This document shows positions 1 through 64,000 of a stretch of 64,000 bases of DNA, in pieces. The translations under genes and the position numbers were made by a program. Location of the stretch: NCBI RefSeq assembly GCF_006345805.1, contig NC_043010.1, positions 24,738,001 to 24,802,000 on the forward strand. Reading direction: 5' to 3'. The notes below the pieces were generated by a model that was not told where the DNA came from, did no database searches, and was given only the letters and a program-made list of their open reading frames with translations. This DNA comes from Octopus sinensis (lineage: Eukaryota). The stretch's first letter is position 1. Every line of letters starts with the position of its first letter.

Positions 1-464
1 GGTTGCGGAAAAGCGTGCCTCACAAACGGCGACCACACCTGTTCACCGTCGTCTACGTAGATCCCTCTATCTATAGTAACCAAGCACACAGACACATATC
101 TGCTACAACACCACTATCTGTTTTTTTGACATCTACCCATCCACATACACATTCACGCACACACATACACACACATAGGTATTAATACAGTTATATTCAT
201 TCACTCACACAGACACTCATTCACAAAAGAATTTAACAAAACCCACCATACATACGACCTGTTCCAAATCACCTTACTTTTCGTAGGCCTCTCTCCCCCT
301 ACTTCGTTTGAACTCTTGAACCTTTAGAACCTTCTAGAATTTTCTACATTCAACCAGTTTGACGTCACTCCTTATAAAGGAATATTAAAGAGACACTCAT
401 TATCATTACCGCTATGCGCTCCGTGAGAGCAGTCATCTAAAAGTTTTTTGTGAATCTTGATGTT

Positions 465-578
465 GACATAAATTCCTTGTTTTTCCTGATGAGAAAGCGG
501 CATAATGTACTCTTTATTCCTTCACAATTAGGAATATGCAGCCTTCGAAACATATGTAGAAAATAAAGGAAATTTGTC
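465..578 (+). ncRNA. Minimal type I hammerhead ribozyme motif (Penelope-like element terminal-repeat type)
   Basis: Core CTGATGA at 486-492. Stem II GAAAGCGGCATA...TATGCAGCCTTC (493-546). GAAA at 547-550, then palindromic stem III ACATATGT. Cleavage triplet GTA at 556-558. Stem I 470-485 pairs with 559-575. Confidence 0.75.
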
Positions 579-602
579 GTTCAACTCCATTCTTTCATTT
601 AT

Positions 603-614
603 TCATATATATAA

Positions 615-678
<64 letters not shown>

Positions 679-715
679 TATATATATGCATGTATGTATG
701 TGCGTGTGTGTATGT
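603..715. repeat. (TA)n/(TG)n microsatellite
   Basis: Direct reading. Confidence 0.95.
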
Positions 716-990
716 TTGTGTGTCTGTGTTTGTCCCCCCACCATCGCTTGACAACCGATGCTGGTGTGCTTAAGTCCCCGTAACGTAGCGGTTCAGCAAA
801 AGAGAACGATAGTGTAAGTACTAGGCTTACGAAGAAGAAGTCCTGTGATCGATTTGCTCGACTAAAGGCAGTGCTCCAGCATGGCCGCACTCAAAATGAC
901 TGAAATAAATAATATATATATATATATTGGCGCAGGAGTGGCTGTGTGGTAAGTAGCTTACTTACCAACCATATGGCTCCGGGTTCAGTG
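716..990 (+). mobile_element. SINE family 1 fragments (3' tail 716-905, then tRNA-like head 929-990)
   Basis: Shared tail motif ...ggtgctccagcatggccgca...atgactgaaa and head ggcgcaggagtggctgtgtggtaagtagc, both repeated many times in the window. Confidence 0.8.
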
Positions 991-1014
991 TGTTTGTGTG
1001 TGTGTGTGTGTATC

Positions 1015-1310
1015 ACGAGATCACATGATTGGCCCGACTACTGGACCTTGTTATGCATCGCTCATCACAATACGCTTTACAATGTTGTTAACTTTCGAAT
1101 GATGCCACTCCGCTGGTGAGGAGTGCAAACCAACATTTCCCCTCACCCGACCCCACCCTGATTGGAAAGTTAGTTCGCCGTAGGGTGACCCATTTACGGC
1201 TGAGAGGACTGGAACAACATCAAATGAAGCGTTTCGATCAAGAAAACAATGCACTGCTCGAACTGGAAATTGAACCCGCGATCGCAAGAGCAACACTACC
1301 CACGCGCCTT
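1015..1310 (-). mobile_element. Old tRNA-derived SINE (family 4-like)
   Basis: The minus strand shows a tRNA-like head with B-box-like GGTTCAATTTCC and a central motif like the copies at 6171 and 19428. Confidence 0.55.
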
Positions 1311-1412
1311 TACTATGTGTGAGTGTTTGTACGTATTTTCATGTCTGTGTTTATACACACATGCATGTCTATGTGTGTATGCATGTGTGTGTATGTGTGT
1401 GGATTTATGTAT

Positions 1413-1629
1413 ACTCTTTTACTCTTTTCACTCTTTTACTTGTTTCAGTCATTTGACTGCGGCCATGCTGGAGCACCGCCTTTAGTCGAGCAAATCGACC
1501 CTAGTACTTATTCTGTCAGGTTCTTTTTGCCGAACCGCTAAGTTACGGGGACGTAAACACACCAGCATCGGTTGTCAAGTGATGTTGGGGTGGGACAGAC
1601 ACAGACACACACACACGCACATACATACA

Positions 1630-1664
<35 letters not shown>

Positions 1665-1785
1665 GCGACGGGCTTGTTTCAGTTTCCGTCTACCAAATCC
1701 ACTCACAAGGCTTTGGTCGGCCCGAGGCTATAGTAGAAGACACTTGCCCAAGGTACCACGCAGTGGGACTGAACCCGGAAACATG
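1413..1785 (-). mobile_element. SINE family 1 (head-microsatellite-tail), 5' truncated
   Basis: Tail with (GAGTAAAA)n end, internal (TACA)n, and head ...gaagacacttgcccaagg... Confidence 0.9.
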
Positions 1786-2200
1786 CGTCTATGTGCATGT
1801 ATGTCTGTGTGTGTGTGTATGGATGTATGTATGTGCGTGTGTATGTATGTGTATGTATGTGTATGTATGCATGTGTATATGTATGTGTGTGTGTACGTAT
1901 GTATGAGTGTGTATGTATGTGTATTTATGTATGTGTGTGTCTGTGTGCACATATGGATGAATGTATGTGCGTGTCTATGCATGTGTATGTAAATATGTGT
2001 GTATGTATGTGTATTTATGCATGTGTGTGTCTGTGTGTTTAAGCAAGCGACAAACACACGTACACTCATAAACATAGATACACAAACACGCATACACACA
2101 AATGTTATATGCGTGCCTCCGTGTTTCTGTCTACGCGTGTGTGTGCACATGCGCACGTACGTGCATGTATGTGTACATATTGTTGTGTATGATGTATGCC
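1786..2200. repeat. Degenerate (TG)/(TATG)n low-complexity tract
   Basis: Direct reading. Confidence 0.9.
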
Positions 2201-2554
2201 CAGCTTTAAATTAAAAACGAGGGCCCAAGTAAAATAAGACCTAACTTGGCGGTTGGATGAGTATAACAATGAGGAAGTCGAGTGATACAGAAAGAGGCGA
2301 CGGATGAAGATGGAAGAAATTCGTTGAAACGGGAGTAATTCTATTGAAATTTCTCAGTCCAAAGTAAATTCTTGACATAATTTTGACAATTATTGCAGAC
2401 ACACCCACATACATATATTTATATTTGTTTATATATGTATACATGCATATCGACCCGTAACTGGGAAAAACACATCTTATGTGTGGGCTTTACAGGTCGT
2501 TATGCTCAAAAAATTCGGTCTTCAAAACAAAGTCTTGTGTGCTCCTGTGTGTAG

Positions 2555-2609
2555 GTGTACACATACATACATACATACATAAATATACATATATATATAT
2601 AGATATATA

Positions 2610-2658
<49 letters not shown>

Positions 2659-2670
2659 TATATGTATATA

Positions 2671-2718
<48 letters not shown>

Positions 2719-2743
2719 CATATATAATATATATATATATATT

Positions 2744-2825
<82 letters not shown>

Positions 2826-2925
2826 TATATATATATTATATATATATATATGTATATACACATATATATACATATAAGCATAAACACATATATATAATTA
2901 TATATATATATGTATATATACATAA
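2555..2925. repeat. Long (TA)n microsatellite
   Basis: Direct reading. Confidence 0.95.
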
Positions 2926-3276
2926 ATATGACATTATTCTTTGAAACTTTTCAAAATGTTTCTTTGAACGTGAGGAGGTTTTCGCTTCCCAGAGCTTGTG
3001 CACAATCCCTTTAACATAGAACAAAGACACAGAAGAAAAGCAAAAAACAGAAATTCTTCGTTGAGCAGAAATATATATATATGTATATATATTATTATTA
3101 ATTCCAGTAGTGCCAAACCTGAGCATCTCAAAGAACTAAATGACATTGTTTGGAAAAATTTGAATTTAACTCAACCACGATTGAACTGTATAACTATTAT
3201 TTTCTTAAATATCAAAATATTTAAAGAAATTAATTCGATTTTTCTTTCACTTTTAAGGAGAGAAACAGGCGCCATT

Positions 3277-3396
3277 ATGTTAAAACCAATGTTAAATATC
3301 AGAATTTTCTTGTTTCCATTTTTGGTACTTCTCGTGATAGTATTTTCTGTCAAAGAAACCATTGCAGTGCCTGTCGGCAAAAAAAGTGTTTGTGAG
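3277..3396 (+). CDS. Gene A coding exon 1: signal peptide (MLKPMLNIRIFLFPFLVLLVIVFSVKETIAVPVGKKSVCE)
   Basis: ATG at 3277, hydrophobic core, and a strong donor GAG|GTAAGC (phase 0). It is 120 nt, the same as the paralogous exon at 48643, and both end K-S-[VI]-C-E. An acceptor-like ttttaag ends at 3257, suggesting an upstream UTR exon. Confidence 0.88.
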
Positions 3397-4372
3397 GTAA
3401 GCAATTTTTTTTAACTTTTCATTAACCTCAATTCGATATGAACGATTATTCTTAATGTTGGACGACAGTGCCGCATATCAAACCACCCCATATGGTATCC
3501 AAAGGAATTTCATTCTATTAATCAGTGAAATTTATCTCGCCATGAAGAACGCCATAACCGTTAACTCGTCGATTTGGCGTTTCATTTCTCTGTCTTTTCT
3601 ATTTCTTCAAAAACCATCTATTTCTCCTTCTCTAACTTAGAATAACTTCATCTAAAACCTGCCTGAAGTATTAGAGTGAATAGAGCATTGTGAGTGAATT
3701 GCACTTTGTGTCTTTGTTTTTTGGTAGAGTCATTTTGTCGTTCAAAATGCACATGCATTGTTATATTTGTATTTATACTAAAATTATCCGTTACACATTT
3801 ATGATTTGATCATTAACATTGGATTTCTAGAACAAAACTCTTGCAAAGAACCTTCAACAAAAGAATATCTTAAATTTGCTTAGTCTTGTTTAAGTAAGAC
3901 GTTGTGCTCCTGAGATGAGTAGAAACGAAATATCGACATCGATATCAGGAAATCTGAGTGAAAAAGCTAATTTGTATTCAAGTGTTCCGATTGTGTCTAT
4001 GCCGTCTTTTTTCTTCATTTTAGGCATCTAGAACTACGGTATCAAACTTGTCTTTCCAACGTATTCTTTGCGATTTAGTAAGAAACTTTTGTTTCGGGTA
4101 TTCTTTAACCCAGGTTACAACTTTTGTTATATTTGAACCCTTTATATCCCTTTATTTTTATTTCATTTGTAAATATATATTTTTTTGTGTGTGGATTTCA
4201 TTAAGGAATAAGCAATTCCAATCACGCAGGTTCATGAGCATCCTCTCTCATTTCTTCTGCATATAACGGATCTGAAGCTCACTACTGTAATAGAAACACA
4301 CAGTTCAAACTAGGACCCAAAGAGATGTGTACACATACGCTGTGATGTCACCATAAGGGTGTCTGACACAAC

Positions 4373-5200
4373 CGAATTAAAGGTGATCGGCATTGTTCTA
4401 AAGGATTACGAAATTGTGAGAGGGACAAAAATTAACATGGACAAATAGAGAGACTGGTCCGTGTCAATTGCCTTCCATCTCTGAACATGGAGAGGCAAAC
4501 TTGAGCAACGTGGGCCGCTTGACAGTCAGAGTGGCTAAACTGCTTGGGACCTGGTTCAGTCCGATCTTGACATCCAGTTGGGTAAAGATAGCTGTGGAGT
4601 TGCGAGAAAAATGCAGTTCTTCGTTGAGCAGTTGCCAAAACTGGGCGCCTGGCATCTGGAATCTTATCAGACGCTCACAGCTCTCTACTAGTGAGGCAAT
4701 ACGGGTTGGGAGGGCTTTCAAATTTACAACTTATAAAGGAAAGAACAATGACGGACTTGATGGGAAAACTCTGGTCGTCACCGAGTTTGTCTAGCCAGCT
4801 CATACTAAAGTCTTTGGCCCCGGGTGCAATAGATGACTGCAGAAATCCTTACCTTGACAGTGCACCTGACAACATTACTGGTTCGAGATTAACTCTACTG
4901 ATACGGAAATGCAGTCAGCCGGAAATGTCTGGGATACGCGGAAACTGACGAAATCGTTTTGCACGCAGTATTTCAGTGTCCCAGCATTACTGACATGCAG
5001 TAGTATTATAAGTACAAACTTCATGTTGCATGCAGAAGAGATCTGGCTATCGAATGGACTCTCTATAAAGATCGCTCCGCCGCCTTGTTTTGATCGAAGT
5101 GAGAAGTATTCACAAAACTGGATACGGTGGTCGATAAAATGATCAAGTGCTGCGATGCATGTAATCGACTGCACTAACCGTCAAAAATGTATGCCCTGTA
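4373..5200 (+). mobile_element. Degenerate L1/Tx1-like LINE ORF2 fragment (post-RT and C-terminal zinc region)
   Basis: Translation (LGTWFSPIL...W...) matches the FGPDLQ..NW..V...W..RKLSLKGRA motif of the copy at 24750-25475. Many stops and frameshifts. Confidence 0.6.
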
Positions 5201-5244
5201 CCTATATTAGAAGTTAATATAATTTTCAAGGAGGCCAATTGGAG

Positions 5245-5800
5245 GAACCGTTAGCTCGCTGGGCGAAATTCTTCACGGTACTTCGTTCAGCTCTACGTTC
5301 CGTCGAGGTCGACTTCGTCTTTCATCGTCGATATAATAGAACCAGTCGACCACTGGGATCTATGTGATTGACTATCCTCCTCCTCCTCTTCCTCCAAATT
5401 TCCAGTCTTGTTCCTTATACTAGAAAGAGCTGGTAGAATCGTTAGCACGGTAAGCGAAATGCTTAGCGGGATTTTGTCCGTCTTCACGTTCTGAGTTCGA
5501 ATTCTGCCGAGGCCGACTTTGCCTTTCATCCTTTCGGGGTCGATTAAAATACGTAACAGTTATGCACTGGGGTCGATCTAATCGACTTAATCCCCCTCCC
5601 CCACGCTGCCCTTGTGGCAAGAATTCGAACTCATTATTATTTTCGCCTCCCACCACCAACCTTTATATACTGAATTCAAATTCCACCAAGACCAAACTTT
5701 GTCTTTTATCTTTTCTGAGTCGATTAAAATAAAGTACCAGACGATAGATTCGACCAACCACATTCTCTCAAATATCGATAGCCTTGTGCCCAAGTCGAAT
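5245..5800 (+). mobile_element. Cluster of SINE family 2 copies (5245-5370, 5425-5620, degenerate 5650-5800)
   Basis: Motif gagctggcagaatcgttagcac...gttctgagttcaaattccgccgaggtcgactttgcctttcatcc... Confidence 0.8.
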
Positions 5801-6170
5801 TTGATCATATTTACACCATTTATCCGTGCCCACATAGAAAGGTCGGAATATTATTCAGTGGACATAACAGACGATTCGATCGCATCCGTACATAAATCGG
5901 ATCTGGCAAGGACAGAGCAAAGGAATTGGTCTAATTAATCCGGTTAACTAATCTATATTCGGTATTATCATCACGCATTATTTTACTTTTGTAATTATTT
6001 CTAGCAAAGGATTAACCCCATGCAGTTAAAATCAAACTTTTATTTCTGATTTTAGTCCAGAGCTTTTGGGCCATTGCTGACTTTCACTCTGGCTTCATTT
6101 CTTTCTGTGGAATCCTGCGAAGCATTGGCCGGGAACGGTGTTGCTTTTCAGTAAAGTTTGGAGTGAATTC

Positions 6171-6400
6171 GCGTGGCCTAGTGGCTAGGAGCTACACTCA
6201 CTATCTTACGATAGTGGTTTCGATTCCAAAACCGGGCGGTGCGTTGTGTTCTTGCGCAAAAATCCTCATTTCACGTTGCTTCAGTCCACTCAGCTGTAAA
6301 AGAGGGCCAACAACAGCTGCAAAGTTAACCCTGTAACAGATCAGCGTCTCGTTCAATGGGGCGGAGAGTGTTATAATTTCAATCAAATACTCTTCACAGA
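6171..6400 (+). mobile_element. SINE family 4 (tRNA head plus central CTTGAGCAAG-like domain)
   Basis: gcgtggcctagtggctagg...gtttcgattcc...gttgtgttcttg..atttcacgttgc..cagtccactcagctg; paralogs at 19428, 28087 and 46268. Confidence 0.75.
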
Positions 6401-6959
6401 AACTGGCTGAAGCTCCGAGTCCAAACGCTGATGAGAGTCCGAAGTTTAAGTAGTCTGAAACTCCGGTTTGATTTTATCCCTAGTTTGGGGCCATTTTTTA
6501 AATATTTCTCTTGTTTTGTGCTTATTTAAATCTCTTTCTTAAATGTAGTTTATTTCTAGGTTGTATTTTATTCATTTTTTTAGCGGGACACAGAATTTTG
6601 GAAGAATATTCCCTTATCACGCTAACCAAGTAACTCCTAAGTATATTTCTGACCCTACGTTTTAAAAGTCTTTATTTGTATCAGGCCCCATCCTCCTTGT
6701 ATACGGAACAGGTATATTCTACACACATAAGCTTTGGACTGTTGCCTTTGAAAGGCACTTACTAATTTCTCGTTTTGCTTTGTATTCTTTCTCTTTCTCT
6801 TTCTAACCTCTTCATTTCACTCGACTTCTCGTTTAGACTGAAATTGTAAATCACGACTGTATCTATTCCCGTTACCTTATTTGTCGTATTCAGTTTCACT
6901 TTGTTCATACGTGTGTGTGTGTGTGTATGTGTGTGTGTGTGTGTGTGCGCGCGCGCGCA

Positions 6960-7120
6960 TGACAACCGATGTGGTGTGTTTACGGCCTTGAAACGTAACG
7001 GTTCGGCAAAAGAAAGCTGATAAAATGAATACAAGGTTTATAAGAATATGTCCTGAGGCCCATTCGTTCGTCTAAAATTCTTCAAGACTGTGCCCCAGCA
7101 TGGCCGCAGTCTCATCGCTG
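6960..7120 (+). mobile_element. SINE family 1 tail fragment after a (TG)n tract
   Basis: gacaaccgat...cggttcggcaaaaga...ccagcatggccgcagtc. Confidence 0.75.
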
Positions 7121-7220
7121 AAACAAATCAAAGATAAAAGAAAGATAATATTCTCTTTTCTCCTTTATTTTGTACGTTGTATGAGTTTGTTTTTTTGTTT
7201 TTTTTATCTGCTTCTAATTA

Positions 7221-7450
7221 TTGGGTTGGTGCATAATTATTGCGGCTTTTTCCCCACCAAATTTTATTCAACAAAGACAAAAATAACATGTAACAAAAAC
7301 ATCTTTAAATGATTATTCCGGAGCATATTCGCCATCTACTTCAGTTACTGCTTCCCATTTGCTTGGCAGATGGTCAGACCATCATTTAAAGATATTTTTC
7401 ATAGATATTGTTATTGTTTTTGCTGAATAAAAATTTGTCGAAAAAAAGCT
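7221..7450. mobile_element. Mariner-derived MITE-like remnant
   Basis: Begins TA-TTGGGTTGGTGCATAATTATTGCGGCTTTTT, resembling the cecropia-type (Hsmar1/MADE1) TIR. A second copy lies at 13976-14180. Confidence 0.6.
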
Positions 7451-7474
7451 CCTTACCACACGTCTACACCTGCG

Positions 7475-8394
7475 CTTGCCCAATGTTCCGATCTATTGTC
7501 CCTTTTTCTATTCTCTACTGCAACCACACTAAGGCACCAATTTAAAGGGTTTCGTCGAGCCAACTGATCTTTTTCTATCGAACTTAGGAAAGTTACGGTG
7601 CCGTTAACAAACCAACACCGGCTTGTCAAGCGGTGGAGGACGGACACAAACGCAAATACACATAGACACGCACATACACACACACACACATATACATCCG
7701 ACGGGCTTCTTTTAGTTTTCGTCTAGCAAATCCATTCTTATGTAGGAGACACTTCCCCAAGGTGGCGTGCAGTGGGATGGAAACCAAAACCAACAGGTTG
7801 AGACTGAAGCTTCTTACCAAACAGCCACGTCTGGACAAAAAAGTTTAATGCAAGTTTTATTTTATTTTATTCTCTTGCGTGTTTCAATCATTTGACTGCG
7901 GCCGTGCTGGAGCACCGACTTTCGTCGAACAAATCGACCCCAGGACTTATTCTTTGTAAGCCTAGTACTTATTCTATCAGCATCTTTTGCCGAATCACTA
8001 AATTACGGGGATGTAAACATTCAAACATCGGTTGTCAAGGACAGACACCCAAATACATACATACATACATATATACATACATACATACACACATACATAC
8101 ATACACATACATACACATACATACACACACATACACACACACATACACACACATACATACACACACATACATACACACATACATACACACACATACACAC
8201 ATACATACACACATACATACATACACACATATATATATACGACGGGCGTATTTCAGTTTCCGTCTACCAAATCCACTCACAAGACTTTTGTCGGCCCGAG
8301 GCTATCGCAGAAGACACTTGCCTCAGGTGCCTTTCAGTGGGACTGAACCCGGGACCATGTTGTTGGGAAGAAAGCTTCTTGCCACACAGCCACT
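7475..8394 (-). mobile_element. Two adjacent SINE family 1 copies (7475-7830 and 7870-8394)
   Basis: Both show tail + (CA/TACA)n + head on the minus strand. Confidence 0.85.
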
Positions 8395-9390
8395 ACAACT
8401 CTTTTCCAGTTTTGTACTTTTTTATTTCCTATATACTTATAAAACTTTTATTGCTTTTTTCTTTTTTTTTAATTTCATTTGTCACTTTTACAGCTGCCTT
8501 GTAACTTCTTCACAAAGAATTTATCAGATATTCCAATGCCAACTTCCGTTCTTCCAATACTTATTACATTACACACGTTAATAAGAATTGTCATAAAACG
8601 TTGAACACAATTGAGATTTCTTTCGCTTCTTAATTTCCGGCTGTAAATAACAGCTAATGTTATTTACGTTAAATTCACATCAATATATCCACTAACTTGT
8701 ACAGAAAGTTTTCACTAGATATTATTCTATCGCCAAAGAGACCGACCGTATCAAAACTAAATATAGCGAATTAAGGAACAAAATTGACAACACTAAGGTG
8801 TTCGCAAGGATGCTTTTAGAAAATAGAACCCCTTGAAGCAGTAATTAGAACGTGGTCAAAGGGGATCGAAGTAAAATAAGAACAGAACAAAGGGGTCATC
8901 TAACCACCGCCAGGATTCCAGATATTTCAGGATCCTTCATTTAAGTAAATTTGTTGCCTATGCGAGTTGTTATAGGAAGAGAGAAGAACTACACACACAG
9001 ATCACCGATTCGAAATCTACTTGAAGGTGCTACTTATCCCAGATATGAATCCCTGATCCCGACAGAATATGGCAGAATGACAGAATACTTGAGTGGAAAT
9101 TCCATCAAATGATAACGTCGAGAATCCTATGGAATGAATAAAATATAAAAGGTTTTACATAGTGCAATCTGCCCTTTACATACATTTGGATATTTACAAA
9201 TGCACTGGTATCGCCTATTAAAATATATCTCGATATATGTCAGAATAAAGAAATTATGGTTTCTGTCCATACCTTCATTAGAATTAATGTAAGTGACGTA
9301 TTTAAGAAGCCATATTTATAAGTCATCCGCCATTAGGCACTATCAATCACTTTAAGTATCACCATTTATCAAGATATTATTTAAAAAGAA

Positions 9391-9623
9391 GGCGGCGAGC
9401 TGGCAGAATCGTTAGCACGCCGGGCGAAATGCTAAGAGGTATTTCGTCTGCCGTTACGTTCTGAGTTCAAATTCCGCCGAGGTCGACCTTGCCTTTAATC
9501 CTTTCGGGGTCGATAAATTAAGTACCAGTTACGCACTGAGGTCGATGTAATCGACTTAATCCGTTTATCTGTCCTTGTTTGTCCCCTCTATGTTTAGCCC
9601 CTTGTGGGCAATAAAGAAATAAG
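9391..9623 (+). mobile_element. SINE family 2, near full length
   Basis: ggcggcgagctggcagaatcgttagcacgccgggcgaaatgc...cccttgtgggcaataaagaaataag. Confidence 0.9.
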
Positions 9624-9676
9624 ATGTTATTAAATGATTTCAGAGCCACAGTCCATATAGTCTTGCTAACTGCAGG

Positions 9677-10070
9677 GTGGAGGCGCAATGGCCCAGTGGT
9701 TAGGGCAGCGGACTCGCGGTCATAGGATCGCGGTTTCGATTCCCAGACCGGGCGTTGTGAGTGTTTATTGAGCGAAAACACCTAAAGCTCCACGAGGCTC
9801 CGGCAGGGGATGGTGGTGATCCCTGCTGTACTCTTTCACCACAACTTTCTCTCACTCTTACTTCCTGTTTCTGTTGTACCTGTATTTCAAAGGGCCGGCC
9901 TTGTCACTCTCTGTGTCACGCAGAATGTCCCCGAGAACTACGTTAAGGGTACACGTGTCTGTGGAGTGCTCAGCCACTTACATGTTAATTTCACGAGCAG
10001 GCTGTTCCGTTGATCGGATCAACCGGAACCCTCATCGTCGTAACCGACGGAGTGCTTCCATAAAAAAAAA
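9677..10070 (+). mobile_element. SINE family 3, full length with A-tail and target-site duplication
   Basis: tRNA-like head (A box tggcccagtggttagg, B box ggtttcgattccc), A-tail at 10062-10070, and 12-bp TSD GCTAACTGCAGG at 9665-9676 and 10071-10082. Confidence 0.9.
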
Positions 10071-10170
10071 GCTAACTGCAGGTCTTTGTATATGTGATAA
10101 TGTCGTCCATAGTTTAATATTTCAAATATTTCTGCATTTCAGCCATTCATGTATGTCTGTTCTCTTCTAG

Positions 10171-10459
10171 GTATTCTCGAACCATACTGTGATGCTGAAA
10201 AATTCAACAATAATTTACTCAAGTGTAACAAACACACTAACTTCATCTTTCCCACTGAAAGACTCATTTCTGTTCACTCTGGAACATTACATATGTCCAA
10301 GGAAAGATGACCGCACACCAGCCACGCAGGAATGTTTCATGAAACACCCAATGAAGCTGACCCATATTACATACACAACTGAAGCTCTCATAGGCATCGT
10401 AATTCTTCCATCAGATATGGACTGCTCACACTGCGTGGTACAATGGATCATTGAACCAG
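10171..10459 (+). CDS. Gene A coding exon 2: AA15 LPMO-like (chitin-binding type 4-like) beta-domain core, without copper histidines
   Basis: Acceptor ttctcttctag|GTA (phase 0) and donor CCAG|GTAAAT (phase 1); 289 nt. Translation VFSNHT...YICPRKDDRTPATQECF...LPSDMDCSHCVVQWIIEP resembles the AA15 motifs FEFRxCP, TQECL and LPxxLxCxHCVLQW. It aligns gap-free with 49583-49871. Confidence 0.9.
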
Positions 10460-10517
10460 GTAAATATACGTATTGACCGCACACCGTTATATCTTTCGCA
10501 GTTTCTCTTCTCTTATA

Positions 10518-10975
10518 AGGTGACGAGCTGGCAGAAACGTTAGCCCGCCGGGCGAAATGCTTAGCCGTATTTCGTCTGTCGTTACGTTCTGAGTTCAAAT
10601 TCCGCCGAGGTCGACTTTGCCTTTCATTCTTTCGGGGTCGATAAATTAAGTACCAGTTGCGTACTGGGGTCGATCTAATCGACTGTCTCCATCCCCCAAA
10701 AAAATTTCAGGCCTTGTACCTAGAGTAGAAAAGAGTATATTTCCTACAATCAAAGCAGCAGCCGACAGAAGCGTTAGCACGCCGGACGAAATGATTAGCG
10801 GTTTTTCGTCTGTATTTACATTCTGGGTTCAAATTCCACCGCGGTCGATTTTGCCTTTCATCCTTTCAAGGTTGATAAATTAAGTACTAGTTTCGTACTG
10901 GGGTCGATCTAATCGACTGGCCCCCATCCATCAAAAAAATTTCAGGCCTTGTCCCTAGAGTTGAAAAGAATTTCT
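10518..10975 (+). mobile_element. Two tandem SINE family 2 copies (10518-10735 and 10755-10975)
   Basis: Same head and body repeated back to back. Confidence 0.85.
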
Positions 10976-11612
10976 CTTCTGAACCAATAAGGTATCGAAA
11001 CTGAAGTTTAACGTTATCAATTTACACCTTTTCCTTTGGAATCGGTGTGTCACTGGGCACAAACAAACAAAAATAATAAAAAGATTATTCTGTGGACAGG
11101 CTAAAATGTATAATGTTTGTGAAATATGTGTCTATCGTTTCTTGAAGTACGTTTTTTTACTTTTTTATTTATTTATTTATTTTGGTCTTGAACCAAAGCA
11201 TCTGACTATTTTTCTCCTACCTCATTTGCATGAAGAATATGTAGCAGAAATTTTGATAAAAATTACCTGAGATTCTTTATGTGGTTAATAATACAATTTA
11301 CAGACCCAATTTATGAAAACTTAATACAAATTTGACAAACGGTATTATTTTATTACAAAATAAATTTTGAAATTTCAGCAGATTTGCAATTATATAATTG
11401 TAATAATGGTTTGTTTCTGTTTAATTTTTTCATCAATGAGTTCTAATTCTTAACTTATAAACATAATGCAAAGCTCTAAGTAGCGACATTGGTTCTGAAT
11501 AGCAATCGTTATGGTAATTCAAATATTTAAGTTTCAACAAATCTACTGAACGAAGAAAAATCCGGCAATGTTTTTTATGTTCGTTACTTACATGGTTTAC
11601 TTCTCCACTCAT

Positions 11613-11895
11613 GCGCAGGAGTGGCTGTGTGGTAAGTAGCTTGCTTACCAACCACATGGTTCCGGGTTCAGTCCCACTGCAAGGCACCTTGGGCAAGTGT
11701 CTTCTACTATAGCCTCGAGTCGACCAAAGCCTTGCGAGCGTATTTAGTAGACGGAAACTGAAAGAAGTCTGTCGTATAAAAAATCCCGTCAGAATAAGTA
11801 CTAGGCTTACAAAGAATAAGTCTTGGGGTCGATTTGCTCGACTAAAGGCGGTGCTCCAGCATGGCCGCAGGGAAATGACTGAAACAAATAAAAGA
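11613..11895 (+). mobile_element. SINE family 1 with internal deletion
   Basis: Head gcgcaggagtggctgtgtgg... joined directly to the tail. Confidence 0.85.
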
Positions 11896-12359
11896 ATTAT
11901 AATTCCGTTCTCTAAATTTACCTTGATTATAAAAGCTTAACTTATCTCACACTGTGAAGTCTGTACAGGTAAAACCATAGCAGCTTTGCTTTATTTTTCT
12001 TTAACATAGATTCTTTAATGCGATGAGGTTTTCGATACAGTTCCATTGCACATCATCTTAGGCAAGAACAAGGAGTTATGGGCCTTTAACTTTTTGATGG
12101 AGTAGCAGGGACGCTATCTTAACATAACAACGTGCCTTTGGCATACCAAGATTGCCGGTATACCAACGTCCTCCAGTACTTACAACATACGATTTCTTAT
12201 ATAAGAACAAATCTTATATAGGAACAATCTTATATAAGAACAAGAGACTCAGATACTCCTTCAGCGTCAAATATACTAGTTAAGTTATAAAATAGAGAAC
12301 ATTCAGTAAGCCATATGCTATGATGCACCACATATAATACTATGTTAACTATATATATA

Positions 12360-13653
12360 CGAGGGGCGTTCAATAAGTAATGCCCCTGACCCACTTCCCA
12401 TTGCAGTAGAACAACGAAACTTAGCACAGTTATTAGTATTTTTCTACATAGGAACCACCCAGAGTTACGCATTTCTCCCATCGTTTGATGCAGCTCTGGA
12501 GACCGTTTTTGTAGAAGACCCCCAGCTTGGTCCTCCAACCACGACGTGACTTCAGAAATCAAGGCTGCATCATCTGTGAAACGCTTTCCCTTCAGAAACA
12601 ACTTCATGGCTGGGAAGAGGTGAAAATCAGAGGGTTCAAGGTCAGGAGAGTAGGGGGGATGGGGAGGAGTTCATAGCCGCACGCCTGTGCTTCTGATCTG
12701 GCGACACGCGAGTTGTGGACCGGAGCGTTGTCCTGCAGGAGGAGGATGCCTTTTCTGATCTTGCCCTGCCTCTTGATTTTGATAGCTTCTCTTAATTTCC
12801 TCAAAAGTGAAGAATAATAGGCTCCTGTAATTGTGGTACCCTTTGCCGGGAAATCTGTCATCACTACTCCGTCCTGGTCCCAGAAGACTGAGCATGTCCT
12901 TGCCAGCGAAGGGCTGCACCCTTGCCTTCTTTGGAGGAGGTGAGTCACGGTGCTTCCACTGCATTGACTGGGCTTTGGTCTCTGGATCATAGTGATTGAC
13001 CCAGGTTTCATCCTGTGTAATCAGTCTTTTGAAAAATTTTGACTCATCTTCTTGGCACATCTCCAAATTCATCCTCGAGCACTCGACGCGTTCTTGCTTC
13101 TGGAAAGGTGTGAGTAACCTGGGAATCCATCTGGCAGACACCTTTTGCATATGCAAATGGTCATGAATGATAGTTTCCACAGACCCGGTACTAATCTTGA
13201 CCTCATGGGCTATTTGGCGAATTGTTATGCGTCGATCTTCCAAAATGGCAGCCTCAACTTGACGGACAGATGCCTCATCAATGGCAGAAGGAGGGGGGCG
13301 ACCAGATCTGGGAGCTGTTTCCACAGAGTTCCGACCATGTTTGAATTTACGATGCCAGGGTTTTACAAGGTCATATGATGGGGCATCATCACCATAAGTT
13401 ACTTTCATTTCATCAAATGTCTCCCGTGGTGTGCGTCCTTTCAAATACAAAAACCGGATCACTGCTCGACACTCAACAGGCTCCATTTCACACTTGACTC
13501 AGTTCAAACACCTGTAAATCAGAAACCACAATTATTTCAGAGCTGTAATTTGCCACTTAATCTATAGAGATATAAATAATTGCACAGACAAAATTTCAGC
13601 TAGATCAAACAACTGCAAGTGGGTCAGAGGCATTACTTATTGAACGTCCTTCG
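12360..13653 (-). mobile_element. Mariner (DD34D) DNA transposon, near full length, frameshifted transposase
   Basis: About 37-bp TIRs CGAGGGGCGTTCAATAAGTAATGCCCCTGACCCACTT, with a TA flank at both ends; 1294 bp. ORF starts at 13486 (MEPVECRAVIRFL...) and carries WIPRLLT, ITQDETW and LLQDNAPVH motifs spread over three frames. Confidence 0.95.
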
Positions 13654-13975
13654 TAATTATAAGTAAAGTTGACTTTATATAATTGTGCATTATAAAAGAC
13701 ACTACTCTTTGTTTCACAGTGAAACATGCCTGTTTTATAACAATATGGCCTTGCGTTAAAACCCATTGCACGGATCCTTGGGCATGCGTTTTCTACCCAT
13801 TAATTTCAGATCGAGTAAATCCTTCAGTCATTTACCTAAGCAGTGACATAACATTTGTCTATAATGTTATAAATTAGCACTCCTAAGGTTTAAAATCAAT
13901 CTTTTGCAGGAGCAAAAGTTTCAGAGACACCATCTACGCGAAAGACACTCGTAAAGTTTGTGTTGAGATATGATT

Positions 13976-14180
13976 ACGTTGGTGCATAAATAATTACTGC
14001 GGCTTTTTTTTTTCAATAAATTTTATTCAGCAAAAACAGTAACAGCATTTAACAAAAACATCTTTAAATGATTATTCCGGCGCATATTCAACATCTACTT
14101 CAATTTCAGCTTGGCGTTTTGCTTAAATTGTTTATTGTATAAAATTTATTGAAAAAAGGCCCCAATAATTATGCGCCACA
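13976..14180. mobile_element. Mariner-derived MITE-like remnant, copy 2
   Basis: Homologous to 7221-7450, with partial inverted ends (gttggtgcata...tatgcgcca). Confidence 0.6.
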
Positions 14181-14275
14181 GGCAACAGTAAAGTGGAAAC
14201 GAACGACGATCGCTTACAATCACAACGCGACGTCAAGACATGGAACAAATGGCACACTCAGACACACACATATAT

Positions 14276-14346
<71 letters not shown>

Positions 14347-14388
14347 GACAAACTTTGGAAGCGCCGGATATTTTGGCATCTCACAGTC

Positions 14389-14599
14389 AAGAAAGTAAAT
14401 ATCGAACTCGTAGTGTAGCTGTGAAAACATCAGAGAAAGAATGGGTATTTGCATACTTGGGTATTTGGGTGTTTACCCTTAGAAGGCGGGAAAAATGTTG
14501 CCGGCAACTTTTTTCCGTCTTCTAAGGGTAAACACCCAAATACCCATTCTTTCTCTGATGTTCTCACAGCTGTACTGCGCGTTCGAAATTTACTTTCTT
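14389..14599. mobile_element. Fully palindromic ~210-bp foldback/MITE-like element
   Basis: The arms are reverse complements centred on GTTGCCGGCAAC (14497-14508). Confidence 0.75.
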
Positions 14600-14621
14600 C
14601 TCTGTAATAAATATATATATA

Positions 14622-14652
<31 letters not shown>

Positions 14653-14697
14653 GCTATAACCATACATACATGCACATACACACACATACACACATAT

Positions 14698-14900
14698 ACT
14701 CTTTTACTCTTATACTTGTTTCAGTCATTTGACTGCGGCCATGCTGGAGCACCGCCTTTAGTCAAACAAATCGACGCCAGGACTTATTCTTTGTAAGCCT
14801 AGTACTTATTTTATCGGTATTTTGTCAAACCGCTAAGTTACGGGAACGTAAACACACCAGCATCGTTTGTCAAGCGATGGTGATGAGAGAAACACAAACA
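14698..14900 (-). mobile_element. SINE family 1 tail
   Basis: tttgactgcggccatgctggagcaccgcc... Confidence 0.85.
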
Positions 14901-14927
14901 CACACACACACACACATATATATATAC

Positions 14928-14995
<68 letters not shown>

Positions 14996-15000
14996 ATATG

Positions 15001-15042
<42 letters not shown>

Positions 15043-15048
<6 letters not shown>

Positions 15049-15324
15049 TCCACGGTTGCCGGCAACTGCCTCCCGCCCGCTAATACTGATGTTGCAGGCC
15101 TTCATGTCCCGTTGCAAACATCCTTGTAACGTAAGAGCGGTCTACCCACAGACCTAGTACCCCTAGCAAGCTCTCCGTAGAGTATGTCCTTGGGGATTCT
15201 GCCATCTTTCATACGGCTAACATGCCCAAGCCATCTCATACGTCTTTGTGTGAGGAGTGCAAACATGCTTGGTATTCCTGCTTGCCTGAGGACATCTTTG
15301 TTGGGGATATGGTTCTGCTATTTG

Positions 15325-15325
<1 letters not shown>
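15043..15325 (-). mobile_element. RTE-clade LINE 3' ORF remnant
   Basis: The minus strand translates to [49 protein letters not shown], typical of the RTE ORF2 C-terminus. Confidence 0.8.
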
Positions 15326-15377
<52 letters not shown>

Positions 15378-15612
15378 GTGATGGACTTCCGCAGTTTCTG
15401 TCTCCAGATTTATTCACCAATCATTGTTTAGTCCCCGTAGCTATAGTGGAAGACACTTTCCCAAGGTGCTGTCGAGTGCGATTGAACTCGAAACGTGCTT
15501 GTTTAGTGACGAAGCATAGTGAATGTTGTTTAAAGCCTAACACTCGAATAAAAGAATGCCGTGACAAGCGTAATTTTACTGGTTATTTCTTTCTTTTCAT
15601 TTTCTATTCTAG

Positions 15613-16265
15613 TGAACTTCACATCAAGCACGAACCCGAAAAACTATGCTGTATGTATGAATCTCACCGTAGAAGCACGTTCTAAATTCACCCGTACCGA
15701 TATTGACTTAACACCTGTATCGAAAAAAAAAGTCACTGGTGAAAGCGAAATCAAATGTACCGGAAACGGAAATTATACTGACTTAGCAGGTATAAGCAAA
15801 TGGTGCACAAAACACTGCTCAAATGGCAACTGCCTATCAAAATATTGCAAGTGTGACAACCTGCAAGATATAAAATTGGCATATCCTTGTATAACTACCC
15901 CAATATATTATGGGCTACCTGGTATAGAAGACTGGTGTGACATCAACTGTGCTAGGGGATTTTGTCCATATACACATTGCGACTGCAGCGGCAAAACTTA
16001 CCCGACAACCACGACGGCACCTACAACAACACCAACGACATCACAGACCACTACACCAACAACAACACCAACGACAACACCAACAACAACGCCAGGTACC
16101 ACGCAAAGTACAACCCCAGAGCCGATTTGTGATCCAGTTGACACATACGAAATTGTTCCTGGCATGGATATGTGGTGCAATGTCAACTGCAAGGCTGGGT
16201 TCTGCCCAGAGTCACATTGCACATGTCGTCCTGGTGGCTCTCCAGGAACAACAACGAGTCCGTAA
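15613..16265 (+). CDS. Gene A coding exon 3: end of LPMO-like domain, three 33-aa six-Cys modules and a Thr/Pro-rich linker
   Basis: Strong polypyrimidine acceptor ttcttttcattttctattctag|TG (phase 1, matching exon 2). Modules C-x15-C-x3-C-x4-C-x4-C-x-C, e.g. [18 protein letters not shown]. In-frame TAA at 16263-16265 overlaps a possible donor CC|GTAAGA. Confidence 0.9.
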
Positions 16266-16269
16266 GAGG

Positions 16270-16400
16270 ACTGCATCATACAAATATATATATACATACA
16301 CACAGACAGACAGATGTATGTAAATATATATGTGTATATATATATATATGTATGTATGCATATATGTGTGTATATATATACATCTATGTTTGTATGTATG

Positions 16401-16476
<76 letters not shown>

Positions 16477-16490
16477 TGTATATAATCTTT
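16270..16490. repeat. (TA)n/(TATG)n microsatellite
   Basis: Direct reading. Confidence 0.9.
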
Positions 16491-16777
16491 TTTACTTTTA
16501 ATATTATATTTCACTCGTTTCCGTCGTTAGACTGCGGCCACGCTGGGTCACTGCCTTGAAGAATTTTAGTCGAGCGAATGGAGCACTGAGATGAAATTTC
16601 TTTTAAACTTGCTAATTATTCAATTGGTCTCTTTTATTGTACCGCATATGTGTATGCGTACATATGTGTGTCCGCATTTATGCATGTATATCTATTATAA
16701 AGGTGCGTCAACGTTTTATTATGGTTTCATCAGTTACTGAGATTTGACTCTTAGGGAATATTGTATCAGGTGCATCC

Positions 16778-16958
16778 CCATCATTATCATCATCATCATC
16801 ACCATCATCATCATCGTCGTCGTCGTCGTCGTCGTCATCGTCATCATTATCATCATCATCATCATCATCATCCTCATTATCATCATCATCATCATTATTA
16901 TCATCATCATCATCATCATCATTATTATTATTATTATTGTTATTATTATTATTATTAA

Positions 16959-16995
<37 letters not shown>
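16778..16995. repeat. Compound trinucleotide repeat (CAT)n-(CGT)n-(CAT)n-(TAT)n
   Basis: Direct reading; it explains the poly-N/D/H/I/M ORFs. Confidence 0.95.
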
Positions 16996-17553
16996 GAGTG
17001 AGAGAGCAGTGCATGCCATCAAAGTGACACTGAGGTAAAATATACCAAGTCCAGTATACCCATCATGACTACCCGTCGGATAAGGGTACAACAGGCACAT
17101 GCATCACAACCATATGTGCGCGACATGGTGATCTCGTATCAAGATAAACAGCGCATGACCTTGCAGGTGGGACCCAGTTAGAATTTTCTTCTGGTTGAGT
17201 AGCCCATCCCGCTCAAAAGGTCCCTGAATAAGGATTGTTTAGGGATGTTGAACGAAACATACCATGTTCCCAAAGGTGAATTATCCAATTCTCTAAGAAT
17301 TCGTTTCAATACATGGCTATGATGCTCCCCCACTACTTCTGCTCGTGATCGGAGATGCACACATCGTCAGCCACTAAGGGATATGGTCAACTGGTTAAGG
17401 TCAAACAACTGACAAGCAAATCTGTGGTATTGAGCGGAATATTTGATGTAGCCCATCTTTTATACCAAGACAAAACAATGTACACGATAACACTTCCAAT
17501 CAATTAAGATCAGAAGCCATGAGAGCCACTGTCTGGTACTGCATCAGGGCATT
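16996..17553. mobile_element. ~555-bp non-autonomous element flanked by (TTA)n, copy 1
   Basis: High similarity to 18875-19410 and 50162-50630; no ORF; trinucleotide repeats on both sides. Confidence 0.85.
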
Positions 17554-17571
17554 TATTATTATTATTATTAT

Positions 17572-17628
<57 letters not shown>

Positions 17629-17642
17629 CAGTAGTAGTAGCT

Positions 17643-17697
<55 letters not shown>

Positions 17698-17699
17698 CT

Positions 17700-17744
<45 letters not shown>

Positions 17745-17747
17745 TAT
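17554..17747. repeat. (TTA)n-(AGT)n-(AGC)n compound repeat
   Basis: Direct reading. Confidence 0.95.
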
Positions 17748-18197
17748 GAAAACTCAGCTTATTTTGCTGTGTATGATGGAAAGTGTCAGCTGTCCACAGC
17801 CACCAGGCTAAGGTGACACTTGTTTACTGATCATGCTTCAAGAACCCTGCGAAGAATTCTTGCAGTTCCAAGCAATTCTGATTTTTGTAGGTGTTCTACC
17901 TTCAGAACACTTGGACCAATCTTTTTCAGCCATGTTGGTGGTTGAGTTGCTGATACTTCCAAGTGCACCAGTTACTATTGGTATCACGTCTAATCTCTTC
18001 ATTGTCCACAACCATCATATTTCCCACTTCAAATCGTCATAGTCGTGCATGTTTCTCTTCTTTTTTCACATTGATCCTCTGGTCACTTGGGCATGCTGTG
18101 TCGATAATTATACATGTTTTTTTCTTTTTTATTGACCACAACAATGTCCGGTTTCCGATGTCTGGTCAGGTGATCGCACTGGATCATTGCACCAGTT
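17748..18197 (-). mobile_element. R4/Dong-like LINE 3' fragment
   Basis: Near-identical 3' end to 56990-57420. The minus strand encodes degenerate RLE C-terminal motifs (PDI...IID, IVPIVTGALG, LQELAKN). Confidence 0.7.
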
Positions 18198-18218
18198 TAT
18201 TATCATTATTATTATTAA

Positions 18219-18273
<55 letters not shown>

Positions 18274-18279
18274 ATTATC

Positions 18280-18350
<71 letters not shown>

Positions 18351-18381
18351 ATTATCATCATTATCATCATTATCATTATTA

Positions 18382-18446
<65 letters not shown>

Positions 18447-18452
18447 ATTATC

Positions 18453-18525
<73 letters not shown>

Positions 18526-18542
18526 TATCATCATTATCATTA

Positions 18543-18588
<46 letters not shown>

Positions 18589-18594
18589 ATTATC

Positions 18595-18625
<31 letters not shown>

Positions 18626-18627
18626 CT
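18198..18627. repeat. Long (ATT)n tract with periodic ATC interruptions
   Basis: Direct reading. Confidence 0.95.
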
Positions 18628-18874
18628 GAGAGCAGAAAGAGGGAAAGCCTCGGTACTGCACCGAATAAAAAGCCGAAAAGCATTTCTTCCGTCTTTACGT
18701 TCCGAGCTCAAATTTTTCTAACGTCAGCTTTGCCTTTCATCTTTTCTGGGTCGATGAAATAAGTACCAGTTGAGTACTGGGGTCGATGAAATCGACAATC
18801 CCCCTCCTCCGAATTTGCTGCTTGAGCAAAAGTTTGAAGCAATTATTATTGTTGTTGTTGTTGTTGCTGTTATT

Positions 18875-19410
18875 GTGTGAGAGAGCAGTGCCTGCTACCA
18901 AAGTGACACTGGGGTAAAATATATGAAGTTCAATATATCCATCACGACTACCCATCTGATAAGGGTATACCAGGCACGTGCATCATAACGATATGTGCGC
19001 GACATGGTGATCTCATATCAAGACAAACAGCGCATGACCTTGCAGGTGGGACCCAGTTAGAATTATCTTTAGGTCGAGTCGCCCATCCCGCTCAAAAGAT
19101 CCCTGTTTAAGGAAATACCCATGTTTCCAAAGGGGAATTATTCAAACCACAAAGAATTCCTCTCAACACATGGCTATGATGCTCCCCCACTACTTCTGCT
19201 CGTGATCAGAGATGCACATATCGTCAGCCACTAAGAGACATGCTCAACTGGTTACGGTCAAACAACTGACAAGCAAATCTGTGATATTGAGTGGAATATT
19301 TGCTGTAGCCCATCTTTTATACCAAGACAAGACAATGTACATGATAACACTTCCAGTTAGTTAAGATCATGATCCATGAGAGCCACTGTCTGGTACTGCA
19401 TCTGGGCATT
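18875..19410. mobile_element. ~555-bp non-autonomous element flanked by (TTA/TTG)n, copy 2
   Basis: Homologous to 16996-17553. Confidence 0.85.
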
Positions 19411-19427
19411 TATTATTATTATAGGGA

Positions 19428-19600
19428 AAGCGCGTGGCTTAGTGGTTATGGTACTGGGCTCATGATCGTAAGATTGTAGTTTCGATTCCCGGACCGGGCA
19501 CTGCGTTGTGTTCTTGAGCTAAACACTTCATTTCACGTTGCTCCAGTCCACTCACCTGGCAAAAATGAGGCAAGAAGAACCGGTGTCCAATCCAGGCAGG
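19428..19600 (+). mobile_element. SINE family 4
   Basis: gcgtggcttagtggttatgg...gtttcgattcccggacc...cttgagctaaacacttcatttcacgttgctccagtccactca. Confidence 0.8.
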
Positions 19601-19664
19601 GAATATATATAAATGCTGCAGTCTAACTTTTATACCAAGACAAATCTTGTACATGATATGTCTT

Positions 19665-19711
<47 letters not shown>

Positions 19712-19858
19712 AAGTAAACACATACATACACACATACATATATATACAAATATACATGTGTATATTCAAAAGAATATTCTTTAGAGGAAAATTCAGCGGA
19801 CACCAGAACAATTAGGCGGGCAAGACAAATGAAAATTATATTAAAAAATCAGAATTAC

Positions 19859-19934
19859 TCACAGACCGGCGGTTTCGTCTATTAACAAATGAATTACTTA
19901 TATAATCCTATTGTCCGTAGACTCGTCAGTGCGA
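19859..19934 (-). ncRNA. Type I hammerhead ribozyme with canonical core and GUC site
   Basis: Minus strand reads TCGCA-CTGACGA-GTCTA...TAGAC-GAAA-CC-GCC-GG-TC-TGTGA. Stem I is TCGCA/TGTGA, stem II GTCTA/TAGAC and stem III ACC/GGT. Confidence 0.82.
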
Positions 19935-20418
19935 TCGTTCCTCAGGTAATGTAATTTGTGAAACTAACCACCAGCTTTCCGTACAAAAACAGACACGTGT
20001 TTAGTTTCACCAATTACATTAGGGATAATTTCAAATCTCTTAGTTCGGGCGCGCTAAAATTCCGGAAGCGAAAATCTGCAGTAAATAATTTACTGCAGTT
20101 AATGCTGCCTATTAGAGAACATATTTATTTTATTTTAATATTTAAATAATGAGGGAGATAAATTTAATATTAGTTTAATTAATATTAATTTAAAATCAGT
20201 AGCCTAGCATACAAAAATCTGAAAAATCAGAAAAAATCTAATACATGTGTATATTCAAAGGGCAAGACCACTAGGTAGTCGGCCGTATGCTAGAAATAGA
20301 TCATCAACGATCAAACTACAAAGAAAAGAATATTCTCTAGAGGAAAATTCAGCGGACACCAGAACAATTAGGCGAGCAAGACACACACACACATGTATAT
20401 ATATATATATAGGCACAC

Positions 20419-20514
<96 letters not shown>

Positions 20515-20517
<3 letters not shown>

Positions 20518-21238
20518 GGTGATTGGAAAGTAACTTTCTATTTTAAAATACTTGTAATTTATGTATTAACTATAATTTTTAGAAAAAACAAATATGTAAA
20601 GAGAGTGTATAGCATGGAATTTTATTTAAAATTTTATATAGGCACCAGCATTCACCACCAGCTTCTGAAACCGCCTGGGAACCACATCAACTGATTTCAT
20701 CAGGAAGTCTTGTGGAATGAAAGATATAACTTCTCGTATTCTTCCTTCAAGTTCTTCCAAAGTCATTGGTTTGGTAGAGAAGACTTCCTCCTTTAACCAA
20801 CCCCAAAGAAAACAGCCACAGGGTGTTAAATCAGGGCTTCTGGCCAGCCAGTCATGCGGACCTTGATGAATTGGAAGGACGACCACTTCAAGTATCAGCT
20901 ACAAATCCTGTAATCATGAATTTTGCATGGCAATTCTTGATTATCTTTGCATCAACTTGAGCATGTCTTCCTCTAATGGTCCTCCGCCATTTTTGCACTT
21001 GAACAACTGATCTCTAAACTTCGTAATGTGCAGCTAGCTGGGCACGCTCCTGCACAGTAAAACATCCAGCCATGTTTGTAGGGCTTCTAAATTTCAAACA
21101 AAATAATCAATCTGAAAAAAAAACATGGTATCAATTCCCATACATTAAAGAACATACACAGCAAATTTGAGAAAAAATTATAGTTAATAAATAAATTATA
21201 AGCATTTTAAAATAGGGAGTTACTTTCCAATCACCCTG
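20515..21238 (-). mobile_element. Internally deleted Tc1/mariner-superfamily element (WxxRSPDLTPxDxFLWGxLK type)
   Basis: About 65-bp TIRs starting CAGGGTGATTGGAAAGTAACT, TA flanks, 724 bp. Residual C-terminal transposase WLARSPDLTPCGCFLWGWLKEEVF. Confidence 0.9.
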
Positions 21239-21278
21239 TATATATATATATATTATATATATATATATTATATATATA

Positions 21279-21309
<31 letters not shown>

Positions 21310-21321
21310 ATAATACATATA

Positions 21322-21383
<62 letters not shown>

Positions 21384-21639
21384 GTAAGAGAGAGAGAGAC
21401 AGAGAGCTTCAAAAACATCACAAAAATATCACAAAATATGTACGTATATCTGTTTATCACAGCAAAATTTGGGAATTTCTGTTCAAATTTGTGTTTTTGA
21501 ATAATTAAATTAGCATTAAATACATTTTCTGCATATTTGAGGTTTATTAATGTTTTCTTAGTTATTAAATTACTTAATGTCACCGTTGTAACTGTAATGG
21601 AGGATAAGAGAAATGCATTGGCGGTGATGATGCTAAGGA

Positions 21640-21765
21640 TGGTTGTGATGGTGGTCATGATACTGGTGGTGGAGGCGCTGGTGGTGGTGGGGCGGTGGTG
21701 GTGGTGGTGGGGCGGTGGTGGTGGTGGGGCGGTGGTGGTGGTGGGGCGGTGGTGGTGGTGGTGTT
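21640..21765. repeat. G-rich (GGT)n / GGTGGTGGTGGGGC tandem repeat
   Basis: Direct reading. Confidence 0.9.
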
Positions 21766-22249
21766 AAGGGTTGTATTGCACCATAATAGCTCGGTACAAT
21801 AATTTTATTTTTTCTATTTTCATTTTATTTTATTTAATTTTTTTTCTCGGAAGGGTGAGGTATTTAAACATTTTAAGAACTAAGCAGGACCCAGCTGCTG
21901 ATTGGAATAGTAATTTTGCTCTTTGTGCTTCGATTGGTACAACTTTTCGGTCTGGTGGCCACACTTGGAACCGATAGGTTTACATATATCTTGGGGAGGA
22001 AAAAAATTTCACAACAATGAACGTTATCTCTTCGGTTGAAGAGGAAAATGAAAATAAATATAAATTAAATAAATGATAAATAAAATTGGATTTATTTCGA
22101 TGGTTTTTGTTTGTTTCTTTCCGTTTATTGTCATTTTGTTTTGTTAAGTTTTTAATAAATCTCCATTAGGATTAAGGGGTGCAAACCTCGGTTCTTTTCA
22201 GGTCCATCGAATCAAGTGGCAGGAAACTATACTGACCACAGTGGGGAGT

Positions 22250-22530
22250 GGTACTTATTTTATCGACCCGAAAAATTGACCTCGGTGGAGTTTGAACTCG
22301 GAACGTAAAGAACCAGAAGAAGCGTCGCTAAGCATTTTGTCTGGTTCTTCCAGCTCACCGTCTTCACGATAACAATATTAAGGGTTTCAGATTTCTGCTC
22401 AAGGTCAACAGTTTCGTGGGAGGGAATAAACGATTAAATCGATCTGGAGGAATTTGAACTCAGAACATGAAGACAGACAAAATGCCGCTAAGCATTTTAC
22501 CCGGCGTGATAACGATTCTGCCAACCGGCC
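22250..22530 (-). mobile_element. Degenerate SINE family 2 copies
   Basis: aatttgaactcagaac...aaatgccgctaagcatttt...ctaacgattctgcca. Confidence 0.7.
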
Positions 22531-22621
22531 TCCTTGACAACAACAACAGCAGCAACAACAACAGCGGCAGCAACAGCAACAGCAACAAAAGTAACAGCAA
22601 CAACAACAGCAGCAGCAACAG

Positions 22622-22810
22622 TGGAGGCGTAATGGCCCAGTGGTTAGGGCAGCGGAATCGCGGTCGTAAGAACGCGGTTTCGTTTCCCAGTCCCGGCATT
22701 GTGAGTGTTTATTGAGCAAATACACCTAAGCTCCACGAGGGTTCGACGGCGGGTGGTGGTGAACCCCGCTGTACTCTTTCACCATAACTTTTTCTCCCTC
22801 TTTCTTCCTA
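22622..22810 (+). mobile_element. SINE family 3, 5' half
   Basis: ggaggcgtaatggcccagtggttagggcagcgg... homologous to 9677. Confidence 0.85.
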
Positions 22811-22857
22811 CTTCTGCCACAAAGCAGAGGAGCCATGGAGCTCTTTCTCTTTCTTTC

Positions 22858-23255
22858 TCTCTTTTACTTGTTTCAGTCATTTGACTGCGGCCATGCTGGA
22901 GCACCGCCTTTAGTCGAGCAAATCGACCCCGGGACTTATTCTTTATAAGCCCAGTACTTATTCTATCGGTCTCTTTTTTGCCGAACCGCTAAGTAACGGG
23001 GACGTAAACACACCAGCATCGGTTGTCAAGCAATGCTAGGGGGACAAACACAGACACACAAACACACACACATATATATATATACATATATACGACAGGC
23101 TTCTTTCAGTTTCCGTCTACCAAATCCACTCACAAGGCATTGGTCGGCCCGGGGCTATAGCAGAAGACACTCGCCCAAGATGCCACGCAGTGTGACTGAA
23201 CCCGGAACCATGTGGTTGGTTAGCAAGCTACTTACCACACAGCCACTCCTGCGCC
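22858..23255 (-). mobile_element. SINE family 1, full length
   Basis: Complete head (ggcgcaggagtggctgtgtggtaag), short (TA/CA) spacer, and tail. Confidence 0.92.
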
Positions 23256-23508
23256 TATGGTGTGGTAAACTTTCAGACCCTAGTCTAGATTGCCAATCCT
23301 CTGTACTCCAGGATGGTTCAGCTCTCCACTCGTTAAAAGCCACCGTTTACGGAATGAGGATAACAACGTAGCTTTCGCGCCCGTGCAACTGCCAGTCTAT
23401 CGCGTGTGGTGGGTGGACCTTCAAGTTGCCACACGCATCCTTAGTAGCTCAGAGTAGGCTCGAATTAGAAATTATTCTTTGTGGCTAATGGCGTGAGTCC
23501 TCATTGGA

Positions 23509-23612
23509 AGAAAAAGAAGAAGAAGAAGAAGAAGAAGAAGAAGAAGAAGAAGAAGAAGAAGAAGGAGGAGGAGGAGGAGGAGGAGGAGGAGGCAACAGCA
23601 ACAACAGCAATA
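23509..23612. repeat. (GAA)n-(GGA)n-(CAA)n compound repeat
   Basis: Direct reading. Confidence 0.95.
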
Positions 23613-23619
23613 ATAATAT

Positions 23620-24190
23620 TAATCTTTTCTACTATAGACCCGAAATTTGGGGAAGGAGACAAGTCGATTATATCGACCCAAGTGCGTAAATGGTACTTTA
23701 TTTTTTGACACCGAAAGGATGAAAGGCAAAGCCGACCTCGGCGGAATTTGAACTCAGAACGTAGCGACAGACTAAATACCTACTTTTTTACTACCTACAA
23801 GGGGCTAAACAGTGAGGACAAACAAGGATAGACAAACAGATTAAGTCGATTATATCAATCCCAGTGTGTCCCTGGTACTTATTTAATCGACCCCGAAAGG
23901 ATGAAAGGCAAAGTCGACCTCGGCGGAATTTGAACTCAGAACGTAACTGCAGGCTAAATACCGCTAAACATTTCCCTGGACGTGCTAACGATTCTGCCAG
24001 CGCACAGTCTTATTAATAATCCTTTCTGCACAAGGCTTAACATTTTAGGGGAGGGTGGGGCAGTCGATTATTCACCTAGTACTTAATTTATCAACTCCGA
24101 AAGGACAAAAAGCAAAGTCGACCTTGGCGTTTTTGAACTCAGAATGTAGCGACGAGCGAAATACCGCTAACCATTTCGTCCAGCCTGCCG
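23620..24190 (-). mobile_element. Three tandem SINE family 2 copies
   Basis: Repeated ccgaaaggatgaaaggcaaagtcgacctcggcggaatttgaactcagaacgta at about 23710, 23890 and 24095. Confidence 0.85.
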
Positions 24191-24344
24191 CCTTGTTAAT
24201 AATGATAATAATAATAATGATTTCAATTATTTGCCACAAGGGCGAAGGATGGAGGGACAATACAAAGACAGAGACAAAGTGTGGGAGTTTACATATAATG
24301 AAAGGGAAAGGAAATATACAAGTTATACAAATGTTAGAAATATA

Positions 24345-25475
24345 GCGGGGAGACATGCAGCCCTCCTGATACAGGATGACCTTTAGGGATAATCGAGGAA
24401 CTTCATTGTTCGAGATTTCCCTGAACACCAAGAGCAAGTGACCTTTCAATAAACTCACACGAGTTTCAACCCTCAATTTCCTTTCCAATATATCTGTCCT
24501 CATGCTTTTCAGCCTTGTCCATCAAACAACCGCTTTTGGTATAACCACCAGGCAAAGGAAAACTGTGTTGCCTGTCCGACTGAAGGAGGGTTGTAGAGCA
24601 ATCATCACTATGACAGCAGCTCTTCGTGACAGCAGCTCTTCGTGACAGCAGCTCTTCGTGACAGCAGCTCTTCGTGACAGCAGCTCTTCGATATAGCCCC
24701 ACAAGTCAGCAATGCCCGGACACTGAACGAGTGCGTACAGAACAGCTTCGTCACTCTGCGCACACCTCGGACAAGTCCGTCTGACAGCACATCCATGCGT
24801 AAGAAATGGAATGCGTCCCTTCGACAGTACGCGCCCAGTTTGGTAAACAGGGGTAAGGCACGACGATCAGGCGATAATATATGACGGAAGTGATGTAAGC
24901 ATTCGCAACCTTTGCCCGACCTTTCAGGGATAGCTTTCTCTCAGCCCATTTCTGGGTGTGATTGGCCACCTTCCCCGTCACTTCGTCCCAGTTCGTCGCC
25001 ACCTGGAGATCTGGACCGAACCAAGCTACAAGCAATTTGATCCAACGTCCCACGAGGTTATTGAATGGCGTGGATCTGCCTCTCCAGGTGCCGATCTACA
25101 GGTTAGCAGAATTTTCATAGTTAATTTTTGCCCCTGTCATCGCCTCGCATTCTTTTAGAGCAGTTCCAACCAGGTCTATATGCTTGTTGTTTGACATGGT
25201 TTTCCCTCGTCCTAGTTTGCGCGGGATGCTTCTTAATCCTCCAATTTCTGCAGTATTGGCTCAAGAGCCAGTACAAGCAAAAGAGAGGAGAGGCGACGCA
25301 CTTGACAGACCGAACGCATGATGTTGAATGGTTCCGATTGGCAACCATTCGCCCGAACTACCGAGAGAATGTAGCTGTATGTTGCAGCGATCCAATCACG
25401 AAAAACGGGACCGAAACCGTCCGCCGTGAGAACGGCCACCAAGTATTGATGATCGACACATTCGAAAGCTTAGAT
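24345..25475 (-). mobile_element. Degenerate L1/Tx1-like LINE ORF2 remnant (RT domains plus C-terminus, internally deleted)
   Basis: GFGPVFRDWIAATY...PFNIMRSVCQ..LSSLLLVLALEP (RT QGCPLSP region) and FGPDLQVATNWDEV...RKLSLKGRAKVANAYI. Confidence 0.85.
24612..24690. repeat. 16-bp minisatellite (GACAGCAGCTCTTCGT) x5
   Basis: Four perfect units plus one 15/16 unit. Confidence 0.95.
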
Positions 25476-26338
25476 AAATTTTGCTTCTATTTATAAAGAA
25501 ACCACTGGTGTCGCAAATAGCCAGGGAGTTTCTACTGATGTCTTGCAAAGAGACCAGACACCGATACCAAACCAAAAAAAAAAAGATCGAGAGCGAGAAA
25601 AAGCCGAGACGAAACCAGACAGTGACTAAAAGAGAGAGAAAAGATCAGGATCAGACCAAGAATGAACTGGACTTATTCTATCGACCAGGAGAGAGATGAA
25701 AGACAAAGTCGACCTCGGCAGAATTTGAACTCAGAACCTAAAGACGGACAAAATGCCGCTAAGGATTTTATCCGGCATGTCAACGATTCTGCTAGGTCGC
25801 CATCTTCCAAACTATTACAATATTACCATGCAAATATTGAAAGCTAAATTTGATACTATTTGGTGAGCCCCTAATCACTTTTTTCTTTGGAAAGTAAGTT
25901 CTCACTGCGGAGAATTGAGTATCCTGGTTTGAAAGAGAGAAATATAGATATATGCCCTGCATAATTACCTTTCAAATGAGAGCGCATGACAGTAAATTTT
26001 GTTTTAATTATTCATACTTTCATATTATTATAGAAAAAAAAAGGTTGGGTGGTTGTTCTCGTCTTTATAACATTTTTCTAATGAGTAATAATGGGTAAAC
26101 GGTGTGACATTGAGGTTTATTTGCGAAGTTAATAATAAAGCGTCGGCAGCTTTCTTGCAATTTTTTCTACATTATCATTGTTACACACCTTTTGTTAATC
26201 CTGCATAACGTATAATCTGGTACGTATCAGGAACCAAATGTATCGGATAATTGATTGTGTACCTGTAACTATGTGTGTATGTGTGTGTATGCATTTGCCC
26301 TCCACAACAAGCACACACACACACACATACACACATAG
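25345..26338. repeat. Inverted segmental duplication, arm 1 (partner 38199-39397)
   Basis: About 1 kb of LINE piece, unique sequence and SINE, matching the reverse complement of 38199-39397. Confidence 0.92.
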
Positions 26339-26577
26339 CTATTGTATTCTTAATTACAATAGCGACAACTTGGATTTCTTCCATGTTTTTGCTCTACTAG
26401 AGTATTTGAGTAAAATTGTATTAACGTGTCCGACTGATTAAAATTCTATTTATTTATTTGTGCAGCTGAGGATAGCCCTGTATTTAAATTGATGTAATGA
26501 TTGGATTGTTCAATTAAATGGAGCCGCTTGAAACGGTCGTACTGCATCCCTTTTTGATATCTTGTTGCCTATTTTGA

Positions 26578-26633
<56 letters not shown>

Positions 26634-28086
26634 GATGGACTTGTTTCAGTTTCCGTCTACCAATTCCACTAACAAGACTTTGTTAGTCAGCCCGAGACTA
26701 TAGTAGAAGACACTTGCCCAAGGAGCCACTGCAGCACTATTTTCTGCTTGAGCAGTAGAACCATAATTCTGAGAAACTTTCAAGGCTATTTCCAAGGCCT
26801 GCGTTTATTCCACGATTCAAACCTAAGCTAGAATTTTGCTTCCTTGTTATCTGGTTCATATAGGAGTAGAAGAAATTCCAGATGCGCAAGAGAGGCTAAA
26901 ATAATCAAGGCGGTGCTCCAGTATGGCCGCAGTCAAAATGACTGAAAAAATTTAAAGAATAAAAGAAAATTTAGAAAATTACTGTTTTATAATCTCACAG
27001 CGAAAGATATTCAGCAACAGTACTTTGGAGTAAAGATTGCTTGCCAACATAACATGGCAGTCCTGATTTAGGACGAATGTTGCTGTTATTTTAGCCCCAG
27101 GAGACATCGTCTCCAGCTGGCTTACATTTTCGAACAAGGGAATCTAGCACTCCAACTCAGCTCAAAACAATATCGCGATTTCCGGGTTATTTCCCTTCAT
27201 CGGCATAATAATTGTTCGGTCAGAGGTGGCGCTGCCAAATTCCCGTTCGAAATATATAGTTTTCAAAGTGACAACTAGTCACTAATCTATAAATTAGAAA
27301 TTAGAAAGTCACTATATATATAAATTACATGCGTCCTAAATCAGGACTACCATGCTATGTTGGCAAACAACCTTTACTCTAAAAGAACATTTGTCACTGT
27401 ATATGTCAGCCTAATACTTCTAAATTTACCGTTAAGCTGACATGCTCAAGAGATCTTTGGTGTTTATTCAGCAAGAAACTCCATAGTCGATTGTTTAGAA
27501 AACGACTTCAATGGTTAGTTGAAGGAAAGTTTTAAAATAATTAAAGTGTCATCATAGGTAGTGCATACACGTGAGGAATCGCTGTCTTCTTTGAATGTAT
27601 TAATTCAGTCAACTGTTAAAATCCAACAAGACAAGCGGCCAGTGTTTAAAGAGATCCGGGAGATATAAATATATTGCTATGAATACGCTGTAAAGTAACC
27701 AGCTTTCTTTCTTTTGAGATAGATCGTCATTTCACCAAAAACTTTCGATAACAAAACAAAGAAAAACAAATACAAAAAAAGATCAAAACGGGGAGCGGAC
27801 CCCCATGAACAATATTTAAAAGATTACACAATGCAGTATGGTTATTATCACTCCCAACTTACTATGGAAGCTGTTTTGATCGTCAAACTAGTCATGACAT
27901 TGTCACGTGATCAAGCTTTTTTGTTACATTTCTTTATGAGCTACGTGTTCGGTCAACAGTTACACTTCAGTGAATTCACATAACTAAAATTATATCACGG
28001 AACCGGATCAGGATATGCCACCTCATTTGCTTCGAAATACATACATACATGCATACATACATACATACATACATACAAAGGTTAAT

Positions 28087-28355
28087 ATCCCTTCGGTCAT
28101 GAATGACTATGGGATTGCACCTAGAAAGTTTCCCTCCGAGGCACAAGTCGGGTAAGGTTATTTATAGAAAACCAGCGGTCGCCCATGCATAGCAACCTCT
28201 CCATACCACCAAGAGATAAGAGCACAAGGACATAACCCCCGGTGACGTCACAACTCATTCCTACATTTCAGTGAATTGGAACAACGTGAAATAAAATGTC
28301 ATGCTCAAGAACACAACACAAAACCTGGTCCAGGGACCGAACTCACTACCTCATG
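28087..28355 (-). mobile_element. SINE family 4 with tail
   Basis: Minus-strand head ...gagttcggtccctggacc...gttcttgagcatgacattttatttcacgttgttcca... followed by a conserved tail. Confidence 0.7.
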
Positions 28356-28362
28356 ATATATC

Positions 28363-28395
<33 letters not shown>

Positions 28396-28411
28396 AACCA
28401 CGTGTGTATCG

Positions 28412-28591
28412 TTGGCGATTTTCTTCCTCCGTCTTTCCTTCTGTTGGACTTTCTTCTATTTCTGAAGAAGAGCTTTGCTCGAAACTTAGATTCCCCTTTT
28501 TTTCCTTTCCTGAGCGTCTGATAATTCAGTACTTGTACAACGTCTTCACGTTGTTGTTTTTTCTTGTCTGTCCTCCTTTGTTTGGATTCAC
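28412..28591 (+). mobile_element. ~180-bp short element with a degenerate hammerhead motif (paralog of 41989-42164)
   Basis: CTGAAGA-A-GAGC-TTT-GCTC-GAAAC at 28462-28485; flanked by dinucleotide microsatellites. Confidence 0.75.
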
Positions 28592-28689
<98 letters not shown>

Positions 28690-31330
28690 TGAGAGACTTG
28701 GTATGTGAAAACACGTAGTTGGATGTATAAAAGACAAAATAGAGTGAAAAAAACCACCACCATTTGTGAACCGCCCAAAACTATACAGGGAACAAGCTGA
28801 CAACTAACGCATTTATCAAACAGATTCCACCAAATCTAAAGATCACCCAGGAACAGAACGCACTATCCCATAACAACACTAGGATAAAAAGCACACCGCA
28901 AACCAGTCACTACTACCCCATGACCCAAAATTACTGGTCCCCACCGAACACAAGAAAGGCACAAAATAACACTAGGTCAAGAAACATCCCGCATACAAGA
29001 AATTCCAAACAAATATATACCGCATATGGAAATGTTACCCACATCACTAACCAAAACACCCATAGACACCTACACACATATAACAATCTGAGGCAACAAT
29101 ACCACCATTCTCCCGAACCAATCACATATAACCTCACAGACAGCTCATGCAAACAAAACTGCAACCAACATGTTTTAGTCCCAGACCAGAGACACCAGCA
29201 CACGGGTTGGAACCTGATGATCAGGAAAAATCGAAGATAATTAACCTCTCAACTAAACCTCTTTCAAGCACAAAAAAAAGCATCCTCTCAAAAGAGTTAA
29301 AATTCACCCCAACTCCACGCAGAGCCAACCAAAATGAAGTGAAGGACAGTGTAAAAGAATTCTGTACAAAATTAAAACTCACAGAAGCATTAACTAACTA
29401 TGATACAATACTGAAGATGACTCACTAGTCAAAACCAAAAGTGAACAAATCACCAACAAAAGAAGAAATAAAAATTTTGATGAATTCTGCAACCACATTG
29501 AGAATTTTCCCTACCACACCGTGAATAAACAGACAGTTAACTCAAACTTTAGCACTCCACAATAGAAGGAACAGAACTTCAAAATAATGAAGATATAACG
29601 ATTAAAGAAGCAGATAAAGGAAGTGCAGTGGTAATAATGGACACATTATACTATAGAGATCTAGTAATCTCCATGCTGAATGCCAGTCAACATTACGAAA
29701 AAATCATAAACTACACTCCACGAAAAATAATGAAAACCCTGTCCTCACTAATTAAAACCTATGGAAAAGAACTGATAATCGAAGAAATTGACAATTTAAC
29801 AAGCCTTAAATGCACACCTAGCCTCTTCTCTGGTCTGCCAAAAATCCACAAAAGCCAGATTATAAATGAAACCATAAAAATCACCAAAGACGTACATACA
29901 TACACCAAACCCAGGGGTCCTAAAATTACGACCCATTATAGCTTGTCCAGCCTGTTAAACACACAGGCTAAGTCTATTTATGGACATCTTCCTGAAACCC
30001 TTCCTTAAACACATCAATAGCTATATCAAACTCCTGAAATTCAAAGCATGCAATTCACAATGGAATACAATCAAAAGGAGCTTCCATTCCTAGATATACT
30101 AATTAAAAAGATAGACCTAAAAATAGATACAGACATAGTTTACAAAACCATAGACGCCAAACAATACTATTTAATTCATGCCACCCAAGATACACCCAAA
30201 ACAAACACCACTTTCAACCTTGCAAGGATATACACAATAGTGTCAGAAAAAAATACCTGAGACTTTAGACTGCAAGAACTCAAAAACACCCTGATTGGCA
30301 CTACCCAGTTCAACTCATAGAGGATGGAATCAGACGTGCAACACAAATCGACATAGAAACCTTAAGAAAAGTTCAACACAGCAACACACCTTCTCCGAAA
30401 ATACTGCCGTGCATATCCACATACAACCCCAGAAACAAAAGAGCCGTCACTATCATCACCCCAAATTTATCAATGCTTCATAAGGACCCCAAATTAAAGG
30501 AAATTTTACACACACATAAAATCATTAAAAGCCACAAACAACTGAAATCACTAAAAGGCAAAATTATTTTCTAAAGTAACGGATGCAAAAGTGAAAAAAT
30601 GTGGTAGACCAAATTGTACATGCCCAAACCTTCTAGAAGGATCAGAATTCCTTTCCAAAGAGGGACGAAAATTTAAAATCAAATCTGACTTTACTTGTGC
30701 CTCAGAAAACCTGATTTATGTTATAAGATGCTCGAACTGCCACCAAAACTACATAGGGACCACAGAATTATCGCTCAGAGGCAGATGCACTCTGCACCGA
30801 CAGCAGATTGCATTCCCAGAATGCAGAATGATACCCTTTAGTGAACACATTGAGAAATGCGCGAAGCAACTGCTACCACAATTTGAAATCTTTCCGTTTT
30901 ATCAATGTGCCATAGGAACACCAACACAAGTTAGATTAAATAAGGGAACCTACTTCATTGAAAAATATAAGCCAAAACTTAACCATTACTAGCATTTTTA
31001 AATAAGGAAACTTACCTCATTGAAAAATATATAAAGCAAAACCTAACCACCTCTAACATCCTATTCTTTCTAAACCAAATCATGTTAAATTAATAAAACC
31101 TAGTCATTTCCAACATTTTTGATTATCTCCCTTATACCGAAAAATCTCTGATTACCTTCCCCTGTCTGGAACTCTCATACTTCACATCACAGCGAAGAGA
31201 TGACACAATATCAGTAAAGATATTTGAGAAATTTGAAGAGAAAATACGAAACCGGTTATTTCTCCAAAAGCAATGTTACTATACGCAAAATTTTATAACA
31301 GTTTTCTAACATAACGATTTAAATATATTC
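28690..31330 (+). mobile_element. Penelope-like retroelement (RT remnant plus GIY-YIG endonuclease), with RT core deleted
   Basis: IKEADKGSAVVIMD, GLPKIHK and MEYNQKELPFLDILI motifs. The GIY-YIG ORF 30591-30992 reads CGRPNC..C...FTCASENLIYVIRCSNCHQNYIGTT...R...H. Confidence 0.9.
31226..31264 (+). ncRNA. Degenerate minimal hammerhead ribozyme in the Penelope 3' terminal region
   Basis: GAGAAAT-TTGAAGA-GAAAATAC-GAAA-CCGG-TT-ATTTCTC: perfect 7-bp stem I and palindromic stem III, but C3U in the core. Confidence 0.6.
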
Positions 31331-31374
31331 TTTAATTATATAAGAGTCATCTGTAGTTTTTGCATTCTATTTTG

Positions 31375-31829
<455 letters not shown>

Positions 31830-31870
31830 ATATATATATATATATATATATATTACTTTATATATATATT

Positions 31871-32097
31871 ACTTTATTGCCCACAAGGGGCTAAACATAG
31901 AGGGGACAAACAAGGACAGACAAAGGGATTAAGTCGATTACATCGACTCCAGTGCGTCACTGGTACTTAATATATCGACCCCGAAAGGATGAAAGGCAAA
32001 GTCGACCCCGGCGGAATTTGAACTCAGAACGTAACGGCAGACGAAATACCGTTACGCATTTCGCCCGGCGTGCTAACGTTTTTGCCAGCTCGCCGCC
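31871..32097 (-). mobile_element. SINE family 2, full length
   Basis: Reverse complement of 9391-9623; followed by (TATG)n. Confidence 0.92.
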
Positions 32098-32099
32098 TG

Positions 32100-32131
<32 letters not shown>

Positions 32132-32213
32132 TGTATGTATGTATGTATGTATGTATGCATGTACGCATGTACGTATGTATGTATGTATGTATGTATGTAT
32201 GTATGTATGTATG

Positions 32214-32247
<34 letters not shown>

Positions 32248-32848
32248 AGATTCAGTTGAATTAGGTACTTAAATTGCGGCTCCTCGTTAGGTCGGAATAA
32301 CATACACAACAATATTATGTAAATATCAAATTTGGTACGTAAGTCCCGGCCGAATCACAAACTACCTTGATAATTTAGTAGGTTGGCGTGACCACAAATA
32401 AGTTTCTTACCACTGGCCAGTACACATCAAGCAACTCCTTAATAAATAAACCTAATGGAGCCGCACACCCCTCTCTTGTTAGAAGTAAAGACAAGTGGGT
32501 CACTGGGGTCAATAATTCCTTCCCCCTCCTAAAAACTCTACTTAGCTCTAAATTTCTGTTATGATCAAATATACACTTTTCTGGTAAATCCATTCTGTCA
32601 ACTGAAATAATAGCTGAATCACTGTAAATGTTTTCGCTCCGTGGATTTTAAACTATGTTAAATCATTTCGAATGTCCTTTCATATATTTTATAAATGAAT
32701 AAATGAATATGTGTATGTATTTGATCTTTGTGTGTGTATCTTAGTAATGTTCCTTTAGTTCCTGCTCGCATTGCCTCCGCTCAAATTAAGAAGTGGAATA
32801 TAGCTCATTTGGAGCACTACAACTCCAGTCTGTATTATATTTTGAAAA

Positions 32849-32894
32849 TTGTTATTATTAGCTATCTCAAGATATAACTGTGTATTTTGCATTT

Positions 32895-32952
<58 letters not shown>

Positions 32953-32988
32953 CAAAATACACAGTTATATCTTGAGATAGCTAATAAT

Positions 32989-32993
<5 letters not shown>
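32849..32993. repeat. Perfect 48-bp inverted repeat around a (TA)n spacer
   Basis: TTGTTATTATTAGCTATCTCAAGATATAACTGTGTATTTTGCATTTTA and its exact reverse complement at 32946-32993. Confidence 0.95.
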
Positions 32994-33037
<44 letters not shown>

Positions 33038-33604
33038 GAGGGTAGAAATTGATAATAATCAATTAACATTAATTTAAACCAGTCTAGCATATCAAAAAAA
33101 AAATCCAAAGATTTAAAAATTATATTGCATTTAATAAGAGGAATGATCACTAAAGTGGATTCCTATACGCTAGAGATAGACGTCAAATCGCCTTACCACA
33201 AATGTCTAAAACGTATATTACTATATTCAAAATATAGAATTATAGAAATATAAAAAATATATATGAATGTTAAAAATAGGCAAGGACAAATAAATATATA
33301 CATACATAAATATAATGGAGTATAGATAAAAATATACATGAGGATAATGAAATATAGAAAGAAATTTCGTTTAAAAATTAAGGAATTCAGGGAGTAATAA
33401 ATGCTTAAAAAGAGTTTTTGGTACCATACTTAAATGAAAAGAAGTATTCCAACGATCGTTTCCAGTTTTCATTCTTTTTATTAAATCCGTATATGAAGAA
33501 ACCAGTCGTAGTCTGCCTTAGTTGAACTTCTTTGTATCTCCTGAATTTATCCAGCGTCTCTGGTTTGACTCGAACACTTCCATGCTTTCTATGATTTATA
33601 TATA

Positions 33605-33647
<43 letters not shown>

Positions 33648-33650
33648 ATA

Positions 33651-34500
33651 GACCAATCTCAAGATTAATCAGCCGAAATTGCGAGGATGATCCGGTTCTT
33701 GACTGAAGATTGAAGGCTTCCGTGTTTTTTGTATCGTCTTCTAAATGTTTTGCGTTCTTGTCCCAGTTTGTATTCTTTTACATATACATATATATATATA
33801 TACGGCGCCCGTACCCTTTTGGTCTTATATGTAAGTACTTATTTCTTTAAACTTAGTACGACTCTATAACACTGTCTCTCTCCCCCTCTCCTACATTTCT
33901 CTGCCTTTCACACTTTGCACTCCACTTTGATCTGTCTCTTTCTCGTGCTCTCTCTCTCTCTCTCTTCTCCTCCTCCTTTGTTCCTTGTTCCCCTTTTTCT
34001 CTCTTCATCTGTCCCTCTTTTCCTCTCTCTTCTCCTCACACGTGACTGACTGACCGATTGCCGGCCTTTCGTGTTTAGCAGTCGTCGCGGCAAGACACAT
34101 TTTTTCTCTCTCTGCCCTAAGGCATTTTTCTAACACGCCAGCTCAAAGTTTACTCGTCCTGTCGAAAGACGCCTGTCTGTGACGTCCTGTCTTTTTTATA
34201 ATTATTATCATTATTGTTTTTACGTATTTTTGTATTCTTATTCGTGTAACATCGTCCGTTTTTCCGTCCTTGTTTTGTATACATTCGAGGCTTTCTTCCA
34301 AGGAATCTAATGCGCTTCGCTTAGATTTTCCTTTGGGGCTGGCCAGATCGGAGCAATCTCAAGATTAATCAGCCGAAATTGCGAGGATGATCCGGTTCTT
34401 GACTGAAGATTGAAGGCTTCGAATGTCCCGTCCGTGTTTTTTGTATCGTCTTCTAAATGTTTTGCGTTCTTGTCCCAGTTTGTATTTTTTTACATATATA
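33651..34500. repeat. Repeat-derived unit with a ~140-bp direct repeat at both ends (33651-33790 and 34354-34500)
   Basis: caatctcaagattaatcagccgaaattgcgaggatgatccggttcttgactgaagattgaaggcttc occurs twice. Confidence 0.75.
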
Positions 34501-34510
34501 TATATATATA

Positions 34511-36350
34511 TTAGCTGACTTACCCGGCGTTGCTTGGGTTACTGCTGTTATTATTCACATTAGTAAACAATAAATATAACGACATATTCTCATAATCATT
34601 GCAAAATATCTATATTTTATTAGAAAATATCCAAATCGTAATGATTATAGAATTTCGAAGTGAAAATCTGTCAATGTTGAACCAGCTCAGGGTAAACAAT
34701 CTTCTTCGTGTAATTTTTTTGCTGGTATCGAAATGAATAAATTGCTACTGCTTCTAACTCGCGAGTAAGCAACATAGAGTTGGACGTGGAAGAAGCTTGT
34801 AGTAGAGAGATCAAGTGCAACTACTTTGAGGAATTGAACCTGAGATTTGTTAATTAAAAATAGTAAACTTTAGTTTCACTGGAAACTGAAGCGTCTTAAA
34901 TTCAAATGGAACATCTGTAGGTATGAGAGGAATTTTGGGAATAAAGACATTTCCCCTTTGTTTCTACTTGTTATGATTGTTACCTGTAGGACATGGGGCT
35001 TCATGGAAGTAACAATTAAGCGAGTTCTATTACATAGGTGAGATGAGTCAAGATTCCTAAGTAACATAATGGGAGCACCCAGTTTTAGTGACGAGTTATG
35101 TGGTGGCATCCCAGTGGGTTTAAATGTGTTCAGAAATTCAACAAGGTATTGAACAATCTGATCTTGATTGACTGTTGTCAACTGATGGAAAAGTCATTTC
35201 TGATGTGTCTATTAACTTTTCAACAAGTTCATGATTGCGTTTATGAACCATTTCATTGCTTGGAGCAATATAGCTCTTTCACAAAGCTGGTTTACATCAG
35301 TGTAATTGACAGACAAATTAGGAAATACTCAATCCATAAGGTCCCCATGAGAAAGTATCCTTTGACCGCACGTACTTTCATGTAGCCGAAATCTTGAGTT
35401 GAATGTTAATATCCTATTACCAATCTTAAGAAACTCGTATGATCACCATGTAGAAGTACTCTGAGGTTGCTTGTAGGATGGAGATTTTTCACGTCTCCAA
35501 AGGTACGATTCTGTTTAAGTATGCATTGAACCCATCAGCTTTTGATCCTTTGGGAATAACTAGCAACGTTTGACGAAAATCTCCAACAAGATGAATTGTT
35601 ACTCCTTGCATGAGCATGATATTGTTTTTTATGCCTTGGAGGGTACGGTCAAGTACCTCTGGAGCTCCACAATGTGACAGTGCGCTCATCCCAAACAATG
35701 AGGCAAGTTTGTTGGAGAACTGTTGCCATTGTAGAGATTTTGGAAATGTTGCACATATTCTTTATTATTGCTCTTGTTTCTAAAGACCCCGTAAACTATT
35801 TAGAAAAAATATTATTTGTAACTTTTTACGGGGTCAAACGAGATCATGGACTCTTTCCCTTCCCTGTTCTCACTTCAGCCTTTCTCTCACCTTACTTTCT
35901 TATACTTCTTCATCCACTCCCCACTTCGATCTAGGCTTTTCAACGAGTCCCTCATTATAAACACTGACTGAATTTGGGTCAGTAGGAATCATCTGGCACT
36001 ATATGCTTCTTGATAAGTTCTAATTGTTAATTCTTACCTGTATTCGCTGAAAATGTTTTTTTTGCGTGATATAACACCTCTGTTCATCAATAAAAAGACT
36101 CGTCTGAAACAGCTGTAGTGATCCACAATTCGTCTGTTGTTAGGGTTTATCCTTAATCTAACTCAGAATCTGCAATTCGTTTTGACGCATTCGCCGTTTG
36201 TGAATGTATGCATAACTGGAGAACAAATCCGTATTTGCTTTAGTGAATACGAATTTGTCATTATACATTGTTGGGACATGATTGCGCTATCACCAACTTG
36301 TCCTTGGTTCTTCCCCTATTTAACTGCCTGATTCTCTTGAATCCTGGAAA
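34511..36350 (-). mobile_element. Helitron remnant (PIF1-like helicase part of RepHel plus 3' terminus)
   Basis: EFLNTFKPTGMPPHN..LKLGAPIMLLRNLD...LCN.TRL, LVGDFRQTL and QLYVAYSRV motifs. The 3' end GCAACGCCGGGTAAGTCAG-CTAA is followed by T. Confidence 0.88.
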
Positions 36351-36872
36351 TTATTTATACATATATACATATATATAAAGTTAAATTTTCTTATAAAGTA
36401 TGTTTTTAAGTATACTTCACAATAAATTAACTGTATTACGAAGTGCCCATTGCGAGCTAAATCGAAGGATAAGGGAAATTATAGAAGGAACACATTCAGG
36501 CAATCAAACAGAAATTCAAACGCATAATTTAAAACACAACGAAATAAATATACATATGAATTTATAAATCAGTGAATAAAATTACATATAAAAGTCATAT
36601 ATGAAAACTATGCATCATGTACATTGGGTTCAGGTACCGAATGGAGGAATGGCAAATAAAGAGATGAAAATTCTAGGTAAGGGCTTCTAAAAGCAATTGT
36701 TCGAAACGATTAAGAAGTTGATGTTTATAGGAAATGTCGGATTAGATTTTAAAATTCAGTGATAAATAGGTAGATAAACATATACAGATTCTGGAGAATT
36801 TCGGGTAAAGGATATCATCTACGGCCGTTTCAGGGATACAATAAATATAAAAGTGTCGTTTTAAGTATTCCA

Positions 36873-36985
36873 TATACAGAAACATAATGCCCCTCTCATC
36901 AGGATAGTTTCTATCAAACTATTACCAGATAGGATTTCATTACGAAGGAAACCATCCTGATGAGGGGGTATTATGTTTCTGTATA
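36873..36985. repeat. Short hairpin / TA-flanked MITE-like inverted repeat (38-39-bp arms)
   Basis: TATACAGAAACATAATGCCCCTCTCATCAGGATAGTTTC versus the reverse complement of 36948-36985. Confidence 0.75.
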
Positions 36986-38198
36986 GGCTAAGGTGAATTT
37001 TCTAGGCCAAGATCGTTGGTTTTTAATATTACAGACACACGGGCTGAGGGCATTATACAGCAATAATCGATCAGTATCAAAACAATTTCGGTTTAAGAAA
37101 TATGAACGAACTTCGCAGAATCTTCGCAAATCATCAATTTACAGTGAATGGATGTGTTTGATTTCGAAAGAACGGGAGAAACCCAGAGAATTTTGATGAC
37201 TTGATATGATGAACTTGGCATGTAAAAGTCATATGTGGGTTGACCTACTGTTTTATAGAAGCAATATGAAGATTCTAAATTGAATAAATAAAAATATACC
37301 TGATTAATTTCTTAATTTTAAACCGAGGCAACTTTTGTTAGTATTTCAACTAATAACAAATAAATCATTCTTTTTCTAAGTCGTTTATTATAATAACAAT
37401 GGAAACGACCATGAAAGGAGATGAAAGGATGGGAAAGATTCTTTAAAAACAGGCATCCGATGTTTGTAGTTATGGATCTCTTTTGTTCTGTACATCTGTC
37501 CCTCGAATTACAAATGGCTTCCAAGGAAACAAATAATGGTCCCACTTATTACCACTATCCTATCAGAAAACCTTTCACTCGTCTTCAGACACTGAAATGA
37601 GCCAATAAGAACAGACAGCTGTCCGTAGATTTTAAAGTAACAAATGATGAGCGTTCAAGATTTATGAAGCGAGAAAATTTGGTATTGAGACAGAAAATCA
37701 AAAATAACAAAAAAATTAATCGAAATGATCTCGAGGTAAAAATAAACAAGTTCCAGAGTTTCAGAAAACTCGTGAAAATGTCATGAATGCAATAAAAAAA
37801 AGAGGCTAAATTACGGACATTGATGAAACATCATTCTTTTTCGACTTCGTCAACAACGGAACGGTCTATGTAAAGACAAAAAAAAAAGCAATATGAAAAG
37901 CATTTTGCGGTAGCAATTGGCGTGCACAGCAGACGACTGGAAATTGATTCCGTTGGTTATTTTTTAACGTTAAACAACAATAAAAAGAAGAGACTTTTTT
38001 TTTAAAAACTGTATTTGACTTCAAAACATTGAGAAAACGTGTTGCTGGTTTCTACGATTAGCTGATTGTTGATTTATTTATATAAAATGGCGAATCTAAT
38101 CATTTTTTTTTAATTAAAAATCCGTCTTAAAAACTTTTTAAGGACAATTCATACATGACTGGAAAAACAGCCAAGATAACTTTCAAAAGGCTAAAATC

Positions 38199-39397
38199 TA
38201 GTGTGTATGTGTGTGCTTGTGTGGAGGGCAAATGCATACACACACATACACACATAGCTACAGGTACACAAGCAATTATCCGGTACATTTGGTTCCTGAT
38301 ACGTACCAGATTATACGTTATGCAGGATTAACAAAAGGTGTGTAACAATGATAATGTAGGAAAAATTGCAAGAAAGCTGCCGACGCTTTATTATTAACTT
38401 CGCAAATAAACCTAAATGTCACACCGTTTACTCATTATTATTCATTAGAAAAATGTTATAAAGACGAGAATAACCGCCCAACCTTTTTTTTTCTGTAATA
38501 ATATGAAAGTATAAATAATTAAAACAAAATTTACTGTCATGCGCTAACCTCCTGAACACTTCCATTCGTTCATCAGACTCTCATTTGAAAGATAATTATG
38601 CAGGTCTTATATTTATATTTCTCTCTTTCAAACCAGGATAATCAATTCTCCGTAGTGAGAACTTATTTTCCAAAGAAAGAAATGATTAGGAGCTCAGCAA
38701 ATAGTATCAAATTTAGCTTTCAATACTTGCATGGTAATATTGTAATAGTTTGGAAGATGGCGACCTGGCAGAATCGTTGACATGCCGAATAAAATGCTTA
38801 GCGGCATTTTGTCCGTCTTTAGGTTCTGAGTTCAAATTCTGCCGAGGTCGACTTTGCCTTTCATCTCTCTCCTGGTCGATAGAATAAGTACCAGTGGAGC
38901 ACTGGGGTCAATGTAATCTATTCATCCCCTCCCCTAAATTTCTGGCCTTGTGCCAAAATTTAAAACCAATGTTATTATAGTTAGGATATATCCTAACTAT
39001 AATAACATAACACATACACACACATACATATACACACATACATACACACATGTATATATCCGACTTTGATCTCAGCCATTTTTTAGTTCCAGCTCAATCT
39101 TGGTCTGATCCTGATCTTTTCTCTCTCTTTCGTCTCGTCTTGGCTTTTTCTCGCTCTCGATTTTATTTTTTTTTTTTGGTTTGGTATCGGTGTCTGGTCT
39201 CTTTGCATGACATCAGTAGAAACTCCCTGGCTATTTGCGACACCAGTGTTTTCTTTATAAATAGAAGCAAAAGCTTTCGATAGTGTCGACCATCAATACT
39301 TGGTGGCCGTTCACACGGCGGACGGTTTCGGTCCCGTTTTTCGTGATTGGATCGCTGCAACATACAGCTACATTTTCTCGGTAGTTCGGGTGAATGG
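38199..39397. repeat. Inverted segmental duplication, arm 2 (partner 25345-26338); includes a SINE family 2 copy at 38757-38970
   Basis: Reverse-complement match, with extra segments at about 38546-38580 and 38890-39085. Confidence 0.92.
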
Positions 39398-39648
39398 CTC
39401 TTCTTTCACCACTTAAACATCTTTCGAAATTTGATCAACAACTTCCACAAGTGACCTAAGGCTTATCCCGGTCACCCAAATTCATTCTGTAGAAGCGTCT
39501 GTAACTGATCCAGTATTTAGCACCTTCCACGATTTTATGTGATACATTCTTTGTTCCAGCATAGTATCCGCACACATAATAGAAATATTCTGGTGAATTG
39601 TTGCATCTTCTTGTAGCCATGGTCAAAACAAATTATGTTCACGATATA

Positions 39649-40034
39649 GGTGGAGTGGCTATGTGGTAAGTAGCTTGCTTACCAACCACATGGTTCCGGG
39701 TTCAGTCCCACTGCGTGGCATCTTGGGCAAGTGTCTTCTACTATAGCCTCGGGCCGACCAAAGCCTTGTGAACAGATTTGGTAGAGGAAAAGTCCATCGT
39801 ATATATGTATATATAAATGTATGTGTGTGTATATGTTTGTGTGTGTATATGTTTGTGTGTCTGTGTTTGTCCCCCCAACATCACTTGACAACCGATGGTG
39901 TTGTGTTTATGTCCTCGTAACTTAGCGGTTCGGCAAAAGAGACCTATAGAATAAGTACTAGGCTTACAAAGAATAAGTCCAGCATAGCCGCAGTCAAATG
40001 ACTGAAACAGGTAAAAGAGTAAAAGCGTAAAAGA
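39649..40034 (+). mobile_element. SINE family 1, near full length
   Basis: Head, short TA/TG spacer, and tail ending gtaaaagagtaaaag. Confidence 0.9.
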
Positions 40035-40674
40035 TAGAGCTGAAAGAGGAACAATATTAGTACTATGACCCTTAATGAACAGTCTATTTACTACACAAGA
40101 AGGGAGCCCATCAATTTTATCTGGCAGAAATGAAATTGATATACCTTCTGAGTGCCATGAAAATTGGAGTAGCTTTCCACTGGTCATTCATTAAAGACCT
40201 ATATTAAACCAAAAACATGGTTTTCCCTAGCTAGGTACAAATAAGTAGGTGGTCCTTCTCCTAAGAGTTACATTTATTAATAATTAGCGTAATTTGATAT
40301 ATCTCAGCAACGGTCGGTGGCAGAGAGAAAGTAATATCATTTTCGGAATCGGTGCGAAAATTTGCATAAATTTGCACTTAAAAAATTAGGATAAACAAAA
40401 CTTTTGCAAAATTTTGTAACATAGTATATAATAAATTGGTCGAAATTATCGTCTCGTTTCTTTGTGTTATCGTATGTATTTGAATGCGTTGCGTAATGAT
40501 CCTTTGACAGCACCCGCCTAATTATCGTATTTAAAAATTGCATGTAAACGTAGTGTAGTACCGTATACACACACTCTCTCACACACACACAACACACACA
40601 CACACACACACACCACACACACCACCACACACACACACACACCACCACACACACACACACACACACACAACACC

Positions 40675-40706
<32 letters not shown>

Positions 40707-41937
40707 ATATAAATAGATGAGTGTATTTTACCTTGTTAACAATTAACACGGATAAATGAATGAATAGTTACCAGGGCAGCAAAAATCTCACAAGTAAAGA
40801 TGTTGTAACTCCTTGTTTATAAAGGTTGAAACTTCGTATTTACGTTGAATATTTGAATAATATGAATAAAAAATGGAGTTAACGCAGGTTTAAACAAGTA
40901 TTTTTACTTTCTACATATGTTTCAAAAATTCCACTGATACTTATTCAAAAATATATATATTGTTACGAAACCTGCCGTCGCTCAAACTTCGAACCCGGGA
41001 CCCTACCAAGTCGAGCGACGACGATTGACCGGCTCACAGAGAGAAAACTGGGGGGGGGGCTACGGCACCGAACTCGAACCGCCGACCGGAAATAACAACA
41101 ACAACAACAGCAGGAAGAGATACACGGCGGAAGGCGATTACTTGCATTTAAGAACAATTTATAACAATTATTACAACATCAAATACAATGTGAAACATAA
41201 CAGATACATTAAAGAAAATAACATGCAACAGGATTAACAAGAAAACAACAAAATCAAAGCATTTAAACATAACACGTCGTTCGGAAACAATCAAACATTT
41301 CACGATACACTAAGTCCGGAGACAAACAGTTCAATGTTCTACATTAAAGTCTTTCTCTTTCTTTCCTTTTCAACAACTCTTTTCACAATGTTCTTTACAA
41401 TCTCATTTCTTTTCTTCCTCTTTTCCTTCTTTCTTTTTTTTTGACACATCCATTCTTTTTTTAGTTCAACAATTCTTTTTCTTTCTTTAACACATCAAAA
41501 GTCAACAACAAAAACAAACATAAACATTACCGTTACATTTTCTAGTTATAAACTCCTACTATAATAGCCGTGCCTTTCCGCCGTAATCTCTCTCTTTCGC
41601 TCTACATGTTCCCAATGCTATCTGTCTGTCTTTCTCAACGTTGTCGCTGCCTCTCCCATCACCATCCTCGCATCGACTACTGCCCTGTTGCCATCTCACT
41701 CTCTCAGACAGAACTCCCAGACTGCACTGTCTCCGGCCGAACTGCCCAAACAAACCCAGCGCGTCGCATTTTAAAGGGTGGTTTCTTAACCTTTCCCTGA
41801 CCGGAAAAGGGTCAAAGGTCTCTTCTAATGCCATCAATTTCTCTAGAAACCGACAGGACAAAGGCTTTGTCCGTCTGCTTGGCGCCAAATTACAAAACCA
41901 GGCCACAAGCACTCTGTTTCTCAACTGACCTCCATAT

Positions 41938-41988
<51 letters not shown>

Positions 41989-41991
<3 letters not shown>

Positions 41992-42163
41992 AATCCAAAC
42001 ATGAAAACACAACAACGCGAGGACGTAGAACAAGTATAGTGTTATTGGACGCACAGGAAAGGAAAGAAAGAAGGAGGATTTAACGTTTCGAGCGGACTCT
42101 TCGTCAGAGACATAGAAAAAGGAAAGATTCAAGGAAGGGAAGACGGAGAAAGAAAATTGCCAA

Positions 42164-42164
<1 letters not shown>
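41989..42164 (-). mobile_element. ~176-bp short element with a hammerhead motif, inserted in (TA)n
   Basis: Minus strand reads CTGACGA-A-GAG-TCCG-CTC-GAAA-CG-TT-AAAT (core at 42101-42107); (TA)n on both sides. Confidence 0.8.
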
Positions 42165-42244
<80 letters not shown>

Positions 42245-42636
42245 CATACATACATACACACATACAAAACACACTGTGAAATTGGGAAATTGGGCTTCTC
42301 AGAACCAGAAGGGAGAAAGCTGATTCGAAGACTACAGATCCAATCCATCACTGGAATTGTAAAAATCTGTAAAACCTTCCAAAAGTTTATCATTTAAGAA
42401 TAATTAAGCATTCTAGACATGCAACTGTATGCACAAGAATACATACATAAAACATATAAATCTATACATACATGCATACATACATACAGACCTGATATAA
42501 TGATTTAGGATAGAGAAGAGAAACTGTGCACAGTTGTGGAAATTAGCTGCCCAACGGATGTTAACACAAAGCTGAAGATCAGTGAAAAAAAAAGAACACC
42601 TATGCTGAACTATTCAGAAATCTGTATCACTGGAAC

Positions 42637-42902
42637 TCTCTTTACTCTTACTCTTTAATCTTTTACTCGTTTCAGTCATTTGACTGCGGCCATGCTGGGG
42701 CGCCGCCATTAGTCGAGCAAATCGACCCCAGGACTTATTCTTTGTAAGCCTAGTACTTATTCTATCGGTCTCTTTTGCCCGCTAAGTTACGGGGGACGTA
42801 AACACACCAGCATCGGTTGTCAAGCGATGTTGGGGGAACAAACACAGACACACAAACACACACAGACAGACACACACATACACACAGACACACACATACA
42901 CA

Positions 42903-42944
<42 letters not shown>

Positions 42945-42958
42945 ACACACATATATAT

Positions 42959-43021
<63 letters not shown>

Positions 43022-43160
43022 GACGGGCTTCTTTCAGTTTCGGTCTGTCAAATTCACTCACAAGGCTTTGGTCGGCCCGAGGCTATAGTAGAAGACACTT
43101 GCCCAAGATGCCACGCAGTGAGACCGAACCTGGAACCATGTGGTTGGTAAGCAAGCTACT
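42637..43160 (-). mobile_element. SINE family 1 with an expanded internal microsatellite
   Basis: Tail 42637-42850, (CA)/(TA)n, head 43020-43160. Confidence 0.88.
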
Positions 43161-43499
43161 TTATTTCATTTTATTTGCCATAAAAGCAGTATACAGAGAA
43201 GCCGCGGGCTGGACAAGACATTAATGATGCGAATGATAATAATACAAGATGATAAAAATGGGAGAAGACAGTAAGCGCCCGCCGACACCCTGCTTTTCTA
43301 AAACATTGTTCATTAAAAACAACATATTTAGAGGTATTAAACCTCTTACAAATATATACAAAATTTGGACTAGAAGTCCATCACAATGGAAACAAAATTT
43401 ACACATATGGAGGCGATAACCCTCTTACATTACTCCCTCAATTAACTTTTCTGCGGCCTGCAGGTATTCCTGCAACCACCAATCGGAGCCAAAAAAAGT

Positions 43500-43505
43500 C
43501 ATCTG

Positions 43506-43574
<69 letters not shown>

Positions 43575-43599
43575 CTGTCTGTCTGTCTGTCTGTCTGTG

Positions 43600-43650
<51 letters not shown>

Positions 43651-43724
43651 CTATCTAATTCCATCAACAGATCTATAAATAAATGGATACATACATGCTT
43701 AAATACAAACTTCATGCGCACATG
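43500..43724. repeat. (TCTA)/(TCTG)/(TC)n tract plus a 70-bp sequence inverted-duplicated at 46818-46887
   Basis: 43655-43724 is the exact reverse complement of 46818-46887. Confidence 0.9.
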
Positions 43725-45430
43725 ACCTGTGGAAAAAATCTTTTCTTTCCACCTGCGAAGGCCACTCTGGACTATCAATAAAAATCGGATCCATCAGAAC
43801 CCGACTATCAAGATTATTTGCCACATACTCCTCAATCGCCCCTCCCTTGCGATAGAGGAATACAAATTCTTCATCACTTTCATTGAGAGAGACCTCAATT
43901 ACCTCGCTCGGTGGCACACCTCCAACCGACAAGGCTTCCTTCTTCTCCCCATCCGGTGGCACACATCCCACCGAAGGGATTTCGGGACATGCCGTTGCCG
44001 GCAATGCCTCGTTTTTCTTTTTCTTCTTTCTTTTCCCCTTTGCGACGGGAGGATGGAGTTCCTCCGACATGTCCGGAGGTCCCTCCTTCCCTCCCGCCAC
44101 CTCCGGGACCACGGCGGGCAACCATTGTTTCCCACCTTCTTTTTCTTAGTACCTTTTCTCGAGGAGGTTACCTCCTCCTCGACTTTCTCCCTCTCTCCCT
44201 CCAATAAAGGAGTAGGAGTCTCCGTTGGGGGAACAGTGGGTTTACAGTCATCAATCAACTGTTCCACGATCTTCGCCTGGTCCCTGCAACAGTTCTTCTT
44301 CATGTGCCCTGATTCTAGGCACAGGTGACACTTGGTAGGGCGTCCCTCGATGATTTCCGGGTGTCTGGATCCGGCCATTGTTAAGAAATCTGGTAAAACC
44401 AGATCTTCGGCCGATTGGGCCCATAGGGTCAAAATTGCTTTTGACCCGACCCAATCGACCGCAGGCAGTATTTTTACAGTCAAGAGCCTGGCAGGGCTAC
44501 CACCCAGGCCTAGACGGATAGAATCTTCTATCCATACAGCCTCTATACTGGGCGGTAGCCCACATACCCAGGCTCTTGTCAATTTACGCCCAACATAAGT
44601 GGGGAGAAACAAGATTTTCCTCCATCTGTAGGTTGGCTCACAAATTTCTGAGCCTCCGTAGGGGTGTCGAAAAGCACGCACTCCGTTGCGTACTTTGCAC
44701 CCCCTACAGATGAACCTATAAGTTGACTCAAATCCCGCCAACTCTTCTTCAATTTCTGAGGGAATACACAGATGGTGTCGCGGTCCTTGCAATAGGTCCG
44801 CAACAACACCGTTCTCTCATCATAGTTTTTTAACCACTCCTTGGGGGCCACAATTCGCCAATCTGAGGCTTTCTTACATTTGGTTGCCATTAATAAAATA
44901 AACTAAAATATAAAAGTCCACAACAAAATCAAAAATGTTCAAATAAAAGTCTCTAATGCAAACACAAAAAAGAACAGAAAGACAGACAAGAGAAAAGGAA
45001 CGAAGGAAGACAGTTCAAATGACAACAAAATTCAATTCTGGTAATCCTTTGTAACACAGTTAAAAATCTCTTGCAGCACTAAAATAGCAGCAAAAAATTC
45101 CTGCTTGTACTCCAAATGGTAAATTTCTGGTTGTACTCCAATTGGTAAAATCCCCGAAGTGCACACAGTCACATAAAATCATAAATTTTCGGAGGGAATA
45201 CACCCCCTCAAAACAAAACACAATTCTCACTACACAGTGAGTCTTTTTGCACGACCACAGACAGGCAAATAACCCAGTGGAGACCCTTGCTCGTCAAAAA
45301 TTATTAATTACCAACCAACGGACTCCACTGAGCTCCCCAAAAAAACAAACGCCTTACCTGTAGTCGTTCTTCAGGTTTTCAATATTTCTACATAGAACGA
45401 CGTGACTTCGGAGCGTATAAAAACGCGAAC
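43725..45430 (-). mobile_element. 5' part of a LINE: 5' UTR plus frameshifted ORF1 with a CCHC zinc knuckle (L1/Tx1-like)
   Basis: ORF1 starts at 44890 (MATKCKKASDW...KNYDERTVLLRTY) and continues in another frame to GRPTKCHLCLESGHMKKNC. No ORF2 follows. Confidence 0.75.
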
Positions 45431-45589
45431 TCTTCTGTTGTGAAGTAAGTAATCTACTTACCACTCAGCCACTCATACGCCTGTAAAAATCTGTAAAACT
45501 TTCCAGAAGTTTATCATTTAAGTATACATGAGCATATCTAGATATGAGAATACGTGCATAAAGCAAAACATGCAAATCTGCACACATTG

Positions 45590-46092
45590 ATACATACATA
45601 CATACAAACATGCATGCATGCATCCATGCATCCATGCATACATACATACATACATACAAGCATGCATACATACATACATGCATACATACATACATGCGTA
45701 CGTACGTACATACATGCATACGTACATACATGCATGCATGCATACATACATACATACATACATACATACATACATACATACATACATACATACATACATA
45801 CATACATACATACATACATACATACATACATACATACATACATACATACATACATACATACATACATACATACATACATACATACTACATACATACATAC
45901 ATACATACATACATACATACATCATACATACATACATACATACATACATACATACATACATACATACATACATACATACATACATACATACATACATACA
46001 TACATACATACATACATACATACATACATACATACATACATACATACATACATACATACATACATACATACATACATACATACATACATACA
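45590..46092. repeat. Long (TACA)n microsatellite
   Basis: Direct reading. Confidence 0.97.
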
Positions 46093-46098
46093 TTGTAA

Positions 46099-46425
46099 AA
46101 GAGCACTCCGTCGATTGCGACGATGAGGGTCCCAGCTGATACGATCATCGGACCAGCTTGCTCGTGAAATTAACGTGCAAGTGGCTGAGCACTCCACAGA
46201 CACGTGTACCCTTACCGTAGTTCTCAAGGAGATTCAGCCTGACACAAAGTGTGACAAGGCTGGCTCCTTTGAAATACAGGTACTACTCATTTTTTTACCA
46301 GCTGAGTGCAGTGGAGCAATGTGAACTAAAGTGTCTTGCTCAAAGACAGAACGAGTCACCGGTAATTGAACTCACAACCTTAGGATCGTAAGCCGAATAC
46401 CCTAACCACTAAGCCACGCGCCTTC
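46099..46425 (-). mobile_element. SINE with family 4 head (46268-46425) and family 3 tail (46099-46267)
   Basis: Head gcgcgtggcttagtggttagggtattcggc... joined to tail ...cacgtgtctgtggagtgctcagccacttgcacgttaatttcacgagc...cgacggagtgc. Confidence 0.75.
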
Positions 46426-46883
46426 ATACATACATACATATTACACGCAACATTTAAATGAAAAAGCATGACATGTCAATACTGTTCGTTCTGGTTCTTC
46501 ATTTTTAACGTGATCTCAAGCACACATGATACAATCTCCCTTGTCGCGGGTTCGCGTCGAACTTCATTACTGTGTCAGGTATCTGAAGGATACGCATGCA
46601 CAAAAAAAAGTAAATAAGGAAACTCTTTGGCCAATCCAGGAACATCATTACACATAAACAGATAGAATTGGTTCAGTTTTCAAATAAATTAATATTAGAG
46701 AGATGCTGTCATCTCGATATAGCTTGAAATAGAATGAGGACTCTAAAATATAGTCAAGTGAAGTGTTAGAATGTTTGAACAGCTCAATACTCAACTGCAT
46801 CGTTGAGTTTACGTTTACATGTGCGCATGAAGTTTGTATTTAAGCATGTATGTATCCATTTATTTATAGATCTGTTGATGGAA

Positions 46884-47960
<1,077 letters not shown>

Positions 47961-48642
47961 ATACATATATAGACACACCCACCTGCAGGTACGCCCGCCC
48001 GCGCGCACAAACTTTAGCGTGGATCCAACCATAACCATTTTACAAATGATTCTTTTGTTTCCGAAATGACATCAAATACATTGACTCATCTTGTTCTCTC
48101 TGAATGATCACAATACCTGTAGGCGGCTTCTTTTTGATTAATTCTTTCGAGAACACAATATTACAAGTATGGTGCCGTTAGATGTTCTCACATAATTCGG
48201 TCTTTAAGAAACAAAACAAAGAGAATGTTCTAGAGAGCCAATCAGGTGTGGTCTTCTTGAGCCGAAACCTACGTAAAACAGCAAAAGGAAGAAAAAAAGT
48301 ACAACCGTAATATCGACAAGGTTTTTTTTTATTTTATATCATTCTTTTCTTTCTGCAAACAATTAACATAAATTTATTGTTTAATCCAGTTACGGAGGAA
48401 GTCAGATTTCAAAAATTAAATAATTGTTGTAGTTGTTATTGTTTGTTTTTAATTAACAACAAAACATTAAATGTTGTGCATTATTTTTATAATTTAGCAT
48501 GGCATATTGTTGAAAGCAAATGTGGGACTCTAGTTCAAATTTCGAGTGAAAATGATTATCATTGTGACAAGGACTCAACAATGAACGTTCTCAGTGTGCA
48601 GCTTCGGTGAGATTTCGAAAACTTTAAAGAATAATACCAAAG

Positions 48643-48762
48643 ATGTTGAGGCACAAACATTTAACATTGCAGTTAGCAACCTTTCTTCTAATGGCGGGGT
48701 TTGCAACGTCAAACATAGAATATGGAGACAGTTTGCAAACAAAAACAAAAAGCATTTGTGAA
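48643..48762 (+). CDS. Gene B coding exon 1: signal peptide (MLRHKHLTLQLATFLLMAGFATSNIEYGDSLQTKTKSICE)
   Basis: ATG at 48643 and consensus donor GAA|GTAAGT (phase 0). It is 120 nt and 40 codons like gene A exon 1, and ends KSICE. Not listed in the ORF track. Confidence 0.88.
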
Positions 48763-48798
48763 GTAAGTACATTTTAGTGATTTGATTGATATTATTAC

Positions 48799-48856
<58 letters not shown>

Positions 48857-48869
48857 TTGGTTTGGCTCA

Positions 48870-49110
48870 GGTTTAGTCTTATTCGTGGTAGGATTTATGT
48901 GGGTAGCGGGTTACTGCCTGTAACCTAAGGTATCAACAAGTGCTTAGAACTTTGCTGATAATCTACGCTATCCTTAAGAGGCAAACTTTCTGTGGGAGCT
49001 CTACAGGGCTTTCTATTCCAGCCTACTTCAGCCATTTGTCTATATCTTGGCTTACTATTCCCAACACACCAATTATTATAGGCACAACCTTTACTGTCCT
49101 CATGCTCCAA
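48870..49110 (-). mobile_element. R4/Dong-like LINE 3' tip next to (TTA)n
   Basis: The minus strand gives degenerate IIGVLG....RYRQMAEVGW..K..ELLQKVCLLRIA.IISKVL-type C-terminal similarity. Confidence 0.55.
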
Positions 49111-49258
49111 ATTCTCCCTATTTCAAATTTTAAGGGATTGCATTCTTTTATTTTGTTTTTGTTTTTCTTTCTATTTCTTTACGATCCTGGAATCAAACGA
49201 GCAAGATGGGTTGATAAGTAAGCAACTTCGCTTTTCCTTTATTATTATCATTATTATT

Positions 49259-49460
49259 ATTCAGTAGTCTTGTTTTTATCACGTGCTTTCACGGCACTAC
49301 CGAGCGCAGCTCTGTGTGCCTTGGGTATGTGCCGTGGTTTGTTGAGATGCTCTTATTTTTACTGTATTGAAAGTGTTTTGCGTAGGGCTTCTTTCAGTTT
49401 CTATCTTCCAAATCTACTCACAAGGTTTTCGTCGGCCCGAGGCTATAATAGAAGCTTGCC
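49259..49460 (-). mobile_element. Dong family A 3' tip (49259-49386) joined to a SINE family 1 head fragment
   Basis: ttcagtagt...accgagcgcagctctgtgtgccttgggtatgtg matches 50752, 53031 and 53836. Confidence 0.75.
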
Positions 49461-49582
49461 CAAGCAACCATGCAGACACTCACGCTGGATTGTCCATGAA
49501 ATTGTTAAACAACAGGACGTAAATTTTTTTTAAATATTTGCATTTTCGTAATTTTATCTTTTTTCTTTCCCCCTTTTCTCAG

Positions 49583-49871
49583 ATATTCTCCAACCAAACT
49601 TTGTTACAAAGGAACGTCTCTATAATATACTCAAATAAAATGAATAACTTGACAGTATATTTTCAAATGAAAAACCCAGCAAGGTTCAGTGTAGATTTAT
49701 ACATCTGTCCTCGATCCGACAACCATAGAGCGGCAACACATGAGTGTCTGTCAAAAAGGAAACTGGAACAAATATTAGTGAGCTCCAACTCTTCAACAGT
49801 GATGGTCCTTGCGAAAATTCCGAAGGATCTCAGCTGTTCATATTGTGTGTTACAGTGGATCCTGACACAAT
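49583..49871 (+). CDS. Gene B coding exon 2: AA15 LPMO-like domain core, without copper histidines
   Basis: Acceptor tttccccttttctcag|ATA (phase 0) and donor CAAT|GTAAGT (phase 1); 289 nt. Translation IFSNQT...YICPRSDNHRAATHECL...IPKDLSCSYCVLQWILTQ. Confidence 0.9.
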
Positions 49872-49944
49872 GTAAGTTCCTGTTGTATTTTCACTATTTG
49901 TCTTGTCTTCGGCTCCTGTAGTCGATAAAGAAATTATTATAATA

Positions 49945-50006
<62 letters not shown>

Positions 50007-50075
50007 TAATATTATTATTACTATTATTATTATTAGTACTATTAATATTATTATTACTATTATTATTATTAGTAC

Positions 50076-50106
<31 letters not shown>

Positions 50107-50161
50107 TATTATTATTACTATTATTATTATTATTATTACTATTGTTGTTGTTGTTGTTGTT

Positions 50162-50630
50162 GAGCAAGAGAGCAGCGCATGCCATCAAAGTGACACGAGT
50201 ACAAATATACAAAACCCAGTATATCAATTATGACTACCCGTCTGATAAGGATACACTAGGCACATGCATCACAACCATATGTGCGTAACATGGTGATCTC
50301 ATATCAAGATAAACAGCACAGGACCTTGCAGGTGGGGCCCAGTTAGAATTTTCTTCTGGTCGAGTGACCCATCCCGCTCAAAAGGTCCCTTGTTTAAGGA
50401 TGTTGAACGAAACACCCATATTTCCGGGGGTGAACTATTCAAACCCCAAAGAATCCCTCTCAACACATGGCTACTTCTGTTCGTGATCGGAGATGCACAT
50501 ATCGTCAGCCACTAAGGAACATGCTCGACTGGTTAAGGTCAAACAACTGACAAGCAAATCTGTGGTATTGAGCAGAATATTTGCTGTCGCCCATCTTTTA
50601 TACCAAGACAAAATGTACTTCCAATCAGTT
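50162..50630. mobile_element. ~555-bp (TTA)n-flanked element, copy 3 (partial)
   Basis: Homologous to 16996-17553. Confidence 0.85.
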
Positions 50631-50643
50631 ATTATTATTATTA

Positions 50644-50695
<52 letters not shown>

Positions 50696-50751
50696 CATTA
50701 TTATCAATATTGTTATTATTATTATTATTATTAATATCATTATTATTATTA

Positions 50752-52920
50752 TTCAGTAGTTTTATTTTTTATAGCGTGCTTTTACTTCACTACCGAGCCT
50801 AGCTCTGTGTGCCTTGGGTATGTGCTGTGATTTGTTGTGATGCTCTGATGGTTATTGTGTGGAAAGTGTTCTGCGTAGGATGCGTGCAGTGCCTAGTAGT
50901 GCAATTTTCTGTATGTTATATGTGTTTGTAAGTCCTGGTGTTTTTGTTATGTATTTGTCTGAATATTTTTTTATCATGCCTAATGCAACTACTATGATAG
51001 GAATTGTTTCTGTTTTTAGATTCCACATACTGGTTACCTCTATTTCCAGGTCTTTGTATTTTGAAAGTTTCTCCATTTCTTTTAGAGACACGTTGTCATC
51101 TGCCGGTATTAATACATCAATTAGAAAGCATTTTTTTTCTTCATGATGTCTGACAACTATATCTGGTCTGTTGGCCTTAATTTCTCCATCTGTGTGTATC
51201 GGCATATCCCAGAGTATGGTTGCTTTCTCGTTTTCTGTGACCTTTTCTGGTGTGTGCCTATACCATCTTTTTTCTGTTATTCCATAATGTTGGCATAGCT
51301 TCCAGTGTATGTAGGTTCCAACTCTGTCATGTCTGTGAATATATTCCTTCTTAGCCAGGACTGGGCAGCCAGAGATAATATGATTTATTGTTTCTTGTCC
51401 ATCTCCACATATTCTGCAGTTACTTGTTATATTTCTTTTCATTACATGTTTTTGGTAATTTCCGGTGGGGAGGCTTTGGTCTTGTGCTGCAATTAAAAAT
51501 CCCTCTGTCTCTGCTTTGAGTCCTGAGCTTCTCAACCATTGCTGGGATTTTTCTTTGTCTATTTCTTTTGCATTTAGTTTAGTCCAGTATTTACCATGAA
51601 GGGGTTTTTCTTGCCATCTTTTTATCATGGTTCTTTGCTGTTCTAGTTTTAGTTTGGATTTCATTTGTTTTATAGCTTTTGTTGTTTCTTCATCTTCTTC
51701 TTCTTCTTCTTTATATTTGTTAGATGGTATGATTTCTTGTTTGTATTTGTCAGCTTCCTTAAATACTGAGAACAGTTTTTTGTTTTGCTCGTGTTTTGTC
51801 GCTATTTGGATCAGTTTTCCTTCCTTCTGAAGTAGATATTTTTGCAGTCCTATGGTGGTTATTTTATAGTAGTTTTCCAGCTGTATAAGGCCTCTACCAC
51901 CTTCTATATGTTGTATATATAGTCTTTCTATGTCAGATTTTGGGTGATGCATCCTAGATCCTGTCATTATTTTTCTTGTTTTCCTATCTAGTCCAGTTAA
52001 GGATATTGTAGCTGTAACTTATAACTGGGACTGCTAAATTGTTAATACCTATTATCTTGTTTTTAGCATTGAGCTCTGTTTTTAGTATTGATTTAACTCG
52101 TCTATAATATTCTTTTTTTATTTTCTCTTTCATTTGTGTGTGTTGTGTCTTATCTAGTTCATGGATTCCTAAGTATTTGTAAGTTTGGCTTTGGTCTAAT
52201 TCTTTTATTTCATTGGTTTTATCTAGTGTGATGTTGCTACTCTTAACTAGTTTTCCTCTTTTCATGGTTACTTTGGCGCATTTTGCTAATCCAGTTTTCA
52301 TATCTATTTCTTTGGTAAACCCATGAACTGTCTTTAATAGTGTTTCCAGCTGTTTGTCATTTGCAGCGTATAGTTTTAGGTCATCCATATATAAAAGGTG
52401 GCTGATCGTTTTGCCGTAACATTTATATCCGCATCCAGTTCTATTTAGCATATCAGATAGAGGTGACAGTGCCAAGCAGAAAAGGAGTGGAGAGAGCATG
52501 TCTCCCTGGAATATTCCTCTTCTAATGGGGATGGCTTTGGTTTTCATGAGTCCCTCTTTTGTTTGGAGCTGTAGCACTGTTTGACATTTATTCATAGAGT
52601 GCCCTATAAATTTTATAATTGTTGGTGCTACTTTGTTAATGGCTAGTGTTTCGAGGATCCATGTGTGGGGGATGCTATCAAACGCCTTTTTGTAGTCGGT
52701 CCAGGCCATACTGAGGCCTTTCTTCTTTCTGTGGCTGTCTTCAGCTATGGCTTTATTGATCATTAGTTGATCTTTACAGCCGTATGAACTTTTGCGGCAT
52801 CCTTTCTGTTCTTCTGGAAACAGGTTGTTTTCGTCTAGGTGCTTGTTCAACATTTGCGATATCACTGCAGTAAATGCCTTGTACATCGTAGGGAGACAGG
52901 TTATTGGTCTATAGTTTTTT
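50752..52920 (-). mobile_element. R4/Dong-like LINE (RT plus restriction-like endonuclease), family A, 5' truncated
   Basis: KKAFDSIPH, GIFQGDMLSPLLF and YMDDLKLY motifs. CCHC finger CRICG...ETINHIISGC, RHD, and RLE motif NRPDIVV...LIDV. Flanked by (TTA)n. Confidence 0.92.
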
Positions 52921-52985
52921 ATTATTATTGGTCTGTAGTTTTCTTATTATTATTATTATTATTAGTTTTCTTCTTCTTCTTCTTC

Positions 52986-53030
<45 letters not shown>

Positions 53031-53035
<5 letters not shown>

Positions 53036-53789
53036 TAGTTTTATTTTTATAGCGTGCTTTCACTTCACTACCGAGCACAGCTCTGTGTGCCTTGGGTATG
53101 TGCTGTGATTTGTTGTGATGCTCTGATGGAAATTGTATGGAAAGTGTTCTGCGTAGGATGTGTGCAGTGCCTAGTAGTGCAATTTTCTGTATGTTATATG
53201 TGTTTGTAAGTCCTGGTGTTTTTGTTATGTATTTGTCTGAATATTTTTTTATCATGCCTAATGCACCTACTATGATAGGAATTGTTTCTGTTTTCAGATT
53301 CCACATTCTAGTTACCTCTATTTCCAGGTCTTTGTATTTTGAGAGTTTCTCCATTTTTTTTGAGACACGTTGTCATCAGCCGGTATTGATACATCAATTA
53401 GAAAGCAATTTTTTTCTTCATGATCTCTGACAACTATATCTGGTCTGTTGGCCTTAATTTCTCTATCTGTGTGTATCGGCATGTCCCAGAGTATGGTTGC
53501 TTTCTCGTTTTCTGTGACCTTTTCTGGTGTGTGCCTATACCATCTTTTTTCTGTTGTTATTCCATAATGTTGGCATAGCTTCCAATGTATGTAGGTTCCA
53601 ACTCTGTCATGTCTGTGAATATATTCCTTCTTAGCCAAGACTGGGCAGCCAGAGATAATATGATTTATTGTTTCTTGTCCATCTCCACATATTCTGCAGT
53701 TACTTGTAATATTTCTTTTCATTACATGTTTTTGGTAATTTCTTGTGCTGCAATTAAAAATCCCTCTGTCTCTGCTTTGAGCCCTGAGC

Positions 53790-53790
<1 letters not shown>
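53031..53790 (-). mobile_element. Dong family A 3' fragment, copy 2
   Basis: Near-identical to 50752-51535, with an internal deletion at about 53722; (TTA)n flanks. Confidence 0.92.
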
Positions 53791-53827
<37 letters not shown>

Positions 53828-53835
53828 GTTATTAT

Positions 53836-54179
53836 TCAGTAGTTTTATTTTTATTTTTATAGCGTGCTTTCATTTCACTACCGAGCGCAGCTCTGTGTGC
53901 CTTGGGTATGTGCTGTGATTTGTTGTGATGCTCTGATGGAAATTGTATGGAAAGTGTTCTGCGTAGGATGTGTGCAGTGCCTAGTAGTGCAATTTTCTGT
54001 ATGTTATATGTGTTTGTAAGTCCTGGTGTTTTTGTTATGCATTTGTCTGAATATTTTTTTATCATGCCTAATGCACCTACTATGATAGGAATTGTTTCTG
54101 TTTTCAGATTCCACATTCTAGTTACCTCTATTTCCAGGTCTTTGTATTTTGAGTTACCTCTATTTCCAGGTCTTTGTAT

Positions 54180-54182
<3 letters not shown>
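53836..54182 (-). mobile_element. Dong family A 3' fragment, copy 3
   Basis: Near-identical 3' end, with a short direct duplication at the 5' junction. Confidence 0.9.
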
Positions 54183-54246
<64 letters not shown>

Positions 54247-54257
54247 CATTATTATTA

Positions 54258-54314
<57 letters not shown>

Positions 54315-54329
54315 TATTATTATTATTAT

Positions 54330-56938
54330 ATGTTTGACTTTTGCTTTATGTCTGTACAAGTTGGCTCCAAGTCTCACCTAGAGACCTCAAGAGACAACAG
54401 GTTGGAAGTTCACGTTGTTGTTATGCCTAGTGTGCCATATATTTGGGGGGGGTTGTGTTGTACTAGTGAATGTCTAATACGTAGATTTTTTTTTTAAAAG
54501 TTTGTTTTAAAACTTGGGATTACAAAGAGAGTATTTTGCGTAGGATATGAGCAGTTCCCATGAGCACTATCTTTTGAATTTCTGCCATTTTGGGGTTTCC
54601 TGGTATCTGAGTTAGGTAGCAATCAGCCCCTTTCGCTATCATTCCCAGGGCACCTATGACAACAGGTATTGTTTTAGTCTTCAGCTTCCACATTTTGCTG
54701 ATTTCTATTTCAAGATCTTTATATTTGCTCAGTTTTTGGTAGGTCTTGACAGATACGTTTATATCGATTGGGACAGTCATATCAATGAGGAGGCATGTTC
54801 TTTGTCTGAAGTCTTTCAATATGATGTCTGGCCTATTTGCATCTATCTTTCTGTCAGTTTGAATGGTGAAGTTCCAGAGGAGTGAGATGTGCTCATTTTC
54901 AAGTACTGGAGGTGGATTGTGTTCCCACCAGTTTTCTTCATGGGGCAAATCCAGGTTTTTGCAAATTACCCAGTGAATATATTGTGCAGCTCTATCGTGC
55001 CTGTTGAGGTACTCTGTAGGCGCTAGAAGACTGCATTTGGAGACAACATGATCAATGGTTTCATTTTGTTGTCGGCATACACATGTTGGGCTACTGCCGT
55101 TCTTTAATATGTTGGCCTGGTAGTTTCTTGTTGGTAGGCATTGATCTTGAGCTGCTATGATAAACCCTTCTGTTTCAGATTTTAAGCCAGAGGCCATTAG
55201 CCATTGATGGGTCAGGGCTTTGTCAATATCTGCATTATTCGCTCTCTTTGGGTATTTGCCATTGAGAGGTTTTTCTTGCCATTTATCATTCAGAATATCT
55301 AAGGCCGCAGTTTTGGCACAGGTTTTCATGCGCTTAGCTTTTTCTGTGCTTGTTTCTTGTATGTATTCGGAATTCATTTAGATATTCCTTTGCCTGTTTT
55401 GTTACTGAGTATGATGCTTTCTTGTTTTCATGTTTTGAGACAAGTTTTAACATCCAGTCCTCAGACTTTTTCAGGTAGGTGCCTATGCCAATTGTAGCAA
55501 TATTCATTGTTATTGCCAGTTGCAGAAGACCACGGCCTCCCTCTTTTCTTGGCAGATAAAGTCGTTCTGTATCTGCCTTAGGGTGGTGCATTCTATGCAT
55601 TGTCAACAGTTTTCTTATTTTTCTGTCGAGCTGACATATTTCAGTAATTGACCAGTTAACGATATTGAAACTGTAAGTCACGACTGGTATGGCAAATGCA
55701 TTGATCGCTTCGATCCTGTTTCTTGCATTCAGCTCTGTCTTGAGTATTGCTCTCACTCTTCGATAGCATTCGCTCCTGATCCTTTCCTTCATCTCTGAAT
55801 GCCTTATTCCGTTCCCTTCAATTACCCCTAGGTACTTGTAGCTCTCTGTTGGGTCTAGTTCTTTTATGACATTCTGCTGGTCAAGGTTAACGTTAGATGT
55901 TTCTTTCATTTTTCCTTTGATAAAGGTAGCTTTTGCACATTTATCGAGGCCGAATTGCATTCTGATGTCGTCACTGAATTGTTTGACTATCGCTAGTAAG
56001 CCCTTGAGTTGTTGGTCATTTTTTGCAAAAAGCTTTAAATCATCCATGTAAATGAGATGATTTATATTTTTATCAAACATTTTATACCCGTACTGCGCGT
56101 CATTGAGCAGTTTTGAGAGAGGTATTAAGGCTAAACAAAAGGTGTGGTGACAGTGAGTCACCCTGGAAAATGCCACACGAAATTTTTACATCCCCAGCAT
56201 TTAGGGATTCATTGTCACTGTAAAGAGTTAGTGTGGTTCTCCATGATCTCATGCTTACAGTGAAAAAGTTTCGCAGAGTAGGTGCTATCTTATACATTTC
56301 CAGGCATTTCCTAATCCAGCTATGTGGTAGGCTATCAAAAGCGTTTTTATAGTCTATCCAGGCTATTGATAAGTTTTTGTGTCGTTTGTGACAATCTTCT
56401 AAGATCATCTTATTGATGAGTAGTTGATCTTTACAGCCGTAGGATCCACGTTTACATCCTTTCTGTTCATTAGGGAATATGCTGCTGTCTGTTAAAAAAC
56501 TATAAGTATATTCCGTCAGGACAGATGTTAGCGTTTTATACATAGTTGTTAAGCAGGTTATGGGTCTATAGTTTTTTGGTTCATTTGTTTCTTCACTTTT
56601 TGGAAGCAGGAATGTTAACCCATTAACTAGCCAAGGAGGCATCCTACTAGGGTGTTGCAAAACATCATTGTACAGTTCTGTTAGCAGTTCATGGCTCTCT
56701 GGGAAGACATTCAGCCAGAAGTTAGGAATTTTATCCTTTCCTGGAGACTTCCATTTGCCTGACCTCCTGAGAGCAGATCTTATATCTTCTACCTTGACAC
56801 CCTCCCACTTTTGCTCTTCTAATGGATCCAGTTCTGTAGATATTCTATCAATCCAGGGGGCCTTTTCGTTGTGTGTTTTTTCTTCTGCCCCAAATTTTAT
56901 TCCAAAATCCTTGCACTTCTTCTTTTGATGGTACAGAC
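54330..56938 (-). mobile_element. R4/Dong-like LINE family B, 5' truncated, few frameshifts
   Basis: NYRPITCL, KNAFDSLPH, GIFQGDSLSP, YMDDLKLF, RHDRAA and NRPDIIL...LIDM across ORFs 56100-56660, 55334-56176 and 54520-55377. Confidence 0.92.
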
Positions 56939-56989
56939 CTTATTATTATTATTATTATTATTATTATATTATTATTATTATTATCATTA

Positions 56990-57420
56990 TATGAAAGCTC
57001 AGCTTATTTTGCTGGGTATGATGTAAAGTGTCGGCTGTCCACAGCCACCAGGCTAAGGTGACACTTGTTTACTGATCATGCTTCAAGAACCCCGCGAAGG
57101 ATTCTTGCAGTTCCAAACAATTCTGATTTTTGTAGGTGTTCTACCTTCAGAACACTTGCACCGATCTTTTTCAGCCATGTTGGTAGTTGAGTGCTGATAC
57201 TTCCAAGTGCACCAGTTACTATTGGTATCACGTCTACTCTCTTCATTGATTATAATCTTCGTATTTCCAACTTCAAATAGTCATAGTTGTTTATTTTTCT
57301 TCTTTCACATTGATCCTGTCGTCACCGGGGCATACTATGTCGATTATATTTCTCTTTTATTCACCGCAACAATATCCGGTTTCTGGTTGGATGATTGCAC
57401 TGGATCATTACATCACACAG
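56990..57420 (-). mobile_element. R4/Dong-like LINE family C 3' fragment
   Basis: Homologous to 17748-18197; preceded by (TTA)n. Confidence 0.75.
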
Positions 57421-57849
57421 GATTTTGCAGTTTTCATTTTCGGTGACTCATTTTGAGCTTTGTTCATACCACGTCTTTGCTATTTGTAGGCCGTGATTTC
57501 CACAGAGCTCCCAATTTTCAGTTTTGATGACGCCTCCCTTCTTCGTGTATTTCAACAGTGGATCCACGGCACTTTTTATATACCACCCTAAGCTGTTTTC
57601 CCACCCTTTCTTCTGGACAAGCACAGCCTATTGGTATCACTCTTAAAGTAGAAGGTTCCGTGTACTGTCAACATTTTTCTGGTCTTGGTATCCATTTTCT
57701 TCATTTCTTTTTTTTTTTTGCTATTTTATAATTCCCCCTCCATACCGAAGTGATGCTATCGCCCATGTATTAAGTGCTTGGCTTTTATTCCATCCAGTCA
57801 ATTTTGAGCGCAACACTAACCTCAGTCTTCGGAAATACTCCATCCTCAG

Positions 57850-59580
57850 TTACTCTTTCATTTCCTTTTCCATTTTCTCGTTGAACTCTAGTGCACCGAG
57901 GTATTTGTATGCTTCCGTTTCAATTTGTTTAATGAGGTCTCTGTTCGATAATTCCATCCCTGGTAAGGACTGTACCTTGTCTCTTTTTAGGTAGATTATT
58001 CGGCACTTCTTGAGTCCAAATTCCATTCTAATATCAGTACTAAAAACGAAGTGAACCGTGTTCACCAAGGAACTCACTTGAGTCTCATCTTTGTCATACA
58101 GTTTCAAATCATTCATGAAGAGGAGGCGGTAGATTGTTTGGGGTTTTCCCTTTAGTTGGTACCCCATGTTCATTTTCCTAAGTACCAAGTACTAAGTATC
58201 AAGCAGAGAACAAAAAGCAACGGAAATAGGCTATCACCCAAGAAAATCTCTCTTCTGATACCCACGGTGCCCAAGCTTTTTCCGTAAGATATCAGTTCAG
58301 TTTTCCATCCCACCATACTTCTCTTGGGGAAATCCGTCACATTCCTCGAAGTTCCAAACCGATCTAAGCACTCAATGATCCACGAATGTGGAATCATACA
58401 AGCTTTACGTTAGTCAATCCAGGCCACTCCCGGATTTGTTCTTTGTTTACAATCTTGCATCAATTTTGTCTATCAATTGTTGATCTTCGGTACCTCTGCA
58501 TCTCCCTCTACAGCCTTTTCGTTCGGGCGGTAATATATCGTTCTCATTGAGAAATTTATGCAGTTCTTCTGCAATTCCTTCTGACAGAAAATCCACATTA
58601 ATGGGAAGCAGGAAATTGGTCTATAATTGTCAGCAGCATTTCCCTTCGATGCATCCTTCAGGCACAACACCACTCGACACTTTGTCAACCAGCCCGGGAT
58701 TTCTTCTTCTCCTTTGATCAATGCATTAAATTGTTCAGCGATCAATTTATGGCAACTATTGAACTTTTTTATTCGAAATCCCTGTACACCATCAGGTTCT
58801 TCTGCTTTCCAGTTGCTTATCTTTTTACTCATATTTCTCATACTCTCTTCTGTGAAGTGGGTAGCCTCTTGCTGGGGATAAGAAGCTGTTTGTTTCAGGA
58901 TGTAGAGTCATTCAGCTGTAGTATTATGTTGTTCTTGCTTACTCCATATCTTACCCGAAAAAAAGTCGACTTTCATTAGCGTCAGGGACTAGTTTTTCAC
59001 GTTTTTATCATCATTGATCTGTTGGTAAAATCTTTTTTGGTCGGTTCTAAACAATCTGTTTTGCTGGTATCGTTAAATCTGTTGTTAAGACCTAGTTAGC
59101 TTCGCTTTTTGTTTTCTTTTTGCATGTATGCGCTGCTTCAGTTCTTCAGTTATAGCATTTAGGCCTTTTGTATCTACACCATACTTCTTCCTCACTTTTT
59201 CGAATTTCCATTTCTTTTTCCTGACAAATACTGTTCAAGGAGTTCATATCTTCAGAAATTCTCCTTTTCCACCACAGTTGTTTATTTCCTCTTCTATCCG
59301 TCGTTGTTCTATTCTCAGTAGTTCACAGGCCCATCCTTTCCACCAAAATATTACAAGCAGCCCTGATAAGATTATTTGTGTGATGTTCTTTGTTTCAATG
59401 TGTCTCAATACATTATTGACTTTATTCATCTCCATTGGTTAGCTGTCTTCAAGTCGTACATAAATTCTGTCCCTTCTGTATTTAATAGATCTAAAATTTT
59501 ATCTATCATTAATCAACCTTCATTGTTTGAATAGTCACTGATCTCAATTCTTTCCCAATTCACGATATTATAATCTTGCG
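57850..59580 (-). mobile_element. Older R4/Dong-like LINE remnant (RT region)
   Basis: NWKAEEPDGVQGF..KK, NYRPISC, IPHSWI, IFLGDSLFPLLFVL and LLFMNDLKLY; many stops. Confidence 0.85.
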
Positions 59581-59584
59581 AACA

Positions 59585-59613
59585 ATTGTCTATCTATTAT
59601 TATTATTATTATT

Positions 59614-59649
<36 letters not shown>

Positions 59650-59660
59650 GCTGCTGCTGC

Positions 59661-59695
<35 letters not shown>

Positions 59696-59874
59696 TTGTT
59701 GTTGTTGTTGTTGTTATTATTATTATTTATTATTATTATTATTATTATTATTTATTACTTACTATTATTATTATTATTAAATAATAATAATAAAAATAAT
59801 AATAAAAATAATAATAAATATTATTATTTTTATTTTTTTATTTTTTTTATTATTATTTTTTATTATTATTATTA

Positions 59875-59908
<34 letters not shown>

Positions 59909-59930
59909 CATAGTTATTATTTTCATATGC
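59585..59930. repeat. Compound (TTA)/(TTG)/(CTG)/(AAT) repeats
   Basis: Direct reading. Confidence 0.95.
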
Positions 59931-59939
59931 ATTCAACAG

Positions 59940-60365
59940 ATTAGACTTAGAAAAGAAAAAACCCTAACATCGGGCTACAAGTAACCTTAGATGCCAAAAA
60001 CCCTCCTAAGTATCCTAGCTGTCCCTAATAACACTGTTTTCTGGAGCTGTGTTCTAAACTGTTTTTTATGCCTATTTCCTCTAATCATCTGTTCAGGTCT
60101 TTAAGGATAGTTCCCAATGCACCTGTAATTAGTGGGATACATTTTATCCGCCCTTTCCATAGTCTCTGTAACTAAATAGCTAGGTTCAGGTACTTTGCTA
60201 TTTTTTCTATACTTCAATAACTGGCTTCTATTACTCTGTCAGTCTGAATGTTGAAGTCCCACAACATCTTGTATTTCTTACTTTCTAGTACTTTACTAGG
60301 TTCATGTTCATACCATTTATCAGTATGTTCAAATCCTAGCTTTCTACATAGCTCCCAATGGATTA
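59940..60365 (-). mobile_element. R4/Dong-like LINE 3' fragment, cut by a SINE
   Basis: IHWELCRKLGFEHTDKWYEHEP..VLE...KMLWDFNIQTDRVIEA. Confidence 0.8.
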
Positions 60366-60366
60366 C

Positions 60367-60580
60367 GCGGCAAGCTGGTAGAATTGTTAGCACGCCGGAC
60401 AAAATGGTTAGCGGCATTGCATCCGTCTTTACGTTCTGAGTTCAAATTCCGCCGAGGTCGACTTTGCCATTCACAGTTTCAAGGTCGATAGATTAAGTAC
60501 CAGTTGAGTACTGGGATTGATGTAATCGACTATCCTTCTCCACAAAATTTTTAGGCCTTGTGCCTATAGTAGAATGGATT
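60367..60580 (+). mobile_element. SINE family 2
   Basis: gcggcaagctggtagaattgttagcacgccggacaaaatg... Confidence 0.88.
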
Positions 60581-60614
60581 ATTATTATTATTGTTATTAT
60601 TATTATTTTTTTTT

Positions 60615-61315
60615 AAACTCTCAGCTTATTTTGTTGGATATTCTGATAAGTGTCAGCTGTCCACAGCCAGCAAACTAAGGCGACACTTGTTTCCAATACT
60701 AATTTTTAGTCTCTGTCAAGTCGCGGTAAGGACCTCAGACAGGTTGTTTTTTAAGCAGTATGCATACAGTTTCAAGTAAAGGCCATTTTTGCAATACACC
60801 AAGATTGTAGAGTATTTCTAAAGTGTCCAGATGTTTCTTCAGGTAGAGTGGTATTGAACCCAATGCTCCGATGACAACAGGAACACCCTTTATGTTTGAC
60901 TCTCGCAGCTTCCATATCTTGGCGATCTCACTTTTCAGGTTTCCATATTCTTTCTTTCATCATAATATGTTGATTTCCTGACGCTGCTACAACGATTATC
61001 AAGAACCCTAAAGGCTATATATCCGCCCTTCGGTGTTCTAACATCTTGTCTTTCAGGAAGCCAAAGTCCCAAATCTTTGCCTTCCTGTTATCGTCTGTTA
61101 CTTTTTCCGGTGTACGCTGGTACCAAGCAGCAATTTCCTCATATCCATACTTCTGGTATAGTAGCCAGTGAAGGCTTTGAGCTACCCTTTCGTGTCTGCG
61201 TTTGTACCCTTTTTGCGCAAGTTTTTCACAAGCACTAGCAATATGAGTCACGCTTTCGACTTTCTTCCTGTACATTCTGCAGAGGTTCGTTGCACTTGTG
61301 GACTTCGAGATATAT
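60615..61315 (-). mobile_element. R4/Dong-like LINE 3' fragment
   Basis: LCRM...ESVTHIASAC, KRRHERVAQSLHW, IWDF...RRADI and PVVIGALG. Confidence 0.8.
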
Positions 61316-61379
61316 GAAGTCAATTATATTTTTAGGGTGGAATTCGAAGTAGATAAAACCACAAATAACAGCAGCTCTG

Positions 61380-62880
61380 TCATGTTTCCAATCCCGCAAT
61401 CAGCCTTCTACTAGTGTTTATAGTATATATCTATGGTAAAGGTGGTGTCCTTTTTAATAACCATTATCTCTAGGAATGGTAATTTGGTACTACTCATCTC
61501 CTTTGTAAATTGGAGAGATATTAAACTCTTTCAAAGTATTTAGAGATTCTGTCCAGATTATGAAACAATTGTCAAAGTATTTCTTCCATGCCTTTTCAAT
61601 ATACTTTCTAAGTTCAGGGCTATAGTTTTCCTCTACTTCTTGGTAGACTTGTTGCTCTAAATATCCCATTACAGAGTTCGCGTAAACGGGGGAAAACCTC
61701 GTTCCCATCACTGTGTCGTTAATTTGGATGTAATTTTTTTCCATTGATGAAGAATGTATAGTGCTCCATAAGCCTGACTGTGTCTAATATAACTGGCACT
61801 GTGAATCTGTTGGGGATCACTTCTCTATGTTTTTCTACCCAGTATTTAATCACCTTTATTCCTAAATCATGTAGAATATTGGTGTAACTAAGTAGAAGTG
61901 AATTTGTTTCAGTTCTTTTGAGAAGATGGGACAGGAAGTCGATGTCATCCCGAATGCAAGTGGTATATAAGTAGATAGTGGTTTCAAAACAATGTCAATA
62001 AGATTGCTTAGACGTTGGGTAGGGCATGCTGGACCAGTTGTAATAGGTCTAAGTTTTAAGTCTTTTGGATGCAATAATTTTATGTACTCATTTTTTAGTT
62101 CTTTTACTGCATGCTGAATATCTTTTGATTTATGTATTTTCGGTAAGCTATAGAATTTGCTGGGTTTTGGCTCGAAATTAGTGAGGTAGTCTCTTTCATT
62201 ATCGGTAAGTGAGTTGTGGTGTTTTGAAACCAGGTTGTTGATCTTCTTCATGACGTGGTGGTCTATATTAGAAGGTATTTCACAATATAAGGTTGTGTCC
62301 CTCAGTTGGCCCTCAGCCAAATCCTTGTAGCATTCTACATCCATAATAACAATTGCATCCTCTTTATCTGTTTGTTTAATTATTATTGTTTGATCGTTTT
62401 GTATATGTTTAAGTGCAGACATTTCGGATTTGTTAATATTTGGCCTAACATTAGTATTGTCTCTAAGGAGAAATTTAGACAAGATATCAATGTATTGGTC
62501 AAGATAGTTATTTCTTCCTTTTAGTGGGGCAAAATTTGATTTATTCTTTACTAGGGATTCATCAATCTGATTAGTTTTATTTGTGAATAATTTTACAAGT
62601 CGTAACTTACAACAGAATTTTTGAATATCCTCCTTTAGTTCTTGGTGGTTGACTGTTGATGTAAATTTCAGTTCTTTTGACATAAGTTGGATTTCATCAT
62701 TGTCAAGATCTCTTTTGGATAAATTAACTATTTTAGGATCTATATGTTGAGTAGTTTGGGGTATGTTACCTCTTGGATTTTATCTTTCTCCATGTCTGTT
62801 TTCGTTCGGTTTCCTTGTATGTCTCCACTATCATGTTTTTGCTACCAACTTTGACCCTCTCAAATCCTAATTTTTATTTT
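61380..62880 (-). mobile_element. Penelope-like retroelement RT remnant
   Basis: SKELKFT, IIKQTDK..AIVIMD, FYSLPKIHK, LKLRPI..GP.CPT.RLS, YIQINDTVMGT...YAN..MGYLE and WKKYFDNCFIIW. Confidence 0.88.
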
Positions 62881-63084
62881 GGTTTGCGGGAGCAACTGCA
62901 TTCGAAGACTCATATTGTCGTTCAGTGCTCGAAATGAGGAGCAGATGGACAGCCGACACCTGATTAAGGGTCGTTATATTACTTGTCCTGTTTTCCATTT
63001 GTTTCTCTCGTTGCTTATATATTCAACTCTTTTGTTTTCGCATTTCATGTTGTTTATGGTTTGTGACGTCCTGTACCCACATAT

Positions 63085-63111
63085 ACATATATATATATAT
63101 ATGTGTGTATG

Positions 63112-63179
<68 letters not shown>

Positions 63180-63290
63180 ATATATATACATACATACAAC
63201 AAGCAGTCGCATATATATGTATGTACATATATATTTGCATACATACATACCTACGTATATACATATATGTATGTATGTATTATGTGTATT
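63085..63290. repeat. (TA)n/(TATG)n microsatellite
   Basis: Direct reading. Confidence 0.9.
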
Positions 63291-63335
63291 AGCACTAACG
63301 TTGTGTTTCTTTCTCATACGCTTCATCCAATGTAG

Positions 63336-64000
63336 CAAATGGAGAAAAGGTTGGCTGTTCAAAAGTCCCTGCAATCAAGATTTCAGATAGACCGGACAAA
63401 ACTAATCTAATCAACGTAACGGTGACGGTGCCAAGAAGGGATTCTGCAGCCATGGAATGCTATGCCAATGAAGCCTTTGTAAACATTAGTGGTGTTGGCG
63501 ACTTCTGTGATAGTCACTGTCGACTTGGAAAATGTCCTCGTAAATGGTGTGTATGTAACAGAACAGAAGACAAGGGACAAGATTTCAAATGTGTGGTCAA
63601 TAAGTATTATGAGAATATCGATGATCTCTTGACCTGGTGCTATGCACTTTGCGCTACAACACAGTATTGTCCGACACAGTATTGCATTTGCAGTGGCACA
63701 CCACGTGAAATAGCAAATACAGATTTCATGGGACCTGAAGAATTAAAAGAAATTACTTGCAGATTGACTAAGGGTTACGAAGGGATTCCAGGATTGTTAA
63801 AATGGTGCTATCGTTTGTGCAAAGGGCGATATTGTCCACGGACACATTGTATATGCAGTGTCGTTTCAGATACAACACCGGTACCAAAGCCCATACTAAG
63901 ATGTTCAGTGACGAATCGTTACAAACGGCTCCCAGGTGTTTTGAGTTGGTGCTATGTAATATGTGAAAGAGGATACTGCCCAAAATCTTTTTGCATTTGC
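63336..64000 (+). CDS. Gene B coding exon 3 (runs off the window): end of LPMO-like domain and at least four six-Cys modules
   Basis: Acceptor ccaatgtag|CA (phase 1), then 221 open codons to the window end with no stop. Modules include [18 protein letters not shown] and [18 protein letters not shown]. It is absent from the ORF track, probably because no stop lies inside the window. Confidence 0.92.

Follow-up and report, generated by a model that had tools for sequence, protein, structure and literature searches.

AA15 LPMOs are required for insect moulting and are widespread in marine invertebrates. At its C-terminus, the insect group I enzyme LPMO15-1 carries two 6-cysteine repeats (Qu et al. 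2022, PMC9156745; 2025 follow-up, PMC12955341), which have been stated to be unrelated to CBM14 (PMC9156745). The appendages of AA15 proteins listed by Sabbadin et al. 2018 are CBM1 and CBM14, and the module reported here is absent from that list. CBM14, or peritrophin-A, resembles this module in being a small extracellular six-Cys unit that is found on animal chitinases and on some AA15 LPMOs, often in tandem after Ser/Thr-rich linkers. Nonetheless, the two differ in the spacing of the Cys residues and in size, given that CBM14 has approximately 65 residues and the module approximately 35. A further pair of short tails, X473 and X474, occurs on AA15 proteins of Aphanomyces astaci. In Sabbadin et al. 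2021 (PMC8393829), these are described as Cys-conserved units of fewer than 40 residues, with six Cys in X473, that are also present on GH18 and GH19 chitinases and for which chitin binding is proposed; they are reported there as restricted to Saprolegniales. When X473/X474 are compared by these descriptions only, they are like the octopus module in being short, Cys-conserved and C-terminal on AA15 LPMOs.

The closest described counterpart of the octopus modules is found in the insect tails. The modules were located in a 64,000-nucleotide stretch of Octopus sinensis DNA (hereafter the window), and they share with the insect LPMO15-1 repeats the framework C-x15-C-x3-C-...-C-x4-C-x-C and the tandem arrangement. 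They also lie C-terminal to an AA15-type domain, which in octopods is truncated and lacks the catalytic residues. The tails of TcLPMO15-1, LmLPMO15-1, and OfLPMO15-1, taken from the supplement of PMC9156745, scored 57-60 bits against a profile of the modules, with two domains in each tail, and the segment PG[MV]xxWCxxNC...CPxxxCxC was aligned throughout the insect tails and the profile. These scores, together with the aligned segment, indicate that the octopod modules belong to the insect LPMO15-1 repeat family. The module is, therefore, not a first sighting, given that the insect repeats were already described, although they were left unnamed and belong to no Pfam or CAZy family. What is new in octopods is a third spacer of x4 (x5 once), which is x6-9 in the insect repeats, and a higher copy number (three and at least four, versus two). 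The most notable difference is that the octopod modules are fused to a truncated remnant of AA15 that lacks the His brace, where the insect protein has an active LPMO. Unlike insect LPMO15-1, one of the octopus module pairs is also split by a Thr/Pro linker. The chitin-binding proteins of the squid beak, DgCBPs, were also considered as relatives of the module and were rejected because they are linked to the Rebers-Riddiford (R&R) chitin-binding consensus.

Two tandem genes and their seven modules

The two genes that carry the modules, gene A and gene B, are tandem paralogues, and both lie on the forward strand. Each has three exons that follow the same plan of 120 nt, 289 nt and the remainder, with canonical splice sites. 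Exon 1 of gene A (3277-3396, +) consists of 40 codons that begin with ATG, include a hydrophobic core and end in phase 0 at the donor GAG/GTAAGC; it encodes the signal peptide and a short mature N-terminus with the final residues ...VPVGKKSVCE. Exon 2 (10171-10459, +) has 289 nt between the acceptor tctag/GTATTC and the donor CCAG/GTAAAT, and it encodes the core of what appears to be a truncated AA15-derived beta-sandwich, with the motifs YICP..ATQEC and CSHCVVQW. In exon 3 (15613-16265, +), the acceptor ttctag/TG completes a split GTG codon, and the exon encodes the last strand of the N-terminal domain, modules A1 and A2, a Thr/Pro linker, and module A3, and it closes with a TAA stop codon at 16263-16265. 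The spliced coding sequence of gene A is complete and in frame, and encodes 353 aa.

For gene B, a search for an in-frame Met followed by a hydrophobic stretch and Cys-x before a GT donor returned a single candidate for the first exon (48643-48762, +), while tblastn with the signal peptides of Argonauta, Octopus and gene A gave only noise. This exon has 40 codons, encodes a signal peptide and ends in ...KTKSICE at the donor GAA/GTAAGT. The C-terminal residues of its product are ...GDSLQTKTKSICE, and its length and KS[VI]CE ending are as in exon 1 of gene A. Exon 2 (49583-49871, +; 289 nt; acceptor ttctcag/ATATTC, donor CAAT/GTAAGT) encodes the corresponding, putatively truncated AA15-derived domain. 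Exon 3 starts at 63336 (+) after the acceptor aatgtag/CAAATG, runs to 64000 and continues past the end of the window, so that gene B is incomplete in the window; the part covered encodes the last strand of the N-terminal domain and modules B1 to B4.

Comparison of one half of the window with the other at the protein level gave only two conserved coding pairs. One of them matches 10171-10473 with 49523-49918 (36% identity, E 4e-25) and corresponds to the second exons, while the other is formed by the two module exons. The presence of signal peptides predicts that the products of both genes are secreted. Identity and gene structure are assigned here with high confidence. The window is eukaryotic DNA, and in addition to the two genes it contains microsatellites, SINE-like repeats, the remnant of a mariner-like element, and ORFs of retrotransposons.

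A six-frame scan of the window for the pattern C-x15-C-x3-C-x4/5-C-x4-C-x-C gave seven matches, all on the + strand. From the first to the sixth Cys, those of gene A exon 3 extend over 15756-15854 (A1), 15888-15986 (A2), and 16128-16226 (A3), and those of gene B exon 3 over 63458-63556 (B1), 63590-63691 (B2), 63758-63856 (B3), and 63902-64000 (B4), with the last base of B4 being the last base of the window. Alignment of the octopus modules shows that the six Cys columns are invariant in all seven copies, with spacers of x15, x3, x4, x4, and x1, the third one being x5 in B2. All seven copies also have a Y or F at position 7 and a W or F preceding the second Cys, and most of them have G-x-C-P. 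The strict Cys pattern, matched seven times in the six-frame translation, was not matched in any of 200 local shuffles, and this, together with the 366 proteins retrieved by the module profile (see below), excludes a chance origin of the seven copies. When the pattern was loosened, the sole additional matches in the 64-kb window were translated Cys-codon microsatellites.

Between A2 and A3 lies a Thr/Pro-rich, mucin-like linker (15996-16124, +), which is encoded by a tandem repeat with a period of 12 nt, rich in ACC and ACA, at 16018-16094. This linker is likely to be O-glycosylated. An earlier reading of this DNA, made from the sequence only, had described a six-cysteine module repeated seven times across two genes, with three copies in gene A and four in gene B before the end of the window, one copy with x5 in the third spacer and a Thr/Pro-rich stalk between modules 2 and 3 of gene A. 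The scan and the alignment agree with it on each of these points. That reading had placed the array at 15766-16226, and while the end of this span is correct, its start is not, given that the first Cys of A1 is found at 15756, which is 10 nt earlier. Moreover, the span holds the copies of gene A only, and those of gene B are at 63458-64000.

The nearest relatives of the two genes are the Argonauta hians proteins GAB1603675.1 (P0008) and GAB1603672.1 (P0015) and the Octopus sinensis protein XP_029645183.1 (P0021). P0008 has 53% identity to gene B, both in exon 2 (residues 41-140 of P0008) and in exon 3 (residues 141-361). In Argonauta hians, an orthologue of gene A with three modules lies approximately 4 kb upstream of the orthologue of gene B in the same orientation, and the order of gene A and gene B is common to two octopod lineages. 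A segment of 17 residues in A2 is almost identical in the Argonauta orthologue. When read from the DNA, the Argonauta orthologue of gene B has five modules, while the deposited protein is mis-spliced beyond the fourth. Because this orthologue has five, a fifth module is expected in gene B beyond position 64000, and the number of modules in gene B is at least four and probably five. Word-indexed searches of large databases returned little: the cephalopod family alignment had P0008 as its sole match, exon 3 of gene A gave one match, its candidates having been swamped by the Thr/Pro linker, and the 41-column alignment of the modules gave no candidates.

The N-terminal domain and its relation to AA15 LPMOs

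In both genes, the sequence of the N-terminal domain points to a truncated AA15-derived beta-sandwich, of which only the C-terminal half of an LPMO is left. In tblastn, exon 2 of gene A is matched by AA15 LPMOs, such as P0070 at 5e-9. An alignment of this short domain, containing six sequences (genes A and B, three cephalopod proteins and one nemertean), was compared by hhalign with 15 AA15 domains, and it aligned to columns 81-169 of the 194 columns of the template with a probability of 98.2% and E 5.4e-14. The octopus domains thus share homology with AA15 LPMOs such as TdAA15A (5MSZ) over the C-terminal half of the fold. The motifs ICP..ATQEC and CxxCVxQW are still present in them, and so is the Cys that belongs to the last strand. 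Absent from both genes is the N-terminal half of approximately 80 residues, HG.L.EPPSR...CGxCGD, which contains His1.

The exon 1 product of neither gene has a His after the signal peptide. Where the brace has its second His, located in the strand TA[NS]H.G, gene A has F and gene B has A; in the multiple alignment, the remaining cephalopod sequences show T, S, and K at this column, and only the Lineus protein P0020 has the His. The loop TGNSWG...GCGPQEEF is deleted in both genes. It carries the axial aromatic, and it is the site of the substrate-contacting Trp according to the residue list of PMC12955341, in TcLPMO15-1 numbering. Given that the histidine brace cannot form, both domains are predicted not to be oxidases. 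Judged by its gathering score, the Pfam model for LPMOs, PF03067 (LPMO_10), matches P0010 and P0070 over their full length, and it gives no match to gene A, P0008, or P0021.

For the N-terminal domain of gene A, AF2 gave a model with a confident core of eight strands (pLDDT of 84-96). Searched with Foldseek, this model has TdAA15A (5MSZ) as its top match, with E 4.6e-4 over 114 columns, and the AA10 LPMOs 7ZJB (rank 2) and 8C5N (rank 12) are ranked above, or interspersed with, Ig-like domains of a generic kind. The model is supportive and not independent, because AA15 sequences were part of the alignment used for modelling and may have biased it toward the LPMO fold.

Distribution, fold and partners of the module

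The seven copies were made into a profile, and when this was searched against 1.84 billion cluster representatives, 366 proteins were found at E<=1e-3, the best at 5e-152, with 71 at 1e-10 or below and 7 at 1e-30 or below. Up to 21 copies of the module occur in a single matching protein. Members that could be named come from the cnidarian Nematostella, from the gastropods Haliotis, Littorina, Nucella, and Batillaria, from the bivalves Saccostrea, Dreissena, Sinanodonta, and Pinctada, and from cephalopods, the annelid Paralvinella, the nemertean Lineus, and a trombidiid mite. The family was characterized in detail on a set of 151 proteins, namely the best 150 of the 366 matches and P0001, which together hold 403 instances of the module. 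The spacing 15/3/4/4/1 is found in 211 of them, and the next complete pattern has x6 as the third spacer. The consensus of the 403 instances is C[RHK][AG][VI]Gx[WYF]xGxPG[MIL]DxWCxxNCxxGxCPxxHCxC. The aromatic positions are strongly conserved, with W at position 16 in 90% of the copies and W, Y, or F at position 7 in 89%, and a His is present at position 30 in 38%. Variants that have lost a pair of Cys were not found among the 403 instances: 307 have all six, and the rest are truncations of the alignment. The module comprises approximately 35 residues, presumably held by three disulfides.

Searches of the modules against Pfam gave no family model, and no carbohydrate-binding one, CBM14 included, even at E<=10. 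Searches of PDB sequences with one protein and with a profile of 144 sequences gave only small disulfide-rich peptides that were not significant. The sequence-only reading had suggested that this is an unnamed or poorly characterised module, which is supported by the lack of a Pfam model and of a relative of solved structure, but has to be qualified, given that the repeats were described in insect LPMO15-1 (Qu et al. 2022). The structure prediction that it proposed was made with AF2 on A3 from the alignment of 144 sequences, and gave a confident model with pLDDT of 91.3 and the order beta-alpha-alpha-beta. In this model, a strand at residues 2-5 is followed by a short helix at 7-10, a helix at 15-24 that contains W-C2xxxC3, and a strand at 33-36 that contains C5xC6. 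A Foldseek search of the 37-residue model against the PDB and BFVD returned nothing usable; the query is near the size limit of Foldseek, and for this reason the result is read as a limit of the method with a short query and not as evidence of a new fold.

The module and the CS-alpha/beta fold share the order of CxxxC, GxC, and CxC, with a predicted helix that contains CxxxC and a terminal strand that contains CxC. They differ in the loop from helix to strand, which is much shorter in the module, in the additional N-terminal strand and short helix of the module, and in the fact that the module is a repeated unit of large proteins. The model is thus weakly suggestive of a distant structural resemblance to the CS-alpha/beta fold, which is possible, and not of membership in it.

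The partners of the module are few in kind. Pfam searches of 108 module-bearing proteins found LPMO_10 in 21, GH18 in 3, and almost nothing else, and an iterative search started from one AA15 domain found an AA15 domain, or a fragment of its last exon, in at least 57 of the 151 proteins. GH18 is found, for example, in P0001, P0011, and P0018. Thr-rich linkers connect it to modules on its C-terminal side in P0001 and in P0018, while in P0011, three modules lie between two GH18 matches. In P0001, P0018, P0078, and P0128, the modules are separated from the catalytic domain by linkers rich in Thr, Pro, and Ser. For approximately half of the proteins with modules, no partner domain could be recognised, and many of these are fragments of gene models; some of the partnerless carriers are very long proteins rich in Ser, Thr, and Asn with two terminal modules. 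Across animals, the module is a C-terminal appendage, usually in tandem and often preceded by Thr/Pro/Ser linkers, of chitin-active AA15 LPMOs and GH18 chitinases. These counts substantiate the earlier suggestion that similar tails occur on invertebrate chitinases and LPMOs. A resemblance to the CBM24-type repeats of fungal mutanases had also been suggested; no sign of this kinship appeared in any of the searches, which covered Pfam, PDB sequences, and the cluster representatives, and Pfam gave no partner domain of the CBM24 kind among the best 150 of the 366 matches and P0001.

A proposed chitin-binding role and its alternatives

The association of the module with enzymes of chitin is a circumstantial clue to its function, and the modules are somewhat likely to bind chitin themselves. 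This is suggested by three features, namely that the only recurrent partners are AA15 and GH18, two unrelated chitin-active families, that the architecture follows the standard layout of a CBM, with a catalytic domain, a Thr/Pro linker and a small C-terminal disulfide module that is often in tandem, and that two aromatic positions are conserved. Some of the same proteins could also be explained by a use of the module that resembles that of EGF domains, as a protein-protein or matrix cross-linker that would tether its carriers to a proteinaceous extracellular matrix and not to a polysaccharide. The occurrence of the module at the ends of very long Ser/Thr/Asn-rich proteins and on proteins with EGF or cadherin domains fits with this use, as do its maintenance on octopod proteins without catalysis and the 21 tandem copies of one match. 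However, a cross-linker does not account for recurrent partners that are confined to the two chitin-active families, nor for the CBM layout, and the conserved aromatic positions are suited to stacking against sugars. For these reasons, we consider the cross-linker rather unlikely.

Two other roles involve the cysteines or the partner enzyme more directly. The order C...CxxxC...GxC...CxC and the predicted helix and last strand that contain CxxxC and CxC could point to a defensin-like or toxin-like CS-alpha/beta domain, antimicrobial or channel-blocking, that became fused to its carriers. The best Pfam match is Scorpion_toxin_alpha-beta (E 0.8-5), and the best PDB matches are beta-KTx and scorpine (E 0.11-4), all of them non-significant. 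A match to a well-characterised toxin or inhibitor fold had been named in the sequence-only reading as evidence that would speak against carbohydrate binding, and the searches gave no significant match of this kind, with the Foldseek comparison to the PDB and BFVD also empty for the 37-residue query. In addition, the C3-C4 loop of the module has only 4 residues, which is far shorter than in CS-alpha/beta peptides, and the named matches include no free short secreted peptide but, instead, tandem C-terminal repeats of large enzymes, conserved on LPMOs from cnidarians to insects. A toxin-like origin of this kind is very unlikely. As for an involvement in the chemistry of the LPMO, through electron delivery, copper handling, or control of H2O2, it would be in line with the strong enrichment of the module on AA15 LPMOs and with the His that is common at position 30 (38% of the copies). 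Nonetheless, GH18 hydrolases, whose chemistry requires no redox partner, carry the module too, and octopods have kept it on proteins that lack a copper site. Furthermore, the six invariant Cys are presumably engaged in disulfides, and no other pattern of metal ligands is conserved, which makes a helper of the LPMO extremely unlikely.

Chitin binding is, then, the function that we favour for the module. Taken as a whole, we consider it quite likely that genes A and B encode secreted, non-catalytic chitin-binding proteins of octopods that carry modules of the LPMO15-1 type. With catalysis lost, these proteins would instead bind or organise chitin in a multivalent manner. Their modules would serve as multivalent binding units that contact chitin through the aromatic residues at positions 7 and 16, with the glycosylated linker acting as a spacer between them. 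Secreted and unable to catalyse, the products would coat, organise, or protect chitin and not cleave it, and the candidate sites are the chitinous structures of the animal, namely the beak, the radula, the cuticle of the gut or the suckers, and the egg envelopes. A broader proposal, which is made here only tentatively and with some doubt, is that the module defines a new CBM family found across animals, with a compact three-disulfide fold of approximately 35 residues similar to CS-alpha/beta, and that octopods may have recycled it, together with a copper-less half of an LPMO, into a lineage-specific family of structural proteins that bind chitin multivalently.

For surveys of LPMO numbers in genomes, the octopod genes matter in two ways, given that Pfam misses their products, and that looser similarity searches could miscount them as enzymes. 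The genes would provide an animal case in which the LPMO fold has been reduced to a non-catalytic scaffold. As a candidate for a new family of chitin-binding modules, the module itself is well delimited and easy to test. The Cys-rich tail of AA15 proteins is one family that extends from cnidarians to insects, that is also found on GH18 chitinases, and that has survived in octopods on proteins that appear to be no longer catalytic.

The Argonauta orthologue of gene B

The 3' end of the Argonauta orthologue of gene B (P0008, GAB1603675.1) was examined by comparing the deposited protein with the genomic frame at 11864-12109 of the Argonauta hians locus (L002, BAAFZT010000032.1). The deposited protein leaves the module frame past 'CYVI' and ends in an Asn-rich tail, whereas in the genomic frame the fourth module is completed and followed by another, the fifth. 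Given that the frame continues through these two modules, the public gene model probably has a splicing error at the 3' end.

Other proteins carrying the six-cysteine module

The top match of the module family search was P0002, a protein of 1459 residues from a 152-kb ENA metagenome contig, which consists almost entirely of the six-cysteine module (21 copies by profile). A family of very long, Ser/Thr/Asn-rich and repeat-laden proteins (P0075, from an ENA assembly, P0077, P0125 and P0140; 2084-2616 residues) carries two modules at the end, spaced about 130-170 residues apart, and no Pfam domains were found in these four proteins.

Repeats and mobile-element remnants around genes A and B

Intron 2 of gene A contains a mariner-like transposase remnant (12233-13498, minus strand), whose N-terminal part is translated as 'MEPVECRAVIRFLYLKGRTPRETFDEMK...'. 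Its reading is split over at least three overlapping frames and, therefore, this copy is probably dead. In gene B, intron 2 spans 13 kb, most of which is taken up by successive fragments of reverse-transcriptase ORFs and related ORFs, all on the minus strand (50855-52943, 53031-54212, 54523-56939, 57853-58907 and 61018-62779). These fragments are non-LTR retrotransposon-like, with several near-duplicate copies. Between the two genes, a minus-strand ORF of 305 codons (43902-44816) resembles a retroelement gag and has a CCHC zinc-knuckle-like motif, 'CHLCLESGHMKKNC'.

One short interspersed repeat is present in at least ten copies in the window, in both orientations (for example at 606-890, 1323-1990, 7808-8580, 11436-11937, 14611-15080, 22763-23368, 26558-26942, 39597-39998, 42586-43221 and 49222-49530). 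Its signature on translation is a stretch of 28 residues and then 'RRASFSFRLPNPLTR', and one copy lies directly upstream of exon 2 of gene B. Microsatellites often follow these copies. Dense microsatellites, long trinucleotide runs among them, are found at 15300-15377, 16280-16470, 16780-16990, 22537-22617 and 59616-59714. Exon 3 of gene A has (TA)n on either side, and runs of the (TGC)n type translate to poly-Cys, imitating cysteine patterns in naive scans.

The second brace histidine in a nemertean protein

In the alignment of the short His1-less domain family with AA15 LPMOs (columns about 50-58), the second brace histidine, in 'SH', is kept in the nemertean protein P0020 (Lineus longissimus XP_064622860.1), while the cephalopod members of the family have lost it. 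The nemertean protein may represent an intermediate stage in LPMO decay.
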